A stretch of 64,000 bases of DNA from positions 43,017 to 107,016 of the forward strand of contig JAXMCS010000004.1 of NCBI GenBank assembly GCA_046349175.1, in the 5' to 3' direction. The notes beneath the pieces are model-generated. The model saw nothing but the letters and a program-made list of their open reading frames with translations, was not told where the DNA came from and made no database searches. The stretch is from Hyphomicrobiales bacterium. GTDB lineage: Bacteria > Pseudomonadota > Alphaproteobacteria > Rhizobiales > Aestuariivirgaceae. A program made the position numbers and the translations under genes. Numbering within the stretch: position 1 is the first letter of the stretch; each line of letters opens with the position of its first letter. Shown here one piece after another: positions 1 through 64,000 of this stretch.

Positions 1-221
1 CAGGTGGAAATCCAGTCATAACTCTGGAACACCGTCGGCAGGGTTGCGGCATCGGCTTCCAGAGCCCGCCATCCCGCTTCCAGATGTTTCAGGCCCGCCA
101 GCGAACCGACGAGGCCAAGCCGCTGCCCCGGTGCCAGAAGGGCCTCGCGCGCCGCTTCTGCCTTGCGGGGAATCGCACCAGAAATGGCAAACGGCGATGC
201 ATCGGCAGCCAGATGAGTCAT
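1..221 (-). CDS. GNAT family acetyltransferase (CelD/BcsL-like), 5' part; runs off window
   Basis: Not in ORF track. Manual translation from ATG at 221 (AGGA RBS upstream): MTHLAADASPFAISG...LKHLEAGWRALEADAATLPTVFQSYDWIST; the W..LE...T.FQS.DW pattern is typical of this family's N-terminus. Confidence 0.65.
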   Translation of the reverse strand, partial: MTHLAADASPFAISGAIPRKAEAAREALLAPGQRLGLVGSLAGLKHLEAGWRALEADAATLPTVFQSYDWIST

Positions 222-330
222 GTGAAAGTCCTGTTTCGGGGGCCCGCTGTGCTTGAAGTAAATTAGCTGCAAAGCTCTTGCCGCCCCCCACCGATCAGGG
301 GAAAGGCTTAACCAGTCGTAAACGCGCCCG

Positions 331-1293
331 TCAGAAGTAAACGCCCAGCCGGTGCCATTGCACCTGGGGCCGCCGAACCCGGGGCACAAAAGATGGCTGC
401 AGCGGCTGCTGCATGTCAGCCTGTATGGGGTCTGGCATCGCGGTTTGGCGCACCGCATGAAGCCTGGCGATACGGTCCTCCGTCGCCGGGTGGGTGCGCA
501 GAAGGGAGGGGTTGGGCACGCGCCCGCCGGGCAGGAAAATCCCTTCCCAGGGCCGCCCCTGTTGCGCTTCCAGCACCCGCAGCGCCGAGACAAGGCCATC
601 GGGATCACCGGTCAGCGTGACGCCATCCAGATCGGCATCATATTCGCGGGCCCGTGACAGGCCCAATTGCACAAGACCCGTCAGCGTTGGCGCGAAGATC
701 ATGGCGAGAAGCCCGAGCACCGGAAAATGCACATTCATGCCAAAAACCAGCGGCAGGCCCATGAGGCCGAAGGTGGACATGAGACCGGTGATCCGCGCCA
801 GAACATCGGCCAGTCCCATGACGCGCAGGTCGCCGTTCATGATATGCGCCGTCTCGTGGCCGAGAATGCCCGTCATCTGGCGCAGGTTCATGCGCGTGAC
901 GAGCGCGTCTGTCACGGCAATGGCGGAGTCCTGACGGTTGCCGACAGCGAAGGCGTTCATCAATTGGGATGGCACGATGTAAAGCTGCGGCACGGTGGGA
1001 AGGTCGGCCCGCTTGGCAAGGCTGCGCAGCGCCTGTTGCAATTCGGGCAGCTCGCCGGGCAGCGCCACCCGCGCCTTGTAAAGATTGAGCACCAGCTTGG
1101 GCGAGACCTGCGACAGGCCTTGCACCATGAAGGCGCCCAAGATGGCAGCGCCGATCAGTCCGGTAACGCCATAGACGGAATAGGCCAAGAGGCCAAGGAT
1201 GGCGGCGCTGGCGGCCACCAGCGTAAGGGTGTGCAGCGTGTTGCGTGCGTTGTGACGCCGCTGGACGTCAGGATTGAGGTTCGCCTGCACCAT
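331..1293 (-). CDS. htpX: M48 family zinc metalloprotease (HtpX-like)
   Basis: N-terminal TM helices, NAFAVG, HETAH (HExxH), SRAREYDAD, THP motifs; start set at MVQANLN (1293), overlapping the ycjF stop. Confidence 0.85.
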   Translation of the reverse strand: MVQANLNPDVQRRHNARNTLHTLTLVAASAAILGLLAYSVYGVTGLIGAAILGAFMVQGLSQVSPKLVLNLYKARVALPGELPELQQALRSLAKRADLPTVPQLYIVPSQLMNAFAVGNRQDSAIAVTDALVTRMNLRQMTGILGHETAHIMNGDLRVMGLADVLARITGLMSTFGLMGLPLVFGMNVHFPVLGLLAMIFAPTLTGLVQLGLSRAREYDADLDGVTLTGDPDGLVSALRVLEAQQGRPWEGIFLPGGRVPNPSLLRTHPATEDRIARLHAVRQTAMPDPIQADMQQPLQPSFVPRVRRPQVQWHRLGVYF

Positions 1294-2302
1294 CTTTGTC
1301 GTCCTTGTTGCCAAGCCCAACCACCTCGCGCAGCAGCACGCCCAGGTTTTCGCGGGCCGGCCGCTGCGCCGGAATGGGGCGGCACACATCCATCGCCGCA
1401 AGGCCAATGCGGCTGGTGAGAATGCCATTGACCGCCCCTTCGCCGAAGCGCGCCGACAGGCGGCCAACGAGGCCCTTGCCGAGAAGCTGCTGCATCAGCG
1501 TGTCTGACAGGGCAAGCCCGCCCGCCACGGCGAGATGGGTGATCACCATGCGCGCCAGCTTCAGGGTGGCAAGCGTGGAGGGGCGGCCGCCATAAAGCGC
1601 CGCAACATCCCGCAGCAGGCCGAAGTTCTGGCTGGCCACAAAAAGAATGTCGAGCGCCGCCGCCGGCGTGACGGCGGTGAGCACCGTGACGCGGCGCGCC
1701 CGGCTGGCGATCAGGCGGTGGGCCTGCGCGTCTAGCGGCTTGAAGAGAATGCGCCCGGCCAGCCGCACGCGGTCCCGCGGATCCATGATCTCGGCGTCAT
1801 GGCTGGCAAGTGTCTGCAAGGGCCAGCGCATGTCGCGGCGTCCGTCATAGAGGCTGACAATGCCGCCCAGCGCCTCGCGGGCAGCCCTGCTGTCATCAAG
1901 GGCGATGGCGCGGCTTGCCGCGTCCTGCAGGTGTTCAATGCGGCCAAGCCGCACCAGCCCCCAGATTTCCCGCACGATGATTGCAAGCGCGGCAAGCCCC
2001 GCAACACCGGCGACTGCCAGCGTCAGCCAGCCCATGAAGGCGGACTGCGCGAAATAGGACTGGATCAAAGTGGTGATGGAGAGGCCCGCCCACAGGGCAG
2101 TGAGCGCGAAAAGCGAGACGACAAGCACGCTCGCCCAGGGAAAACGCCGCGTCAGCGCGGGCGCTTCCGTTTGCGGCACGCTGACAAGCTCCGTTCCCAC
2201 CGGGTCCGGCGTGAAGGCAATGTCCGGCTGGCGCTGCGCTGCCTTATGGGGGCGCTGGCTGTGCTCCGGTTCCAGCACGAAAGCCTGGGGTTTGCGGCTC
2301 AT
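1268..2302 (-). CDS. ycjF: YcjF family membrane protein (TIGR01620)
   Basis: Two TM helices, LYGGRP, GRLSARFGEGAVNGILTSRIG, CRPIP motifs; directly downstream of ycjX. Confidence 0.9.
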   Translation of the reverse strand: MSRKPQAFVLEPEHSQRPHKAAQRQPDIAFTPDPVGTELVSVPQTEAPALTRRFPWASVLVVSLFALTALWAGLSITTLIQSYFAQSAFMGWLTLAVAGVAGLAALAIIVREIWGLVRLGRIEHLQDAASRAIALDDSRAAREALGGIVSLYDGRRDMRWPLQTLASHDAEIMDPRDRVRLAGRILFKPLDAQAHRLIASRARRVTVLTAVTPAAALDILFVASQNFGLLRDVAALYGGRPSTLATLKLARMVITHLAVAGGLALSDTLMQQLLGKGLVGRLSARFGEGAVNGILTSRIGLAAMDVCRPIPAQRPARENLGVLLREVVGLGNKDDKDGAGEPQS

Positions 2303-2312
2303 GGTTCACGTC

Positions 2313-3746
2313 TCACGAAAAGCGGTCTCCCAGCAGAAACTCAAGCGCCCGATCAAGGCGGATATGGGGAAAGGCCCCCTGCGAGAGCAAGGGCGGGCGG
2401 AAGCGCACAAAGCGCAACTGCCCCTGCAGCAACCCGCTGAGCGCCGTGTCCGGCGTGGCCGGAAGGTCGCCGGGGAAAACGGCGGCTTCGGTCGCGCCAT
2501 CAAACACCTTGCCGCCCGTTGTCTCGCCAGCCTGGGGCGTGCCGGCAATGCAGGCCAGCAACTCGCCCTTTTCCGTGACAGTCGCCTCCCGCGTGGCGCG
2601 AATGGCGGCCAGCGCCGCGACATCATGGATGGCCCCTGTCATATCAGCCTGGCGGGCTGCGGATTCTGTCAGCACACGGAGGATATCCTCCAGCCGGTCA
2701 TGGCTGGTGTGGTGCAACTGGTCGGCCTTGGTGGCGGCGAAGAGAATGCGGTCAATGCGGCGGCCGAAGAGGGCGGACACAACGGAGTTGGCCCCCACGC
2801 GGAAACAGCCCATGACATCGGCAAGCGCCTTCTGTAGATCCTTGACGGCAAGAGGCCCGGCATTGAGGGCGGATAGCACATCCACCAACACCACCTGGCG
2901 GTCGAGCCTTGCGAAATGGCCGAAGAAGAACGGCTTCACCACCTTTGCCACATAGGACTCATAGCGCCGCGCCATGAGCGCCGCGAGGCTGCCGGGCTGT
3001 GGCACATGGCCGGAGGGCACATCCAGCGGTGCAAAGGAGAGAAGCGGCGAGCCCGCAAGATCGCCGGGCATGAGAAAGCGCCCCGGCGGCAGCGACGACA
3101 GCGAGACATCGTCCTCCCGGCAACGCGCCAGATAGGCCGTGAAAAGCGTGGCTGCCTTGAGCGCCTGCTTTTCATCGGCGGGACCATCCGGCGCGAGTGT
3201 GGCAAGATGGGCCTGCCAGGCCTCGGCATGGTTTGCCCGTGGCGGAACCCGCGAGGCCGAGACCGTGGCCGCTGACCACTGCGCATAGCTCATGGACATG
3301 AGCGGCAAGTCGAGCAGCCATTCCCCGGGATAATCCACAATGTCGATGTGCAAGCGGCCGCCATGCAGGTTGCGGGCCAAGAGGCCGGAGGGCTCATATT
3401 CAACGGTGAGACGCAACTGGCTGATGCGCCGCGTGCCTTCCGGCCAGCGCCTGTCATCTGCTGTCAGGGCTGCCACATGGTCTTCATAGGCAAAGCGCGG
3501 CAGGTCATCATCGGGTTGCGGCTCGAGATAGACCCGGCGGATGCGGCCCCGCGCCTGCGCTTCGAACAGCGGCAGCCGCGCCCCTTGCAGAAGCGCATGC
3601 ACCAGTGCCGTGATGAACACCGTTTTGCCCGAGCGCGACAGGCCGGTGACGCCCAGCCGCAGCGTGGGGCTGACAAGCCCCGTGGCGAAATCCCTCAAGC
3701 CGCCGGCCGCCAGACGGGCGCCGTCACGCAGGCTGATGGTGGTCAT
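2313..3746 (-). CDS. ycjX: YcjX family P-loop NTPase
   Basis: LRLGVTGLSRSGKTVFIT, DYPGEWLLDLPL, DRQVVLVD, ATKAD, PHIRLDRALEFLLGD motifs. Confidence 0.93.
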   Translation of the reverse strand: MTTISLRDGARLAAGGLRDFATGLVSPTLRLGVTGLSRSGKTVFITALVHALLQGARLPLFEAQARGRIRRVYLEPQPDDDLPRFAYEDHVAALTADDRRWPEGTRRISQLRLTVEYEPSGLLARNLHGGRLHIDIVDYPGEWLLDLPLMSMSYAQWSAATVSASRVPPRANHAEAWQAHLATLAPDGPADEKQALKAATLFTAYLARCREDDVSLSSLPPGRFLMPGDLAGSPLLSFAPLDVPSGHVPQPGSLAALMARRYESYVAKVVKPFFFGHFARLDRQVVLVDVLSALNAGPLAVKDLQKALADVMGCFRVGANSVVSALFGRRIDRILFAATKADQLHHTSHDRLEDILRVLTESAARQADMTGAIHDVAALAAIRATREATVTEKGELLACIAGTPQAGETTGGKVFDGATEAAVFPGDLPATPDTALSGLLQGQLRFVRFRPPLLSQGAFPHIRLDRALEFLLGDRFS

Positions 3747-3773
3747 GGCGCGCCGCCCCCTTTTCACGCCGAT

Positions 3774-3802
3774 AAGTGGGGGCGGGGCGCCGGTTTGGCA
3801 AG
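3774..3802 (-). promoter_or_regulatory. Putative RpoH (sigma32) promoter of ycjX-ycjF-htpX
   Basis: Minus strand CTTGCC-N15-CCCCACTT resembles CTTGAA-N13-17-CCCCATNT, ~30 nt upstream of ycjX. Confidence 0.45.
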
Positions 3803-3821
3803 GGTCGGGCCGGAAGCGATG

Positions 3822-4739
3822 TCAGCGCCCGATTTCGGCGAGATCAAACGGTGTCGTCTGATAGACCTCGTTGATCCAGTTGCCGAAGAGCAGATGGGCA
3901 TGGCTGCGCCAGCGGTTTTCCGGCACGCGCTTGGGATCATTGCCGGGGAAATAATTGGCCGGCATGTTGATCGGCTTGCTGGCCGCAACATCGCGGTTGT
4001 ACTCATCCGCCAATGTCGTGGTGTCATATTCAATGTGGTTGAACATGTAGAGGGAGCGGTGCGCCGGATCATTGATCAGGCACAGGCCCACCTCATCCGA
4101 TTCCATCATCACCTCCAGGCCATGGTCACGGGGAAGTTCCTCGCGCCGCACTTCCGTCCAGCGCGACACGGGCATGGAGAAGTCATCGGAGAAACCGCGC
4201 AGATAGGGCGAGGCCGGTGCCAGATTGCGGTGCCGGTAGACCCCGAAGGCCTTCTGCGAAAGGGCATGCTTTGGCACGCCATGGAAATGGTAGAGCGCCG
4301 CCTGCGCCCCCCAGCAGATGTTCATGCAGGAATGCACGTTGCTTTGCGTCCAGTCGAAGATGTGCTGAAGTTCCTTCCAGTAGGTCACCTCCTCGAAGGG
4401 CAGGTGCTCGATGGGGGCGCCCGTGGTGATGAAGCCGTCGAACTTCTGGCCGCGGATCTCCTCCCATGATTCATAGAAGGCGATCATGTGGTCCTGCGAG
4501 GTGTTCTTGGGCGTGTGGCTGCCAATCTTCACCAGAGTCAGTTCCACTTGCAGCGGCGATGCGCCGATGAGCCGGGCAAACTGCGTCTCAGTCTTGATCT
4601 TTTCCGGCATGAGGTTGAGCAGGCCGATGCGCAACGGCCGGATGTCCTGGCGGCTGGCGGTGGCTTCGGTCATCACGTTGACGCCCTCGTGCTCGAGCAC
4701 TTTGCGGGCGGGCAGGTCGTTCGGAATACGGATAGGCAT
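3822..4739 (-). CDS. metA: MetA-family homoserine O-acyltransferase, probably acetyl-CoA specific
   Basis: [22 protein letters not shown] (catalytic Cys), [21 protein letters not shown]. Confidence 0.95.
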
Positions 4740-4742
4740 GAT

Positions 4743-5603
4743 TTACTTCTGTTCGATGGCGTTGGCGACAAGGGCGACGAAGGAGTCGTCGCTGGTGACA
4801 TGCGGCACGTCACGCATTCGGACCTTGTAGCCAAAATTCTCCGCGATCTTCGCATAGAGCGGGATGCGGTGATGCAAGAGCTGCTCGAAGCCCCAGACGG
4901 CAAAGCCATCGGGGTCGACATCATCGTCGCGGCTGATCTTGTTGATCTCCTTGTATTCCGCCCACTTCGCGTCAAGGAAGGCGGGCTGGTAATACATGGG
5001 TTTGGGATATTTGCGGAAACGTTCCACCAGCATCTTGGTGTGTTCCGGCGTGCCCTCGATGTAGAGCAGCAGCGTGTTTTCGGCGAGCGCCTTCAACACC
5101 GGATCATCCGGATTGTCCGGGTTCACCACCTCGCACAGCGAGCCGCCCGAGTCGCAAATGAAATGCTCATACTGGTAGATGTCGCGGGCCCGCCGGATGA
5201 AGTCCGGCACGTCGAGCAGGGCCCGCACCTCCGCCTCGCGGTGCTCGGCCTGGCGGCGCTTGTATTCGGCAAAGGTGATGCCGCCCTTGGCCGGATTGCC
5301 CGGCTTGCCCAGATAGGTGGACAGGGGAGCAAGATTGTCGAAAGTGATATTGGAGCGGATATAGATGGAATCCGTGCGCAGCAGGTCGCGCAGGAAGGGG
5401 TTTTTCATCGCTTCGCGCTTGAAGTTGTCGGCGATGTATTCGTCCATGTATTTGGTGCCGATGCGGTAATCCACCGAGTAGTGGAACCACTGGTGCGCCA
5501 GCAGCAGGCGCGCAAAGGTGGTCTTGCCCACCCCGGACATGCCGAAGACGGTGACGGCCTTGTGGGGCTGGTTGCGGAAGGCGGAAGACGTTTTGAAGCG
5601 CAT
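4743..5603 (-). CDS. Conserved P-loop ATPase of unknown function
   Basis: Walker A GMSGVGKT, SVDYRIGT, CDSGGSLCEV; ends 3 nt before the metA start. Confidence 0.8.
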   Translation of the reverse strand: MRFKTSSAFRNQPHKAVTVFGMSGVGKTTFARLLLAHQWFHYSVDYRIGTKYMDEYIADNFKREAMKNPFLRDLLRTDSIYIRSNITFDNLAPLSTYLGKPGNPAKGGITFAEYKRRQAEHREAEVRALLDVPDFIRRARDIYQYEHFICDSGGSLCEVVNPDNPDDPVLKALAENTLLLYIEGTPEHTKMLVERFRKYPKPMYYQPAFLDAKWAEYKEINKISRDDDVDPDGFAVWGFEQLLHHRIPLYAKIAENFGYKVRMRDVPHVTSDDSFVALVANAIEQK

Positions 5604-5657
5604 TCCCGCGCTTTAGCGGGGCGGCGCGTGGCCCGCAACGGAACACTATGTCCCGGG

Positions 5658-7061
5658 TCAGAAGTCCTTGGTCAGGCGGAAATCCACGGTGTGGCTGTCG
5701 TAGTCATACATGTCCACATTGCTGCGGTTATGCACATAGGTGTATTCCACCGTGGGCGCGAAGCCGAAGAAATTGAGGTCACGCTTGGTCAGGTCCACCA
5801 TAGCGGTCAGGCGCTCGTCCTGGCGCGGAATGGCGAGGATGGGAAAGAGCCCGTCGAAGTCCATCTTCATGGCCGTGCCGCGGGCATTCACGGTGATGCC
5901 GCCGGGCAGTTCCTTGTAGAAGCCGAGACCCGCCGACCACTGGTCATAGGACTGATAGTCGTTGAAGGCATTGACGCGGCTGTAGCCGCCAAACACGGTG
6001 GCGTTCAGGCTGGGGTCGAAGGTGTGTTCGAGGGCCCAGTCGCCGCCATAGGACGTGCCATCGTGATTGTCCTTTTCCAGGCTGTTCTTCCACTGGTAGT
6101 TCGCGCTGGCATTCACCCGGTCATGGGTGGTCACATTGTATTGCGCCGAAATGCGTGGCCCATAGGACAGCACATGTTCGAAAGCCGATTCCGTGGGCGT
6201 CTTGTCGTAAAGTGTCATGCCCTGGCTGGCGACGGCGCCAAAGCCAAGGAAGCCCTTGTCCAGCATGTAGCGCACTTCGGCGGATTCACTCAGGCCATAG
6301 CTGTTGAAATCGCTGTCCTGATAGAGCGAGGCATAGGCATTGGCGGCCGAGACAAAGGAGAAGTCATTGCCCAGGCGGCGCGAAAAGCCAACCGATGCGC
6401 CCACCGCAGCACCAACACCGGATTTTTTCTTGGTGATGTTGGCGGGAACGGCCTGCCCCGTGAACGGATCATAGACCGTCATGGTGGAATGGTTGGAGCC
6501 GCCATTGATGTTGTTGGTGGGTGCCGCCGAAATGAAGGCCGAATATTTGATGGGCAGCTTCTGGTCGATCCTGTCGATGAAGGAGCGGATGCCCTTGGCC
6601 ATGTCTTCGCTCGGCGCGGATTGCGCGAGAATGTCGAGATGGTGCTTGGCGCTGTCGTCTTCGTCGAGTTCCGTCAGCGTCTGCGCCAGTTCGGCACGCA
6701 CCAGTGTGAGGCCGGGGTCGCTGGCAAGGGCGGCACGGTATTTTTTCGCGGCCCCCGTCAGGTCGCCGCGCGACTTGAGGATCAGACCTTCGATGAAGAG
6801 CGTGCGGTTGGCCCCATGCGCCCCGGAGAGGGGATAGTGCTGCAACAGGGCTTCCGCCAGATCAGGCTGGCCACCCTTGGCCAACTGGATGAGAAGCCGC
6901 GTGCGCGTGGCTTCATCCAGCTTTTCATATTCAGCCGTCTGCGCCGCGGTCGGCGTTGTGGCGGCAGAAGCCTGAGGGGCCACGAGAAGCGCCCCCGGAA
7001 ACAGCAGCAGCGCGCAGAAGGCTGCGCGCTGTGCGAGAGATATGGCCAGAGCCCGGTTCAA
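5658..7061 (-). CDS. Surface lipoprotein assembly modulator (Slam, DUF560; type XI secretion translocon)
   Basis: Signal peptide, TPR-like helices (YRAALASDPGLTLVRAELAQTL), NINGGS motif, beta-barrel ending RSNVDMYDY...FRLTKDF with terminal Phe. Confidence 0.85.
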   Translation of the reverse strand: MNRALAISLAQRAAFCALLLFPGALLVAPQASAATTPTAAQTAEYEKLDEATRTRLLIQLAKGGQPDLAEALLQHYPLSGAHGANRTLFIEGLILKSRGDLTGAAKKYRAALASDPGLTLVRAELAQTLTELDEDDSAKHHLDILAQSAPSEDMAKGIRSFIDRIDQKLPIKYSAFISAAPTNNINGGSNHSTMTVYDPFTGQAVPANITKKKSGVGAAVGASVGFSRRLGNDFSFVSAANAYASLYQDSDFNSYGLSESAEVRYMLDKGFLGFGAVASQGMTLYDKTPTESAFEHVLSYGPRISAQYNVTTHDRVNASANYQWKNSLEKDNHDGTSYGGDWALEHTFDPSLNATVFGGYSRVNAFNDYQSYDQWSAGLGFYKELPGGITVNARGTAMKMDFDGLFPILAIPRQDERLTAMVDLTKRDLNFFGFAPTVEYTYVHNRSNVDMYDYDSHTVDFRLTKDF

Positions 7062-7071
7062 GTTGTCCCGG

Positions 7072-8403
7072 TCAGTTGCGCGTGGCGTTGAAGGCGCCGT
7101 TGATCGTCAGATAGCCGCGCTGGTCGTCGTTGATACCGGCCGAGCCGCCAACCGGATTGGGGTTGATGCCATAGACGTTGAACACGCCCGTGGTTTCGCT
7201 GGCACCCGTGCCGAAGAAGCTGCCGTAGACCGGATTGTCACCGGAGACGAAGCCGTTGTCGAGGGAGGCCGTGCCCGTGTAGTCGGCGGAGAGGCCAGCC
7301 GGCGTCGCACCCTTGGCCGGGGTCCGGCCGATGTCGGCGGTGATGGCGATGGTCGTGTCGTAGAAGCCATATTTGGGATCGGCAGTCGGCGTGCCTGAAT
7401 AGGTCAGGGCGCCGCTGTCAGGCGTTGCGCCATTGGTGCCGCTGAAGTTCGAGGTGTACCACGTATAATCGGAACTGAGGGAGCTCTGGTAGCTGCTCCA
7501 GGTTTCCGGTGTCAGTGTGCCCGTGAGTGAGGCATTGTCAAAGTCCACATCAATGTTGCTGCCGCCCTGAACACGCCACAGGGCGTTGGGGTTCACGTCG
7601 GCACCCGTGGCCTTGGCCCAGTTGGCGGTCTTGGCCGTGGCCACGAAGCGGCCCGTATAGTTTGCCGTGCCGGTGGTATCGACGTCGGTTGACTTGTTGC
7701 CACCATAGGACCAGGCCTGCTGTTTGGCTTCGCCGCCACCCGGCGTGCTGCGGTATTGCGTGGCAAAGCTGTCGGTCCAGGCCCAGACCTGCAGGGTTTC
7801 GTCGCGGCCATTGGAGTCACTGAGGGCGCGGTATTCGCGATAGTTTGTGCCGGAGCCACCGTTTTCCGCGGCGGAACCCGCATTGTAGGGGTCGGTCGCG
7901 TTGGTGCCATCGGGATATTCGTCCATCAGCACAGGCACCGGCCAGTTGCCATTTGTGCTGGTGTTGGTGTCGACCGCGATCTTCAGCTTCGAGGGCTTTG
8001 TGCCGAGGATTGAGGCAATAGCTGCGGTGTTGGACGCCGTCGATGTCGTGTTCGTCAATGACAGGCTGGACGTGGATTCACCTGTTGTGGGCAGGATGAG
8101 CTTGCCCGATTCAAGCGCAATGGTGCGGTTGCCTGTTTTCAGGTTGGTGGTGTTCCCGCCTGCGTCGGAGCCGCCTGACGAGCTGCTGCCACTGCTGCCG
8201 CCAGAGGAACTGCTGCTGCCACCGCCGCTGCTGGACGAAGAACCACCGCCCGATGAGCTGCTGCTGGAGGAGCCGGGAATGTCATTGCACGGCAGGCCGC
8301 AGACGATGCCGTCGGATGCGAGCGTCATCGCTCCGTTGCCTCCGGCGCAACCCGCCAGCGAGGTGGAAATGGCCAGAAAGGCCAGTACAGGAACAACACG
8401 CAT
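7072..8403 (-). CDS. TbpB-like Slam-dependent surface lipoprotein
   Basis: Lipobox LAGC, Ser/Gly tether, C-terminal barrel motifs GTANYTG and YGSFFGTGASETTGVF; immediately upstream of the Slam gene. Confidence 0.8.
   Translation of the reverse strand: MRVVPVLAFLAISTSLAGCAGGNGAMTLASDGIVCGLPCNDIPGSSSSSSSGGGSSSSSGGGSSSSSGGSSGSSSSGGSDAGGNTTNLKTGNRTIALESGKLILPTTGESTSSLSLTNTTSTASNTAAIASILGTKPSKLKIAVDTNTSTNGNWPVPVLMDEYPDGTNATDPYNAGSAAENGGSGTNYREYRALSDSNGRDETLQVWAWTDSFATQYRSTPGGGEAKQQAWSYGGNKSTDVDTTGTANYTGRFVATAKTANWAKATGADVNPNALWRVQGGSNIDVDFDNASLTGTLTPETWSSYQSSLSSDYTWYTSNFSGTNGATPDSGALTYSGTPTADPKYGFYDTTIAITADIGRTPAKGATPAGLSADYTGTASLDNGFVSGDNPVYGSFFGTGASETTGVFNVYGINPNPVGGSAGINDDQRGYLTINGAFNATRN
8170..8275 (-). 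repeat. Ser/Gly low-complexity coding linker (imperfect AGC/GGC repeats)
   Basis: Encodes GSSSSSSSGGGSSSSSGGGSSSSSGGSSGSSSSGGS. Confidence 0.8.
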
Positions 8404-8493
8404 GATCACTACCCACACAGATAACTCGTCTCCTCAAATTGCAGATGTTCCGCTAAATTTCCGTTAAGCGTAATTTTCGGTAGGTGTTTCAAA

Positions 8494-9786
8494 GTGCGAC
8501 AGGTCAACAATCTTGTGGAAAGCTGGTACGAGGCCACGGCCAATCGGCCTTCGTATTCGGCGCTGGCAGGAGACATCACGGCGGATGTCTGTGTCGTCGG
8601 TGGTGGCCTTGCCGGTCTCACTGTCCTGCGGGAATGCCAGGCGCGCGGCCTCAGCGCTGTGATGTTGGAGGCCTCGCGTGTCGCCGCTGCCGCGTCCGGC
8701 CGCAATGGCGGCTTTGTCTCCAGTGGCTTTGCGCTGGGCACGGAAGACCTGGCGAAGCGCGTGGGTTGGGATGAAACCAAGGCCCTGTATGGGTTGTCAC
8801 GCATGGGCACCGATTATGTGCGCGAAACAATTGCCCGGCACGACCCCGCCATCAAGCATGGCGACGGCATGCGCGTGGTGCTGCGCCATCCCGATGCCAA
8901 GGGCCTGCAAGACTATGCGGACCTTGTGCGAAGCAAGCTGGGCGAGGAGGTGCAAGTGCTCGATGTCGCAGAAACGCGTCAGCTGCTGAACTCCGAGCGC
9001 TACTGGCAGAGTCTCTATTCGCCACAGGCTTTCCACATCCACACCCTGCGCTATGGCCTGCTGGTAGCGGAGCTTGCTGTAAAAAATGGCGCCCGCATTT
9101 TCGAGGACACGTCCGCCCTTTCGGCGGTGCGGGATGGCACTGAGTTCAAGGTCACAACACCCGGCGGCACGGTCAAGGCCCGGCATGTGGTGCATTGCGT
9201 GTCAGCGCTCGGCACGCGCCTGCACCGTCCCTCGGGCCGCGCCATTCTGCCAGTGGCCACCTATGTGGCCGTCACAGAACCCCTGCCGCAGCAGGACGCC
9301 ATCCGCACGCCCTCAGCCGTTGCGGACACCCGCCGCGCCGGAAACTATTACCGCCTCCTGCCCGATGGCCGCATCCTCTGGGGTGGCCAGATCACCACGC
9401 GCGTTTCCGAGCCTGCGCGCCTGGCGGAGGTCATGCGCCGCGACATGGTCTCGGTCTTCCCGCAACTCGCCAAGGCTCGCATGCAATATGCCTGGGCCGG
9501 GCTGATGGGCTACGCCCGCCACATGATGCCGCTGATCGGGCAGGACCGGGAGGGCCAATGGTTTGCCACGGGCTTTGGCGGCCATGGCCTCAACACCACC
9601 GCCATGGCGGGGCTGCTGGTGGCCCGGGGCCTTGCCGGCGAAGACGATGCCTGGCGGCGCTTCGCGGCCTTTCCCGCCCAGTATGGCTTTGGCCAACTGG
9701 GAAGGCTGGGGGTGCAGGCCACCTACTGGCGGATGCAGTGGCAGGACCGGCTGGACGAGCGCCGGGCCCGCAAGGCCTCTGGCTGA
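8494..9786 (+). CDS. FAD-dependent oxidoreductase, DAO/PuuB-like
   Basis: DVCVVGGGLAG, ASGRNGG, YAWAG, GFGGHG motifs. Confidence 0.88.
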   Translation: MRQVNNLVESWYEATANRPSYSALAGDITADVCVVGGGLAGLTVLRECQARGLSAVMLEASRVAAAASGRNGGFVSSGFALGTEDLAKRVGWDETKALYGLSRMGTDYVRETIARHDPAIKHGDGMRVVLRHPDAKGLQDYADLVRSKLGEEVQVLDVAETRQLLNSERYWQSLYSPQAFHIHTLRYGLLVAELAVKNGARIFEDTSALSAVRDGTEFKVTTPGGTVKARHVVHCVSALGTRLHRPSGRAILPVATYVAVTEPLPQQDAIRTPSAVADTRRAGNYYRLLPDGRILWGGQITTRVSEPARLAEVMRRDMVSVFPQLAKARMQYAWAGLMGYARHMMPLIGQDREGQWFATGFGGHGLNTTAMAGLLVARGLAGEDDAWRRFAAFPAQYGFGQLGRLGVQATYWRMQWQDRLDERRARKASG

Positions 9787-9883
9787 CACGCGAATCGCGC
9801 CGATTCCCCAAGGGTTTGTCAGGTCTTGTGAGCGTCATGTGAGGCCGCTATAAGCCGCCAACTTTTGGGTGAGAGACACGCAC

Positions 9884-10303
9884 ATGACTTCTGAAGCTCT
9901 TGAGGCCAACTACAAGCCCAGCGACGATGAGCCCTTCATGAACGAGCGGCAGGTCGTGTACTTCCGCAACAAGCTGCAGATGTGGAAGGAAGACATCATC
10001 AAGGAGAGCAAGGAGACGCTGTCGCACCTGCAGGATGAAAACCACGTGCTGCCGGACATCGCCGACCGCGCCTCCTCGGAAACCGACCGCTCCCTGGAAC
10101 TGCGCACCCGCGACCGCCAGCGCAAGCTCATCTCCAAGATTGATGCAGCACTGAAGCGCATCGACGACGGCACCTACGGCTATTGCGAGGAAACGGGCGA
10201 GCCCATTTCACTGCGCCGCCTCGACGCCCGCCCCATCGCCACATTGTCCATCGAAGCGCAGGAACGCCACGAGAAGCGCGAGCGCGTTTACCGCGACGAC
10301 TGA
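9884..10303 (+). CDS. dksA: RNA polymerase-binding protein DksA (single-Cys type)
   Basis: DIADRAS coiled-coil tip, RDRQRKLISKID, YGYCEETGEPI..RL.ARP. Confidence 0.96.
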   Translation: MTSEALEANYKPSDDEPFMNERQVVYFRNKLQMWKEDIIKESKETLSHLQDENHVLPDIADRASSETDRSLELRTRDRQRKLISKIDAALKRIDDGTYGYCEETGEPISLRRLDARPIATLSIEAQERHEKRERVYRDD

Positions 10304-11094
10304 ACCATCACCGAGCGGGCCTCGTCCAGCAAGGCCTCTGAGGTGGCACACAGCACATTGCCGCCAAGCGCCGGATTGTTGTCCGTCCAGCTGCCAACGG
10401 CCGCACCTGCGCCCCGCATGATCGGCACCAGGGCCGCGATGTCATAAATCTGCAGCACCGGGTCCATGGCAATGTCGAGACTGCCCGCCGCCAGAAGCGC
10501 GAAGGAATAGCAGTCGAGTCCGAAACGCGTGGTCTGCACCCGCTGCTGCAAGGCCGCAAAACCGGCACCATCCCGGTCCTTGTAAAGATGCGGGGCCGTT
10601 GTGCCCACCATGGCGGCGGCAAGCCCTGCCGTGGCCTTGACCCGAATCTGCCGTTCTTGGCCCGCATGGCGCTGGAAGCTGCCCGCCCCGGAGCCATAAT
10701 AAAGATCATCCACAAAGGGCTGATACATCACACCCAGAAGCGGCGTGTCACCATCATAGAGTGCAATCAGCGTGGCCCAGGTGGGCAGGCCGATCACAAA
10801 GGCCCGCGTGCCATCCACCGGATCGAGAATCCAGCGCAGGCCGGAGGTGCCCAGGGTGGTGCCAAACTCCTCGCCGAGGATGCCATGGCTGGGGTGATGC
10901 TTCTCGATCAGGTGGCGGATGGCCCGCTCGCCCGCCCGGTCGCCCTCGGTCACCGGGTCCCAGTGTTCGCCGGGCTTGATGTCAATCGGGGTGTTCTGGC
11001 GAAAATGCGGGAGGATGGCCCGGCCAGCCGCTTCGGCGAGCGTCAGGGCAAAGCGGGTGAGGTCCGCAAGGTTGGATGCAGGGGTGTGGGTCAT
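10288..11094 (-). CDS. Inositol monophosphatase family protein (HisN/SuhB-like)
   Basis: DPVTEGD, GEE, WILDPVDGT, YDIAALVP motifs. Confidence 0.88.
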   Translation of the reverse strand: MTHTPASNLADLTRFALTLAEAAGRAILPHFRQNTPIDIKPGEHWDPVTEGDRAGERAIRHLIEKHHPSHGILGEEFGTTLGTSGLRWILDPVDGTRAFVIGLPTWATLIALYDGDTPLLGVMYQPFVDDLYYGSGAGSFQRHAGQERQIRVKATAGLAAAMVGTTAPHLYKDRDGAGFAALQQRVQTTRFGLDCYSFALLAAGSLDIAMDPVLQIYDIAALVPIMRGAGAAVGSWTDNNPALGGNVLCATSEALLDEARSVMVQSSR

Positions 11095-11166
11095 GCAGCC
11101 TCAGATATCCTGAGTCTGTCGGGAAAACACCCGTTTTGGCCGCTTTTTGTGCTGCAATGCCGCATT

Positions 11167-11185
11167 TATGTTGCATTGCAACATA
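11167..11185. promoter_or_regulatory. Perfect 9-1-9 palindrome, candidate PhaR/AniA-type operator
   Basis: TATGTTGCA-T-TGCAACATA inside an AT-rich intergenic region with several further TGCA units. Confidence 0.55.
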
Positions 11186-11329
11186 GCGAGGTGGTCATGC
11201 AGAATTTGCATATCTAAAGATTATGCAATAAAAACAATGGAATAAATATGCAGAAGGGCGTTTTTGACGGAATTCCCTCAGAATGCAACGACCGTGCGTC
11301 TTGAAATACAAATGTTGCAGTGCCAATTA

Positions 11330-11428
11330 GGGTCCATCGAGACCGGAGCCATGCTCCCTCTCGCAGCCCTTTTGGGCGTTTCCTCCCTAGACTTGGGCCG
11401 ATCACCTTCGTGTATCGGCCCTTTTTTA
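11330..11428 (+). ncRNA. mmgR: MmgR / suhB (alpha-r8) family small RNA; 5' end approximate
   Basis: TTTCCTCCCT decamer at 11379-11388 followed by a GC hairpin and U-tract; located between IMPase and N-formylglutamate amidohydrolase genes as known for this family. Confidence 0.8.
11395..11428 (+). terminator. Rho-independent terminator of the sRNA
   Basis: GGGCCGAT...ATCGGCCC followed by TTTTTT. Confidence 0.85.
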
Positions 11429-11448
11429 TTGCGGAAGGGCCATCGGCC

Positions 11449-12336
11449 TTACTCTGCCGCAAGGGGCTGGGCGGGCTCTTCCATCATGCCGGTGAGGAGA
11501 GTGGCCAGCCGCTCGGCCAGCCGGTCCAGGACTTGCCGCAGCGCGTCAAAGCCCCGGGTTTTTTCCTGCCGCCGTTCATCCATATAAAGACTGCGGTTGA
11601 TTTCAATCTGCAAGGCATGACGCCCCAGCCGCGGTTGGCCGTTGTTCTCCGTGCTGAATCCGCCGGCATAGGGCCGGTTGCGCGCCACGCTGAGGCCTGC
11701 TTCCGTGAACAGGGCCTCCACCGCGGCCGTCATCTCCGGCAAGGCGGAACAGCCATGCCGGTCACCCAGCACCACATCCACATTGCGCAAGCGTCCGCCA
11801 TGGCTTTCGGCCACGGCACTCGCCGGCATGGAGTGGCAATCCACCAGCAGCACCACGCCAGTGGCCTGATGCGCCTCGTTGAGAAGGGCGGCCAGGGCCC
11901 GGTGGTAGGGCTTGTAGCTGTCTTCAATGCGCTGCAGCGCCACCGCCAATGGCATGCGGCCGCGGTAGATGTCCTGTCCCTCCGCCACGATGCGCGGCAG
12001 CGTGCCGAGACCACAGGCCACCCGCGGCGAAGCCGAATTGAAGTGCGGCGGCAGGTGTTCAATGAACATCCGCGGGTCGAGTTCAAAAGGTTCGCGATTG
12101 AGGTCGATATAACTGCGCGCCAGCAGGGCCCGCAGCAGCGGGGCCCCCGCCGCCACGCAGCCGCCAAAGAGCTCGTCCACAAATGTGTCTCGCGATTGCA
12201 GCAGGCTGTCCGCCGATAGCTTGGATTGCTCAAGGAAAGCCTGCGGCAGGCCATCGCCGCTGTGCGGCGAACTGAACACCATGGGCGCCGTCCACTGCGC
12301 CGGGGCGATGATTTCAAAGACACTGTCAGCGGGCAT
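11449..12336 (-). CDS. hutG: N-formylglutamate amidohydrolase
   Basis: SSPHSG, DTFVDEL, IDLNR, DCHSMP, PYAGG, HALQIEINRSLYMDE. Confidence 0.9.
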   Translation of the reverse strand: MPADSVFEIIAPAQWTAPMVFSSPHSGDGLPQAFLEQSKLSADSLLQSRDTFVDELFGGCVAAGAPLLRALLARSYIDLNREPFELDPRMFIEHLPPHFNSASPRVACGLGTLPRIVAEGQDIYRGRMPLAVALQRIEDSYKPYHRALAALLNEAHQATGVVLLVDCHSMPASAVAESHGGRLRNVDVVLGDRHGCSALPEMTAAVEALFTEAGLSVARNRPYAGGFSTENNGQPRLGRHALQIEINRSLYMDERRQEKTRGFDALRQVLDRLAERLATLLTGMMEEPAQPLAAE

Positions 12337-12573
12337 GGAAAGCCGGGTCAGCCCTGATTGATGGAACCCCCACTATGGAATGATGAAGGCGATTTGTCCA
12401 CGTTCCGCCACAGGTGCCAGATGGCCAGCCCGTGTAGGGGAGGGTTAACCGCGACGGGCGGGGCTTCACCGCCTGTTTACTCCCGCCCGGCTAAAACCCG
12501 GCCCGGTTGATTTTCGCGGCGGCTGGTGTCTAAGCTGCCGCAGCACATATGGGGCATCATGCAAGAAGGCAAA

Positions 12574-12933
12574 ATGGCACGCATCATCCTGGCAGAAGAC
12601 GATGATGACATGCGGCGCTTTCTCACCAGCGCCCTGGAGAAGGCTGGCCACAAGGTGACGTCCTTTGGCGAGGGCGCCAGCGCATTTGCCGAAATCAAGC
12701 AGGAAACCTTTGACCTGCTGCTGACCGACATCGTCATGCCGGAGATGGACGGGATTGAACTCGCCCGCCGTGCCGCCGAACTCGATCCCGCCCTCAAGAT
12801 CATGTTCATCACGGGCTTTGCCGCCGTGGCGCTGAACCCTGATTCCCAGGCCCCCAAGGAAGCCAAGGTGCTCTCCAAGCCCTTCCACCTGCGCGACCTC
12901 GTGAACGAGGTGAACCGCCTGATGGCGGCCTGA
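12574..12933 (+). CDS. cpdR: Single-domain response regulator CpdR
   Basis: MARIILAEDDDDMRRFL...LLTDIVMPEMDGIELARRA...FITGFAAVAL...LSKPFHLRDLV; hutG-cpdR-tRNA-Val neighbourhood. Confidence 0.93.
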   Translation: MARIILAEDDDDMRRFLTSALEKAGHKVTSFGEGASAFAEIKQETFDLLLTDIVMPEMDGIELARRAAELDPALKIMFITGFAAVALNPDSQAPKEAKVLSKPFHLRDLVNEVNRLMAA

Positions 12934-12998
12934 AAGAGCGGGAAGAGCCGGCTTTTTCCCGGGCTTGCGCAACGACTCAAAGAAGCTACGCCGCCCCC

Positions 12999-13027
12999 TT
13001 GCCAATGCCGGGAAGCCCCCCTATAGG
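12999..13027 (+). promoter_or_regulatory. sigma70-type promoter of tRNA-Val
   Basis: TTGCCA-N17-TATAGG about 20 nt upstream of the tRNA. Confidence 0.6.
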
Positions 13028-13048
13028 CTCGCTCACCGCAGTCAAAGT

Positions 13049-13123
13049 GGGTGGTTAGCTCAGCGGTAGAGCACTACCTTGACATGGTAGGGGTCACAGG
13101 TTCGATCCCTGTACCACCCACCA
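13049..13123 (+). tRNA. tRNA-Val(GAC)
   Basis: GGGTGGT/ACCACCC acceptor stem, D-arm AGCTCAGCGGTAGAGC, anticodon GAC at 13081-13083, GGTTCGATCC T-arm, encoded CCA. Confidence 0.97.
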
Positions 13124-13156
13124 TTCCCTCCCCTAAATCAATGTCGATGCGCTGCT

Positions 13157-13996
13157 CTATGGATGCGCGCGGCCTGCAAGCTCCTCGAGAATGCTCTTTG
13201 CCGTGCGCCGCGTGTCCGGAATGGTCGCCGACAGGATGCTGATGCGGTCAAAGGCAGCGGGCTCTGCGGCGAGCGTGCGCCGCAGCGCCGCCCCAAAGGT
13301 CATGCGCAGTTCGGTGCCGATGTTGAATTTCTTCACGCGGTGTTCGGATGCGAGCTGCCAGCGGATGACGGAGGGAATGCCGCTGCCCCCATGCAGCACA
13401 AGGGGAACCGTGGTGACACGTTCAATGGCGCGAAGCGCGGCAAAGTCGATCTCCGCCTGTTTTTCCGTTTGCAGGTGAAGATTGCCGATGGAAATCGCGA
13501 GCGCATCAAGGCCGGACTCATGCTCCAGCGCGGCGGCCTCCTCTGGAGAGGTAGAGGCAGATGAAGCGCCGCCGCTGTAGCCCACAATGCCCACTTCGCC
13601 TTCGACCGAAACGCCTGCCGCATGGGCCCGCGCCACAACCTCCGCCGTCAGCCTGATATTCTCGGCCAGCGGCAACTTTGAGCCATCAATCATCACAGAG
13701 CTGAAGCCGTGGTCGATGCCCTCCCGGCATTCCTCCAGCGTGTAGGCATGGTCGATGTGACAGACAACCGGCACCGAAGCGGCCTCCGCAAGGTGTCGGA
13801 ACATCTTGCCCAGAACCGGAACCGGGGTGTGCTTGCGGCACCCGGGCCCCGCCTGCAAAATGACCGGCAGCTGCGCCTCTTCGGCGGCTTCCACAAAGGC
13901 TCTCGCGTCTTCCCATCCGAGAACAACAAGACCCGCCACGGCGAATCTGCCCGTCACCGCGGGGGCCAGCACATCCGTGAGCGTGGCGACGGTCAT
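13157..13996 (-). CDS. Class II fructose-bisphosphate aldolase family (IolJ-like)
   Basis: HIDH, SVMIDGS, VEGEVG, IGNLH, LVLHGGSG, KFNIGTE; last gene of the iolC-iolB operon. Confidence 0.88.
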   Translation of the reverse strand: MTVATLTDVLAPAVTGRFAVAGLVVLGWEDARAFVEAAEEAQLPVILQAGPGCRKHTPVPVLGKMFRHLAEAASVPVVCHIDHAYTLEECREGIDHGFSSVMIDGSKLPLAENIRLTAEVVARAHAAGVSVEGEVGIVGYSGGASSASTSPEEAAALEHESGLDALAISIGNLHLQTEKQAEIDFAALRAIERVTTVPLVLHGGSGIPSVIRWQLASEHRVKKFNIGTELRMTFGAALRRTLAAEPAAFDRISILSATIPDTRRTAKSILEELAGRAHP

Positions 13997-14833
13997 TTGA
14001 ATTTCGCGATCATGTCCTTGATGCCGGGAATGGTCTCGACCTGATAGGCATGGGTGGGCTGGAAGAACTGCACCAGTGAGCGCTGGCTGAGGCCGCCGAG
14101 GATGGTGAAGTAATACATCTCATAGCCGGGAGCGGCGACACAGGGGTGATAGCCCTTCTCCAGCACCACCGTTGACCCATCCATCAGGTGATAGGCGTCT
14201 CCCACCTTGCCATCATCCCGCTGCACAAGCTGCAGCCCAAAGCCGTGGTTGGGCCGGAAGCGGAAGTTGTAGGTTTCATCGTGGCGGGTTTCGAGGGGCA
14301 GCCGGTCCGTGTCGTGCTTGTGCGGCGGAAAGCCGGACCAGCCGCCTTGCCCCACGGTGAACAGTTCCGACACCAGAAGGCGCCCGACTTTGCCATGGTA
14401 TTTTGTGCCGAGAATGTGCTTGATCTTGCGGTGCGTTTTGGTCTCGTCCGATCCATACTGGATATTGTCGATGTCGGCGGCGCGCACCGCAAAGGGCATG
14501 AGGTCGCCATCAAAGCGGGCACCGGCCACGAAAACTTCGGCCGCGGACGAGACGCAGACCATGCGCACCTTGGCGCCCGGTGGCGCATAGACGCCTTCGG
14601 GCTCGCCATCCCACACATCAACGCCACGGTTGCCGATGGCAGAAAAGCTTTCGCCGCCCACCTCGACGTCCACTGTGCCGGTTGCGGGCACCACAGCCGT
14701 CTCGTAGCCCGGCACCTGATAGTCGAACGCCTGGCCCGCCGTAGACGACGATGTTGAAATAGTTCAAGGGAGCCCGCGCATCATCCATGTCGATGATGGG
14801 GCAGTTCTTGTTGTCGTAGGGCGGAATATGCAT
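13993..14833 (-). pseudogene. iolB: 5-deoxy-glucuronate isomerase IolB, frameshifted near 14745 (real or sequencing error)
   Basis: MHIPPYDNKN..PLNYFNIV in one frame continues as TAGQAFDYQVPGYE...WSGFPPHKHD...GYHP in another. Confidence 0.85.
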
Positions 14834-14842
14834 GGCTGGTCC

Positions 14843-15802
14843 TCAGGCTTCGAAACGCTTCATGAAGTGCTGCACCTCCGCCGCATCGGGCATGGCCGGA
14901 GCGCAGCCCACGCGGGTGACGACGATGGCGGCGGTGGCCGCACCCCGGCGACTGGACTCCTGCAGGCTCGCACCTTGCGCGAGGCCCGAGATCAGGCCAC
15001 CCATGAATCCATCGCCAGCCCCCGTGGGCTTGAGCGCCGTCACGGAAAACACCGGGGTTTCAAAATGCTCGCGGCCTGTGAAGGTGATGCATCCCTTGGC
15101 GCCCATTTTGTAGACCACGGTGCGGCCTGCGGGCTTCGCAAGCTGCCGGGCCAGGGCGGGGCCGCTGCCTGCGCCAGCAAGCACCGCGAACTCATCGTCA
15201 TTGGCAACGATGATGTCGCACATCTCCGCGGCGGTCAGGCACACCTGCCGGGCTTCGTCTTGCGAGGCCCAGGAATAGGGGCGGTAGTCCACGTCGATGA
15301 TGCGTGTGAGGCCCGCCTGCCGGGCCAGCCGCAAGGCCGCAAGCGTGGCGGCGCGGGAGGGTTCCCTGGCGAGAGCTGTCCCCGTGACAATGACCGCGCC
15401 GAAAGACGCATAGTCAACGCGCTCGGCATCGGCAGTTGACAGATGAAAGTCGGCGGCGTCGTTGCGGTAGATCACGGACTGGCAGTTTTCAGCGCGCGTT
15501 TCCACCACCGCCAGCGAGTTCCGCGCTTCGCCGCCCACGGTGCGCACATGGCGGGTGTCAACGCCATAGCCTGCCAGGGCCCTGCGGGTGGCGCGGCCCA
15601 CGGCGTCTTCAGACACGGTTGTGAGCAGGGCGGTGTGGCCTCCCTGCCGGGCAATGGCGACGGCGATGTTGGCCGCAGAGCCACCGAGGGCCGCTGTGAA
15701 GCGCGTGGCATTTTCGATTTCGGTGCCGGGCGGATCGGCATAAAGGTCAAGGCCCGCGCGCCCCACGACCAGAAAGCGGTTGATCTTGAGGCGATCAAAC
15801 AT
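14843..15802 (-). CDS. iolC: 5-dehydro-2-deoxygluconokinase IolC (PfkB, short form)
   Basis: GRAGLDLY, LGGSAANIA, YRNDAAD, DVDYRPYSW, PTGAGDGF. Confidence 0.88.
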   Translation of the reverse strand: MFDRLKINRFLVVGRAGLDLYADPPGTEIENATRFTAALGGSAANIAVAIARQGGHTALLTTVSEDAVGRATRRALAGYGVDTRHVRTVGGEARNSLAVVETRAENCQSVIYRNDAADFHLSTADAERVDYASFGAVIVTGTALAREPSRAATLAALRLARQAGLTRIIDVDYRPYSWASQDEARQVCLTAAEMCDIIVANDDEFAVLAGAGSGPALARQLAKPAGRTVVYKMGAKGCITFTGREHFETPVFSVTALKPTGAGDGFMGGLISGLAQGASLQESSRRGAATAAIVVTRVGCAPAMPDAAEVQHFMKRFEA

Positions 15803-15852
15803 GAACCCGACCCTGTTGGACTTGACGGCGGAGAATAGGGTGTGTTTACTCC

Positions 15853-15872
15853 CGTTGCAAGCGCTTGCAACG
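15853..15872. promoter_or_regulatory. LacI-family operator between the divergent iol operons
   Basis: Perfect 20-bp palindrome CGTTGCAAGCGCTTGCAACG with central CG. Confidence 0.75.
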
Positions 15873-15886
15873 CGCGAGGGCATATC

Positions 15887-16987
15887 GTGGCGCAATTGGG
15901 CATTGGCATTGTTGGCGGCGGTTACATGGGCAAGGCCCATTCTGTGGCCATGGCGGCGGTTGCCGCCGTCTTCGACACGGCGCTGCGCCCTTCGCTTGAA
16001 GTGATTTGCACCACGACCGAGGCCGGAGCCCGCGACAAGGCCCGGCAGTTTGGCTACAAGCGGTCCACGGCGGATTGGCGTGTGCTGGTGGATGATCCTG
16101 ACGTTCAGGCGGTGGTGATCGCCAGCCCGCAGGAAACGCACCACGACATTGCGCTGGCTGCCTTTGCCAGGGGCAAGCATGTGCTGTGCGAAAAGCCGCT
16201 GGGCCTCGGTCTGGAGCAGAGCCGGGCCATGCTGGCGGCCGCCGAAGCCAGCGGCTGCATCCACATGGTCGGCTTCAACTACATCCGCACGCCGGCCTCG
16301 CAGCTTGCGCGACAGATGATTGCCCAAGGCGAAATTGGCGACATCACTTTCCTGCGCGCCGAGCACACGGAGGATTTCCTCGCCGATGCGGCGCTGCCGG
16401 GCGACTGGCGCACGCAAGGCCGCGCCAATGGCAACATGGGCGATCTCGCCCCCATCATCAATGCGGCGCTGGTGCTGGCAGGGCCCATCACATCATTGGT
16501 GGCCGATCTTGCGACGGTGCACAAAACCCGGGGCGGCGTGGCTGTCAGCAATGATGACCAAAGCGCCATCCTCTGCCGCTTTGCCAGCGGCGCCATGGGC
16601 CAGCTTTTTGTCAGCCGCATCGCCACAGGCCGCAAGATGGGTTACGCCTACGAAATCTACGGCACCAAGGGTTCCATCCGCTTTGACCAGGAAGACCAGA
16701 ATGCCCTCTGGCTTTACCGCGCTGAAGGGGCCGAGGCGCGGCGCGGCTTTGCCAAGATTCTCACTGGCCCCCTGCATCCGGACTACAAGCCTTTCTGCCT
16801 GGGGCCTGGCCATGGCACGGGCTATCAGGACCAGATCATCATCGAGGCGCGGGATTTTCTGGCCGCCATCCACGAGGGCAAGCCCCGCTGGCCCACATTC
16901 CGTGATGGCATGCTGGTGAATGAGGTGATCGAGGCAGGCTGGCGCTCCCATGAGGGGCGCTGCTGGATCGACATTGAAACACGATAA
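15887..16987 (+). CDS. Gfo/Idh/MocA oxidoreductase (inositol dehydrogenase-like)
   Basis: GGGYMG, HVLCEKP, GFNYIR; GTG start with GAGG RBS. Confidence 0.88.
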   Translation: MAQLGIGIVGGGYMGKAHSVAMAAVAAVFDTALRPSLEVICTTTEAGARDKARQFGYKRSTADWRVLVDDPDVQAVVIASPQETHHDIALAAFARGKHVLCEKPLGLGLEQSRAMLAAAEASGCIHMVGFNYIRTPASQLARQMIAQGEIGDITFLRAEHTEDFLADAALPGDWRTQGRANGNMGDLAPIINAALVLAGPITSLVADLATVHKTRGGVAVSNDDQSAILCRFASGAMGQLFVSRIATGRKMGYAYEIYGTKGSIRFDQEDQNALWLYRAEGAEARRGFAKILTGPLHPDYKPFCLGPGHGTGYQDQIIIEARDFLAAIHEGKPRWPTFRDGMLVNEVIEAGWRSHEGRCWIDIETR

Positions 16988-16996
16988 GGATCTGAC

Positions 16997-17887
16997 ATGA
17001 GCATCAGAATTGGAAACGCCCCCTGTTCCTGGGGTGTGGAGTTTGCCGATGACCCCCGCAATCCGCCCTGGCAAAGGGTGCTCGATGAATGCAAGGCGGC
17101 GGGCTATGACGGCATCGAGCTTGGTCCCATCGGCTTCATGCCGGAAGACCCTGCGGTGCTGGGCGAAGCGCTCGCAAGCCGCGGGCTTGAGCTGATCGGT
17201 GGTGTGGTGTTCCGGCCCTTCCATGATCCTGCGCAATGGGAGGCCGTGAAGGACGCGGCCATCCGCACCTGCAAGTCGCTGGTGGCCCATGGCGCACAGC
17301 ATCTGGTGCTGATCGATTCCATTTCGCCACGCCGCGCCCCGACAGCGGGCCGTCCGCAGGAGGCGGAGCAGATGTCGTCAGCGGAATGGGCAGGCTTTGT
17401 GAGCCGCTTCCGCGACATTGCCCGCATGGGAACGGAAGACTATGGCCTCACGGTTTCGCTTCACCCCCACGCCGCTGGCTTCATGGATTTCGAGGCCGAG
17501 GTTGAGCGCCTGCTCGGTGATGTTGATGCAAAGCTGTTGAAGCTCTGCTTGGACACAGGCCACACCCACTATGCCGGTTTTGACCCCGTGGCCTTCATGA
17601 GGAAGCACCGTGCGCGGCTGGCCTATGTGCATTTCAAGGACATTGACCCCGTGGTGAAGGCCAGGGTCGTGGCCAACCGCACGGATTTCTACAAGGCCTG
17701 CGGCGAGGGCATCTTCTGCAATCTCGGCAAAGGCATGACGGATTTTGCGGCGGTCCGGCAATTGCTGCGCGACACGGGCTATGAAGGCTGGTGCACCGTG
17801 GAACAGGATTGCGATCCCGCCGGACCGACGCGTCCTGTGGATGACGCGCGGGCCAATCGCCGCTATCTCAACACCATGCATTTTTGA
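16997..17887 (+). CDS. iolE: Myo-inosose-2 dehydratase-like TIM barrel (IolE/MocC)
   Basis: GNAPCSWGV, GIELGP, HPH, LDTGH, VHFKD, VEQD. Confidence 0.78.
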   Translation: MSIRIGNAPCSWGVEFADDPRNPPWQRVLDECKAAGYDGIELGPIGFMPEDPAVLGEALASRGLELIGGVVFRPFHDPAQWEAVKDAAIRTCKSLVAHGAQHLVLIDSISPRRAPTAGRPQEAEQMSSAEWAGFVSRFRDIARMGTEDYGLTVSLHPHAAGFMDFEAEVERLLGDVDAKLLKLCLDTGHTHYAGFDPVAFMRKHRARLAYVHFKDIDPVVKARVVANRTDFYKACGEGIFCNLGKGMTDFAAVRQLLRDTGYEGWCTVEQDCDPAGPTRPVDDARANRRYLNTMHF

Positions 17888-17918
17888 TTGACGAATTTCT
17901 GACTGACCGGAGTTTCAC

Positions 17919-19079
17919 ATGGCGCGTCTCAACTGGGGCATGATCGGCGGCGGCGAAGGCAGCCAGATCGGGCCCGTGCACCGCATCGCATCGGCTCTTG
18001 ATGGGCGTTTCAGTTTTGTGGCAGGGGCCCTGGATGCAGACCCTGCAAAGGGCCGGGATTATGCCCGCCGCCTCGGCATCGCCGATGACCGCGCCTATGG
18101 GGACTGGCGCGAAATGCTGGCGGGCGAGAAGGCCCGCAAGGACCGCCTCGACCTTGTGACGGTGGCCACCCCCAATTCCACCCACTACGAAATCACCAAG
18201 GCCTTTCTGGAAGCAGGCATTCACGTGCTGTGCGAAAAGCCCATGACGGTGACGGTAGAAGAGGCGGAGGATATCGCGGCCACGGCCAAGCGCACGGGTG
18301 CCATCTGTGCGGTCAACTATGGCTACACCGGCTATGCCCTTGTTCGCCACATGCGGGCCATGGTGGCGCGCGGTGACCTCGGCAAGATCCGCCTCATCGT
18401 GGTGGAGTTCTCCCATGGCTTCCACGCCGATGCGGCGGACGCCGACAACCCGCGCATGCGCTGGCGCTATGATCCGGCGCAGGCCGGCATCTCCGGCCAG
18501 TTTGCCGACTGTGGCATTCACGCCTTGCACATGGCGAGCTTCGTCTCAGGCCAAAACGTCCGCGAACTGCAGGCGGATTTCGTGTCGGCCATCAGCAGCC
18601 GCAAACTTGAAGATGACGCCATGGTCAATATGCGCATGGACGGCGGAACAACCGTGCGTCTGTGGACCAGCTCCGTTGCGGTGGGCAGCTTCCACGGTCT
18701 CAACATCCGCGTGTTTGGCGAGAAGGGCGGTCTGCGCTGGGCCCAGCAGTGGCCCGACCAGTTGCACTGGACGCCGCTCAATGGCCGGACCGAAACCATC
18801 GAGCGCGGCATGGGGGGCCTTTCCCCGGATGCCGAGCGTGCCACCCGCATCGCCACGGGCCATTCTGAAGGCATGCTGGTGGCCTTCGCCAATATCTATG
18901 CCGATCTGGCTGAGGTGATTTCTGCGAGCCGCGACGGCAGCAAGGTCAATCCCCATGCCATGCATTTCCCGACGGCGATTGACGGTCTGCGCTCCATCGC
19001 GGCCATCAAGTCCTGCGTTGTGTCAGCCGGGGCAGGGGGCGCCTGGACCGATGCCCGGCCACCGAGTCTGCGGGGCTAA
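17919..19079 (+). CDS. Gfo/Idh/MocA oxidoreductase
   Basis: GMIGGGEGSQIG, TPN, CEKP, WRYDP, DCGIH. Confidence 0.9.
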   Translation: MARLNWGMIGGGEGSQIGPVHRIASALDGRFSFVAGALDADPAKGRDYARRLGIADDRAYGDWREMLAGEKARKDRLDLVTVATPNSTHYEITKAFLEAGIHVLCEKPMTVTVEEAEDIAATAKRTGAICAVNYGYTGYALVRHMRAMVARGDLGKIRLIVVEFSHGFHADAADADNPRMRWRYDPAQAGISGQFADCGIHALHMASFVSGQNVRELQADFVSAISSRKLEDDAMVNMRMDGGTTVRLWTSSVAVGSFHGLNIRVFGEKGGLRWAQQWPDQLHWTPLNGRTETIERGMGGLSPDAERATRIATGHSEGMLVAFANIYADLAEVISASRDGSKVNPHAMHFPTAIDGLRSIAAIKSCVVSAGAGGAWTDARPPSLRG

Positions 19080-20095
19080 AGACTCCGCAATGTCCGGCGC
19101 AATACCACTTCACAGGGAAACGTCTTCGCCTCCGGTGTGACGCGATGACCCGCATCCAGCCTGATCGCCTGATCCACGGCCGAGGAGATGATTTCCGAAA
19201 TCGGCTGCCGGATGGTTGAGAGATCAAAGGCCGGCCAAGAGGCCATGGCAATGTCGTTGAAACCCAGAAGGCCCATGTCTGCGGGAACCTGTGTGCCGTG
19301 CGCGCGGCAGGCATCCAACGCGCCAAAGGCGAGAATGTCGTCGCCGCAGAACACGGCTTGCACATCCCCACGGCCGAGAACGTCGCGCATCACCCGGCTG
19401 CCTTCGTCATGGGAATAGCTGGCAGCAAAGACCTCGGTCGCGGGTATCAGGCCCTTGGCTTTCAGGCCAGCGCGAAACCCCTTGAGGCGGTCAGCCGTTG
19501 AACTGGCCGATCGCGGCCCGCCCAAAAAGGCCATGCGGCGATAGCCATGTTGCAGCAGCGTCTCGGCTGCAAGCCTGCCGCCCTGAACATTGTCGGCACG
19601 CACCACATGCAAGGCCGCGCCGCCCTGTGCCTTGCCGAAAGCATGCACGATGGGAATGCCGATGGCGATGCAGCCTTTGACGAAGAGGGGCGAAACCGTT
19701 GACGACGCGACGATCACCGCATCCACATTGTATTGCCGCAGCATGGCCACCGCCTGTTGCGGATCAGACCTGCCAGACAGATTGACCAGCAGCGGCTTCA
19801 GGCCCTGATCCTGAAGCAGCCGCGTGAACAGGTCAAAAATCTCCATGAAAGCGGGATTGTCGAAGTTGTTGGAGACAAGGCCGATCAGCTCCGTCCGCCC
19901 CGTCATCAGGCTGCGCGCCAGAATGTTGGGCTGATAGCTCAGGGCCTGGGCCGCACTCATCACCTTGCGGCGCGTATCGGCGGAAATGCTCGCACCTTCC
20001 GTAAAGGCCCGGGAGACTGCCGAAATGGAAACGCCCGCCCGCTGGGCAACTTGCTGCGCCGTAACTTTCCGTGTCCTGTTTTGGCCGTCCATCAT
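19076..20095 (-). CDS. LacI family transcriptional regulator
   Basis: VTAQQVAQRAGVSISAVSR HTH, YQPN..ARSL hinge, GFND, LSTIRQP. Confidence 0.93.
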   Translation of the reverse strand: MMDGQNRTRKVTAQQVAQRAGVSISAVSRAFTEGASISADTRRKVMSAAQALSYQPNILARSLMTGRTELIGLVSNNFDNPAFMEIFDLFTRLLQDQGLKPLLVNLSGRSDPQQAVAMLRQYNVDAVIVASSTVSPLFVKGCIAIGIPIVHAFGKAQGGAALHVVRADNVQGGRLAAETLLQHGYRRMAFLGGPRSASSTADRLKGFRAGLKAKGLIPATEVFAASYSHDEGSRVMRDVLGRGDVQAVFCGDDILAFGALDACRAHGTQVPADMGLLGFNDIAMASWPAFDLSTIRQPISEIISSAVDQAIRLDAGHRVTPEAKTFPCEVVLRRTLRSL

Positions 20096-20309
20096 CCGCG
20101 CTGTAATGTTGCCCAAGTCGTCTCTCGCAAAGCTAGGAGTGTGCATGAAGGGCGTCAACACGCAGCGCGGGATGCGGGGTCACGTATAGTGACCCTGTTT
20201 TTCCGGAATGAATGTGACTTGCAACCATGATAGGGGAGGCCCCCGGTTGGGGTGGGCGCAGGTGAGGCCGCGCCACAGTTGCGTTGAAAGATAGCGGGAG
20301 ATGGCAGGC

Positions 20310-21227
20310 ATGGCGCAAATCATCACATGTGCTGGAGAATGCATGGTGGAGTTCTCCTCCACCGAGAGCGGGCTCTACCGGCGCAGCTTTGCCGGCGACA
20401 CCTTCAACACCGCCTGGTATTTGCGGCGGCTGCTGCCGCAGGATGTGGCGGTTGACTATGTCACCCGCATTGGTGACGATCGGCAATCCCAGGACATGCT
20501 GGCCTTCATGCGGGAGAGCTGTGTCGGCACCCGTCATGTGAAGGTGATGGCGGGCAAGAGTTGCGGCCTATACACAATCGCGCTGGAGGCGGGCGAACGC
20601 AGCTTCTGCTATTGGCGCAGCGCCTCCGCCGCCCGGCATCTGGCAGATGACCCGGCACTGTTGCAAGAGGCCCTTGGCGCATCGGATTGCCTTGTCTTCT
20701 CTGGTATCACGCTGGCGATCCTTCCGCCTGTGGGCCGTGAGGCGCTTCTGGCTGTGGCAAAGGCCCGCAAAGAAGCAGGGGCCATGGTGGCCTTTGATCC
20801 CAACATCAGGCCGCGCCTGTGGTCCGGCCCGGATGAAATACGGGACTGGCTCAACCGCGCCTATGCCGTGGCCAGCCTGGCCTTACCGAGCTTCGCGGAT
20901 GAGGCCGCGATCTTCGGTGATGCCAAGCCCGAGGCCACCGCCACACGCCTTGCGGCGCTTGGCGTGGGCGAGATCGTGGTGAAGGATGGCGGTGAGCCAT
21001 CTCAGGTCGTCAGCGCTGCCGGGGCAAGTTTTGTGCCCGCACCGGCTGCGATCACCCCCCGCGATACCACCGGTGCCGGTGACAGTTTCAATGCCGGATA
21101 CATCGCCCGCCGTGTGCAGGGCGGCACACCAGAGCAGGCTGCCGCCGCCGCCCATGACCTCGCGGGCCAGGTGATCCAGGGCTACGGCGCATTGGTGCCT
21201 GTCGCGATCCCTCACGCGCCGCACTGA
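20310..21227 (+). CDS. kdgK: 2-dehydro-3-deoxygluconokinase-like PfkB kinase
   Basis: GECMVE, FAGDTFNTA, FDPNIRPRLW, DTTGAGDSFNAG. Confidence 0.82.
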   Translation: MAQIITCAGECMVEFSSTESGLYRRSFAGDTFNTAWYLRRLLPQDVAVDYVTRIGDDRQSQDMLAFMRESCVGTRHVKVMAGKSCGLYTIALEAGERSFCYWRSASAARHLADDPALLQEALGASDCLVFSGITLAILPPVGREALLAVAKARKEAGAMVAFDPNIRPRLWSGPDEIRDWLNRAYAVASLALPSFADEAAIFGDAKPEATATRLAALGVGEIVVKDGGEPSQVVSAAGASFVPAPAAITPRDTTGAGDSFNAGYIARRVQGGTPEQAAAAAHDLAGQVIQGYGALVPVAIPHAPH

Positions 21228-21277
21228 AACCATATTGACAGGCAGCTCGCCTGCATCCTATCAACTGTTTCAAAAAT

Positions 21278-21292
21278 ACCTGTCAGACAGGT
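21278..21292. promoter_or_regulatory. FadR-type operator
   Basis: ACCTGTC-A-GACAGGT palindrome downstream of TTGACA (21235), upstream of the GntR gene. Confidence 0.65.
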
Positions 21293-21322
21293 TTGGGGGA
21301 AGGTGTGATACAGGGCAGCCGT

Positions 21323-22006
21323 GTGAGCCGTGTCGGAGACGTAATCAGTGGCATCACCAGCCACATGCGCAAGCATGATCTCATGCCCGGCGACAGGTTG
21401 CCTTCGGAATCCGTACTGGCCAAGGAGCTGAATGTCTCGCGCGCCACGGTGCGGGAGGCCTTCCAGTCTCTCGCCACCATGCGCATCATTGAACTCGCCA
21501 CAGGCAAGCGTGCCACCGTGGCGCAGATTGACCATGGCGCGCTCTCGCTGATGATCGAGCACGGCGTTCACACCGACCAGATCAACATCCAGCAGATCTA
21601 CGACGTGCGCCGCACCATCGAAACGCGCATTGCCACCTTGGCCTCCATCCGGCGCAGCGATGCCGAAGCCAAGGACATTCTGGCCCTGGCCGCCGAGATG
21701 GAAGCGAGCCGCAACACGCCTGCGCGCCTGATGGAGAGTGATCTCGCTTTTCACATGGCGCTGGCCAAGGCTTCCGGCAATCCCGTCTATGTGCTGCTCA
21801 TCGGGGCCTTTCAGGGCATCACCCGCCAGACCTGGCCCATTGGCTGGAAAAGCCGCACCACCCAGGCCTCCCGCGATCTGATGATCGCCACCCATGTGGA
21901 ACTCTCCCAGGCTGTGGCGGCGGGCAATCCGCAGGCGGCGCTCGATTGCATGACCCGTCATTTTGACGAAAGCGTCCGCGCCCTGCTGGCGGCAGGCATG
22001 TCATGA
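21323..22006 (+). CDS. GntR/FadR family regulator (start approximate)
   Basis: PGDRLPSE..LA..LNVSRATVREA; FCD domain DLAFH...SGNP. Confidence 0.92.
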   Translation: MSRVGDVISGITSHMRKHDLMPGDRLPSESVLAKELNVSRATVREAFQSLATMRIIELATGKRATVAQIDHGALSLMIEHGVHTDQINIQQIYDVRRTIETRIATLASIRRSDAEAKDILALAAEMEASRNTPARLMESDLAFHMALAKASGNPVYVLLIGAFQGITRQTWPIGWKSRTTQASRDLMIATHVELSQAVAAGNPQAALDCMTRHFDESVRALLAAGMS

Positions 22007-22013
22007 GTCGGCC

Positions 22014-23216
22014 ATGAAAATCACCGCCCTCGAAACGGTTCGCATCGCAGAGCGCCCCAACCTCATCTGGGTTCTGGTGCACAGTGATGCGGGGATTTCG
22101 GGGCTGGGCGAAAGCTTCTTCGGGGCCTCTGCCGTCGAGGCCCACGTGCATGACTATATCGCGCCCCGCGTGATCGGGCGCGATCCCACACAGATTGATC
22201 TCCTGAGCGCCGACCTGGTGGGTTATCTCGGCTTCCGCTCATCGGGCGCGGAAATGCGTGGCAACTCCGCCTTTGATATCGCGCTCTGGGATCTTTGCGG
22301 CAAGGCCACAAACCAGCCCATCGCGCAAATGCTGGGCGGCTTCACCCGCCCCGCCATCCGCACCTACAACACCTGCGCCGGCACGGACTATGTGCGAAAG
22401 ACAACAGGCCAGGTGACAGCCAACTACGGCCTCGATGAAACCAACAGCTATGACGATCTGAACGGTTTTCTCAACCGGGCCGATGAACTGGCGCTGTCGC
22501 TCCTCGACGAGGGCATCAGCGCCATGAAGATCTGGCCCTTTGACCGGGCCGCCGAAGCGACGCGCGGGCAGTATATCTCCGTGCCCGACATGAAGCTGGC
22601 ACTTCAGCCCTTCGAGAAAATCCGCCGCGCCGTGGGCGACAGGATGGACATCATGGTGGAGTTCCACTCCATGTGGCAGCTCCTGCCCGCCATGCAGATT
22701 GCGAAGGCCTTGGCACCCTATCAGACCTTCTGGCACGAAGACCCGATCAAGATGGACAGCCTGGCCAGCCTGAAGCGCTATGCCGATGTCTCGCCCGCCC
22801 CCATCTCCGCTTCAGAAACTCTTGCCACCCGCTGGGGCTTCCGCGACCTCTTGGAGACAGGGGTGGCCGGCGTGGTGATGCTCGATCTGAGCTGGTGTGG
22901 CGGCCTCTCGGAGGCCCGCAAGATCGCCGCCATGGCCGAGGCCTGGCATCTGCCGGTGGCACCGCACGACTGCACCGGCCCCGTGGTGCTCACCGCCTCG
23001 ACGCATCTGTCGCTCAATGCCCCCAACGCCCTCATCCAGGAGAGTGTGCGGGCCTTCTATCGCACCTGGTACGGTGATCTCGTCACGGCCCTGCCGGCTG
23101 TCGAGAAGGGCATGATCACCGTGCCGCCGGGCCCGGGCCTTGGGCTTGAACTTCACCCGGACATCGACCGGGCATTCCATACGTCGCGCCGCGTGTCCGA
23201 CGTTTCAACGGTCTGA
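22014..23216 (+). CDS. Mandelate racemase/enolase superfamily sugar-acid dehydratase
   Basis: GLGESF, SAFDIALWD, KIWP, VEFH, WHEDP, SETL, APHDCTGP, PGLG. Confidence 0.9.
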   Translation: MKITALETVRIAERPNLIWVLVHSDAGISGLGESFFGASAVEAHVHDYIAPRVIGRDPTQIDLLSADLVGYLGFRSSGAEMRGNSAFDIALWDLCGKATNQPIAQMLGGFTRPAIRTYNTCAGTDYVRKTTGQVTANYGLDETNSYDDLNGFLNRADELALSLLDEGISAMKIWPFDRAAEATRGQYISVPDMKLALQPFEKIRRAVGDRMDIMVEFHSMWQLLPAMQIAKALAPYQTFWHEDPIKMDSLASLKRYADVSPAPISASETLATRWGFRDLLETGVAGVVMLDLSWCGGLSEARKIAAMAEAWHLPVAPHDCTGPVVLTASTHLSLNAPNALIQESVRAFYRTWYGDLVTALPAVEKGMITVPPGPGLGLELHPDIDRAFHTSRRVSDVSTV

Positions 23217-23250
23217 CAAGACCACAACAGAGCAATGGGAGGAACTGACA

Positions 23251-24231
23251 ATGAATAAACTCAAGGGACTGGCCATCACAGCGCTGATGCTGGCTGGCGT
23301 TTCGGCAAGTGCCTGGGCGGATGACAAGATGGAAATCGCCTTCACCGTCCACTCCGGCGCGTCCAACACCTTCTGGCAAGCCGTGCAGAAGGGCTATGAG
23401 GATGCCTGCGGCAAGATCGGCGCCAATTGCCAGATGGTCTATGTGCAGACCGACGGCTCGATTCCCGAGCAGGTGGCCAACATGGAGGCCGCCATCGCCC
23501 GCAAGCCCGATGCCCTGATCACCTCGATCGTGGACAACACCGCCTTCGATGACGTGATCAAGCGCGCCCGCGATGCCGGCATCACCGTGATTGCCTCCAA
23601 CGTGGACGATCTGGAAGGAGCCAATGGCAACGCCCGCCAGGCCTTCATCGGCCAAGGCTTCATTCCCGCCGGCTACAATCTGGCCAAGGCGCAATGGGCC
23701 AACATGCCGAAGGATGGCGATCTGCACGTTCTCGTGGGCGTCTCGGGCCCCGGCCAGAACTGGTCGGAGCAGCGCGCCAAAGGCGTCACCGATTTCCTTG
23801 ATGAGCAGATCAAGGCAAATCCGAACCGCAAGATCACCTATGAGAAAATCGACTCCGGCACTGACCTTGCCGTCACCTCGGACCGTGTGGGTGCCTATCT
23901 CGCCGCCCATCCCGAAACCAACGCCTACTTTGACACGGGCTTCTGGCATGCCGGCGTGGCAGGCGTGCTGAAGGACCGCGGCGTGGCGCCGGGCAAGGTG
24001 CTGCTGGCGGGCTTTGACCTTGTGCCGGTGGTGCTGGATGCCATGGACTCCGGCTACATCCAGGTCGAAGTTGACCAGCAGCCCTATGAGCAGGGCTTCA
24101 TGCCGGTGATGGAAGCCTATCTGGCCAAGGCCGTGGGCCTGTCTCCGGCCGACATCAACACCGGCAATGCCCTCGTTTACCCCAAGGATGTGCCGTCCGT
24201 GCGGGCGCTCTCTGAAAAGGGTCTGCGCTAA
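23251..24231 (+). CDS. Sugar ABC transporter (CUT2) substrate-binding protein
   Basis: Signal peptide, FW..V..G, AGFDL, DQQPYEQG. Confidence 0.9.
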   Translation: MNKLKGLAITALMLAGVSASAWADDKMEIAFTVHSGASNTFWQAVQKGYEDACGKIGANCQMVYVQTDGSIPEQVANMEAAIARKPDALITSIVDNTAFDDVIKRARDAGITVIASNVDDLEGANGNARQAFIGQGFIPAGYNLAKAQWANMPKDGDLHVLVGVSGPGQNWSEQRAKGVTDFLDEQIKANPNRKITYEKIDSGTDLAVTSDRVGAYLAAHPETNAYFDTGFWHAGVAGVLKDRGVAPGKVLLAGFDLVPVVLDAMDSGYIQVEVDQQPYEQGFMPVMEAYLAKAVGLSPADINTGNALVYPKDVPSVRALSEKGLR

Positions 24232-24298
24232 GTCATGAATGGAGCCGGCGCGGTGTGAAGCCGCGCCGGTTCGCTTTTCTTTCAGGGAATGTCTCCGC

Positions 24299-25285
24299 AT
24301 GCGCCGTATCATCAAACTCGCCCTGCAGAAGCCGGAACTGGCCAGCGCCATTCTGCTGGTGCTGCTCATCGCGCTTTTCCAGATCCGCTCCGACGGCATT
24401 TTCCTGTCGGTTAACAATCTGCGCGGCATATTGGGCCTGCTGCCGGAAACAGCGCTTGCTGCCGTGGGCGTGACCCTGCTGATGATCTGTGGCGAGTTTG
24501 ACTTGTCCGTGGGCTCTGTCTTCGCCCTCATGCCCATGACGGTTGCGGTGCTCACCGTCAGCGGCTGGCCCTTCTGGCTGGCGGTGCTTGCAGGCGTGGT
24601 CATGTGCGCGGGCATCGGCTTCATCAACGGCTGGATCACCATACGCTTCGACATCCCCTCCTTCATCACCACGCTGGGCATGTTGTTCATGGCCCGCTCC
24701 ATGACGGTGGTGGTCTCCGGCGGCTTTCCGCCGCGCATCAAGCCCGGCGAGGTGCCAAGCTGGGTCTTCGTCGGCTTCATCGACGGCGATGGCCTGATCC
24801 GCGCCTCGGTGCTGTGGTTTGCAGGAATCGCGATCCTCATCAGCCTGCTTCTGTCGCGCACCAATTTCGGCAACTGGGTGCGCGCCACCGGCGGCTATCT
24901 GCCCGCTGCGGCGGCCATGGGCATACCCACGGGCCGTGTGAAAATCGCTTGCTTCATGATCTGCTCCGTTCTGGCAGGCCTCGCGGGCCTCATTCAATCC
25001 CTGCGCCTTAACTCCTTCCTGCCGTCAATCGGCGAAGGCATGGAGCTTCAAGCCGTGGCCTCCGCCGTGATCGGCGGCACATCACTGTCGGGCGGCGTGG
25101 GCTCCATCGTCGGTGGCCTGATCGGTGCAACCCTCATCCGGGTGATCGACAATGGCATGGTGATGAGCCAGATCGATGCCAACTGGTTCAAGTTCGCGGT
25201 GGGTGCGCTCACCATCTTCGCCGTGGTGGGCAATGCCTGGCTGCGCCGCCGTGGCCGCGCGATGAAAGTGGAGACCGGCAAATGA
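24299..25285 (+). CDS. Sugar ABC transporter permease
   Basis: GEFDLSVGS, IPSFITTLG, ELQAVASAVIGGTSLSGG. Confidence 0.92.
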   Translation: MRRIIKLALQKPELASAILLVLLIALFQIRSDGIFLSVNNLRGILGLLPETALAAVGVTLLMICGEFDLSVGSVFALMPMTVAVLTVSGWPFWLAVLAGVVMCAGIGFINGWITIRFDIPSFITTLGMLFMARSMTVVVSGGFPPRIKPGEVPSWVFVGFIDGDGLIRASVLWFAGIAILISLLLSRTNFGNWVRATGGYLPAAAAMGIPTGRVKIACFMICSVLAGLAGLIQSLRLNSFLPSIGEGMELQAVASAVIGGTSLSGGVGSIVGGLIGATLIRVIDNGMVMSQIDANWFKFAVGALTIFAVVGNAWLRRRGRAMKVETGK

Positions 25286-26013
25286 GCACGCCCATCATTG
25301 AAACCCGCAATCTGCACAAGTGGTATTCCGGCGTCCACGCCCTGAAGGGGGTGAGCCTGAAGGTGGAGAAGGGTGAGGCGCTGGGCCTCGTCGGCGACAA
25401 CGGTGCCGGCAAGTCCACCCTCATCAACATCCTCTCGGGCCTGCACCGCCAGGATGAGGGCGAGATCCTGCTCGAGGGCAGTCCGGTGGATATCCGCACC
25501 CCCAAGGACTCCATGCGCCTCGGCATCGAGACCATCTACCAATACAATTCCATGGTCCCGCTCATGACCATCTCGCGCAACGTCTTCATCGGGCGCGAAC
25601 CGCTCAAATGGTCAATCGGTGGCATCGGCATTCTCGATGAGAAGAAGATGCGGGAAGAATCGGTCAAGGCCATTGCCGACGTTGACCTGCACCTGCGCTC
25701 GCCCGATGCGCTGGTGGGCGAACTTTCCGGTGGCCAGCGTCAGGGCGTGGCCATTGCCCGCGCCATGCACTTCAAGTCCAAGGTCATGATCCTCGACGAA
25801 CCAACCAATCATCTGTCGGTCAAGGAAACCGCCAAGGTGATCGGCTTTGTGAAGGGCCTCAAGGCACAGGGCGTCACCTCCATTTTCATCAGCCACAACA
25901 TGCACCATGTTTTTGCCTGCTGTGACCGCGTGGTGGCCATGGCCTTGGGGCAAGTCGTGCTCGACAAGCCGGTGAAGGACACGTCCATCGAGGAAGTTTC
26001 GGAACTCCTGTAG
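25282..26013 (+). CDS. Sugar ABC transporter ATPase (single NBD)
   Basis: GDNGAGKST, LSGGQRQ, ILDEPT, SHN. Confidence 0.93.
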   Translation: MSTPIIETRNLHKWYSGVHALKGVSLKVEKGEALGLVGDNGAGKSTLINILSGLHRQDEGEILLEGSPVDIRTPKDSMRLGIETIYQYNSMVPLMTISRNVFIGREPLKWSIGGIGILDEKKMREESVKAIADVDLHLRSPDALVGELSGGQRQGVAIARAMHFKSKVMILDEPTNHLSVKETAKVIGFVKGLKAQGVTSIFISHNMHHVFACCDRVVAMALGQVVLDKPVKDTSIEEVSELL

Positions 26014-26017
26014 CGCC

Positions 26018-26725
26018 ATGACCGACCTGTCCGGCAAGCACGCATTGATCACCGGCGGCGCGGGCAGCCTGGGCAGGGCCTTTGCCGCCGCCTTTGCCAC
26101 GGCAGGCGCAAGGGTGACAGTGCTGGACCGGCCGGGCGAAAAACCTCTCCCCGGCTGCGGCTGGCTGGGCATTGACCTTGCCAACCTCAAGGCGGCGGAG
26201 GCTGCCGTGGCCGCGGCTGGTCCCTTCGACATTCTCGTGAACAATGCCGCCATCATTCTCAACAGGCCTTTCGAGGACTTCAGCCTGGAGGACTACGAAG
26301 AGCAGGTTCGCGTCAATTCCTCCGCCGCCTTCGCACTGGTGCGCGCCTGCGCGCCGGGCATGAAGGCCAAGGGGGCCGGACGGGTGATCAACCTCACCTC
26401 GCTCACATTGAACGGCCAGTGGGATGGCTATGTGCCCTATGTCGCCTCCAAGGGTGCCATGCTGGGCCTGACCAAGGGCCTGGCGCGCGAATTGGGAAAG
26501 CACGGCATCACCGTCAATGCCATTGCGCCGGGGGCCGTCCTGTCCGAAGCCGAGAACCGGGTGTTTGCGGACCGCCTCGAGGAATACAATGCTTTCGTTC
26601 TGAAGAACCAAAGCGTGAAGTCCCGTATCAGGCCGGAGGACGTGGCCGACCTCGCGGTGTTTCTGGCCTCCGACAAGGCCCGCATGATTTCCGGCCAGAA
26701 CATCGGCATCGATGGGGGATGGTGA
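26018..26725 (+). CDS. SDR oxidoreductase
   Basis: TGGAGSLG, NNAA, YVASK, NAIAPG. Confidence 0.9.
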   Translation: MTDLSGKHALITGGAGSLGRAFAAAFATAGARVTVLDRPGEKPLPGCGWLGIDLANLKAAEAAVAAAGPFDILVNNAAIILNRPFEDFSLEDYEEQVRVNSSAAFALVRACAPGMKAKGAGRVINLTSLTLNGQWDGYVPYVASKGAMLGLTKGLARELGKHGITVNAIAPGAVLSEAENRVFADRLEEYNAFVLKNQSVKSRIRPEDVADLAVFLASDKARMISGQNIGIDGGW

Positions 26726-26786
26726 GGACCATGGCAAGAATTCAACAGCAACCACGGCATGAGTTGAAGAATGTGGAGGTGCAATC

Positions 26787-27892
26787 ATGACAGCAGCCGC
26801 AACTGGCATTCCCGTCGGCAAGAGAGACTATAGTCTTGTGGGCCCTGACAGCCGCAGGGCTGTGGAAGTGGGCCTGGCCTCGGCCGAATGGTATCACTCG
26901 GAGGTGCCGCGCGCCGTGATGAAGGAACTGATGAAGCGCAGCGATGGCCCGGCCATCCGCGACACCATCCTGTGGTTCGCGCTGTTCTTCGTCAGCGCCT
27001 GGGGTGGCATCCATTACTGGGGCACCTGGGCCTGTGTGCCCTTCTTCTTTGTCTATGGCGTGCTCTATGGCTCTTCCACCGACAGCCGCTGGCACGAATG
27101 TGGCCATGGCACCGCCTTCGCCACCCCCTGGATGAATGACGTGATCTACAACATCGCCAGCTTCATGGTGATGCGCAATCCGGTGATCTGGCGCTGGAGC
27201 CACGCCCGCCACCACACCGACACCTACATTGTGGGCCGCGACATCGAGATCATCTGGATGCGCCCGCCCAAGACACTGGCGAATTTCCTGGCGCTGTTTG
27301 ACGTGATCGGCACGGTCAAGTCCTTGCAGGGCCTCATCCGCCAGGCGCTGGGCAATCTGTCGCCTGACGAGAAGGATTTCATCCCCGAAAGCGAGTGGGG
27401 CAGGTGGCCTTTGCGGCCCGCGTGCATGTGGCCATTTACATCGCCACCATCGCCGCTGCCCTGTGGATGGGCTCATGGCTGCCACTTTTCCTCATCGGCC
27501 TGCCGCGCATCTTCGGCAGTTGGCACATGGTGATGACCGGCCATTTGCAGCATGCCGGCCTTGACGACAATGTGCTGGATCACCGGCTGAACTCCCGCAC
27601 TGTCTATATGAATCCCATCAGCCGCTATCTCTATTGGAACATGAACTACCATGTGGAACACCACATGTTCCCCATGATTCCCTATCACGCGCTGCCCCGG
27701 CTGCATGAGCTGGTGAAGAACGACATGCCGCCGCCCAACACTTCCATCCTGGATGGCTATCGCGAAGTCTGGGCCTCCTTGCGCCGCCAGAAGACCGAGC
27801 CGGAATATGCCTTCCGCAAGCAACTGCCGCCAACAGCACGGCCTTACCGCGAGGAGTTCCATAACCTGCACATCGCCCGCCCGGGCACGTGA
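26787..27892 (+). pseudogene. Fatty-acid-desaturase-family (MocD-like) oxygenase, frameshifted near 27400 (probably a 1-nt error)
   Basis: RDYSL N-terminus, His boxes HECGH and HARHH in the first frame, NMNYHVEHH in the second; GAG TGG GGC A[A]G GTG restores the frame. Confidence 0.82.
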
Positions 27893-27896
27893 GAGC

Positions 27897-28697
27897 ATGT
27901 CCATGTCCAGAAAGAAGCCAACCATCGCCGATTTGCGCGCCCTGAAAGGCAAGGGCCAGCGCACCATGCTGCGCGTGATGACGCTGGAGCAGGCAGCCGC
28001 TGCCGAGGCGGCCGGCATCGACATCGTGTCGGTTCCGGCTGAACTGGTCACCCACCCGCGCTACCGGGAAGTGGCCCCCACGCTCTTTTCGATGACGGGC
28101 GTCACCCATCTCGAAGCGGGTAGCCGTGATGACTATCTGCGCTGGGCCTGCAAGGTAGTGCTGGCAGGGGCCGATGCCGTCTATTGCTCAGGCGGTCTTG
28201 GCACGGTGGAACATGTGGCGCGCGAACATATTCCGGTGGTGGGCCATGTCGGCCTGGTACCGAGCCGCGCCACCTGGACCGGCGGCATGAAGGCCGTGGC
28301 CAAGACGGCGGAAGGAGCACTCGCGCTCCTTGAAGAGGTGCGGGCCTATGAAGCGGCAGGCGCCTTCGCCGTCGAGATTGAAGTGGTGCCGCAGGAAGTG
28401 GCCGCCGCCATCAGCCAGAAGACCGGGCTTCTGCTCTGGTCCATGGGTTCCGGGCCGGGCTGCGATGCGCAGTATCTTTTCGCTGAAGACATTCTTGGCG
28501 AAAACCGCGGGCACATGCCGCGCCACGCCAAGGTCTATCGCAACTTCGCCGCCGAGTATGACAGGCTTCAGGCGGAACGCGTCAAGGCCTTCGCCGAATT
28601 CCGCGCCGATGTGGACTCAGGGGCCTTCCCGCAAGACAGCCAGGTCGTGCGCATGGACCCGCGTGAACGCGACACGTTTCTCAAGGCGATCGGGTAG
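27897..28697 (+). CDS. PanB-like (ketopantoate hydroxymethyltransferase fold) protein with a non-canonical active site
   Basis: GHVGLVPS, EIEVVP, GSG..CDAQYL..DILG, PRHAKVY retained; GDS and ADMPF motifs absent. Confidence 0.8.
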   Translation: MSMSRKKPTIADLRALKGKGQRTMLRVMTLEQAAAAEAAGIDIVSVPAELVTHPRYREVAPTLFSMTGVTHLEAGSRDDYLRWACKVVLAGADAVYCSGGLGTVEHVAREHIPVVGHVGLVPSRATWTGGMKAVAKTAEGALALLEEVRAYEAAGAFAVEIEVVPQEVAAAISQKTGLLLWSMGSGPGCDAQYLFAEDILGENRGHMPRHAKVYRNFAAEYDRLQAERVKAFAEFRADVDSGAFPQDSQVVRMDPRERDTFLKAIG

Positions 28698-28732
28698 GCC
28701 CTGGTCTCTCGGATTGAACATCATTCTAGTTG

Positions 28733-28816
28733 GTCATGGCCCGCTTCAAGCGGGCCACCCATGACGCCATGGTGATGTTGCCAACAGTGGATCGTCCGCG
28801 TGAAGCGGACGATGAC
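28733..28816. repeat. REP/BIME-like paired palindromic element
   Basis: GTCATGGCCCGC-TTCAA-GCGGGCCACCCAT and an inverted partner GTGGATCGTCCGC-GTGAA-GCGGACGATGAC between convergent genes. Confidence 0.65.
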
Positions 28817-28854
28817 GGTCTTTGATTTTCAGGTCCGGCGGGTAAAACCAATTC

Positions 28855-29601
28855 TCAGCTCGCCGCCGCCGTTGGCCCGAAGGCCGCCTTCAAATCCGCT
28901 TCAGCGGCATTGAGCAGCGTCTGCATGGCGGAAGCCGCCGCCTTGGCATCACCCTTGGACACGAGGTTGAAAATGCGCAGATGCGATTCATAGGAATCGA
29001 TCAGGCTGTGGCCGCGAAGCTTCTGGCCGCGGCGGCTGGCTGAGAAAGCCTCCACCAATGGTGCCATCATGCCTTCAAACAAATAGATCAGCACGCGGTT
29101 GCCACCGGCCAGGGCAAGCGCCTCGTGAAAGCCCACATCGGCGCGGTGGAAGCGCATCTCTTCTTTGAGCGGATCGTCAGCCGCTTCATAGCCTTCGGCA
29201 ATCTCTTTCATTTGCGATAGGGCAACCCCAACCGCCACAAGGCCGGAGCGGCTGGCGCTCTTCGCGGCTAGGATCACCGACTGGATTTCGAGGCTGCGCC
29301 GCACCTCCACCAGATCAAACAGGCAGCGGGGATCAGACTTGATGAGCGAGGTAAGAAACTCGCCATAGGTCGAGCCATCGGGATGGCGCACCTCGGCCCG
29401 GCGACCACGTTGCACCTGGACAAGCCCCCGGCCCGCCAGAATTTTCAGGGCTTCGCGGATGGTGACGCGGCTCACCTCATGGGCCGCCGCCAGTGCCGCT
29501 TCACTTTCCAGCTGCTCGCCGGGCTGCATGCCCTGGATGATGCGCTGGGCAATGGCTTCGGCAACCTGGCTGGTGGCCACCTGTTTGCCGACTTTGCTCA
29601 T
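28855..29601 (-). CDS. GntR/FadR family regulator
   Basis: PGEQLESE..LA....VSRVTIREALK; DVGFHEAL...GNR. Confidence 0.92.
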   Translation of the reverse strand: MSKVGKQVATSQVAEAIAQRIIQGMQPGEQLESEAALAAAHEVSRVTIREALKILAGRGLVQVQRGRRAEVRHPDGSTYGEFLTSLIKSDPRCLFDLVEVRRSLEIQSVILAAKSASRSGLVAVGVALSQMKEIAEGYEAADDPLKEEMRFHRADVGFHEALALAGGNRVLIYLFEGMMAPLVEAFSASRRGQKLRGHSLIDSYESHLRIFNLVSKGDAKAAASAMQTLLNAAEADLKAAFGPTAAAS

Positions 29602-29616
29602 GGGGCCTGATGCTTC

Positions 29617-29633
29617 AACATATCATATATGTT
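29617..29633. promoter_or_regulatory. Candidate GntR operator
   Basis: AACATAT-CAT-ATATGTT palindrome in the divergent intergenic region; TTGACA at 29678. Confidence 0.55.
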
Positions 29634-29856
29634 TTCAATTTGGTCATGACGCCAACTCTATGGGGTTCACCATGCGTTTGACAATCGCTGCGTTATCCCA
29701 TTGAAATAATATGAGTTATTGCAACTGCGAAGATGTTTTCCGCGATTGCGAAATGGCGGGAGTCCAGCCGCTTTACGAAGTTATATGCTTTCTTTAATGT
29801 TTTCGGAACGCACGCACAGTCATGAAAAAGAGGCGCAGCGTTTGGGAGGACTTCAC

Positions 29857-30867
29857 ATGAAATCAGTCTTGAAAATTTCGCTTGTTGCAGCCACGGCAGC
29901 GCTGGCTTTCAACGCTTTTACCGGCGTTGCCATGGCCACGGACCCCGTCGCCAAATGGTGCTCGGGCGTGAAGATCGCGGCCTTCCCCGGCGGCCCGCAG
30001 GGCGGTGTTTTCGCCAACAACGTCTACAATGGCTTCAAGCAGGCCGAGTTGGATCTGGGCCCGGAGGTCACCTACTATTTCTCGGACTGGGATCCGAACA
30101 AGATGCTGCAGCAGATCCAGCAGGCTGTGGCCACCAAGGTGGACGGCATCGCCACCTACGGCTTTGCCGGTGAAGCCGCCACGGGGCCCATGGTTGAACA
30201 GGCCTTCAAGCAGGGAACCATCTTCACCACACTGAACACCTCACTTCCTGACTCGCAGAAGAAATACTCGGCCAGCGGTTTTGGCTATGTCGGCGCGCCG
30301 AACTATGCGGCTGGCTTTGCCCTTGGCGCGGAAGCCGCCAAACGCGCCAATCTCGCCAGCGGCGACTCGGTTTTCGTCTGGGGCCTGAAGGGCCAGGGCG
30401 GTGACCGTGGCCAGCGCACGGTGGGCGTGATTGACGCCTTCACCAAGGCCGGCGCCAACGTGATCTATCAGGAGATCGACGCCGCCACTAACGCCGACCC
30501 GAATGCCGGTACGGCGACCTTTGTGGGCGTGATGAAGGCCAACCCCGGCATCAAGATCGTGGTGACGGATCACGGCGGCCTCACCTCCAACGTCGGTGTC
30601 TATGCCCAGGCCGCCTCGCTGAAGCCGGGCCAGGTCTATTTCGCGGGTTTTGACATGTCGCCCAACACGGCCAAGGCAGTGAAGGATGGCTTCCAGAACC
30701 TCGTCATCGACCAGCAGCCCTTCCTGCAGGGCTATCTGCCGATCCTCAACATCTGCCTGACCAAGAAGTACGGCTTCGCCGGCCTCGATGTGAACACCGC
30801 GGGTGCCTTTGTGGACAGCACGAACGTTGACGCCGTTGCGCCTCTGGCCGCAGTGGAAATCCGTTAA
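29857..30867 (+). CDS. Sugar ABC transporter substrate-binding protein
   Basis: GGAGG RBS, signal peptide, AGFDMS, DQQPFLQGY. Confidence 0.9.
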   Translation: MKSVLKISLVAATAALAFNAFTGVAMATDPVAKWCSGVKIAAFPGGPQGGVFANNVYNGFKQAELDLGPEVTYYFSDWDPNKMLQQIQQAVATKVDGIATYGFAGEAATGPMVEQAFKQGTIFTTLNTSLPDSQKKYSASGFGYVGAPNYAAGFALGAEAAKRANLASGDSVFVWGLKGQGGDRGQRTVGVIDAFTKAGANVIYQEIDAATNADPNAGTATFVGVMKANPGIKIVVTDHGGLTSNVGVYAQAASLKPGQVYFAGFDMSPNTAKAVKDGFQNLVIDQQPFLQGYLPILNICLTKKYGFAGLDVNTAGAFVDSTNVDAVAPLAAVEIR

Positions 30868-30882
30868 GCGAACCGGAACAGC

Positions 30883-30917
30883 ATGCGGGGTGCCTCACAG
30901 GGCTCCCCGCATTTTTT
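30883..30917 (+). terminator. Hairpin/terminator after SBP gene
   Basis: ATGCGGGG...CCCCGCAT followed by a T-run. Confidence 0.65.
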
Positions 30918-30977
30918 CTGCCCGCGAGATTGGGCGGCGCAACCCTGCCGCCCGCATTTTCTGGTGAAACAGGTCCC

Positions 30978-31829
30978 ATGGCCAAAACATCCAAATCCGC
31001 CGCGGCGCGAAAGCCTGCGGACCACACCGCCGCCAGCGCCGCACCGCCACGGGCCGCAGTGGATCAGAACGCCAAGCCCGTGATCGAGTTGCGCAATGTC
31101 TCCAAGACATTCGGCGAAGTGCGCTCGCTGTCGGGCGTGAACTTCAAGGTCTATCCCGGCGAGATCGTGGGCCTTCTGGGCGACAATGGCGCCGGCAAGT
31201 CAACGCTGGTGAAAACCGTCATGGGTTTCCACCGCCCGGATAGCGGCGGCGAAATCTTTTTCAAAGGCGAACGCATTGATGACTGGTCCGTGGCCCGGGC
31301 CCGGTCGCTTGGCATTGAAACAGTCTATCAGGAGCGCGCCCTGTCGGAGAAGCAGCCGATCTGGCGCAACATGTTCATGGGCCGTGAGCCTGTGACCAAA
31401 TGGGGCCTGCTGGATGTCAAGCGTATGCGCGAGGAATCTGCCCGGCTGATGAACGAGCACATGGGCTTCACCTCGGCTGCCGTTCATCCGGACAATGTGG
31501 TCACCACCATGTCGGGTGGCGAAAAGCAGGGCGTGGCCATCACCCGGGCGCTCTACTTCGATGCGGAACTGGTGATCCTCGACGAGCCCACCATGGGCCT
31601 GTCGCTGACCGAGACCAAGAAGACGCTCGAATTTGTCGAGGGCATCAAGAAGGCCGGCAAGTCGGCCATCTTCATCGACCACAACATCTTCCACGTCTAT
31701 CCGGTGGTTGACCGCCTCTATGTGCTCGACCGCGGCAAGGTGGCGGGCGTCTATGACAAGACGCAGATCACCATGAATGAACTGATCGACCGGCTCTACC
31801 GCGTCGCCAGAACGGGCTCGCTGGAGTGA
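30978..31829 (+). CDS. Sugar ABC transporter ATPase
   Basis: GDNGAGKST, MSGGEKQ, ILDEPT, DHN. Confidence 0.92.
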   Translation: MAKTSKSAAARKPADHTAASAAPPRAAVDQNAKPVIELRNVSKTFGEVRSLSGVNFKVYPGEIVGLLGDNGAGKSTLVKTVMGFHRPDSGGEIFFKGERIDDWSVARARSLGIETVYQERALSEKQPIWRNMFMGREPVTKWGLLDVKRMREESARLMNEHMGFTSAAVHPDNVVTTMSGGEKQGVAITRALYFDAELVILDEPTMGLSLTETKKTLEFVEGIKKAGKSAIFIDHNIFHVYPVVDRLYVLDRGKVAGVYDKTQITMNELIDRLYRVARTGSLE

Positions 31830-31836
31830 GGGCAAC

Positions 31837-32865
31837 ATGAGCACTGAAACAAAACCTTCGACCGCCAAGCCCGCCAACAACCGGGTGGCTCCGCCCTCCC
31901 TGTTGCGCCGCTATGGCTCGCAGCTGGGCATCATCGGCGTGGGCCTGGCCATGTGGCTGGGCTTTGTGGCCGCAGCACCCAGCGTCTTCACCAACATCGA
32001 CATCTATCTGGCCTTTGCGCAGACCACGCCGCAATTCGGCATCATCGCGCTCGCCCTCACCTTTGTGGTGATCGCCGCGGAAATCGACCTGTCGTTCCCC
32101 TCCATCATGGCACTCGGCACGGCCATCTTCTGCCTTCTGGCCAAACAGGGCGTGCCCTAGCCGATTGCCCTGGTGGGGGCGCTGGCCACGGGTGCGGTCT
32201 GCGGCTGGATCAATGGCACGCTGGTGGCGCGCCTCAACATTCCCTCGCTGGTCATCACCATCGGCACATCCTTCCTGTTCCGCGGGCTTGAGCTGGTGCT
32301 GATGAACGGAACGGGCGTGCCTCTGACGGCCGATCAATATCCCGCACTTCACGCGCTGTTCCGCGAGCCGCTGCTTGGCATTCCGATCCAGACCCTGTGG
32401 ATGATCCTGATCGGTGCGGTGCTGTGGATCCTCCTCAACCGCACACGCTTTGGCGCGCACATCTTCCTCGTGGGTGACAATCCCACCAGCGCCCGGCTGA
32501 TGGGTGTCAATGTGGTGCGCACCAAAACCCGCGCCTTCATGCTGGTGGGCGTGGTGGCTGTGGTCGCCGGCATCATGACATCGATCTACGGTTATTACTT
32601 CTGGCCCACCACCGGTGATGGCTTCCTGCTCAACACCATTGCCTCGGTGTTCCTCGGCGGCACCTCGGTGTTTGGTGGCACGGGCTCGCTGATCGGCTCG
32701 TTTGTGGCCTCCTACATTATCGGGGCCATCAATGCCGGCATTGTCTCGGCGGGCATCAATGCCTTCTATACCCAGTTGTGCTTTGGCCTGGTGATTGTCA
32801 TCTCCGTGGTGCTGCAAACCATCATCGAGCGCAAGATCAGGCGGCAGTCGGTGACCGGGCGCTGA
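31837..32865 (+). pseudogene. Sugar ABC permease with an in-frame TAG at 32158-32160
   Basis: Both ORF halves are in the same frame: ...QGVP*PIALVGAL...; EIDLSF, IPSLVITIG, VFLGGTSVFGG motifs span the stop. Confidence 0.85.
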
Positions 32866-32868
32866 GCC

Positions 32869-34032
32869 ATGAAGATCACCGCTGTCAAAACCCTGGTGGT
32901 GAACGCCCGCCTGCGCAACTGGATCTTCGTGCGCGTGGAAACCGACCAGCCCGGCCTCTATGGCACGGGCGAGGCCACGCTGGAGTTCCAGACCCGGGCC
33001 GTGGTGGGCGCGGTGGATGATCTGGCGCTGCTCATCAAGGGCCTCGACCCGCGCGACATCGAGCATGCCTGGCAGGTCATGTTCCGCCATCCCTTCTTCA
33101 AGGGCGGGATTGTCACCATGTCGGCACTCTCCGGCATCGACCAGGCCTTGCATGACATCAAGGCCAAGGCGCTGAACATTCCGCTGTGGCAATTGCTGGG
33201 CGGCAAGGCGCGTAGCCGCCTGCGCATGTATGACCATCTGGGCGGCGGCGACAGCACCGCCGTTTACAACAGCGCCGCAGCGGCAAGCTTCGCGGAGAAG
33301 GCGGCGCGCTCAAAGGCTGATGGCTTCAGTGCGGTCAAGATTCTGGCCGTGGGCAAGACCGCGCCGCTGGACGGCCTGGCGGCCCTCAAAGAAGCTGAAA
33401 GTCTGATGGCCGCGGCCCGCGAAGGGGCCGGCGATGACATGGACATCATGGTGGACCTGCATGGCCGCACCACCGCGGCCATGGCCATACAGTATGCCAA
33501 GGTGCTGGAACCCTACCGCCCCTTCTTCATTGAGGAGCCCTGCCAGCCGGAGGATTGGGAGGGCACGGCCCGCACCGCCAAGTCCACTCACGTTCCAATT
33601 GCCGCCGGTGAGCGCCTCGTGCACCGCCGGGAGTTCCTGCCCTTCCTGCAATCCGGTGCGATTGCCGTGGCCCAGCCCGATGTCTGCCATGCCGGAGGCC
33701 TCACCGAAGTGCGCCGCATCGCCGCCCTGTGCGATACGTTTGGCGTCTCCATGGCCCCGCACAATCCGCTGGGGCCCATTGCCACCATGGTCAACATCCA
33801 TCTTGGCTTTGCCACGCCCAATTTTTTGATCCAGGAAGTGATGCGGTCTGACGTTCCATGGCGCGATGACATCGTGAAGGGTGTCACCCCCATTGTGAAA
33901 GGCTATGTGGAGCCAAGCCTGGCCCCCGGCATTGGCGTGGAGATTGATTTCGAAAAGGCTCGACAACATCCCTTTGAAGAGGTGAGCCCCATCCAATGGT
34001 ATCACCACGACGGCAGCGTGGCGGATTGGTGA
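32869..34032 (+). CDS. Galactonate dehydratase-like enolase-superfamily enzyme
   Basis: GEATLE, SGIDQALHD, VDLHGR, FIEEP, GERL, QPD, APHNPLGP, DGSVADW. Confidence 0.88.
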   Translation: MKITAVKTLVVNARLRNWIFVRVETDQPGLYGTGEATLEFQTRAVVGAVDDLALLIKGLDPRDIEHAWQVMFRHPFFKGGIVTMSALSGIDQALHDIKAKALNIPLWQLLGGKARSRLRMYDHLGGGDSTAVYNSAAAASFAEKAARSKADGFSAVKILAVGKTAPLDGLAALKEAESLMAAAREGAGDDMDIMVDLHGRTTAAMAIQYAKVLEPYRPFFIEEPCQPEDWEGTARTAKSTHVPIAAGERLVHRREFLPFLQSGAIAVAQPDVCHAGGLTEVRRIAALCDTFGVSMAPHNPLGPIATMVNIHLGFATPNFLIQEVMRSDVPWRDDIVKGVTPIVKGYVEPSLAPGIGVEIDFEKARQHPFEEVSPIQWYHHDGSVADW

Positions 34033-34766
34033 TGGGCAAGCTTGCGGGACAGCACATCTTCGTCACCGGTGGCGCGCAGGGCATTGGCGCGGCCACGGTG
34101 GAGAAATGCCTCGCAGAAGGTGCGCGGGTCAGCACCATGGATCTGAAGGCGGCAGCGCCGGGCGCTGCCTTCTCAGTCCAGGGCAATGTCTGCAATGCCG
34201 AGGACGTGGCGCGCGCCCATGCCATGGCCCGGGAAAAATTCGGGCCTGTCACCGGCCTCGTCAACAATGCCGGGCGCAACTCCTATGCCGATCCCGTGAA
34301 GATGACCGAAGCGGAGTGGGACGATGTCTTTGCCGTGGACCTCAAGGCCGCCTGGCTGCTGGCGCGTCAAATCCTGCCGGACATGATCGCGGCCCGGCGC
34401 GGCAGCATTGTCAACATTGCTTCTGTCCATGCCGACATGACTTATCCCGGCTTCTTTCCCTATGCGGCGGCCAAGTCGGGCCTTGTGGGCCTCACCCGCT
34501 CGCTGGCCCTGGAGGTGGGGCCACATCAGGTGCGCGTCAACGCCCTGTCGCCCGGCTACACCGAAACAGCATTGGTCACGGAGTTCTTCGCGCGGAATGA
34601 TCCCAGCATCCGGCAGAAAGTGTTGGATGTGCACCCCATGGGGCGCATGGCCAAGCCCGCCGAGATTGCCAATTGCATTTGCTTCCTTCTATCGGATGAA
34701 GCGTCCTTCGTCACGGGCGCAAACTGGCGTGTGGATGGCGGGTTGACCGCACGCTTCGCCGGCTGA
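34032..34766 (+). CDS. SDR oxidoreductase (sugar dehydrogenase-like)
   Basis: TGGAQGIG, NNAG, PYAAAK, VDGG. Confidence 0.9.
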   Translation: MGKLAGQHIFVTGGAQGIGAATVEKCLAEGARVSTMDLKAAAPGAAFSVQGNVCNAEDVARAHAMAREKFGPVTGLVNNAGRNSYADPVKMTEAEWDDVFAVDLKAAWLLARQILPDMIAARRGSIVNIASVHADMTYPGFFPYAAAKSGLVGLTRSLALEVGPHQVRVNALSPGYTETALVTEFFARNDPSIRQKVLDVHPMGRMAKPAEIANCICFLLSDEASFVTGANWRVDGGLTARFAG

Positions 34767-34832
34767 CGGCACTCCACTTGGCAAGCAGTCCGTCGACAAT
34801 TACCTTTCCCGCCACCGCCCATGGAACAGGCC

Positions 34833-35852
34833 ATGACGCAATTCCACCCGGACCTTGATGCCGCGATCCCCGCCTTTCTGCGGGAGGCTGGCCTTGTGCA
34901 CGGCGATGATTTTACAGCGGTGCCGCTGACGGGTGGCGTGGCTTCCGACATCTGGAAGATTGAAACGCGGGGCAGGGTCTTCGTGGTGAAGAAGGCACTC
35001 GCCCGCCTGCGCGTGGCGCAAGTGTGGGAAGTGCCGGTCAACCGCAATGCCAGTGAAGTGGCCTGGCTTCAGGAAGCGGCAAAGGTGGCCCCGCAAGCCG
35101 TGCCCCGCATTCTGGCCCATGATGCCGGGCGCGGCGTTTTCGCCATGGACTATCTAGCACCGCAAGAGCATCCCGTGTGGAAATCAGAACTGGCGGCGGG
35201 CCGCGCTGATCCGCAGTTTGCTGCCACGCTCGGGGCCACGCTCGCCAGCATTCATGCTGCAACGGCAGGGGATGATGCGGCGGCGCAGCGCTTTGCCAAT
35301 GACGGAAATTTCCATGCCATCCGGCTTGAACCCTATATCGAGGCCGTGGCCCGGCGCCATGTTGATCTGGCGGAACCGCTGCTCACCCTGGTGCAGCGGA
35401 CTCTCTCAACCAAATTGGCATTGGTTCATGGCGATGTCAGCCCCAAGAACATTCTGGCGGGTCCGGCAGGACCGGTTTTTCTTGATGCGGAATGCGCCTG
35501 GTATGGCGACCCGGCCTTTGATCTGGCCTTCTGTCTCAATCACCTCCTGCTCAAGGCCCTGTGGAAGCCGCAGTTCACGGATGCCTATGCCGCTTGCTGT
35601 GCGGCACTGTCGCAAACCTATTTCAACGGCGTGACCTGGGAAGAACCTGCGGCCTGTGAGGCCCGCGTCGCCACGCTGCTGCCCGCCTTGCTGCTGGCGC
35701 GGGTGGATGGCAAGTCTCCTGTGGAATATCTCACGGCAGAGCGGCAGCGGGATTATGTGCGCACCACCGCATGCGCCATGATCGCTGAGCCGCGGCAAAG
35801 AATATCGGAAGTGAGCGGGATTTGGATGAAGGGTGTGGGGAACCATGGCTGA
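34833..35852 (+). CDS. APH/methylthioribose-kinase-like phosphotransferase
   Basis: LTGGVASD, VVKKA, LVHGDVSPKN, LDAECAWYGDPAFD. Confidence 0.85.
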   Translation: MTQFHPDLDAAIPAFLREAGLVHGDDFTAVPLTGGVASDIWKIETRGRVFVVKKALARLRVAQVWEVPVNRNASEVAWLQEAAKVAPQAVPRILAHDAGRGVFAMDYLAPQEHPVWKSELAAGRADPQFAATLGATLASIHAATAGDDAAAQRFANDGNFHAIRLEPYIEAVARRHVDLAEPLLTLVQRTLSTKLALVHGDVSPKNILAGPAGPVFLDAECAWYGDPAFDLAFCLNHLLLKALWKPQFTDAYAACCAALSQTYFNGVTWEEPAACEARVATLLPALLLARVDGKSPVEYLTAERQRDYVRTTACAMIAEPRQRISEVSGIWMKGVGNHG

Positions 35853-37131
35853 TACGGCAATCACGGCTGTTCACGGGCGGCGTGTATGGGACTCGCGCGG
35901 GCGGCCCACGGTGGAGGTGGACGTGACATTGGCCTGCGGCGCGCAGGGCCGGGCCATTGCGCCAGCCGGTGCCTCAACAGGCAGCGGCGAAGCTGTGGAC
36001 CTGCGCGACGGCGGCACGGACTTTGGCGGATTGGATGTCACCCGCGCTGTGGCCCACGTGAATGGCGAGATTGCCGCGGCACTCAAGGGCCTGGATGCGG
36101 CAGACCAGCAGCAGGTGGATGAGGCGCTGATCGCGCTGGATGGCACCCCCAACAAAAGCCGGCTCGGTGGCAATGCGCTGGTGGCAACCTCCATGGCGGC
36201 ACTGCAGGCCAGCGCCGCCGCGGCGGGCCTGCCGTTGTGGCGGTATGTGTCGGCAGGCCGCGCCGTGCGCATGCCCTTGCCGGAAATCCAGATCTTCGGA
36301 GGCGGCGCCCATGCGGCGCGGCGGGTGGATGTGCAGGACTTCATGATCATGGCTCCCGCCGCAACATCCTTTGCCCAGGCTCTCGACTGGACCGCCGAGG
36401 TCTATCGCGCCGCAGGGGCCCTGATGAAGGAGGCGGGCCGCCTGCAGGGTGTCGCCGATGAAGGCGGCTATTGGCCCACCTTCAAATCCAATGAAGAGGC
36501 CTTGGACACGCTGATGGACGCAATCCGCAAGGCGGGCTTCAGGCCGGGAGCGGACATTGCCATTTCACTCGACATTGCCGCATCGGAATTCGGCAGAAAC
36601 GGCACCTACTCGCTGGCGCTCGAAGGCCGCAAACTGTCAACCGCCGGCATGATCGACATGCTCGGCCAGTGGCTCAAGACCTATCCCATTGTCTCAATCG
36701 AGGACCCGTTGGCGGAGGACGATGCCGAAGGCTTTGCCGCCTTCACCAAGGCCCATGGCAGAACATGCCAAGTGATCGGCGATGATTTCTTTGTCACCAA
36801 TGCAGCGCGCGTGCGGGCGGGCATCGCGGCGGGCTCGGCAACGGCGGTGCTGATCAAGCTCAATCAGGCAGGCACTGTCAGCGAAACCCGGGCCGCCTTT
36901 GAGGCCGCCCGCGAGGCAGGCCTCGGCACCATCGTCTCGGCCCGGTCCGGCGAAACGGAGGATGTCACCATTGCCCATCTCGCCGTGGGCTGGGATGCCG
37001 GACAGTTCAAGGTCGGTTCCTTCTCCCGCTCCGAACGCATGGTGAAGTGGAACGAATGCCTGCGCATCGAGGAAGAGCAGGGGCGTGCCACACGCTTTGC
37101 CGGCGCTGCCGCACTGGCCTTCAGCAAATAG
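35845..37131 (+). CDS. eno: Divergent enolase paralogue
   Basis: DSRGRPTVEV, GASTG, DEGG, SIEDP, GDD, IKLNQ, RSGETED; but QDF instead of QEF and SAR instead of SHR. Confidence 0.85.
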   Translation: MADTAITAVHGRRVWDSRGRPTVEVDVTLACGAQGRAIAPAGASTGSGEAVDLRDGGTDFGGLDVTRAVAHVNGEIAAALKGLDAADQQQVDEALIALDGTPNKSRLGGNALVATSMAALQASAAAAGLPLWRYVSAGRAVRMPLPEIQIFGGGAHAARRVDVQDFMIMAPAATSFAQALDWTAEVYRAAGALMKEAGRLQGVADEGGYWPTFKSNEEALDTLMDAIRKAGFRPGADIAISLDIAASEFGRNGTYSLALEGRKLSTAGMIDMLGQWLKTYPIVSIEDPLAEDDAEGFAAFTKAHGRTCQVIGDDFFVTNAARVRAGIAAGSATAVLIKLNQAGTVSETRAAFEAAREAGLGTIVSARSGETEDVTIAHLAVGWDAGQFKVGSFSRSERMVKWNECLRIEEEQGRATRFAGAAALAFSK

Positions 37132-37135
37132 CCGC

Positions 37136-37828
37136 CTACATCACGCCAAAGCGCGCGAAGGCTTCCACCGTGCTCATGCCGCCTTCGATCGCCACACGCA
37201 CCTTGTTCTCCGTGGAAACTTTCTCCAGGGCCCGCGCAATGGCCTCTTCTTCCGCTTCCCTGGGGATCACCAGCACGCCATCGCGGTCGCCGAACATGAT
37301 GTCGCCGGGCCGCACGGATACGCCCGAGATTTCGATGGGCAGGCCATAATCCACCACCTTGCCGCGCGGTGCCTGGTCCTGCGCATAGCTGCCGAAACTG
37401 AAGGTCGGAAAGTTGAGCGCGAGAATGCCGGCTGAGTCGCGGCAGTAACCATTACACACCGCCCCTGCCGCCTTCAGGTGAAGGGCGCGGGTGGACATGA
37501 GTTCACCCCACAGGGCGTAGCGCGGTGATGAGCCGCTGGCCACATAGACCTCATGCGGTTTCAAACTGTCGAGGGCCTCGAACATCAGGCCGAAGGGCTT
37601 GGCCGAGAGTGGGTTGTGCCCCGCAGGCTCGGCGGTGCGCACGAAATCGGTTTCAAGAACCGGCATGGCCCGGCCGATCACCACCATGTCCTCGCGCAGT
37701 GCCTTGATGGCGGGCGGCAGGAACTGGTTGAGAAAGCCCATCGCATCAAGCACGTCGCCCACCACGGCCGTGAACAGCTCGCGCCGCATGGCCGCGAATT
37801 TCTCCGTGTCGTCTGCAAATTTTGCCAT
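37136..37828 (-). CDS. RraA / HMG-aldolase family protein
   Basis: TAVVGDVLD, ALWGELMS, G..RD, PGDIMFGDRDGV. Confidence 0.88.
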   Translation of the reverse strand: MAKFADDTEKFAAMRRELFTAVVGDVLDAMGFLNQFLPPAIKALREDMVVIGRAMPVLETDFVRTAEPAGHNPLSAKPFGLMFEALDSLKPHEVYVASGSSPRYALWGELMSTRALHLKAAGAVCNGYCRDSAGILALNFPTFSFGSYAQDQAPRGKVVDYGLPIEISGVSVRPGDIMFGDRDGVLVIPREAEEEAIARALEKVSTENKVRVAIEGGMSTVEAFARFGVM

Positions 37829-37843
37829 GTCCATTCCCCGTTT

Positions 37844-39025
37844 TCAGTGCTGCGTCAGCGCAATGCCATGCATCACGCCGCGGATTTCTGCCAGACCCTT
37901 CAACCGGCCGATCAGGGAATAGCCGGGATTGATCTTGGTCTTGCCAATGTCATCGGCCAGCAAATGGCCATGGTCCGGCCGCAGGGGAATGCGCCAGTCC
38001 TTGCGCCCCTCGCGCTGCCGCCGCGCCTGTTCCTGCATCAGGGCCATGATCACCCGCGGCATGTCGGTGGAACCGCCCAGGTGATCAGCCTCATGGAAGG
38101 AGCCATCCGCCTCGCGTGTCACATTGCGCAGATGGGCGAAGTGGATGTGCGGTCCCAGTTCCCTCACCATGGCGGGCAGGTCATTCTCCGCCCGGGTGCC
38201 ATAGGAGCCGGTGCAGAAAGTAAGGCCGTTGGCAGGGCTTGGTGCAGCGGCAACGATGCGCCGCGCATCTTCCCGGCACGACACGATGCGCGGCAGGCCG
38301 AAGAGCGAGAAGGCCGGATCATCCGGATGGATGCAGAGTTGCGCGCCCACGTCCTCTGCCACGGGCACAATCTCGCGCAGGAAACTGGCGAGATGGCCGT
38401 GCAGGTCGTCGGGCGTCACGCCGGCATATTCCTTCAGCGCGAGGAGGAAGGAGGCCCGGTCATAGCGCCGCTCCTGCGCCGGAAGCCCTGCGATGAGATT
38501 GCGCTCAATGCGTTGCAGGTCTTCCCTTGGCATGGACTTGAAGCGCCGCTCCGCCGCAGCCACAGTCGCATCGGAATAATTGCTGGCGGCGTGCGGCCGC
38601 TTCAACTCAAAAATGTCATAGGCGGCGAACTCAATGGCATCGAAGCGCAGGGCATAGCCGCCGTTTGCCAGGGGATACATCAGGTCAGTGCGCGTCCAAT
38701 CCACAACTGGCATGAAGTTGTAGCAGATGGTCTTCACACCCGCCTTGGCCAGGCGGCGGATCGTGTCCTTGTAGCCCGCCACATAGGCCGCCCGCTCCTT
38801 GGTCGCGAGCTTGATCGAGTTGTGAACGGGAATGCTCTCAACGATGCGCCAAGAGAGGCCGGCCTCTTCGATAATGGCCTTGCGTTTCAGAATGGCCTCT
38901 TCCGGCCAGGGCCTGCCGTCGTAGATGTCGTGCAGGGCCGTGACGATGCCGGTGGCGCCGGCCTGACGGATATGGGCCAGGGGAACGGGGTCATCTGGCC
39001 CGTACCAGCGGAAACACTCCTCCAT
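37844..39025 (-). CDS. uxuA: Mannonate dehydratase
   Basis: [52 protein letters not shown]. Confidence 0.93.
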
Positions 39026-39047
39026 TAGCTGCATTCTTGCACCATTG

Positions 39048-39176
39048 TTTGTTGGACCAACTCAACGTCGTTTACCCGCCACCTGTGGAAAATCAATTGG
39101 ATTTCGCATCATTTCCCACGGTTTCGACGATGTAACGCAAAACTGATTGACAGCAGGTGAGTCGTGGTCCAACAAA
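39048..39176. promoter_or_regulatory. Pair of inverted GntR-type operator copies in a divergent promoter
   Basis: TTTGTTGGACCA (39048-39059) and TGGTCCAACAAA (39165-39176); TTGACA at 39147. Confidence 0.6.
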
Positions 39177-39199
39177 TAGGCGCTCAAAGAAGGTCCAGC

Positions 39200-39931
39200 A
39201 TGGTGCGAACGGTCGGCAGCGAGAATGAGACGGCTATGGCCCAGGTGCCCCGCATCTCCGCCGTGGACCGTCTGGTTGAACAGATCCGTGAGTTGATGAC
39301 CAACCGCGGCCTCCAGATCGGCGACCCGCTGCCCACCGAGCGCGAACTGGGCGAGATGCTGCAGGCTTCGCGCAACACCGTGCGTGAGGCGCTGGTGATC
39401 CTCCGGGCCTATGGGCTTGTCGAGACCAAGCCCAAGGTGGGCGCGGTGGTGGCGGCGGGCCATGGCGAGGCCATCAAACGACTTTTCGCCTTCCATCACG
39501 GCATCACGCCCGACACCTTCCGCGACCTGCAGGGCTTTCGCCGCATTGTTGAGCTTGGCGTATGTGAGCAGGTGATCCTCACCGCGACCGATGCCGATTT
39601 CGACGCACTGGACCAGGTGAACGACCGGTTGGTTACCGCCCGGGATGTGCCGGAGGCGGCGCAGGCGGACTATGACTTCCATGAGGCCATTATTGCGCTG
39701 GGCGGCAACCGCACCACCCTGGCCGCATATCGCTTGCTGAGCCCCGTCATCGTCGAGGTGATGCAGATCGGCAAGTCCGCGCGGCCTGTGCAGGCCGACA
39801 CCCATGCCGCCCACGCTGAAATCGTTGCCGCCCTGCGGGCGCGGGACCGTGTGGCCTATACCTATCTCCTGAGCCGGCATCTGGATTTCGGCCTGCGCTT
39901 TGTCACGGCGGCGGAGGAGAAGCGAAGCTGA
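39200..39931 (+). CDS. GntR/FadR family regulator (start may be 39236)
   Basis: GDPLPTERELGE....SRNTVREAL; DYDFH...GNR. Confidence 0.92.
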   Translation: MVRTVGSENETAMAQVPRISAVDRLVEQIRELMTNRGLQIGDPLPTERELGEMLQASRNTVREALVILRAYGLVETKPKVGAVVAAGHGEAIKRLFAFHHGITPDTFRDLQGFRRIVELGVCEQVILTATDADFDALDQVNDRLVTARDVPEAAQADYDFHEAIIALGGNRTTLAAYRLLSPVIVEVMQIGKSARPVQADTHAAHAEIVAALRARDRVAYTYLLSRHLDFGLRFVTAAEEKRS

Positions 39932-40050
39932 ACACCCATGCGGCGCGCCTCAGTGAAGGTCGCGCAACTGATGCCGGAACGAAGCTCTCGCGCGCCGGCA
40001 TCTCCATTGGAGAGAGCGCAACGAAGATGCTTTCCTGGGAGGACATCCAA

Positions 40051-41031
40051 ATGAATACGAAGATCACGAGACGCAGCGTTCTGCTGTCGTCCGCTGGCGC
40101 CGCCGCAGCGGCAACCCTCAACATGTTTTCGACGGCCGCGCAGGCTGCCACCCGCACGATTGCCGGCATCGTGTTCCAGCAGGACCAATACATGAAGACC
40201 GTGCTTCTGGGCATGGCGGCGGCGGCCAAGACGTCCGGCGTCGAACTTCTCCAAGCCAACAGCGACAACAAGCTGGAGAAGGAATCCCAACTGATCGACA
40301 CCTATATCGCCCGCGGCGTTCAAGCGATCGCGCTGACACCGCTGTCGGCTGACGGCTCCATCCCCGCCATCAAGAAGGCGGTTGATGCGGGCATCACCGT
40401 CATAACCTTCGGCACCACCGTCAACAGCGATCTGCCCAAGGCCTCCATCACCTCGTCGAACATCGACCTTGGCAATGCCACGGGCGACGCAGCCAGCGCC
40501 TTCCTCAAGACGCTCGCGCCCGACCGCAAGGTGAAGATTGCAACCGTTGCCTTCAAGTCGCTGCTGCCCGAACAGAGCAATGACCGCGTCAACGGCTTCC
40601 TCGACAAGGTGAAGGACCAGGTTGAAGTGGTGGCCGCGCAGGATGCCTAGCTGGCGGAAAAGGCCGTTGCCGTGGCAAGCGACATCCTCACCGCCCATCC
40701 CGATATCGAAGTGATCTACGCGGCAAATGAAGGTGGCACCATCGGTGCGGCCCAGGCCGTGAAGAAGGCGGGCCTTGCGGGCAAGGTCTTCGTATTCGGC
40801 ATCGACGGCACCGAGCAGCTGGCCAACATGCTGCTGGACCCCGACAATGTGCTGCAGGCCGTGACAGCCCAGCAGCCCTTTGAAGTGGGCCGCCTGGCAC
40901 TGGAAGCGGCGAATGCCGTTCTGGATGGCAAGACCGTTGAAGCCAAGCAGTCCGTGCCGGTGCTGCCGCTGACCCGCGGCAATCCCGACGGCGTCAAGAC
41001 TTTCCTCGAAGGCCTGAAAGCGCTCAACTGA
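40051..41031 (+). pseudogene. Sugar ABC substrate-binding protein (Tat-like signal) with an in-frame TAG at 40648-40650
   Basis: TRRSVL signal; ...AAQDA*LAEKAV... continues in frame to YAANEGG, FGIDG, QQPFEVG. Confidence 0.85.
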
Positions 41032-41092
41032 TACTCCCCACAAGGTTCCGGGCTGGTGGCTGTGCCGCCGGCCCGGAGCAAAGGCATTGGAC

Positions 41093-42619
41093 ATGGCGGC
41101 ACAGCAGTCAGCTTCCGGCAGGCTCGAATTTGAAGGCGTGAGCAAGGTCTATGGGCCAACCGTTGCGCTGAGCAATTTCACCCACGTGTTTGAGCCGGGC
41201 CGCGTGCATGCCCTGATGGGCAAGAACGGCTCCGGCAAATCCACCCTCGTGAAGATGCTGGCAGGCGCCACGCAACCCACTTTGGGCACCATCCGGGTCA
41301 ATGGCCAGCCTGCCAATTTTACACGGCCGCATGATGCTTTCACGGCGGGCATCGTGACAGTGCACCAGGAACTTTCGCTCATTCCGGAATTATCCATCGG
41401 CGAGAACATCTTTTTGGGCCGGCTGCCGCAGAAGCGCCGTCTTGGGATCTCCGCGGTGGACTGGGACAGGTTGCACCGCCAGGCCGGCGCGCTGTTGCAC
41501 GACATGGGGCTTGATCTCGATACGCACATGCCGGTGTCGCGCCTCAGCGTAGGCCAGCAGCAGGTGGTCGAGATCGCCAAGGCCATGTCCTACAACCCAT
41601 CGATCCTGCTGCTGGACGAGCCCACCTCGGCCCTGGCCACGCGGGAAGTGTCGCAGCTTTTCGCCCTCATCCACCGCTTGCGGGAGAAGGGCGTGACCAT
41701 GATCTACATCACGCACCGCATGAATGAATTGTTTGAGGTGGCCGACACCTGCACTGTGCTGCGCGATGGCAAGCGCATTGGTGCCGTGGAAATGAACCGC
41801 ACCACGCCGGCTGAAGTGGTGGGCATGATGTTTGGCGAGGCTGCCCAGCAGAAGCGTCCCAAGCGCCGCGTCATCGACCGCACGGGAACACCCGTGATGG
41901 ACGTGCGCAACCTCACGCGCGAGGGGCATTTCCACGATATCTCCTTCAGCCTGCACAAGGGCGAGATCCTCGGCATTGCGGGCCTCTTGGGCTCGGGCCG
42001 CTCGGAACTCTTGCGCGCCATCTTCGGCGCGGACCCTTTGACCGTAGGCGAGATCATGTTGGAAGGCAGGAAGATCGCCGCGCCAAGCCCCACCGTGATG
42101 CGCAGGGCGGGCCTTGGCTACACGCCCGAAAACCGCAAGGAGGTGGGGCTGGTGCAGCTTCTGCCCACCGCCGATAACCTGTGCATGTCCAGCTATTCCG
42201 CCATTGCGCCCTCGGGCCTGATCACCCGCGAGCATGAAGTGCCTTTTGTGCGCCGCCAGGTGGAAGACCTGCAGATCAAGGCAGGCGACACGGAAAACCC
42301 TGTATCGTCGCTATCAGGCGGCAACCAGCAGAAGGTAGTGATCGGCAAATGGCTGAACACCGCGCCCCGCGTGATGTTCTTCGACGAGCCCAGCCGCGGC
42401 GTGGATGTGCAGGCCAAGCGGCAGATCTTCGATATTATCTGGCAAAAGGCCGAGGCAGGCCTGTCCGCCCTGTTTGTCTCAACCGAGTTGGAAGAGGTCC
42501 TCGAAGTGGCAGACCGTGTGCTGGTCATGCAGCAGGGCAGGGTGGTCGGCGAAGTTGACCCGGCCAGTACAAGCCTCACCGAACTCTATCATCTCTGCAT
42601 GGAAGGAACCCGCCAATGA
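41093..42619 (+). CDS. Sugar ABC ATPase, RbsA-like (two NBDs)
   Basis: GKNGSGKST, LLDEPT, PENRK, LSGGNQQK, DEPSRGVD. Confidence 0.93.
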   Translation: MAAQQSASGRLEFEGVSKVYGPTVALSNFTHVFEPGRVHALMGKNGSGKSTLVKMLAGATQPTLGTIRVNGQPANFTRPHDAFTAGIVTVHQELSLIPELSIGENIFLGRLPQKRRLGISAVDWDRLHRQAGALLHDMGLDLDTHMPVSRLSVGQQQVVEIAKAMSYNPSILLLDEPTSALATREVSQLFALIHRLREKGVTMIYITHRMNELFEVADTCTVLRDGKRIGAVEMNRTTPAEVVGMMFGEAAQQKRPKRRVIDRTGTPVMDVRNLTREGHFHDISFSLHKGEILGIAGLLGSGRSELLRAIFGADPLTVGEIMLEGRKIAAPSPTVMRRAGLGYTPENRKEVGLVQLLPTADNLCMSSYSAIAPSGLITREHEVPFVRRQVEDLQIKAGDTENPVSSLSGGNQQKVVIGKWLNTAPRVMFFDEPSRGVDVQAKRQIFDIIWQKAEAGLSALFVSTELEEVLEVADRVLVMQQGRVVGEVDPASTSLTELYHLCMEGTRQ

Positions 42620-43602
42620 CTGCCGCAAGCCAAGCGCAGCGCCCCACCGCGGCCTATCTCGGCTTCCTCAAGAAGCGCCCCATGGAGGCCATCCTCCTGG
42701 TGCTGGTGATCTTCCTCATCTTCAGCGCGCCGGGCTTTGCCTCCATGGCCAATGTGCTCAACGTGCTGCGCACCGGCGCCATGCTGGGCATCATCGCGTT
42801 CGGCATGACCGCGGTGATCATCTCCGGCGAGATTGATCTTTCGGTGGGGGCGGGCGTGGCGCTTGCGGGCTGCATCGTCGCCTGGTTTGCAGCCACGTTC
42901 CGAGACAGCTGGGGCGGCTATCCTGCCGTCGCTGTTGGCTTGGTGGTGGCGGTGACCATCGGCTTCTTTCTGGGATACATGACCGGCCGCTTCCGCCAGT
43001 GGTTCAATGTGCCGACCTTTATCACCACGCTGGCCCTGTTCACCGCGCTGCGCGGGGCAGCCAACCTGATCACGGGCGGCTTTCCCATTTCAAACTTCCC
43101 GCCTGGATTTGATTTCTTCGGCGGCGGCTATCTCTTCGGCATTCCCTTTCCCGTCTATATCTTCCTCCTCACCTTTGCCTTCACCCACTTCCTCATGAAC
43201 TACACAAGCTTTGGCCGCTCGGTCTATGCGGTGGGCGGCAACATGGAAGCGGCCCGCCTCTCGGGCATTGATGTGTGGAAGGTGAAAAGCCTGACGCTCG
43301 GCCTCACCGGCATTCTCACCGCGATTTCCGGCACCCTCATTGCCTCGCAGATCGGCTCCGGCACCGGCACCACGGCCACCGGCATGGAACTTGATGTGAT
43401 TGCGGCTGTGATTATTGGCGGCACCTCGCTTTTCGGCGGCAAGGGCCGCATCTGGGGCACGCTCATCGGCGTGCTCTTCCTGGGGTGCATTTCCAATGGC
43501 ATGACGCTGATGGATGTGAGTGAATACTGGCAATATGTGGTGCGCGGCGCGATCATTCTGGGGGCCGTGCTGTTGAACCAGGTTCTTGAACGGATGCAGT
43601 GA
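42616..43602 (+). CDS. Sugar ABC permease, RbsC-like
   Basis: EIDLSVG, YAVGGN.EAARLSGI, ELDVIAAVIIGGTSL. Confidence 0.93.
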   Translation: MTAASQAQRPTAAYLGFLKKRPMEAILLVLVIFLIFSAPGFASMANVLNVLRTGAMLGIIAFGMTAVIISGEIDLSVGAGVALAGCIVAWFAATFRDSWGGYPAVAVGLVVAVTIGFFLGYMTGRFRQWFNVPTFITTLALFTALRGAANLITGGFPISNFPPGFDFFGGGYLFGIPFPVYIFLLTFAFTHFLMNYTSFGRSVYAVGGNMEAARLSGIDVWKVKSLTLGLTGILTAISGTLIASQIGSGTGTTATGMELDVIAAVIIGGTSLFGGKGRIWGTLIGVLFLGCISNGMTLMDVSEYWQYVVRGAIILGAVLLNQVLERMQ

Positions 43603-43615
43603 GCGGGGACAAAAC

Positions 43616-44401
43616 ATGGCGGAATTTTCGGGCAAGGTTGCAGTGGTCACGGGCACGTCGGGCATCGGCCTGGCCTGTGCAACGAAACTGGCGGAGGAAG
43701 GCGCGGCAGTGTTGGCCCTCGGCATTGATCCAAAGGCGAATGCCGCTTTTGATGCGCTGGCCGCCGCGCGCAAGCTCACCATGCAGTCCCGCCTCACGGA
43801 TGTGTCCGAGGCCGGGCAGGTTGAGGCCGCTCTCGCCGAACTGGCGGCCCGCCATGGCCGGCTGGATGTCATCATCAATTCCGCGGCCATTCATCCCTTC
43901 GGCACGGTGACGAGCACCACGCCCGATGTCTGGGCCAGCTGCCTTGCCGTCAATGTGGGCTCCATCTACCTCACGGCCCATTATGGCATTCCGCTCATGG
44001 CCAAGTCCGGCGGCGGGGCGATCGTTAACATCGCCTCGGTGCAGGGCCATGCCTGCCAGCAGAATGTGGCAGCCTATGTGGCCACCAAGGGGGCCATTCA
44101 TGCGCTCACGCGGGCCATGGCGCTGGATCACGCGGACCAGAAAATCCGGGTGAATTCGGTGAGTCCCGGCTCGGTGCGCACGCCGCTTCTGTCGCTTGCC
44201 GCCCGCACCTATGGCGGCCCCGGCGTTAGCGAAGAACAGGCCTTCCAGCGTTTCGGTGCAGCCCATCCCATCGGCCGCATCGGCGAACCGGAAGAGGTGG
44301 CTGATCTCGCCTGCTTTCTGGCCTCCAGCCGGGCGGGCTTCATCACGGGCAGCGACTACAAGATTGATGGCGGCCTCACGGCAGGCATCGGCGTGAAGTG
44401 A
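43616..44401 (+). CDS. SDR oxidoreductase
   Basis: TGTSGIG, NSAA, YVATK, IDGG. Confidence 0.9.
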   Translation: MAEFSGKVAVVTGTSGIGLACATKLAEEGAAVLALGIDPKANAAFDALAAARKLTMQSRLTDVSEAGQVEAALAELAARHGRLDVIINSAAIHPFGTVTSTTPDVWASCLAVNVGSIYLTAHYGIPLMAKSGGGAIVNIASVQGHACQQNVAAYVATKGAIHALTRAMALDHADQKIRVNSVSPGSVRTPLLSLAARTYGGPGVSEEQAFQRFGAAHPIGRIGEPEEVADLACFLASSRAGFITGSDYKIDGGLTAGIGVK

Positions 44402-44414
44402 CAGAAGGAGCAAG

Positions 44415-45521
44415 ATGATGAAAATCGGTCTGGGCCTTTACCGTGAACAGCTGAACGCCGACAATTACCAGTTCGCCGTGCAGGCGGGCGCGACGCATAT
44501 CGTGGCCCATCTCACCAATTACTTCGCCGGCAAGGATCCCAAGATAACGAGCGGCGAAGATGGCGGCTGGGGCGATTGCTCGGAAGACCGCCTGTGGAGC
44601 TATGAGGAACTCTCTGTCCTCGTGAAGGACATCCGCGCCGCTGGCCTGCAACTGGCGGCCATTGAAAACTTCTCGCCGAAATTCTGGTCCGACATTCTGC
44701 TCGATGGGCCCGAGCGCGCCAACCAGATGGAGGGCATGAAGCAGCTGGTGCGCGACGCGGGCCGGGCCGGCGTGCCCTGCATCGGCTATAACTTCTCGCT
44801 GGCAGGTGTCTTCGGCTGGACACGCGGCCCCTATGCCCGCGGCAATGCCCATTCCGTAGGCTTTGGCATCGAGCCGCGCGCCCTCGACGTGCCGATCCCC
44901 GATGGCATGGTGTGGAACATGCGCTATCGCAAACCCATTGCCGGGGCACCACCCGTCACCGCCTCATCAGAGCAGATTTGGGACCGGCTGAGCCGTTTCC
45001 TGAAGGAGCTTGTGCCCGTCGCTGAAAAGGCTGGTGTGATGCTCGCGGCCCACCCGGATGATCCGCCTGCCGACATGCTGCGCGGAACAGCCCGCCTCGT
45101 GAACCGGCCCGAGAAATATGACCGGCTGATGGACATTGTGCCGTCACCGGCCAATGGTCTTGAGCTATGCTTGGGTTCTTTGCAGGAAATGCCCGGTGGT
45201 GACATCTACAGCCATGTCCGCCGCTTCGCGCGGGCCGGGCGCATCGGTTACATTCACTTCCGCAATGTAAAGGGCAAGGTTCCCCGCTATGTCGAAACCT
45301 TCGTGGATGAGGGGGACATCGACATGGCGGAGATTGTGCGCATTCTGCGCGATGAGAATTATCAAGGCGTGCTGATCCCGGACCACACGCCCGCCATGAA
45401 TTGCGCGGCTTCCTGGCACGCGGGCAAGGCCTTTGCGCTCGGATACATGCGCGCCCTTGTGCAGAATGCCGATGCGCTGGGCCCGGCGCGTCATGGTCAT
45501 CAGATGCAGGCCGCAGAATGA
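44415..45521 (+). CDS. UxuA-family dehydratase (divergent second copy)
   Basis: AIEN, GYNFS, HPDDPP, IHFRN, DEGDIDM, IPDH. Confidence 0.82.
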   Translation: MMKIGLGLYREQLNADNYQFAVQAGATHIVAHLTNYFAGKDPKITSGEDGGWGDCSEDRLWSYEELSVLVKDIRAAGLQLAAIENFSPKFWSDILLDGPERANQMEGMKQLVRDAGRAGVPCIGYNFSLAGVFGWTRGPYARGNAHSVGFGIEPRALDVPIPDGMVWNMRYRKPIAGAPPVTASSEQIWDRLSRFLKELVPVAEKAGVMLAAHPDDPPADMLRGTARLVNRPEKYDRLMDIVPSPANGLELCLGSLQEMPGGDIYSHVRRFARAGRIGYIHFRNVKGKVPRYVETFVDEGDIDMAEIVRILRDENYQGVLIPDHTPAMNCAASWHAGKAFALGYMRALVQNADALGPARHGHQMQAAE

Positions 45522-46426
45522 GCGCGCCCGTGCAAGCCGGCCTCCGCTGTGTGGCCCCCGTGGGAGACAAGTGCGGTGAGGCCGCCACCTGGCATGCACC
45601 GGAGCAGGCCCTCTACTGGGTGGACTTGCAGCGCTTCCTCATCCACCGTTACGACCTTGCCACTCAATCCACCCGCTCATGGCATTTTGACGAACCGCCT
45701 GTCGCCCTGTCGCTCACCCGCGATCCGGACTGGTTCCTTGTGGCGCTGGCCTCGCGCCTCATCTATTGGAACCCGCGCACCGATGCCCGCATGCCCCATG
45801 GCTTTGTGCTCGAAGGGTCACCGGCCGTCCGCCTCAATGATGGCCGCAGCGATCCCGCCGGAAATTTCTGGGTGGGATCGATGAAGAACAACATCGCGCC
45901 CGATGGCTCGCTGATGGAGGCGGGCAAGGGGCTCGGCAAATTGTTTCGCATCACGCCCACGGGCGACGTGTCCGTCTGGCGCGAGGGCCTCGGCATCTCC
46001 AACACCCTGTGCTGGAGCCCCGATGCAAAGCACTTCTATTTTGGCGACACGCTGGAAAACACCATCTACCGCTATCGCTATGCCCGTGCCACGGCGGCGA
46101 TCAGCGAAGAGACTGCCTTCTTCACGGGTGATCCGCGCGGTGCGCCGGATGGCTCATCCATGGACAGTGCCGGCAATCTCTGGAACTGCCGTTTCGGCGG
46201 GCGCGGCGTCATCTGCGTTTCACCTGAGGGAAAGGTGCTGAAGGTCATCGCGCTGCCGGTCAGCAATGCAACAACCTGCTGTTTCGGCGGGCCTGATCTC
46301 AAGACCCTGTTCATCACCACGGCATCCATCGTGTCACCGGAAAGCGACCGTCTTGCCGGCAGTCTCTTTGCCATCGCAGTTGATGTGCCAGGCCAGCCGG
46401 AAAACCATTTCGCTGGCAAGCCATGA
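45518..46426 (+). CDS. SMP-30/gluconolactonase family protein
   Basis: CGEA, RLNDG, SNTLCWSPD, PDG, FGGPDLKTLFIT. Confidence 0.9.
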   Translation: MSAPVQAGLRCVAPVGDKCGEAATWHAPEQALYWVDLQRFLIHRYDLATQSTRSWHFDEPPVALSLTRDPDWFLVALASRLIYWNPRTDARMPHGFVLEGSPAVRLNDGRSDPAGNFWVGSMKNNIAPDGSLMEAGKGLGKLFRITPTGDVSVWREGLGISNTLCWSPDAKHFYFGDTLENTIYRYRYARATAAISEETAFFTGDPRGAPDGSSMDSAGNLWNCRFGGRGVICVSPEGKVLKVIALPVSNATTCCFGGPDLKTLFITTASIVSPESDRLAGSLFAIAVDVPGQPENHFAGKP

Positions 46427-47442
46427 GCGGCGGTTCCCCCGTCCGCAGGCACCTCGCCTGGTCCCATGGCCGGCTGGAGGTGCAATTGCAGGCCGGCATG
46501 TTGGGCCCGGTTCACTTTGTTCTTGCCGATGGCCGCGAAGTCAGTCCTTTGCAAGTGGCCCCCTGGCATAACGACCCGCAGCGCCTGGCCTTGCCAGTCA
46601 TTCTGCAAGGCCTGCGCGGGGAATGGCCCTGTGTTCCCTTTGGTGCGGATGCAGAGCGGCAGCTGCCGCCGGACTGGCAGCCGCAGGGGGAGAGCTGTGC
46701 CGGGGCCGATGTGCCCCATGGCTGGTCATCCAACAATGACTGGCACTGGCTGGACAGCGCGTCTGATGAGATCGCGCTCGCCTGCACCTATCCGGATGAT
46801 CACCCCATCGCGGAACTGCGCCGTCGCATCAGGCCAGTCGCCGGAAAACCCGCCGTCGCCATCACGCTGGAGGTGGGCCCGCGCCGGGATTGCCGCCTGC
46901 CCCTCGGCCTGCATCCCACCTTCCGGTTGCCGGAAGAGGTGGGCGCGGTGACGGTCGAACCCGGGCAGCATGGTAAGGTCTTCAGCTTTCCGGGCGATGT
47001 GGAACCGGGCGCCAGCCTGTTTCCCGCCGCTGCCGTGTTTGAAAACCTGGAGTCCGTCACGAAACGCAATGGCCAACTGGCCTATGCGGATCAGCTTCCC
47101 TTTGCGGACGACATTGAAGACCTGCTGCAGATCACTGGCAGTGCGGGAAGCTTGGCCTTGCACTACCGCAAGGAAGGCTTCCGCGCCCATGTGAGGTGGA
47201 ATGCCAAGGCCTTCCCGAGTGTGCTGCTGTGGTTCAGCAATCGCGGCCGCAAACACTATCCATGGAATGGCAGGCATCTCGCTTTGGGCGTGGAGCCGGT
47301 CTGCTCGGCCTTCGATCTGGGCCCGGCCATCTCCTGCGGGGCCAATCCCATCGCGCAATCGGGAACACCAACTGCCATGGCCTTCAAGGCCGGCCAAAGC
47401 GCGTTCTTCGATTTGGAAATCTCTGTCAGCCCCGCGGTTTGA
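46423..47442 (+). CDS. Galactose mutarotase / aldose 1-epimerase-like protein
   Basis: PHG, GLHPTF, GVEP motifs; ATGA-coupled to the lactonase gene. Confidence 0.65.
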   Translation: MSGGSPVRRHLAWSHGRLEVQLQAGMLGPVHFVLADGREVSPLQVAPWHNDPQRLALPVILQGLRGEWPCVPFGADAERQLPPDWQPQGESCAGADVPHGWSSNNDWHWLDSASDEIALACTYPDDHPIAELRRRIRPVAGKPAVAITLEVGPRRDCRLPLGLHPTFRLPEEVGAVTVEPGQHGKVFSFPGDVEPGASLFPAAAVFENLESVTKRNGQLAYADQLPFADDIEDLLQITGSAGSLALHYRKEGFRAHVRWNAKAFPSVLLWFSNRGRKHYPWNGRHLALGVEPVCSAFDLGPAISCGANPIAQSGTPTAMAFKAGQSAFFDLEISVSPAV

Positions 47443-47566
47443 CGGCGCCCTGCATTTCGCATGACGCTTCTTCGCAGGCGGTTCGTTGTGGCGTGCCGGG
47501 CAGGGGATTCAGAAATCCAGCCATGACGCCCGAAGATCATTGCACTTGGGGGAGGGGTCCTATAAT

Positions 47567-47579
47567 ACTAATATAACAG
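47567..47579. promoter_or_regulatory. GntR-type operator, copy 1
   Basis: ACTAATATAACAG just after TATAAT; one mismatch to copies 2 and 3. Confidence 0.65.
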
Positions 47580-47590
47580 GAGTGCCCCAC

Positions 47591-49125
47591 GTGACCACCT
47601 CCCATCACACCTCCCCCGCCCGTTCGCCGATGCTGCGGCTTCACGCGTCAGACAATGTTGTTGTTGCGACGCGGATTGTGGAGAAGGGGGAGGGGGTTGA
47701 GGGTGTTGTGGCGGGGTCCCGCATTCCGCGCGGCCACAAGATGGCGGCGGTGGCGATTGCGCCGGGGGAGGCGGTGCGCAAGTTCGGCCAGATCATCGGC
47801 TTCGCCAAGGGGGCCATTCAGCCGGGCGACTGGGTGCACGAGCACAATGTCGTCATGGGCGAACTCTCGCACGACTATGGCTTTGGCCGCGAGGCGAAGC
47901 AGGAGCCCTGCTGCCGGAACAGGAGCGCGCCACCTTTGAGGGCTACCGCCGCAAGAACGGCAAGGTCGGCACCCGCAACTATATCGGCATCATGACCTCG
48001 GTGAACTGCTCGGCCACGGTCGCTGCCCACATCGCCCGCGAGGTGGAGCGCCAGGGCCTGCTCGACCCCTATCCCAATATTGATGGGGTGATTGCGCTCA
48101 CCCAGGACAATGGCTGCGTCATCGACTATCGCGGCGTCATCTTCGACACCTTCAAGCGCACCGCCTGGGGCTATGCCACCAACCCCAACATGGGCGGCGT
48201 GATGATGGTGGGCTGGGCTGCGAGGGCTTCCAGATCCCGCGCTTCAAGGAGGCCTACAAGGTGGAGGAGAACGAGCTGTTCCGCACCATGACCATCCAGG
48301 AGACGGGCGGCACGCGCAAGACGGTGGAGAAGGGCGTCGCCTATGTGAAGGAGATGCTGGCCGCCGTGAACGACGTGAAGCGCGAGACCTGCCGGGCGTC
48401 TGACCTTGTGGTGGCCCTGCAATGCGGCGGCTCCGATGGCTATTCCGGCATCACCGCCAATCCGGCCTTGGGGGCGGCGGTTGACCTTCTGGTGCAGCAT
48501 GGCGGCACGGCCATCCTGTCGGAGACGCCGGAGATCTATGGGGCGGAACATCTCCTCACCTGCCGCGCCGCCACCAAGGAGGTGGGCGAGAAGCTGGTGG
48601 GCATCATCAAGTGGTGGAGGACTATACCCGCCGCAACAACATGGAGATGAACAACAACCCTCTCCCGGCAACAAGCTGGGGGCCTCACCACCATCCTGGA
48701 GAAGTCGCTGGGGGCGGCGGCCAAGGGCGGCACCACCACCCTGCAGGCGGTTTACAACTATGCCGAACCGGTGACGGCCAAGGGCTTCGTCTTCATGGAT
48801 ACACCGGGCTATGATCCGGTTGGGGCCACAGGCCAGGTGGCAGGGGCGCCAATGTCATGTGCTTCACCACGGGCCGGGCTCTGCCTATGGCAACAAGCCC
48901 TGCCCCTCCATCAAGCTCGCCACCAACACGCCCATCTACACCCAGATGATCGAGGACATGGACATCAACTGCGGCGATGTGGTGGAGGGGTGCCGCTGGC
49001 CGGAGCGGGCAAACAGATCTTCGACCTCATCCTCAAGACGGCCTCCGGCCAGAAGACCAAATCCGAAGCCCTGGGCTATGGCGAGAATGAATACGTCCCC
49101 CTGGTACATCGGCGCCGTCATGTAA
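47591..49125 (+). pseudogene. uxaA: UxaA/GarD-family (altronate-type) dehydratase with multiple frameshifts (likely sequencing errors)
   Basis: SAF domain GHK..KFGQ.IG..HEHN, GTRNY, SVNCSA, QCGGSD..SG.TANP, SETPE, FMDTPGYD scattered over three frames. Confidence 0.85.
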
Positions 49126-49143
49126 GGGGCGGGCGTGCCCGGC

Positions 49144-49846
49144 TCATTTCCGCGCCTTGGCCGGAGGCTCATCCCCTTGCCGGTCCAAAAGCCGCACGGC
49201 ATTTGAATAGGCCTTGTCGAGATGCTCTCGGCCATGGTGAGGCGCGCCTGCTCCGGGTCGCCGCTGTTGAGTGAACGGATGATCTTGCGGTGCTGGTCCA
49301 GCGTGGCCTCGGCTTCGCCGGGGTGCGGCAAGGCCAGGTGGCGGCAGCGGTCCAACTGGGCCTTGGAAATTTCAATGGCCCGCCACAGCCGGTGTAGGTT
49401 GATCTCGGCGATATAGCGGTGAAACTCATCGTCCGTGGCGATGGCCCGGACATAGTCCTTGGCGTCGATAAAGCGGCCGTGCCGCAGCAGCAGGTCTGAC
49501 AGGTTGTCGGCGTGAAGCTGCGTCATATGGGCAACCGCCTGGGCCGCGCTTTCCATTTCAAGGGCGCGGCGCACCACATAGGCCTGGCGCACTCCTCGCG
49601 GTCCAAGGGGGCCGCCCGCGTGCCGGACTGCGCCACCACTTCAACCAGGTGTTCGTCGCTCAGCTTCTTGACCGCTTCACGCACCGGCGTGCGCGACACC
49701 TTGAGCGCGGAGGCGATGTTCTTCTCGTCAATAACGCCACCCGGCGGAATCGTTCCCGTGACGATCTCCGCGCGCAGAAGATCATAGATTTGATCCCGCA
49801 TGGAGCGCCGCCGGTCCAGCCGGGCTTTAGGAAATCTGCTTGTCAT
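49144..49846 (-). pseudogene. GntR family regulator, frameshifted (likely errors)
   Basis: VSRTPVREA HTH; FCD DDEFH and HRKII in other frames; C-terminus EHLDKAY...ARK*. Confidence 0.82.
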
Positions 49847-49866
49847 AATGTGAAGTCGCTTCTGTC

Positions 49867-49881
49867 ACACTAATATATCAG
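49867..49881. promoter_or_regulatory. GntR-type operator, copy 2
   Basis: ACACTAATATATCAG, near-palindromic, in the divergent promoter of the gntR gene and the ABC operon. Confidence 0.72.
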
Positions 49882-49941
49882 TCTGGACAAGCAATCGGCT
49901 TTGTGCGTTAATGCCAAAAAACAAGCAGGCGGGAGAGCGTC

Positions 49942-50986
49942 GTGGCAGAGAAGAATAATTTTCGAAATTGCATAATGCGATGTGGCCCGGATTGGTTGGC
50001 AAAGGCCTGATTCTGAGCCGGGCATCGCGCTTGATACCCTCATCGACCTCACGGCAAAAGCCGAAGTTGACGGCGTGAAGTTTGACGGTATCGACATTTT
50101 TCACGTTGCCCCCCACACCAACATTGATTTCACTGATGATGAAGTAAAGCAACTGGCGGACAAGGTGCGCCGCCGCAACCTCAACATCGGTTCGATCGTG
50201 GCACCGGTCTGGCCGTTGGTGGGGGCGGTCCGCCATGGGGTCAACCGTTGACCGCAAGAAGTTCGTGGCCAATGTCGAGAAGTCCTGCAAGCTGGGCAAG
50301 CGCCTGCGTGACCTGGGCGTGCGCCACTACGGCGTGGTGCGCATTGATTCGGCCGTGGGTCCCGGCGAATGGGCCAAGGACCCTGCGGGCAACACCAAGA
50401 AGATTGCCAAGACTTTCCGCGAAGCCTGCAGCGTCGCCGCCGACTATGGCGAGCGCCTCGCCGCTGAAGGTGAAATCTGCTGGGGGGCATGCATTCCTGG
50501 AAGGACATGATCAACACGCTGGAGGAAACCGACCGGCCGCAGACCATCGGCTTCCAGGCGGACATGGCCCATACCCTGCTTTATACCATGGGTTACAACG
50601 CGCCGAAATCGCGCCTGCTGCCAGCCAAGTTTGATTGGAAGAGCAAATCCAAGCTGGACGAAGCACTGAAGAAAATGACCGATGCGCTTCGCCCCTGGAC
50701 CATTGATTTCCATGTGGCCCAGAATGACGGCACCGTGAAAGGCCTTGGCTATCACGACAAGACCGGCAAGCACTGCATGGTCACCGATCCCAAGGGCAAG
50801 CTCGATATTCCCAAGCACGCCGGTTACTGGTTGCGGGACGGCAATGGCGAACTGACCAAGGCCTTCCGCCACATCTGCTGGGATGGCTGCATGTTCCCCA
50901 ACGACACCATGCTGCAGCAGAAAACCTGGAACGATGTCCTCGCCGCCATGATCAAGGTGCGCGACAAGCATGGCTGGGTGGCGTGA
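49942..50986 (+). pseudogene. Xylose-isomerase-like TIM barrel (sugar isomerase/epimerase), frameshifted (likely errors)
   Basis: NNF[P]KLHNAMWPGLVGKG[P][20 protein letters not shown][G][27 protein letters not shown]. Confidence 0.82.
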
Positions 50987-52125
50987 TGGCGAAGAAACCG
51001 CTCAACATCGGCATGGTGGGCTATGGCTTCATGGGCCGCGCCCACTCCAACGCCTTCGCCCAGGCCGGCCATTTCTTTGACTTGCCCTACCAGCCCGTTC
51101 TGAAAGCAGCCGCAGCCCGCGATGCCGGCAAGCTCAAGGCCTTTGCCGATCAATGGGGCTATCAATCCACCGAGACAGATTGGCGCAAGCTGATTGACCG
51201 CAAGGACATTGATCTCATCGACATAGCCGCGCCCAACGACATGCACATGGAAATTGCCTTGGCGGCCGCTGCCGCAGGCAAAATGGTGATGTGCGAAAAG
51301 CCGCTGGGCCGCAACGCTGCCGAGAGCCGCACGATGGTGGAGGCTGTGGCCAAGGCCAAGGTGCCCAACATGGTGTGGTACAACTACCGCCGCATTCCCG
51401 CCGTGACGCTGGCCAAGCAGCTCATTGACGAAGGCCGCCTTGGCAAGATCTTCCATTACCGCGCCAAGTTCCTGCAGGACTGGACCATTTCGGCGGACCT
51501 GCCGCAAGGCGGGCAGGGCCTGTGGCGGCTGGATGTGGGCGTGGCCGGATCCGGTGTGACCGGCGATTTGCTGGCCCACTGCATCGACACCTCACTCTGG
51601 CTCAATGGTGCCATCACCAGCGTTGTTGGCCTCACCGAAACCTTCATCAAGGAACGCCACCACAATCTCACCGGCAAGACCGAGAAGGTGGGCATCGATG
51701 ACGCGAGCCTCTTCCTGGCGCGCTACGCAAACGGCTCACTCGGCAATTTCGAAGCCACGCGCTATGCGCGCGGCCACAAGGCACTTTACACACTGGAGAT
51801 CAATGGCGAGAAGGCTTCCATTTTCTGGGACCTGCACGACCTGCACCGCCTGCAATATTTCGATCACCGCGACGAAGGCCGCACCCGCGGCTGGCGCTCC
51901 ATCCATGTGACGGATGGCGACCACCCCTACATGGGCAAGTGGTGGGTGCCCGGTCTGCAGATCGGATACGAGCACTCCTTCATCCATCAGGCCGCTGATT
52001 TCATTCAGGGCCTCGACAGCAAGACACCCGCCGCCCCCACCTTCAAGGATGCTTTGGCCACCGATCTGGTGACCGATGCCGTTCTCAAGTCAGCGGCCAG
52101 CCGCAGCTGGGAGACCGTGACCTAG
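50986..52125 (+). CDS. Gfo/Idh/MocA oxidoreductase
   Basis: GYGFMG, CEKP, YNYRR, WRL, GDLLAH. Confidence 0.92.
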
Positions 52126-52218
52126 GGGATGCACACAAGACACCCTCCGCCGGAACACCCCGGCGACGGATGTAAGACGAACGTCTAGCGACAAAGGTTC
52201 ACAAAGGGAGGAACATCA

Positions 52219-53544
52219 ATGTTAAGGCGTCATTTCTTGCTTACCACGGCCAGTGCCGCGCTGGCCCTGACCAGCACAATGACCTTGCCGGTCATGGCCG
52301 ACGACCAGGAACTCAATATTTTCTGGGCGGAATGGGATCCCGCAAACTATCTGCAGGAACTGGTCAACGATTTCACAGCCGAAACCGGAATCAAGGTGAC
52401 GGTGTCCACCACACCCTGGTCCGACTTCCAGACCAAGGCCTTCACTGAACTCAATGCCAAGGGCGACTCCTATGACATGATCATCGGTGACTCCCAGTGG
52501 CTGGGCGTGGGCTCCGAGCAGGGCCATTGGGTCGACCTCACCGACTTCTTCACCAAGCACGACCTGAAGAACAAGTTCCTGGAAGCCACCGTCAAGGGCT
52601 ATGCCGAATATCCTGCGGCCAGCGGCAAGTATTGGGCCATTCCGCTGGAAGGCGACGTGAACGGCTGGGCCTACCGCAAGGATTGGTTCGAGGATCCCAA
52701 GGAAATGGCGGCCTTCAAGGCCAAGTATGGCTATGACCTTGGCGTGCCGAAGGACCAGAGCCAGCTGCGCGACATCGCCGAGTTCTTCAACCGTCCGGAT
52801 GAAAAGCGCTACGGCGTGGCGCTCTACACCGACAACTCCTACGACGCCATGGCCATGGGCGTGGAACAGACCATCTTCACCTCGGGTGGCAGCCTGGGTG
52901 ACTATGCCACCTACAAGGTGGACGGCCTTGTGAACTCCAAGGAATCAGTGGCTGGCCTGCAGGCCTACCATGACCTGTTCAAGTTCACGCCTCCGGGCTG
53001 GAACAAGGCCTTCTTCGCCGAAAACAACCAGGCCATCACCGAAGGCCTGGCGGCCATGTCGATGAACTACTTCGCCTTCTTCCCTGCCTTGGCCAACCCC
53101 AAGACCAACCCGCATGCGGCGGCCACTGGCTTCTTCGCCAACCCGCCGGGCGTGAATGGTGCCAAGTTTGCCGCCTTGGGCGGGCAGGGCGTCTCCGTCG
53201 TGTCCTATTCCAAGAAGCAGGACCTGGCGATGAAGTTCCTGGAGTGGTTCGTGAAGGACGAAACCCAGAAGCGCTGGGCCGAACTGGGTGGCTATACCTG
53301 CTCGAAGGCGGTGCTGACTTCGCCCGAGTTCCTGAAGGCCACGCCTTACAACCAGGCCTTCTATGACTCGATGAGCATCGTCCGCGACTTCTGGGCCACG
53401 CCCGAATATGCCGAACTGCTCGACCAGTTGAACAAGCGCATCTATCCCTTCGTCATCAGTGACCAGGGCACCGCCCAGGAAGCGCTGGATGGCGTCGTGA
53501 AGGATTGGACGGCGACCTTCAACAAGTACAACCGCTACAAGTAA
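52219..53544 (+). CDS. Carbohydrate ABC (CUT1) substrate-binding protein
   Basis: GGAGG RBS, signal peptide, WAEWDP, YRKDWF, LGGQG. Confidence 0.9.
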   Translation: MLRRHFLLTTASAALALTSTMTLPVMADDQELNIFWAEWDPANYLQELVNDFTAETGIKVTVSTTPWSDFQTKAFTELNAKGDSYDMIIGDSQWLGVGSEQGHWVDLTDFFTKHDLKNKFLEATVKGYAEYPAASGKYWAIPLEGDVNGWAYRKDWFEDPKEMAAFKAKYGYDLGVPKDQSQLRDIAEFFNRPDEKRYGVALYTDNSYDAMAMGVEQTIFTSGGSLGDYATYKVDGLVNSKESVAGLQAYHDLFKFTPPGWNKAFFAENNQAITEGLAAMSMNYFAFFPALANPKTNPHAAATGFFANPPGVNGAKFAALGGQGVSVVSYSKKQDLAMKFLEWFVKDETQKRWAELGGYTCSKAVLTSPEFLKATPYNQAFYDSMSIVRDFWATPEYAELLDQLNKRIYPFVISDQGTAQEALDGVVKDWTATFNKYNRYK

Positions 53545-53616
53545 CATCTGCCTGCGGGCCGGGGCACGCCAATTGCCCCGGCCCGCATCTCAGGCGCGCA
53601 TGAACGGAGAATACGA

Positions 53617-54522
53617 TTGAGCACTGCGACATCCCCCATGTCACCCGATGCCAAGCGCTCAGTAAACCGGGGCATCAGTGATCTGGCTTTGCGGAATCTC
53701 TTCATCATTCCGACTGTGGCCTTCCTGATCATCTTCAACATTTTCCCGCTGATCTATTCCCTCGGCTATTCCTTCACGGATTTTGCCGCGAACCAGAACC
53801 GGCCCTGGTCCTTCGTGGGGCTTCAGAACTACCGTGACCTTTTGGCCGATGAGCAGGTCTGGTCCAACTTCATCATCACCGCGAAATATGTGATCATTTC
53901 TGTCACGGGGCAGATGCTCGTGGGCTTCGGCATGGCCATGCTGCTCAACCGCACCTTCGCCTACAAGGGCTTCGTCACCACGCTTCTGCTCTTGCCCATG
54001 ATGATGTCGGCAGCTGTTGTCGGCCTGTTCTGGCAGCTGCTCTATTCACCCAGCTGGGGCCCCATCAACTACATCGTCGGCCTTGGCGACTTTGGCCTGC
54101 TCGCCAATGCTGACACCGCGCTTTATGCCGTGGCCATCACCGACATCTGGATGTGGTCGCCCTTCGTGATGCTGCTGTCCCTCGCCGGGCTTTCAGCGGT
54201 GCCCAAACATCTCTACGAGGCCGCCGCCATCGACCGCGCCAGCAGCTGGTACACCTTCACACGCATCACCCTGCCGCTCGTTTCGCCGCTGCTTCTGATC
54301 GCGCTCATTTTCCGCACCATGGAAGCCTTCAAGACCTTCGATCTGGCCTATGTGCTGAGCGTGCAGCCTACAACGGAACTCATCTCCATCAAGCTTTACA
54401 GGCTGGCCTTCCAGCAGTGGGACACGGGGCGCTCCTGCGCGCTCGCCTACATCGTGCTGATCATGGTGCTCGCCATCACCAACATCTACGTCAAATACCT
54501 CAACAAAGTGAAGGAGCGCTGA
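53617..54522 (+). CDS. CUT1 permease (MalF-like)
   Basis: FVGLQNY, DIWMWSPF, YEAAAIDRA. Confidence 0.92.
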   Translation: MSTATSPMSPDAKRSVNRGISDLALRNLFIIPTVAFLIIFNIFPLIYSLGYSFTDFAANQNRPWSFVGLQNYRDLLADEQVWSNFIITAKYVIISVTGQMLVGFGMAMLLNRTFAYKGFVTTLLLLPMMMSAAVVGLFWQLLYSPSWGPINYIVGLGDFGLLANADTALYAVAITDIWMWSPFVMLLSLAGLSAVPKHLYEAAAIDRASSWYTFTRITLPLVSPLLLIALIFRTMEAFKTFDLAYVLSVQPTTELISIKLYRLAFQQWDTGRSCALAYIVLIMVLAITNIYVKYLNKVKER

Positions 54523-54525
54523 GCC

Positions 54526-55482
54526 ATGGGCATGGTCCGTCCTGCCAGCCACGCCGCCTTCAACCGCATCGCCATCGCGGCGGTGCTGGTGCTGACGATT
54601 GTCTTCCTGTCGCCGATCTACTGGATTGCCTCCACCTCCTTCAAGGCGCGCTCAGTGGCCACCTCGGTGCCACCCACGGTGTTTTTCACGCCGCAGATCA
54701 CGCCCTATGTGAAGCTTTTCACCAAGCGCGTGCAACTGACGGCGGACGTGGACCCGGCAAAATACGAGGCCGCTCCCTGGTGGGAAAAACTTGTCTATGA
54801 TGGTGGCGAGCGTGTGCTGCGCACCGGCACAACGCCGCAGCTTTCGCCCTATCCCAGCCGCTTTCAAAACAGCCTCATCGTGGCCATCACCAGCACGTTG
54901 CTGGCGGTGGGCCTTGGCACCTTCACGGCCTATGGTTTCTCGCGGTTCAAGATGAAGGGCGAGGATGATCTCCTGTTCTTCATTCTCTCCACCCGCATGT
55001 TGCCACCTGTCGTGGTGGCAATCCCCATGTTCCTCATGTACCGGGCCGCGGGTCTCACCGACACGCACATTGGCCTCATCATCATGTATGTGGCTTTCAA
55101 CCTGTCCTTCTCGGTGTGGCTGATGAAGGGCTTCATGGATGAAATCCCCAAGGAATATGAAGAAGCGGCCCTGGTGGACGGCTACACGCGGCTGCAAGCC
55201 TTCTTCAAGATCGTGCTGCCGGAGGCCGCAACAGGCATCGCCGCCACGGCCGTGTTCTGCTTCATCACGGCCTGGAACGAATATGCCTTCGCCCTCATCC
55301 TCACCAGCCGCAACGCGCAAACAGCGCCTCCCTTCATTCCGGCCCAGGTGGGATCCGGCCTCATCGACTGGACGACGATTGCCGCAGGCTCCGTGCTGTT
55401 CCTGCTGCCAGTGGCACTCTTCACCTTCCTGCTCCGCAACCATCTGCTGCGCGGCGTGACCTTTGGAGCCATCCGCAAATGA
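54526..55482 (+). CDS. CUT1 permease (MalG-like)
   Basis: NSLIVA, EEAALVDG, AWNEY. Confidence 0.92.
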   Translation: MGMVRPASHAAFNRIAIAAVLVLTIVFLSPIYWIASTSFKARSVATSVPPTVFFTPQITPYVKLFTKRVQLTADVDPAKYEAAPWWEKLVYDGGERVLRTGTTPQLSPYPSRFQNSLIVAITSTLLAVGLGTFTAYGFSRFKMKGEDDLLFFILSTRMLPPVVVAIPMFLMYRAAGLTDTHIGLIIMYVAFNLSFSVWLMKGFMDEIPKEYEEAALVDGYTRLQAFFKIVLPEAATGIAATAVFCFITAWNEYAFALILTSRNAQTAPPFIPAQVGSGLIDWTTIAAGSVLFLLPVALFTFLLRNHLLRGVTFGAIRK

Positions 55483-55685
55483 GCAATTCCTCTCAGAGCT
55501 TTGGCGGGATCAGCGTCAAATATCTCGAACCCGCCTCCATCTGGATCATGGTGCTGGGCATCATCGCGCTGTGCCAGCCTTTCAGCATGGCGCTGCATCA
55601 ATACGGCGTCACCATCGTGCTCATTGGATTGATCGGCTTCAACATCTTCTCGAAGATCAAGCCGCCCGTGCAGGGCGACAGGTAA
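55479..55685 (+). CDS. Small two-TM membrane protein inside the ABC operon
   Basis: 68 aa, two hydrophobic segments, ATGA overlap with the permease stop, 5 nt before the ATPase start. Confidence 0.75.
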   Translation: MSNSSQSFGGISVKYLEPASIWIMVLGIIALCQPFSMALHQYGVTIVLIGLIGFNIFSKIKPPVQGDR

Positions 55686-55690
55686 GTTTC

Positions 55691-56821
55691 ATGGCTGAGA
55701 TTGTTCTGCGCGACATCGAGAAGTATTTCGGCGATGTCTATGTTATCCGGAAACTGAACCTCACCATCAAGCAGGGTGAGTTTGTGGTGCTGCTCGGGCC
55801 CTCGGGCTGCGGCAAGACCACGACGCTGCGCGCCATTGCGGGGCTTGAGGATATCACCTCGGGTGACATCCTGATTGATGGCAAGCCCGTGCAGGATCTG
55901 GAGCCCGGCCACCGCGACATCGCTTTCGTCTTCCAGCTCTTTGCGCTCTATCCGCACCTCACCGCCCATGACAACATCGCGTTCCCGCTGCGGGCCACGC
56001 GCGAGCGCCCGGAAGACGTGGCGGCCAAGGTGGCGGCGGTCGCCAAGTCCCTGCAGATCGAGCATCTCCTCTCCAAGCGGCCCTCGGCACTCTCCGGTGG
56101 TGACATGCAGCGCGTGGCCATTGGCCGGGCCCTGGTGCGCCGCCCAAAGGCCATGCTGATGGACGAGCCGATCGGCGCGCTGGATGCCAAGCTGCGCGAG
56201 GAGATGCGCGTGGAACTGAAGCGCCTGCATGTGGAGAACAATTCCACCACCGTCTATGTCACCCATGACCAGGTTGAGGCCATGGCGCTTGCCGACCGCG
56301 TGGCGATCATGAACGAAGGCGTGCTGCAACAGGTGGGCACACCGGACGAGGTTTACAACAATCCGGCCAATCTCTTTGTGGCACAATTCGTGGGCAGCCC
56401 GGTGATGAACATCACGCCGGCGCGCCTGTTGGCGGGCAAGGGCAAGGCCACGTTGGCGGTTGGTGCCGACAAGGCGGGCTTTGATGTACCGGCTGATTTC
56501 CTGCGTCAGATTGAGCAGGCGGGCGGAGATCCGGCCAATGTCATTCTGGGTATCCGGCCAGAGGGTCTGATCGTCAGTCAATCAGGCAGCAAGGACAAAG
56601 GCGGCCTTGCCGCCACCGTGCAATTGATCGAGCCTTTGGGCTCCCATGACATCGTTGATCTTGATTTCGGCGGCACAGTGTTGCGGGCCCGCACCGCCAG
56701 TGGCCGTCTCGGCAAGCTCGGAGAGAAGGTTACAGTTGCGCTGGATCCAGGCCACGTCCGCTTCTTTGAACCGCGAACCGGCAACTCTTTTCAGGTGAAG
56801 TACGGCCATGGCGCAAATTGA
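55691..56821 (+). CDS. CUT1 ABC ATPase 1
   Basis: GPSGCGKTT, LSGGDMQR, MDEP, VTHDQ. Confidence 0.93.
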   Translation: MAEIVLRDIEKYFGDVYVIRKLNLTIKQGEFVVLLGPSGCGKTTTLRAIAGLEDITSGDILIDGKPVQDLEPGHRDIAFVFQLFALYPHLTAHDNIAFPLRATRERPEDVAAKVAAVAKSLQIEHLLSKRPSALSGGDMQRVAIGRALVRRPKAMLMDEPIGALDAKLREEMRVELKRLHVENNSTTVYVTHDQVEAMALADRVAIMNEGVLQQVGTPDEVYNNPANLFVAQFVGSPVMNITPARLLAGKGKATLAVGADKAGFDVPADFLRQIEQAGGDPANVILGIRPEGLIVSQSGSKDKGGLAATVQLIEPLGSHDIVDLDFGGTVLRARTASGRLGKLGEKVTVALDPGHVRFFEPRTGNSFQVKYGHGAN

Positions 56822-57878
56822 ACTGAAGGATGTCACCAAGCGTTTTGGTGCGCATGCCGCGCTGGATGGCCTGTCGTTGCAGGTGGCCGATGGCGAGTTC
56901 TTCGTGCTGTTGGGGCCCACGGGCGCCGGCAAGACCACGGTTCTCCGCACCATCGCGGGGCTGGAGCAGCCCACCTCCGGCAGCGTCTGGATTGGCGGTG
57001 AGGATGTGATGAACCAGACCGCCGCCGAGCGCGATGTGGCCCTGGTGTTCCAGTATTACTCGCTCTATCCGCGCTACACGGTGCGGGACAATCTCGCCTT
57101 TCCTCTGCGCTCCAAGGTGCGGCAAATGCCTGAAAGCGAAATTGCCGCGCGCATCAGTTGGGCCGCCAAGACCTTGCGCATCGAGCACCTTCTGGACCGC
57201 AAGACCGACAGGCTGTCCGGCGGCGAAATGCAGCGCGTCTCAATCGGCCGCGCCATTGTGCGCGAGCCGCGCGCCTTCCTGATGGATGAGCCGCTCTCCA
57301 ATCTGGATGCAAAGCTGCGCGAGGCCCTGCGTGGTGAATTGAAGAACCTGCAGAAGCGCCTCAAATCCACTTTCCTCTTCGTCACCCATGACCAGATCGA
57401 GGCGCTCTCCATGGGTGACCGCATCGGCGTCATGCAGAACGGCAGCATCATGCAGGTGGGCATGCCCCATGAAATCTATGGCCGGCCCAACAGCATGTTC
57501 GTGGCGAGTTTTGTGGGAACGCCATCCATGAGCTTCATCCCCGCCGAAGTCGCGGGCGGCGTCGTGACAGCTCTGGGCCGCAAGCTTTCCGTGCCGCTGG
57601 CCAAAGGTGTGGCCAATGGCAAGGCCCATGTCGGCCTGCGCGCCGAGGATGTGCTGATCGGGCCCAAGCTGCCACACAGCGGGGTCATCCACGAGGTTGA
57701 GAATTTCGGTGTGGAGAAGATCGTCACGCTGCGCAGCGGTGATCACTTCATTCGCGCCGCAGTTCCGGCGGCCACGGCAACGCCGCTGGGCGGCCCGGTG
57801 ACATTTGACATGAAGCCCGGCAAAATCCATTGCTTCGACGCCGCAAGCGGACGGCGCATCAACGCAGAAGGACAGTGA
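56808..57878 (+). CDS. CUT1 ABC ATPase 2
   Basis: GPTGAGKTT, LSGGEMQR, MDEPLSNLD, VTHDQ. Confidence 0.93.
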   Translation: MAQIELKDVTKRFGAHAALDGLSLQVADGEFFVLLGPTGAGKTTVLRTIAGLEQPTSGSVWIGGEDVMNQTAAERDVALVFQYYSLYPRYTVRDNLAFPLRSKVRQMPESEIAARISWAAKTLRIEHLLDRKTDRLSGGEMQRVSIGRAIVREPRAFLMDEPLSNLDAKLREALRGELKNLQKRLKSTFLFVTHDQIEALSMGDRIGVMQNGSIMQVGMPHEIYGRPNSMFVASFVGTPSMSFIPAEVAGGVVTALGRKLSVPLAKGVANGKAHVGLRAEDVLIGPKLPHSGVIHEVENFGVEKIVTLRSGDHFIRAAVPAATATPLGGPVTFDMKPGKIHCFDAASGRRINAEGQ

Positions 57879-57880
57879 CG

Positions 57881-58573
57881 ATGAGGTTTGCGGGCCGCAG
57901 GGCCGTGGTGACAGGCGGCCTCTCCGGGATTGGCGAAGCCGTGCTCAAGCGCATCATCGCGGAAGGCGGCAAGGCCGTGGCTTGGGATGTGAATGGCGGC
58001 ATCAAGACCGACATTTCCGATCTTGCTTCGGTGGAAAAGGCCGTGGCCGAAACCGTGAAGCAGCTGGGCGGCATCGACATTCTCGTCAACAGCGCGGGCA
58101 TCACCGGCCCCACCGTGCCGGTGGATGGCTTTCCCATTGATGGCTGGCTCAAGACCATGGCCGTCAATGTGAACGGCACGTTCTTCACAAACCGCGCCGT
58201 GCTGCCGCTGATGATCGCGCAGAACTATGGCCGCATCGTCAATATTGCCTCCATTGCCGGCAAGGAAGGCAACCCCAATGCCTCGGCCTATTCGGCTTCG
58301 AAGGCGGCGGTCATCGGTTTCACCAAGTCACTGTCCAAGGAAGTGGCGAAATACAACATCACCGCAAACTCCGTCACACCCGCCGCGGTGCGCACGGCGA
58401 TCTTTGACCAGATGCCGCAAAGCCATATTGATTTCATGCTCTCCAAGATCCCGAAAGGCCGCTTCGGAACCGTGGAGGAAAATGCCGCCCTCATCTGCTT
58501 CCTCGCATCAGAGGAATGCTCTTTCTCCACCGGAGCCGTCTTCGACATTTCGGGTGGCCGCGCCACCTATTGA
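57881..58573 (+). CDS. SDR resembling 2-keto-3-deoxy-L-rhamnonate 4-dehydrogenase (LRA5-type)
   Basis: SAGITG.T.PV, ASIAGKEGNPNASAYSASK, KIP.GR, SEECSF, SGGRATY recalled as typical of this subgroup. Confidence 0.75.
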   Translation: MRFAGRRAVVTGGLSGIGEAVLKRIIAEGGKAVAWDVNGGIKTDISDLASVEKAVAETVKQLGGIDILVNSAGITGPTVPVDGFPIDGWLKTMAVNVNGTFFTNRAVLPLMIAQNYGRIVNIASIAGKEGNPNASAYSASKAAVIGFTKSLSKEVAKYNITANSVTPAAVRTAIFDQMPQSHIDFMLSKIPKGRFGTVEENAALICFLASEECSFSTGAVFDISGGRATY

Positions 58574-59500
58574 TCAGGCCTTGCGTTTCCGCGCCAGGGC
58601 TTCTGCTCCTGCAAAGCCACGCTGATAGACATTCTGTTCCGTACGCGGAATGAGAATGAGGTCGTCCTGCGCGCTGGCATCCCAGTCGCCGGTCCACACA
58701 CCGAAAGTGCTGCGGCTGGCCGTCACCGGCCACAGCCTGAAGCCCGAGACATAGTTGATCCACGGTATCTCACACTGCGTGATGCGGTAGGAGAGCGAGT
58801 GGTCAAGATCGGAAAGATGCAGGAGCTGCTCGTTCAGATGCCCTTCGCCGAAATAGAAGTCACGCGTTGCGGAAACCTTGTCGGAGCGTTCGCGCTTCAG
58901 CATGTGCATTTTGGTGATGTCGCTGTGCCAAGCGCCCATGCCTGCAAAATCGCGCATGATGCCCCAAATGGACTCGAGCGGCGCCTTGATGTGACGGGAG
59001 GTCCACACCTTGTTGGGCTGGCCACCCGTCCAGCGGGTTGATGGATCCGCCTCGTTGGGCTTTGCCTTGGCAACGATGCGCGCCAGATTGGCGAAGTTGG
59101 CGGCAAACACGTCCTTGGAGATGATGCGCTCATATTTGCCCTCATCGCCCGGGCCCTCATCGAATGTGGCTGTCCATTCCGCGAAGGTTTCATTGCTGTG
59201 GGTGACAGGATAAAGCCGTAGTGTCGCCAGATAATTGCGCACCGGGAAGGCGGGCTTTTCGAAATTGTAGGTGAAGGTCCAGTTGGCATCATCGAGCGTC
59301 AGCAGCCGCTCGCGGATATGCTCGCCATCACGGGTGTGGAACGAGCGCACACAGCCCACCACATCGGCTGCCAGCCCGCCCTCGATCTTTGACCGCGCGA
59401 TGGAAGGTGCCCAGGAGGGCAGGCCGTTGAAATCCCGCACATGGTCCCAGACGGTTTCGACGGGGGCTTTCAGGATGATGGATGCATAGGCACGGGCCAT
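58574..59500 (-). CDS. Tandem SRPBCC (polyketide cyclase / MxaD-like) domain protein
   Basis: Internal duplication: IKAPVETVW..VRDFNGL..W versus IKAPLESIW..MRDFAGM..W, each followed by E.LL.L.D and LYPVT/LWPVT. Confidence 0.85.
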   Translation of the reverse strand: MARAYASIILKAPVETVWDHVRDFNGLPSWAPSIARSKIEGGLAADVVGCVRSFHTRDGEHIRERLLTLDDANWTFTYNFEKPAFPVRNYLATLRLYPVTHSNETFAEWTATFDEGPGDEGKYERIISKDVFAANFANLARIVAKAKPNEADPSTRWTGGQPNKVWTSRHIKAPLESIWGIMRDFAGMGAWHSDITKMHMLKRERSDKVSATRDFYFGEGHLNEQLLHLSDLDHSLSYRITQCEIPWINYVSGFRLWPVTASRSTFGVWTGDWDASAQDDLILIPRTEQNVYQRGFAGAEALARKRKA

Positions 59501-59509
59501 GGTGTTTCC

Positions 59510-60340
59510 TCAAAACGTGATTCGCTTGAAGGCGCGGGTCTGTTCCGTGAGCGCTGTTTCAACGGGCAGGCGCTCCATGGAGCTGGCGCCATAGAAGCCA
59601 TTGATGCCCGGCGTGTGGGCCAGCACATATTGCGCATCGGCGGGCGATGAAATGGGCCCGCCATGGCACAGCACAATCACATCCTTGCGCACCTTGCGGG
59701 CGGCCTCGGCCCAGCCCGCGATCAGCGCCGGGCAGTCCTTCAGCTTGACGGCGGTTTCGGCCCCGATGCTGCCGCCCGTGGTCAGCCCCATATGGGCCAC
59801 AATGATGTCGGCCCCCGCGGCCGTCATGGCTGAGGCTTCATCGGCGTTGAAGACATAGGGCGTGGTGAGCATGTCCTTGGCATGGGCCTTGGCGATGAGA
59901 TCAACCTCCAGCCCATAGCTCATGCCGGTTTCCTCCAGGTTCTGCCGCAACACGCCATCGATCAGGCCAACCGTGGGAAAGTTCTGGATGCCAGAAAAGC
60001 CCATGGCCTTGAGGTCGTCGAGAAAGTGATCCACCAGCAGGAAAGGGTCCGTGCCATTCACCCCGGCCAGCACAGGGGTTTTTTGCACCACGGGCAGCAC
60101 CTCGCGGGCCATGTCCTTCACGATCTCATTGGCGTTTCCATAGGCCAGAATGCCCGCCAGCGAACCGCGCCCCGCCATGCGGTAGCGGCCCGAGTTGTAA
60201 ATGACGATCAAGTCAATGCCACCCGCTTCCTCGCATTTGGCGGAAAGGCCGGTGCCCGCCCCGCCGCCAATGATCGGCTCCTTGCGGGCGATCATGGCCC
60301 GGAATTTTTCGAGCAGCTGTTGGCGTTCAAAGCGGGGCAT
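59510..60340 (-). CDS. PEP-hydrolase-like / TIM-barrel signal transduction family protein
   Basis: [65 protein letters not shown]. Confidence 0.9.
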
Positions 60341-61535
60341 GGGCACTCTCTCTCATCTCGCGGAAGGCCTGCAGGGCGGCCTGTGCAAAGGCTGCTTCGT
60401 TGATGTGGGCGTCAATTTCCAGAAGCTTGCGGCGGGGATCGGCATTCCAGCCCTTGCGGATCGCTGCAAACAGGGCGGCATCCGCAGCAGGATCATGGAA
60501 GGCCTGGCCTTCCGCATCCAGGGCGGAAACGCCTTTCAGCGGCAGCAGAAAACGAACGGGCCCGGCCATCCGGTTCAGGCGCTCCACAATGAACTGGCCG
60601 ATGGCCGTGTTCTCTTCGGGCGTGGTGCGCATCAGGGTGACTTGCGCATTGTGCACATGGAAATGCCGTTGGGAAAATCGGGCGGGAACCGTTTCGCGCG
60701 GACCAAAGTTCACCATGTCGCAGGCCCCCACGGAACCCACATAGGGAATGGCGTGGCGCTGAAAGCAGCCAAAACGGTCCGCCGTGCAGGGCAGCACTCC
60801 GCCAAACAGATAATCCGCCACTTCCGTTGTGGTCACGTCAAACACGCCGGAAAACAGCCCGCTATCCGCCAGTTTTTCAAAGCACTGTCCGCCCGTGCCC
60901 GTGGCGTGAAAGACAAAGCATTCGTGGTCAGCCTCCAGGGCCTGCCGCAATTGGGTGACGAGAGGCGTGGTGACGCCGAACATTGTGAAGCCAAGGGCGG
61001 GCAGGGTGGCCCCTTGTGTGGCTTTCAGGTTCAAGGCCATGCCAGCGGCGGCATGGGCGGCATTGGCAATCACCTTGCGGGTGATGGCATTGAGCCCCGC
61101 AATGTCCGCCACCGAATGCATGAGCGCAATATCTGTGGGGCCGACGTAAGGGGCCACCTGGCCAGAGGCCATGGTAGAGAGCATCAACTTAGGCAGGCCC
61201 ACCGGCAGGCTGCGCATCGCTTCGGTGACAAGCGCCGTGTTGCCGCCACCACCCAGGCCCAGAACCGCGCCGATATCCTTGCGCGTGGCGAGGAAAACAC
61301 CAAGCGCCTCGGCCATGGCGCTGATCGCCTGACCCCGGTCCTTCAGGCCGAGAACAGCCGCGGCACCTTTGGGGTGATGTTCAGCCACCTGCGCTGCCGG
61401 CACATCCGCGGGCCCCGTGCCGACCGTTGAGACATCAATCAACACAGCCTCGGCACCGGCCTCTTTGACGCAGGCGCAGGCATAGGCGAGCTCCGGGCCC
61501 TTGGTGTCACATGTGCCGACGACGTAAACCTTCAC
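60327..61535 (-). CDS. Tm-1-like ATP-binding domain protein (UPF0261)
   Basis: [60 protein letters not shown]; GTGA-coupled start. Confidence 0.9.
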
Positions 61536-62380
61536 CGCGCGCGGGCCCACCCCTGTTTCATGTTCAGGATGCCTTTCTTCCACACCTCGTCGCGGTTGGG
61601 GAAGAAGTCGCGCCACACGCGGGTGGCCGCCGCCAGGGCAGGCATGGCGCGGCCAAAGGCCTCGATGGTCATGGTGCCATCATACTTCGCAGCCTTCAGA
61701 GCCTTGTAGGTGGCGGCAAGCGGCGTGTGGCCCTTGCCGGGCGTGCCGCGGTCATTCTCCGAGATGTGCACATGGATCAGATGGCGGCGGATGGTCTTGA
61801 TGGCACCGACAGGGTCCTTTTCCTCGATATTGGCATGGAACGTGTCGTACATCGCCTTGATCGCCGGATGATCCACCTCGTCGAGGTAGTCCGCCAGCTG
61901 TTGCATGGTGTTGAGGAAATAGGTCTCGAAGCGGTTGAGCGCCTCAAGGGAAAGCCGCACGTTCTTTTTAGCCGCGTGGTCGCCAACCGCCCGGTGAAAG
62001 GAAAGGCCGCGCTTGCGCTCGGCCGGCGTGGGGCCTGAACCGGTGAAGAAGCCAAGCTCTGAATGCATGGGTCCACCCAGAATGGGAGCGCCGAGCGCGG
62101 CATTGCAATCCACCACCCACTTGGCCCAGTCGCGCGCTGCGTTGCGCGTGGCAGCATCCGCCGCAAGCGGATGCTTGCCCTGCACCATCACGCTGACCGT
62201 GCTGCGCTCCAGCCCGATCTTGTCGAGTAATTCGCCGAGCCGCGCGTAATGTTCCGGGCTGCCCTCGAAGATCGGGATTTCCACGCTGTCATAGCCAGCC
62301 TTCTTCAGCGCGCGCATGACGGGGGCATGATCCTCCGTCACATGGGCTGTCCACAAAAGCATGTTGAAGCCGAATTTCAT
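61532..62380 (-). CDS. D-tagatose/D-psicose 3-epimerase family protein
   Basis: EALNRFE, DTFH.NIEE, HVHISENDRG.PG.G, IEAF. Confidence 0.88.
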   Translation of the reverse strand: MKFGFNMLLWTAHVTEDHAPVMRALKKAGYDSVEIPIFEGSPEHYARLGELLDKIGLERSTVSVMVQGKHPLAADAATRNAARDWAKWVVDCNAALGAPILGGPMHSELGFFTGSGPTPAERKRGLSFHRAVGDHAAKKNVRLSLEALNRFETYFLNTMQQLADYLDEVDHPAIKAMYDTFHANIEEKDPVGAIKTIRRHLIHVHISENDRGTPGKGHTPLAATYKALKAAKYDGTMTIEAFGRAMPALAAATRVWRDFFPNRDEVWKKGILNMKQGWARAR

Positions 62381-62453
62381 GTGTCCTCCCCGCAGTGTGG
62401 TCCACCGCGCTGCCCGTTCCAGCCCAACCTCCCGAAGCGGGCACAGGGTTGAT

Positions 62454-62468
62454 ACACTAATATATCAG
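62454..62468. promoter_or_regulatory. GntR-type operator, copy 3
   Basis: ACACTAATATATCAG, identical 15-mer to 49867-49881, upstream of the epimerase operon. Confidence 0.72.
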
Positions 62469-62520
62469 ATGCGGCTAGGGGGAGGGTCCTCCCAGTGGGC
62501 GAATCCTCGCATGGCCGACC

Positions 62521-62545
62521 GGAACGAACTTGCCCCGCCTGCGTT
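62521..62545 (+). promoter_or_regulatory. EcfG (sigmaT/RpoE2) general-stress promoter of ku-ligD
   Basis: GGAAC-N16-CGTT, then AGGAG RBS and the ku ATG. Confidence 0.78.
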
Positions 62546-62564
62546 TGCCATGAGGAGTTTTCCC

Positions 62565-63404
62565 ATGGCAGAGATACGTTCCTTCTGGAAAGGCCATCTG
62601 CGGCTGTCGCTTGTATCCATTCCTGTGCGCATGGTGACCGCCACCAAGAGGGAGCGCGAGATCCATTTCCACCAGATCCATCGCGCCTCCAAGCAACGCA
62701 TCAACTACACGAAAACAGCACCGGGCGTCGGTGAGGTGGACAAGGACGAGATCGTCCAGGGCTTTGAAGTCGAGCCCGGGAACTACGTGCTGCTGGAAGA
62801 TGAAGAATTGAACGCGCTGAAACTGGAGAGCCGGCACACAATTGAGCTCGCTGACTTCGTGGATGTCAGCGATATTGATCCCCTCTATTTCGACAAGCCC
62901 TATTACCTGCTGCCTGATGGCGAAGCAGCGGAAGAGGGCTATCGCGTCATTCGAGATGCCCTGGAAAAATCAGGCAAGGCCGCCATCGGCCAGCTCACCA
63001 TGCGGGGGCGTGAAAATCTGGTTGCCCTCAAGCCAAGTGGCGCGGGCATCTTGCTGGAAACCATGCGTTATGAGGACGAAATCAAGCAAGCTGAAGACGT
63101 CTTTTCCGGCATCGGCAAGGGCAAATTGCGCAGCGATCTCGTTGATATGGCTCGTGAACTGATCGAAAAGAGGACAACGAGTTTCGATCCCGGCAAATTC
63201 AAGAATCACTATACCCGAGCTTTGCGGGACCTGGTGCAGACGAAACTCAAGCACGGCAAAGTGGCCGTGGAGTCTGATGACCAGAAAAAGCAGGCCAATG
63301 TCATCGACTTCATGGAGGCCCTGAAACGCTCCGTTGGCAAAGCGCGGCCCGAACCAAAGGGCCCAAAAAAGCGGCCCGGTAAACCGCGGCGCAAGTCTGC
63401 CTGA
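62565..63404 (+). CDS. ku: NHEJ protein Ku
   Basis: RSFWKGHLRLSLVSIPV, IDPLYFDKPYYL, FDP..F...Y, NVIDFMEALKRS, basic tail. Confidence 0.95.
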   Translation: MAEIRSFWKGHLRLSLVSIPVRMVTATKREREIHFHQIHRASKQRINYTKTAPGVGEVDKDEIVQGFEVEPGNYVLLEDEELNALKLESRHTIELADFVDVSDIDPLYFDKPYYLLPDGEAAEEGYRVIRDALEKSGKAAIGQLTMRGRENLVALKPSGAGILLETMRYEDEIKQAEDVFSGIGKGKLRSDLVDMARELIEKRTTSFDPGKFKNHYTRALRDLVQTKLKHGKVAVESDDQKKQANVIDFMEALKRSVGKARPEPKGPKKRPGKPRRKSA

Positions 63405-63407
63405 TCC

Positions 63408-64000
63408 ATGGCGGGCTCATCCGCAAGCCTGGGGCCTTACATCCGCAAACGCAATTTTGCGCTGACGCCGGAACCCCGCGCCCGGGCAACCAAAGGCAGT
63501 GGTGATGCCTTTGTAGTGCAACGCCATTGGGCGCGGCGCGAGCATTTCGATTTAAGGCTGGAAGTCGATGGCGCCATGAAAAGCTGGGCCGTGACCAAGG
63601 GGCCCAGCAACAACCCCAAGGACAAGCGCCTGGCGGTGCGCGTCGAAGATCACCCGCTTGATTACAATGCCTTTGAAGGAACCATTCCCCGGCCGCAATA
63701 TGGCGGGGGAACAGTAATGATTTGGGACAGGGGCACCTGGACCTTGCTCGAAGGTAATGCAGAAGCGGGCCTGCGCCAAGGCAAACTGAAGATTGCATTT
63801 CACGGTGAGAGGCTGCGCGGTGACTATGCCCTTGTCCGCATGCGCGGGAACGGAGAAAAGAGAGAGAACTGGTTGCTCATCAAAGAGCGGGACGAATATG
63901 CCAAGCCAGAAAATGATCTCGTCAAACCCAACCAAAAAAGCATTGCAACAGGGCGGACCCGCAAGGAAATCGAGAATGGCGTTGCAGCGCGGGACATGGC
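63408..64000 (+). CDS. ligD: DNA ligase D, N-terminal phosphoesterase domain (partial)
   Basis: Manual translation: YIRKRNFALTPEP..FVVQRHWARREHFDLRLE.DG.MKSWAVTKGPS..P..KRLAVRVEDHPLDY..FEG.IP..QYGGG.VMIWDRG. Confidence 0.93.
   Translation, partial: MAGSSASLGPYIRKRNFALTPEPRARATKGSGDAFVVQRHWARREHFDLRLEVDGAMKSWAVTKGPSNNPKDKRLAVRVEDHPLDYNAFEGTIPRPQYGGGTVMIWDRGTWTLLEGNAEAGLRQGKLKIAFHGERLRGDYALVRMRGNGEKRENWLLIKERDEYAKPENDLVKPNQKSIATGRTRKEIENGVAARDM

Follow-up and report, generated by a model that had tools for sequence, protein, structure and literature searches.

The locus and its genes

The window analysed here is a stretch of 64,000 nucleotides from a Hyphomicrobiales genome. Within it, a MocD-like oxygenase gene and a paralogue of panB end a string composed of a GntR regulator, a dehydratase, a sugar ABC transporter and a short-chain dehydrogenase (SDR). 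Table 1 gives their positions. A sequence-only reading had placed the pair in a sugar ABC/dehydratase/SDR operon, and the profile matches of the neighbouring genes agree with this.

Table 1. Genes of the operon and of its convergent neighbour, with the matches that identify them
Feature	Position	Strand	Basis and remarks
KdgK-like 2-keto-3-deoxy-sugar-acid kinase (PfkB family)	20301..21227	+	PF00294, 161 bits
GntR/FCD-type regulator, operon head	21293..22006	+	PF07729, PF00392
Enolase-superfamily acid-sugar dehydratase	21963..23216	+	PF13378, PF02746; start codon uncertain
Periplasmic sugar-binding protein of ABC transporter	23140..24231	+	PF13407; start codon uncertain
ABC transporter permease	24239..25285	+	PF02653, 140 bits
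ABC transporter ATPase, single cassette	25282..26013	+	PF00005
Short-chain dehydrogenase	26018..26725	+	PF13561, PF00106
MocD-like integral-membrane di-iron oxygenase	26787..27892	+	PF00487 on both halves; two frames
PanB-fold paralogue	27897..28697	+	PF02548, family alignment, AF2 model; 266 aa from ATG 27897
Second GntR/FCD regulator, convergent with operon end	28855..29601	-	PF07729, PF00392

The more specific models place these genes only broadly. The kinase scores 259 bits against NF052444 (2-dehydro-3-deoxygluconokinase), under the cut-off of 400, and is a probable downstream step of the pathway. Galactonate and mannonate dehydratase models match the dehydratase under their cut-offs, and the NCBIfam rhizopine binding-protein model matches the sugar-binding protein weakly (126 bits, cut-off 420). 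The best NCBIfam matches of the SDR include glucose and xylose 1-dehydrogenases, all under their cut-offs; it is possibly a sugar 1-dehydrogenase. In 24 or more related loci the dehydratase is conserved, with identities of 63-85%; the ABC ATPase is 74-95% identical in related operons, and a GntR-like gene takes the same position at the head of the orthologous operons. The second GntR regulator occupies the place that mocE has in many of them; in 12 related loci mocE lies about 820 nt past the PanB-like start. A scan of 28600-28900 for terminators and promoters found nothing. Between the convergent genes there is a GC hairpin of 7 bp that lacks a T-run, to which we assign no role.

The oxygenase and its frameshift

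The oxygenase belongs to the desaturase family, as had been read from the letters. PF00487 matches both of its halves (43.8 and 78.7 bits; threshold 29.7), and the histidine boxes HECGH (27093-27107), HARHH (27201-27215) and HVEHH (27650-27664) are all present, together with HLQHAG (27542-27559). It is not a single open frame; the sequence-only reading had passed over a 1-nt frameshift. The gene starts in frame A (26787 to about 27401) and ends in frame B (about 27398 to 27892), and one base is missing near 27398-27403 in GAGTGGGGCAGGTGG, where orthologues read EW-G/P-K/Q-V.

We believe this frameshift is probably an assembly artefact because the assembly is prone to indels. We count 18 frame-switch junctions in 160 of its orthologue-like genes; the reciprocal control has 2 in 155. 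Over the coding sequence of the assembly this comes to about one in every 10 kb, and orthologue-like genes unrelated to the pair are affected too. Both mapped indels fall in short runs of G or C. The orthologue-based count replaced two homology-free scans because ordinary adjacent genes dominated both. A scan that looked for high-GC3 open frames overlapping one another scored 103 per Mb in this assembly and 153 in 80 related loci, and a codon-usage switch-point scan gave 91 against 87 per Mb; neither discriminates, though the latter did recover the MocD shift.

If the frameshift is real then the module is dead in this organism, and the pair would be a decaying remnant. This idea draws on the fact that each of the three oxygenase/PanB-like sets in the genome has a broken gene: MocD on C4, MocF on C2 and the PanB-like gene on C12, which carries several frame shifts. 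We nevertheless think decay unlikely when frame switches are this common in genes with no connection to the pair. There is also no further lesion in the gene beyond the 1-nt deletion, and it is collinear with 22 intact homologues, 21 of them from related loci and one the paralogue on C2. Both oxygenase halves and the PanB-like gene are under strong purifying selection (dN/dS against an orthologue 0.07-0.08 and 0.04, respectively), values that are qualitative only given that dS is saturated.

A PanB fold with a changed active site

The frame of the PanB-like gene is intact. The oxygenase stop codon (TGA, 27890-27892) lies 4 nt before ATG 27897, which is the spacing first reported, but the likelier start is ATG 27903, because orthologues begin at this second methionine; the protein then has 264 aa and the gap is 10 nt. 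Most orthologous adjacent pairs have a gap of 9-15 nt.

PF02548 matches the protein at 129.6 bits (gathering threshold 28.7) over residues 77-246 only. The NCBIfam panB models TIGR00222 and NF001452 give 93.7 and 114.5 bits, under their cut-offs of 207.55 and 272, and align only to residues 61-250. The AF2 model has a pLDDT of 92 and its best fold match is PanB, with Foldseek giving an E of about 1e-18 and a TM of about 0.69 against 3vav and 1m3u. Structures of PanB, the ketopantoate hydroxymethyltransferase (EC 2.1.2.11), include 1M3U, 3VAV, 1O66/1O68 and 1OY0. PanB is the best match in sequence as well as fold, and the two proteins have the same length.

It was claimed from the sequence that the protein lacks the GDS, ADMPF and KxEG motifs of PanB and keeps GHxGLxP and ExVP, and the alignment to E. 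coli PanB (1m3u) bears this out. The segment with Asp45 (GDS) is gone in a 17-residue deletion. Asp84, Lys112 and Glu114 of E. coli PanB correspond to Gly68, Tyr96 and Ser98; Gly/Thr takes the place of the Asp in the canonical ADxPF, and VYCSG occupies the KxEG position. What is kept are the blocks GH(V/L)GL(T/V)P, ExxP and GxGxGxxxD...D(I/M)LG. The first two hold His136 (His117, in GHVGLVP) and Glu181 (Glu162, in EIEVVP), invariant in 26 aligned sequences. The conserved VYC motif is new relative to PanB, and so are near-invariant polar residues, TWTGG, PRHAK and Tyr214, among members only 33-55% identical. A 542-aa "double PanB-like" protein, P0004, repeats one sequence exactly in tandem, which suggests an assembly artefact rather than a fusion.

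Could this protein be a second pantothenate enzyme? The sequence-only reading thought not, and its residues and genome support that view. The residues for Mg2+ and the 2-oxoacid are gone, the NCBIfam cut-offs are missed, and a canonical panB sits at C6:81621-82382 of the same assembly. That gene scores 350 bits against Pfam, has all the motifs with Asp45, Asp84, Lys112 and Glu114 all present, and matches solved PanB structures over its full length. Four of the five other genomes tested also have both a canonical panB and a PanB-like gene, and PanB-like genes lie in catabolic operons with oxygenases, not beside pan genes. The label "3-methyl-2-oxobutanoate hydroxymethyltransferase" and its pantothenate GO term are probably wrong for several hundred genes. 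Such mislabelling can mask a true pantothenate auxotrophy or create a false second panB.

Conservation of the pair

The pairing is strongly conserved. A MocD-like gene lies upstream, on the same strand and within 3 kb of the PanB-like gene, in 73 of 75 related loci. The two are directly adjacent in 45 of the 75, and in most of the others mocE comes between them. In an even sample of 400 Alphaproteobacteria a strong PanB-like match is found in 11 of the 15 genomes with a strong MocD-like gene and in 11 of the 385 others. The association has exceptions in both directions. Four of those 15 genomes have no PanB-like gene, therefore the oxygenase can work without it. No recognisable oxygenase is near 11 of the 20 PanB-like loci in the same sample; among such loci is a clade about 40% identical, in unrelated contexts.

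The genome itself has two further sets. C2 carries MocD-MocE-MocF-PanB-like-Gfo/Idh/MocA, and the assembly has no other small gene of the MocE type. On C12 a PanB-like gene overlaps a di-iron oxygenase of the fatty-acid-hydroxylase type (PF04116). The sequence-only reading had noted no MocE/MocF partners in the window, and neither a Rieske ferredoxin nor mocF is found there; the genome has both, on C2. Distant PanB-like members show the same oxygenase theme, with most of their contigs too short for informative gene context.

Linkage to one-carbon genes

The order mocD-mocE-mocF-PanB-like-purU is found in four rhizobial strings, rhizopine-type loci included. Phyllobacterium zundukense Tri-48 has mocA-mocB-mocR-mocD-mocE-mocF-PanB-like-purU, and its MocR, MocE and PurU exceed the NCBIfam cut-offs. 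Sinorhizobium meliloti RCAM1115 and Rhizobium RU36D share the string from mocD to purU, and plasmid pMHb of Mesorhizobium huakuii has desaturase-Rieske-reductase-PanB-like-purU-folD. The PanB-like gene and purU are contiguous in 40 plasmid records. Adjacency to purU or folD is limited to these rhizobial mocDEF-type strings; it occurs in 1 of the 65 loci close to this window, and purU was not found in this assembly, which is 70% complete.

In mocDEF strings where the PanB-like gene is followed by purU, or by purU and folD, every step except the formation of 5,10-methylene-tetrahydrofolate has a gene assigned to it. Such a neighbourhood is what one would expect if the PanB-like protein feeds a one-carbon unit into tetrahydrofolate.

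A proposed demethylation module

The gene content, the residues lost and kept, the conserved pairing and the purU/folD linkage are observed, and from them we infer every chemical step that follows. Together the two genes may serve oxidative O-demethylation, as the last module of an operon for uptake and catabolism of a sugar or sugar acid. The MocD-like di-iron enzyme would hydroxylate an O-methyl group of the imported compound with O2; a reductase of the MocF type and a Rieske ferredoxin of the MocE type, which are encoded only on C2, would supply its electrons. The resulting hemiacetal would fall apart into the free sugar and carbon at the level of formaldehyde. The soluble PanB-fold TIM barrel would bind tetrahydrofolate and take up this carbon as 5,10-methylene-tetrahydrofolate, FolD and PurU would oxidise it to formate and recycle the cofactor, and the demethylated sugar would continue through the SDR, the dehydratase and the KdgK-like kinase.

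The protein would do this with what it has in common with PanB, a methylene-tetrahydrofolate enzyme, namely the His/Glu pair and the C-terminal half, having lost the Mg2+/2-oxoacid site. To our knowledge no structure has yet shown where PanB itself binds tetrahydrofolate, so that the retention of a folate half is read from the shared conserved blocks. Catalysis would be needed because the spontaneous reaction between formaldehyde and tetrahydrofolate does not go fast enough in vivo to sustain growth (PMC7073904).

We give a probability of roughly 0.55 to the core of this proposal, that the PanB-like protein takes a hydroxymethyl or formaldehyde unit onto tetrahydrofolate. The sequence-only reading had suggested a C1-handling module for O-methylated or branched-chain sugars. 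The purU/folD context and the conserved pairing are consistent with the handling of a C1 unit, and nothing points to branched-chain sugars.

Other roles for the PanB-like protein

The protein could instead work on the sugar or cyclitol itself once the oxygenase has acted, changing its carbon skeleton in the manner of, for example, an aldolase, a lyase, an isomerase or a hydroxymethyl transferase, with no folate-bound carbon involved. Its fold group, that of PEP mutase and isocitrate lyase, has members that cleave or form C-C bonds, and Foldseek finds methylisocitrate lyase, oxaloacetate decarboxylase and others at an E of about 1e-7. Some distant members lie beside GH127, GH4 and GH88-like genes with no oxygenase visible on their short contigs, and the surroundings of many copies contain neither purU nor folD. 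However, the residues that stabilise the enolate in this fold group, three acidic Mg2+ ligands and a carboxylate-binding Lys, are all lost, while the blocks that survive are those shared specifically with PanB. It would also leave unexplained why purU, or purU-folD, directly follows the PanB-like gene. We regard such a role as distinctly improbable.

Very little weight, in our opinion, should be given to a non-catalytic partner of the oxygenase (a scaffold, an assembly factor or a dock for the ferredoxin) kept for its shape only. Genes for subunits are typically paired this tightly, with coupled translation, and the ancestral substrate site is lost, but the catalytic His and Glu are invariant and the new conserved residues resemble a working pocket. 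The genomes with MocD but no PanB-like gene, as well as the many solitary PanB-like copies, also speak against it. A complex prediction for an orthologous MocD and PanB-like pair, each with an alignment, scored 0.00 in both runs with the controls not folded, and speaks neither for nor against this role.

It is just as improbable that the protein traps formaldehyde on a non-folate acceptor such as a small metabolite, for although some PanB variants, as cited in PMC7073904, condense free formaldehyde with 2-oxoisovalerate without folate, and folate genes are missing from most loci close to this window, that side reaction needs the very 2-oxoacid/Mg2+ site that is lost, and wherever one-carbon genes are linked at all it is purU and folD that follow the PanB-like gene.

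Comparison with known systems

Rhizopine, 3-O-methyl-scyllo-inosamine, is catabolised in Sinorhizobium and Rhizobium. The oxygenase of its MocDEF system is of the same family as the one in the window, with about 58-67% identity between the clades; its partners are a MocE-family ferredoxin and a MocF-type reductase, and in rhizopine-type loci the PanB-like gene comes immediately after mocF. We know of no demonstration of the MocDEF O-demethylation as a reaction; it is a genetic proposal. The locus studied here is unlike the rhizopine locus mocCABRDEF, since mocR, mocA, mocB, mocC, mocE and mocF are all missing from the 64-kb window and the surroundings are a GntR-controlled acid-sugar dehydratase/SDR/KdgK operon.

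Sarcosine oxidase and dimethylglycine dehydrogenase with purU and folD follow the same logic: the carbon from demethylation is caught on tetrahydrofolate and oxidised by FolD and PurU. There the folate module is a GcvT-type domain within the oxidase, whereas in the proposed module a protein of its own, derived from PanB, would fill this place, and the oxidase of the window is a membrane di-iron enzyme whose substrate would be an O-methyl ether. A system in marine Bacteroidota, in which a cytochrome P450 demethylates 6-O-methyl-D-galactose with linked formaldehyde detoxification, resembles the proposed module in its methoxy sugar, its oxygenase, ferredoxin and reductase, and the genetic linkage of formaldehyde handling. 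It differs in using another oxygenase family, and its formaldehyde is reportedly released for separate pathways to detoxify, with no dedicated folate enzyme to capture it (PMC6292453, PMC9400963). The job proposed for the PanB-like protein is that of the formaldehyde-activating enzyme Fae on tetrahydromethanopterin, which is to catalyse the joining of formaldehyde to a pterin carrier, a reaction long thought to be spontaneous (PMC7073904), but Fae has an unrelated fold, another cofactor and no sequence relation to the PanB-like protein.

What the module would mean

The accepted model of rhizopine catabolism ends at mocDEF, and the system is being engineered for plant-microbe signalling. The searchable moc papers treat mocDEF only, with the PanB-like gene and purU unmentioned; in the searchable literature we found no paper that ties rhizopine or mocD to a hydroxymethyltransferase, and none that connects the three product names. 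If our proposal is true, the PanB-like gene and purU extend this model.

A wider claim, which we hold tentatively and at slightly less than even odds, is that the whole family consists of tetrahydrofolate-dependent enzymes for formaldehyde or hydroxymethyl capture. They would be a folate counterpart of Fae, made from PanB minus its 2-oxoacid/Mg2+ site and repeatedly recruited by membrane di-iron oxygenases of the MocD and fatty-acid-hydroxylase types. Methyl groups taken from sugars and cyclitols would then pass into the folate pool and would not escape as free formaldehyde. Whether the condensation of formaldehyde with tetrahydrofolate is enzymatic is an existing question that this family makes testable. 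A compact natural catalyst would account for the way in which oxidative demethylations escape damage by formaldehyde, and engineered assimilation of methanol or formaldehyde could make direct use of it.

The PanB-like protein

We believe the best-supported reading of the PanB-like protein is that it would handle a one-carbon unit instead of making pantothenate. The sequence-only reading had placed it in a module for O-methylated or branched-chain sugars with the same role, and independent comparative evidence now points to that role. In an alignment to E. coli PanB (1m3u) the segment containing Asp45 (GDS) is deleted, Asp84 is replaced by Gly68, Lys112 by Tyr96 and Glu114 by Ser98; His136 is kept as His117 and Glu181 as Glu162. 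The PF02548 match is confined to residues 77-246, and the protein falls far under the cut-offs of both NCBIfam panB models. A canonical panB sits on contig C6 of the same genome (350 bits, all motifs, a full-length match to solved PanBs). Because this true panB exists and the key residues are lost, we reject the window protein as a pantothenate enzyme. Judged by its residues, it is a PanB paralogue in which the Mg2+/2-oxoacid site is gone.

The fold is retained in the AlphaFold model, which is confident (pLDDT 92). Its top matches are PanB structures (E ~1e-18, TM ~0.69), followed by other isocitrate lyase/PEP mutase members (E ~1e-7). Across 26 aligned sequences, the genome's canonical PanB among them, P113, H117, G119, G129, G155, E162, G184, D190, D198, G201 and P208 are invariant. 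To these the PanB-like type adds near-invariant TWTGG, PRHAK, Tyr214 and VYC motifs of its own.

In RefSeq two PanB-like genes (8962-9798 of locus L011 and 8007-8822 of L125) are labelled 3-methyl-2-oxobutanoate hydroxymethyltransferase and given the pantothenate biosynthesis GO term, probably a systematic mis-annotation. In one complete genome we found the PanB-like type only and no canonical PanB. Ten genomes (G053, G102, G134, G157, G197, G273, G297, G311, G399 and G412) have full-length but weaker hits to the PanB-like profile (143-196 bits, ~281 aa), which by score belong neither to the strong PanB-like type nor to ordinary PanB. In the 542-aa library protein P0004 a single PanB-like sequence is present twice in nearly identical form, probably through an artefact of assembly or gene calling and not as a fusion.

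The operon and its oxygenase

The genes from the KdgK-like kinase through the PanB-family gene form one co-directional string.

Features of the operon in the window
Feature	Position	Strand	Remark
KdgK-like kinase	20301-21227	+	
GntR/FCD regulator	21293-22006	+	
Enolase-superfamily acid-sugar dehydratase	21963-23216	+	
Sugar ABC transporter SBP	23140-24231	+	
Sugar ABC transporter permease	24239-25285	+	
Sugar ABC transporter ATPase	25282-26013	+	
SDR	26018-26725	+	
Fatty-acid-desaturase-family (MocD-like) gene	26787-27892	+	histidine boxes
PanB-family gene	27897-28697	+	PF02548
Second GntR/FCD gene	28855-29601		convergent with operon

Judging by the surrounding genes, the substrate may be an O-methylated hexose, hexonate or uronate whose breakdown leads to a 2-keto-3-deoxy acid. 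Similarity of the SBP to the rhizopine SBP model is only weak. Two GntR/FCD regulators flank the operon, and the convergent one occupies the place that mocE has in many orthologous operons. The desaturase-family protein carries the boxes HECGH, HARHH, HLQHAG and HVEHH. Its stop codon (TGA, 27890-27892) lies 4 nt before an ATG of the PanB-like gene. The ATG at 27903 is the likelier start, since orthologues begin at the second Met; it would leave a gap of 10 nt, in agreement with the 9-15 nt of most orthologous pairs.

The gene pair, its motifs and its operon are real as first described, but the oxygenase is not one open frame; that reading overlooked a frameshift. The gene is read in two frames, A (26787 to ~27401) and B (~27398 to 27892), with one base missing in GAGTGGGGCAGGTGG. 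Each part aligns collinearly with 22 homologues that are intact, of which 21 come from related loci and one is the paralogue on contig C2. We compared the whole assembly of the window's genome, which is 70% complete in 50 contigs, with 306 kb of G009, a congener. Searched with open frames of G009, 160 orthologue-like genes of the assembly showed 18 frame-switch junctions; the reciprocal control gave 2 in 155 genes. Example sites are C15:41856, C18:25845, C20:30807 and C2:56829. An extra G in AGGG (L009 9715-9718) breaks the MocF-like gene on C2, and several shifts interrupt the PanB-like gene on C12. Both oxygenase halves have dN/dS of 0.07-0.08 against the closest orthologue, a qualitative value since dS is saturated. 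Because frame switches are frequent in this assembly, other genes are likewise broken and both halves have low dN/dS, we consider the frameshift a probable assembly artefact. Any broken gene in the window should be judged against this frameshift-rich assembly.

Further sets in the same genome

The mocE and mocF genes are both on C2, in a set (L009 7610-12225, where L009 is C2:88000-106000) of MocD (407 aa), MocE ferredoxin, MocF reductase, PanB-like protein (270 aa, 54% identical to the window's) and a Gfo/Idh/MocA oxidoreductase; this MocE passes TIGR02377. The window oxygenase must draw its electrons from the MocE and MocF encoded there or from other carriers. On C12 (L010 6410-8195, where L010 is C12:14000-30000; minus strand) the end of the PanB-like gene overlaps by 6-7 nt the start of a gene for a PF04116 fatty-acid-hydroxylase-type di-iron membrane oxygenase, which is a second oxygenase family sharing the PanB-like partner.

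Conservation of the pairing

The pairing is conserved. We took the 80 closest loci, one genome per species; in 75 of them the sequence before the PanB-like gene extends for 1300 nt or more. A MocD-like gene lies on the same strand within 3 kb upstream in 73/75, directly adjacent in 45; most of the other 28 have a MocE ferredoxin gene in between. The complete window-type operon (dehydratase, ABC transporter, SDR, MocD, PanB-like) recurs in at least 24 loci, and in 12 mocE stands ~820 nt after the PanB-like start, the place of the window's convergent regulator.

In an even draw of 400 Alphaproteobacteria, strong PanB-like matches (E <=1e-70) occur in 11 of the 15 genomes with a strong MocD-like match (E <=1e-80), leaving 4 without the gene, and in 11 of the remaining 385; since the genomes are mutually related, these counts are a description and not a statistical test. 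No oxygenase was found within ~3 kb at 11 of the 20 PanB-like loci of the even sample, which include a clade ~40% identical to the window's protein and extra copies in one genome. This clade (L168-L172; G191, G421, G334, G149) is conserved and also lacks the GDS segment. It occurs in unrelated contexts where no oxygenase is close by, near ilvA, ftsH, a GST or a branched-chain amino-acid SBP.

More distant members show the same kinds of partner: Rieske, reductase, PanB-like and desaturase adjoining a TRAP binding protein; PhyH, PanB-like and desaturase; genes for a fatty-acid hydroxylase, MocE and MocF, with a PanB-like gene running divergently; and, in a streamlined genome of 1.4 Mb, a desaturase and a PanB-like gene that have a Rieske ring-hydroxylating oxygenase and a glutamine-synthetase-like gene beside them. 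The 1.6-Mb genome G239 (L163-L165) has four PanB-like and five MocD-like genes, including the string MocD, MocF, MocE, PanB-like, MocD, FA hydroxylase and a tandem PanB-like pair adjoining a BNR/sialidase-like protein and an MFS transporter.

The link to one-carbon metabolism

The PanB fold, the logic of tetrahydrofolate-linked demethylation and the MocD oxygenase are already known. FolD and PurU turn 5,10-methylene-tetrahydrofolate into formate, which frees the tetrahydrofolate, and 5,10-methylene-tetrahydrofolate is the co-substrate of PanB. On pMHb of Mesorhizobium huakuii the order is desaturase, Rieske, ferredoxin reductase, PanB-like, purU, folD. In Phyllobacterium zundukense Tri-48 it is mocA, mocB, mocR, mocD, mocE, mocF, PanB-like, purU, with MocR, MocE and PurU scoring above the equivalog or subfamily cut-offs of NCBIfam. 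S. meliloti RCAM1115 and Rhizobium sp. RU36D also have this string, purU included, and PanB-like and purU are contiguous in 40 plasmid records. Among 65 loci close to the window, one has purU or folD adjacent, and purU was not found in the window's own 70%-complete assembly. In the searchable moc papers mocDEF is the unit, and the PanB-like gene and purU go unmentioned.

No gene in the purU strings is assigned to loading the oxygenase-derived carbon onto tetrahydrofolate, and the PanB-like gene, as a descendant of panB, would be the only one left for this step. Sarcosine oxidase operons follow a parallel logic: there a folate-binding domain puts the demethylation carbon on tetrahydrofolate. 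He et al. showed that without a catalyst the condensation of formaldehyde with tetrahydrofolate runs too slowly in vivo to be of consequence, and named no enzyme for it (PMC7073904). We consider the PanB-like family a concrete candidate for an enzyme catalysing this condensation.

Follow-up and report, generated by a model that had tools for sequence, protein, structure and literature searches.

A candidate GntR-type operator linking a UPF0261/PF09370/SRPBCC operon to a predicted sugar catabolic regulon in Aestuariivirga

UPF0261 (Tm-1-like) proteins and the PF09370 TIM barrel are widespread in bacteria. To our knowledge, MarK is the sole UPF0261 member with a known reaction, and the UPF0261/PF09370 pair has none. 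FadR-subfamily operators are typically of the t.GT...AC.a type and vary within the subfamily, and catabolic FCD regulators are mostly repressors. Literature searches for the bacterial pair turned up no paper. The acid-sugar repressors UxuR/ExuR, DgoR, LldR and NanR of the FadR/FCD type combine an N-terminal GntR winged helix-turn-helix with a C-terminal FCD domain, and palindromic operators are found at their own promoters and at those of catabolic and transport operons; the locus described here resembles them in both respects. MarK (PDB 9MPY), the Saro_1862 product of Novosphingobium aromaticivorans, is a UPF0261 member that phosphorylates aromatic compounds at the expense of ATP (PMC12624787), and a first-pass annotation that granted the UPF0261/TIM-barrel pair no established bacterial function is outdated in this respect. 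The homodimeric enzyme acts alone on acetovanillone-type aromatics, phosphorylating the phenolic hydroxyl para to the acetyl carbonyl; it natively carries Glu at position 16, and the E16K change is activating (PMC12624787). Tomato Tm-1 confers virus resistance through protein binding (PMC5028733).

The window, a stretch of 64,000 nucleotides, belongs to an Aestuariivirga MAG (2.67 Mb, 62% GC, 70% complete). We compared its regulatory sites and genes with 101 genomes of the Aestuariivirga genus.

Operator copies and gene units in the window

Exact matches to ACTAATATAWCAG occur at 47567-47579, 49869-49881 and 62456-62468, all on the plus strand and each intergenic, so that a near-palindrome is indeed present at all three promoter regions, as first proposed. 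The coordinates 49867 and 62454 given at that time hold as starts of the 15-mer ACACTAATATATCAG that copies 2 and 3 have in common, but not as starts of ACTAATATAWCAG (49869 and 62456). With up to two mismatches, ACTAATATAWCAG has five matches against 0.16 expected, a number reached in none of 100 shuffles. The genome-wide scan suggested by the first-pass annotation returned only these three sites in the whole 2.67-Mb assembly at zero or one mismatch. At its core, the motif has an imperfect palindrome of 14 bp, ACTG(W)TATA(W)CAGT, which reads ACTAATATAWCAG(T) in this genome. A relaxed palindrome gave three extra matches in the rest of the genome and ten in the reversed-sequence control; the motif-like matches at C3:162108, C12:45003 and window position 2636 lie inside long open frames and within that control rate, and were rejected as sites. 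A mobile repeat (REP or MITE) could also be ruled out, as a genome has no more than 1-4 copies of the motif and these invariably precede the same gene sets.

Copy 1 (ACTAATATAACAGG; 47567..47580, +) is located directly 3' of a TATAAT box and overlaps the uxaA ribosome-binding site AGGAG, 8 nt before the GTG start at 47591. The gene (47591..49124, +) encodes a UxaA/GarD-family dehydratase with SAF, GD_AH_second and GD_AH_C domains and has several one-base gaps; a second, intact copy without operator occupies the ancestral locus on contig C1. Against the galactarate dehydratase model, the intact orthologue reaches 409.6 bits, under the cut-off of 730, so we assign no substrate.

Copy 2 (ACACTAATATATCAG plus T; 49867..49882, +) serves as a common element of two divergent promoters, those of gntR and of the isomerase-like gene. 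On one side 22 nt separate it from the ATG of gntR (49846, minus strand), and on the other a TGGACA box follows after 2 nt. The latter belongs to a sigma-70 promoter predicted from sequence (49884..49912, +; -35 TGGACA at 49884-49889, 17-nt spacer, -10 GTTAAT at 49907-49912), whose layout is the same in 13 relatives. The FCD-type GntR regulator gene (49150..49846, -; 3' end approximate) has its winged-helix and FCD regions in different frames; comparison with the C1 copy and with G054 places a one-base gap near 49591. The N-terminal GntR winged helix (PF00392) scores 61.9 bits in the window piece 49523-49846 and 56.3 bits in the intact G008 orthologue, and the C-terminal FCD domain (PF07729) 68.1 and 83.5 bits, respectively. 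No NCBIfam equivalog was reached (best phnR_burk, 75 bits, cut-off 271). The frameshifts in gntR, uxaA and the isomerase-like gene are probably consensus errors; if that in gntR were real, the repressor would be dead in this organism.

The plus-strand operon opens with a xylose-isomerase-like TIM-barrel gene, Iso (49942..50986, +), about 348 aa in relatives and carrying at least four one-base gaps in the window. Pfam searches of the window pieces gave no match, sequence and profile searches of the PDB found no relative, and a language-model atlas returned just "sugar phosphate isomerase/epimerase". Since its AlphaFold model (pLDDT 75) showed comparable similarity (TM 0.5-0.65) to IolE, DgpB/C, ketose 3-epimerases, xylose isomerase and AtHYD, we assign Iso a generic fold and no specific reaction. 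It is followed by a Gfo/Idh/MocA oxidoreductase (50983..52125, +) closest to levoglucosan dehydrogenase (NF052479, the levoglucosan dehydrogenase equivalog, is the nearest NCBIfam family at 329.5 bits, with the cut-off of 650 not reached). A five-gene CUT1-type ABC importer (52219..57878, +) comprises a binding protein (52219-53544), permeases (53617-54522 and 54526-55482) and ATPases (55463-56821 and 56808-57878), all on the plus strand, and the short-chain dehydrogenase SDR1 (57830..58573, +) is the final gene.

Copy 3 (62447..62469, +) is contained in a 21-nt island, TTGATACACTAATATATCAGA. The distance from this site to the epimerase-like ATG downstream of it (62380, minus strand) is 76 nt, and that to Ku, which it also precedes, is ~97 nt. 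The minus-strand operon is led by a ketose 3-epimerase-like TIM barrel of the xylose-isomerase fold (61532..62380, -) and continues with a UPF0261 (Tm-1/MarK family) protein (60327..61616, -; a maximal frame, with relatives aligning from about residue 28), a PEP-hydrolase-like TIM barrel (PF09370; 59510..60346, -) close to Mll9387 (PDB 2P10), and a tandem two-domain SRPBCC (Polyketide_cyc2) protein (58574..59500, -). Both UPF0261 domains were found (PF06792, 199.7 bits; PF23189, 288.9 bits), and the match to NF002673 (577 bits) is above the cut-off of 520. Domain searches of the block thus agree with the gene identities assigned earlier. Ku-LigD adjoins site 3, replacing the DJ-1/PfpI neighbour usual in relatives; with queries from relatives, orthologues of DJ-1/PfpI and of the CUT2 binding protein, a regulon neighbour in relatives, were not found in the 70%-complete assembly. 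We also asked whether relatives encode a divergent regulator upstream of the epimerase operon; the gene there specifies the DJ-1/PfpI protein and no regulator.

Distribution of the operator in the genus

The motif ACTRATATAWCAG is present in 78 of the 101 Aestuariivirga genomes, with ~124 matches versus ~19 in the reversed control. In ~64 of the 78, motif and gntR are on one contig with the gntR start 10-30 bp downstream of the motif, which also adjoins the -35 box belonging to the divergent isomerase-like/Gfo/ABC operon. Motif and FCD-type gntR gene are both present in 75 of the 101 genomes and both absent from 20, with one only in 3 + 3, and UPF0261 and gntR occur together in 74 and are jointly missing from 17, counts that overstate independence because the compared genomes are relatives. 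Orientation and placement are conserved: either aaCTGTTATATCAGTt follows the -10 box, or the operator is followed after 2-3 nt by TGGACA. Among strict sites examined in relatives, 43/46 sit just upstream of a sugar-type gene, and genes for CUT2 ABC, xylB-xylA, MFS, SDR and FMN-dehydrogenase are further found behind such sites. Phylogenetic footprinting, also proposed at the outset, revealed identical islands of 21 nt at site 3 and 29 nt at site 2 in the closest relative, G054 (80% DNA identity), while the flanks and spacers have diverged.

In a sub-clade, the palindrome precedes uxaA and the epimerase-UPF0261 operon at unlinked loci. It is found 10-60 bp upstream of uxaA at unlinked loci in 17 genomes, the window included, and upstream of the epimerase-UPF0261 operon in G019, G020, G077, G116, G007, G054, G069, G101, G056 and two more species; in G077 the three units share one contig, 160-700 kb from each other. 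The motif is thus kept upstream of orthologues in relatives, even at unlinked loci; its absence upstream of orthologues had been named as grounds for abandoning the idea. In six species, the epimerase-UPF0261 genes are fused co-directionally behind Iso-Gfo-(ABC)-SDR1. Among ~35 close epimerase-UPF0261 loci sampled without bias, the full site is present in only 3-4, and many loci keep the half-site TATATCAG alone, 3 nt before a TTGACA box; of the species, ~10-15% have a full site ahead of this operon. As few loci carry the full site, co-regulation of this operon appears to be lineage-restricted or to arise via operon fusion. The picture of an operator before every unit therefore stands for the gntR/isomerase-like site, which is common in the genus, whereas full uxaA and epimerase sites are a sub-clade feature.

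Some relatives have a CUT1 set of ~41% identity, some lack a transporter, and some have additional CUT2 or MFS transporters under the same operator. The CUT1 importer is thus not a constant companion of these genes, and the binding protein at 52219 is a weaker indicator of the substrate than the first-pass annotation took it for.

Interpretation of the motif and proposed pathway

Judging from sequence comparison, we consider it likely that the adjacent FadR/FCD-subfamily GntR recognises the motif as its operator and that the motif joins the units in one catabolic sugar regulon. Motif conservation, co-occurrence of both the motif and the UPF0261 operon with gntR, and the six operon fusions all speak for the sugar or sugar-acid regulon to which the UPF0261/TIM-barrel/SRPBCC operon had been assigned earlier. 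The palindrome could instead be bound by a regulator encoded elsewhere, its adjacency to gntR being incidental: the conserved core has no GT-N-AC core and is unlike the FadR-type consensus, and three genomes carry the motif with no detected gntR. We regard this as quite improbable, as those three genomes are MAGs of 74-96% completeness, the motif keeps its distance of 10-30 bp from the gntR start in ~64/78 genomes, and motif and gntR have been lost together in 20. We find it very improbable that the AT-rich block is a promoter element, for instance a -10 box or a UP-like stretch, and not a protein operator. Although the TATA core can pass for a -10 hexamer and many epimerase promoters keep only a half-site beside TTGACA, the motif lies upstream of -35 at the isomerase-like promoter and downstream of -10 at uxaA, is palindromic, occurs 1-4 times per genome and is lost with gntR.

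Two further explanations accept a functional site 2. The same GntR might be a dual regulator, acting as a repressor where the site follows the -10 box (gntR, uxaA and the epimerase operon) and as an activator at the isomerase-like/Gfo promoter, whose site has its centre near -44.5; FadR at fabA would be a parallel. At this promoter, a gap of 2-3 nt separates the operator from the -35 hexamer downstream of it in 14/14 species, fitting class-II-type activation; however, this site also overlaps the start region of gntR, a protein bound beside the -35 box can equally block RNA polymerase, and catabolic FCD regulators are for the most part repressors, so we deem a dual role unlikely. Sites 1 and 3 in this genome might also be non-functional by-products of rearrangement, duplication or mis-assembly, with site 2 alone working and the UPF0261 operon not co-regulated. 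Such an origin would fit the exact 15-mer that site 3 has in common with site 2, the orientation of site 1 opposite to the uxaA operators of relatives, the duplication of uxaA with an intact copy elsewhere, and Ku-LigD in place of DJ-1/PfpI beside site 3. It appears improbable, given that G054 keeps the identical 21-nt island upstream of the epimerase gene between diverged flanks, G069 shows the same two-site layout, independent short-read contigs span site 1 (covering 47439-47649) and site 2, and relatives gained operators before the same two gene sets.

Under the favoured reading of a GntR operator, we infer that a GntR dimer would occupy a single operator serving the back-to-back gntR and isomerase-like/Gfo/ABC/SDR promoters, where site 2 overlaps the likely gntR -10 box and abuts the -35 box of the opposite promoter. 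Further operators would act between the uxaA -10 box and ribosome-binding site and upstream of the epimerase-UPF0261-PEP-hydrolase-like-SRPBCC operon. The repressor would be released once its FCD domain binds an acidic sugar metabolite, and we propose that the units are therefore induced together. Given shared operators and this mechanism, the UPF0261, PF09370 and SRPBCC genes would belong to one sugar catabolic regulon. The pathway probably begins with a levoglucosan-dehydrogenase-like oxidation and continues with an elimination or isomerisation catalysed by a TIM barrel, and it may also include a UxaA-type aldonate dehydration. The core enzymes, with the levoglucosan-dehydrogenase-like Gfo, look closer to a 3-keto-sugar route than to a classical uronate pathway.

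What the UPF0261 protein contributes can be approached through its residues. The ATP-contact Lys is present, GTCDTK of the window protein aligning with GTADTK of Tm-1 (K20) and TQDTK of MarK E16K, and MarK Gly195, His219 (hydrogen-bonded to the phenolic oxygen) and His304 (stacking) are conserved. In the acetovanillone pocket, His348, Thr196, Phe283 and Ile285 of MarK are replaced by Leu, Val, Met and Asn, and we therefore expect a different substrate. Tentatively, and with low confidence, we suggest that the UPF0261/PF09370/SRPBCC trio provides an ATP-driven step of a 3-keto-sugar pathway. Gfo and a TIM barrel would make an enolone of the 2-hydroxy-3-keto-glucal type as intermediate, the UPF0261 kinase would phosphorylate its enolic hydroxyl, the PEP-hydrolase-like barrel would process the PEP-like enol phosphate, and the tandem SRPBCC protein would hold the planar intermediate. 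Enolic phosphorylation is put forward because the phenolic hydroxyl phosphorylated by MarK is taken as chemically analogous and the oxygen-contacting His is conserved here. In a variant of the scheme, the kinase might act on a phenolic aglycone freed from an aryl glycoside. If true, the enolone scheme would give the bacterial halves of plant Tm-1 their first physiological reaction.

Comparison with known systems

The proposed regulon is new but of a familiar sort, and as gene regulation the system is ordinary; its content, namely the LgdA-like dehydrogenase and UPF0261/PF09370/SRPBCC, has not been described before. The operator, its joint loss and gain with the regulator, the unlinked targets and the operon fusions fix the gene company of the UPF0261/PF09370 pair, which consists of a levoglucosan-dehydrogenase-like oxidoreductase, xylose-isomerase-fold enzymes, a UxaA-type dehydratase and sugar importers. 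The GntR inducer is likely the pathway substrate or an acid intermediate of the pathway; cultured Aestuariivirga strains exist, and the operator could be used as a ready reporter.

With UxuR/ExuR, DgoR, LldR and NanR, the regulon also shares an acid-sugar dehydratase of the UxaA family, whereas its operator has an AT-rich core without the GT...AC core. Among metabolic systems, a close one is the Lgd pathway, LgdA/LgdB1/LgdB2/LgdC (PMC7676230, PMC10066097), levoglucosan dehydrogenase being the best family of the Gfo protein. As in lgd clusters, Gfo is accompanied by TIM barrels of the xylose-isomerase fold and by an ABC importer; a second Gfo gene resembling LgdC was not identified, and the Lgd pathway is without UxaA, UPF0261, PF09370 and SRPBCC, all present in this regulon. 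MarK belongs to the same UPF0261 family and is matched by the window protein over its full length (210 bits), but here the UPF0261 gene has genes for a PF09370 barrel and an SRPBCC protein as partners in a predicted sugar regulon. The closest solved relative of the UPF0261 protein is tomato Tm-1 (306 bits; PDB 3WRV-3WRY; PMC5028733). In plant Tm-1-like proteins, UPF0261 is fused to the same TIM-barrel family in one chain, whereas in Aestuariivirga the two are encoded by adjacent genes of a catabolic operon.

Putative operator copies in the window and across the genus

Comparative evidence supported, with corrections, the proposal of the first-pass annotation that one operator joins three units of the window, including the epimerase-UPF0261 operon, into a sugar or sugar-acid regulon. 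An exact 13-mer, ACTAATATAWCAG, was found in the window at 47567, 49869 and 62456 (sites 1, 2 and 3), confirming the near-palindrome claimed for three promoter regions; the coordinates first reported for copies 2 and 3, 49867 and 62454, are the starts of a 15-mer, ACACTAATATATCAG, common to both. Allowing up to two mismatches, the window holds five matches versus 0.16 expected. The whole 2.67-Mb assembly (50 contigs, 62% GC, 70% complete) contained no further match to the 13-mer at zero or one mismatch beyond these three sites. Relaxed-palindrome matches elsewhere in the assembly lay within long open frames, did not rise above a reversed-sequence control and were rejected. A two-mismatch match, ACAAATAGATCAG, is present at 29079-29091, inside a different sugar module of the window.

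The proposed gene map was borne out by Pfam and NCBIfam. The plus strand carries a UxaA/GarD-type dehydratase (47591-49124) and, from a GTG at 49942, the xylose-isomerase-fold gene Iso, followed by a Gfo/Idh/MocA oxidoreductase (Gfo), a CUT1 ABC importer and the short-chain dehydrogenase gene SDR1, while an FCD-type GntR is encoded on the minus strand up to 49846. The best family for Gfo is levoglucosan dehydrogenase, at 329 bits, below the cut-off of 650. The epimerase-UPF0261 operon is convergent on the minus strand and encodes a ketose-3-epimerase-like TIM barrel, UPF0261, a PEP-hydrolase-like barrel (PF09370; 402 bits against Mll9387, PDB 2P10) and a tandem SRPBCC protein. Divergent Ku and LigD genes lie beyond it. 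The Ku start (~62565) is ~97 bp downstream of operator copy 3 (interval 62456-62565), and this divergent position is held by a DJ-1/PfpI gene in relatives; a rearrangement may have put Ku under, or beside, a sugar-responsive operator. Relatives also carry, between the ABC genes and SDR1, a 146-aa unassigned protein (locus L002, 9004-9444) and an IolC/tagatose-kinase-like PfkB-family kinase (L002, 9450-10394), both missing from the window operon.

Across 101 genomes of the genus, the motif ACTRATATAWCAG gave ~124 matches versus ~19 for the pattern read backward. It was present in 78 genomes, as was a gntR orthologue: both occurred in 75, neither in 20, gntR only in 3 (one with gntR at a contig edge) and the motif only in 3, counts that overstate independence because the genomes are relatives. 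Joint losses of motif and gntR are nevertheless hard to account for in another way. In ~64 of the 78 motif-bearing genomes, motif and gntR share a contig, with the gntR start 10-30 bp past the motif.

We retrieved the surroundings of 46 strict sites from relatives and tallied them by the gene just downstream. The gntR/Iso-Gfo divergent region accounted for 13 sites, a CUT2 sugar ABC importer for 8, uxaA for 7 and the epimerase-UPF0261 operon for 6, with 2 extra found from the gene side. An SDR followed 4 sites (with an ABC ATPase gene next in 3), an MFS transporter 2, and xylB-xylA, an FMN-dependent dehydrogenase and a DeoR regulator one each; gene context was ambiguous for 3. At the xylB-xylA locus, seen in one species (L037, G015:C1, 2576-4049), the palindrome lies 10 bp upstream of xylulokinase and xylose isomerase genes, both above equivalog cut-offs, a hint of a possible link between the pathway and xylulose or xylose. 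Conservation upstream of orthologues, proposed at the outset as a check, extended to unlinked loci: genome G077 has the gntR/Iso unit at 1.29 Mb, uxaA at 1.45 Mb and the epimerase-UPF0261 unit at 2.00 Mb of a single contig, each with a palindrome, and in G116, G007 and G019 too the three units occupy separate loci, all with sites. In G059, only gntR/Iso and uxaA have sites.

Promoter placement and proposed control of the epimerase-UPF0261 operon

Read toward the controlled gene, the operator is aaCTGTTATATCAGTt. At uxaA of relatives it directly follows a TTGTTT-17 nt-TATTAA promoter, and in a sub-clade it stands just ahead of the ribosome-binding site of the epimerase operon. At window uxaA, site 1 follows TATAAT and overlaps an AGGAG ribosome-binding site. 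The gntR/Iso region has a single site, which reads the same way toward gntR, 10-22 nt from its ATG. These placements fit a repressor. On the Iso side, a gap of 2-3 nt separates the site from a conserved TGGACA-17/18 nt-TATGAT-like promoter (window: TGGACA 49884-49889 and GTTAAT 49907-49912), and the site's centre near -44.5 would allow the same bound regulator to activate Iso; we regard this as a minor alternative to repression. The spacers have diverged from those of the closest relative, G054 (80% DNA identity), except for islands of 29 nt at site 2 and 21 nt at site 3. Site 1 has the sequence of the gntR-side site and runs in the opposite orientation to uxaA operators in relatives, and uxaA of the nearest relative lacks a strict site; site 1 would thus represent a lineage-specific recruitment of its own. 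Its junction (47439-47649) is covered by an independent contig.

The epimerase-UPF0261 genes occur in three arrangements. A full operator precedes the epimerase gene in the window, G054, G069, G019, G020 (two mismatches), G077, G116, G007, G101, G056 and two more species. In G023 and at loci L045, L047, L051, L055 and L061, epimerase and UPF0261 lie co-directionally behind Iso-Gfo-(ABC)-SDR1 and are presumably transcribed from the promoter under operator control. In many species, A. litoralis among them, only a half-site, TATATCAG, is left; a TTGACA box follows after 3 nt, and the divergent gene encodes a DJ-1/PfpI protein. The conserved block CGTATATCAGGAATTGACAAG, ~75-95 nt ahead of the epimerase start in L001, L042, L052, L057, L060, L070 and L074, retains only the right operator half beside the -35 box. 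This would make it either a site in decay or a half-site that has a role of its own.

When ~35 close epimerase-UPF0261 loci were sampled without bias, just 3-4 had the full operator. UPF0261 and gntR orthologues also shared a phyletic pattern, irrespective of the motif: both in 74 genomes, neither in 17 and one only in 4 + 6, with 42-43% paralogues in two of the six. Together, these results give good support to a functional link between the UPF0261 operon and gntR, and indicate that direct operator control of the operon is a lineage feature. The four-gene operon is also not indivisible, since in some species SRPBCC and a second SDR come immediately after the epimerase gene (L036, L062 and L075, compared with L015), with UPF0261 and the PEP-hydrolase-like gene elsewhere, at ~52% identity and without an operator.

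Frame interruptions and a second uxaA copy

One-base gaps interrupt gntR, window uxaA and Iso. At least eight such gaps cluster between ~47900 and 50500, most of them within runs of G or C, and the flanking genes are intact. A second copy of uxaA with the 3' two-thirds of gntR is located on contig C1 of the same genome (277381-279516; locus L121, 5382-7516) and is 96.5% identical over 2.1 kb to window 47604-49733. The two copies differ by 14 gap openings, the majority of them single bases within G or C runs, and window Iso shows the same kind of gap against G054. Bases missing from the window are present in short-read contigs of other samples (wastewater and activated-sludge metagenomes); one of these contigs, 1,343 nt long, crosses gntR and has 18 gaps relative to the window. 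We therefore consider consensus errors of the metagenome-assembled genome (MAG) a somewhat likelier source of the frameshifts than decay. Were they real, this organism would lack an active repressor, making the regulon constitutive here.

The C1 uxaA is intact and has no operator. It adjoins a divergent Amidohydro_2 lactonase-like (fuconolactonase-like) gene, as in G077 (77% identity), and occupies the ancestral position. The copy stops abruptly inside a penicillin-binding-protein-like gene, and results either from a genuine segmental duplication or from chimeric joining within the MAG.

Possible function and known counterparts

The candidate regulon is previously undescribed and of an ordinary type, a GntR/FCD repressor with a palindromic operator. 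The evidence for it is the new element, and its value lies in the context that it gives the orphan enzyme pair of UPF0261 and the PEP-hydrolase-like barrel. FCD domains usually sense carboxylates and UxaA-type dehydratases act on sugar acids, which supports the "sugar-acid" label. The importer differs from species to species and is a weak guide to the substrate.

The constant core consists of the levoglucosan-dehydrogenase-like enzyme and the xylose-isomerase-fold protein Iso, which gave a generic fold match only. Such pairing resembles LgdA/LgdB1/LgdB2 and is known from C3 sugar oxidation followed by elimination or hydration (PMC7676230). The initial view that UPF0261 and the PEP-hydrolase-like barrel form a pair with no established bacterial function is outdated for UPF0261, as MarK of Novosphingobium, a UPF0261 member, phosphorylates acetovanillone-type aromatics in an ATP-dependent reaction (PMC12624787). 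One could speculate that UPF0261 phosphorylates an enolic intermediate, whose product the PEP-hydrolase-like barrel then processes. Window UPF0261 has the ATP-contact Lys and retains Gly195, His219 and His304 of MarK, whereas His348, Thr196, Phe283 and Ile285 are replaced, which points to similar chemistry acting on another ligand.
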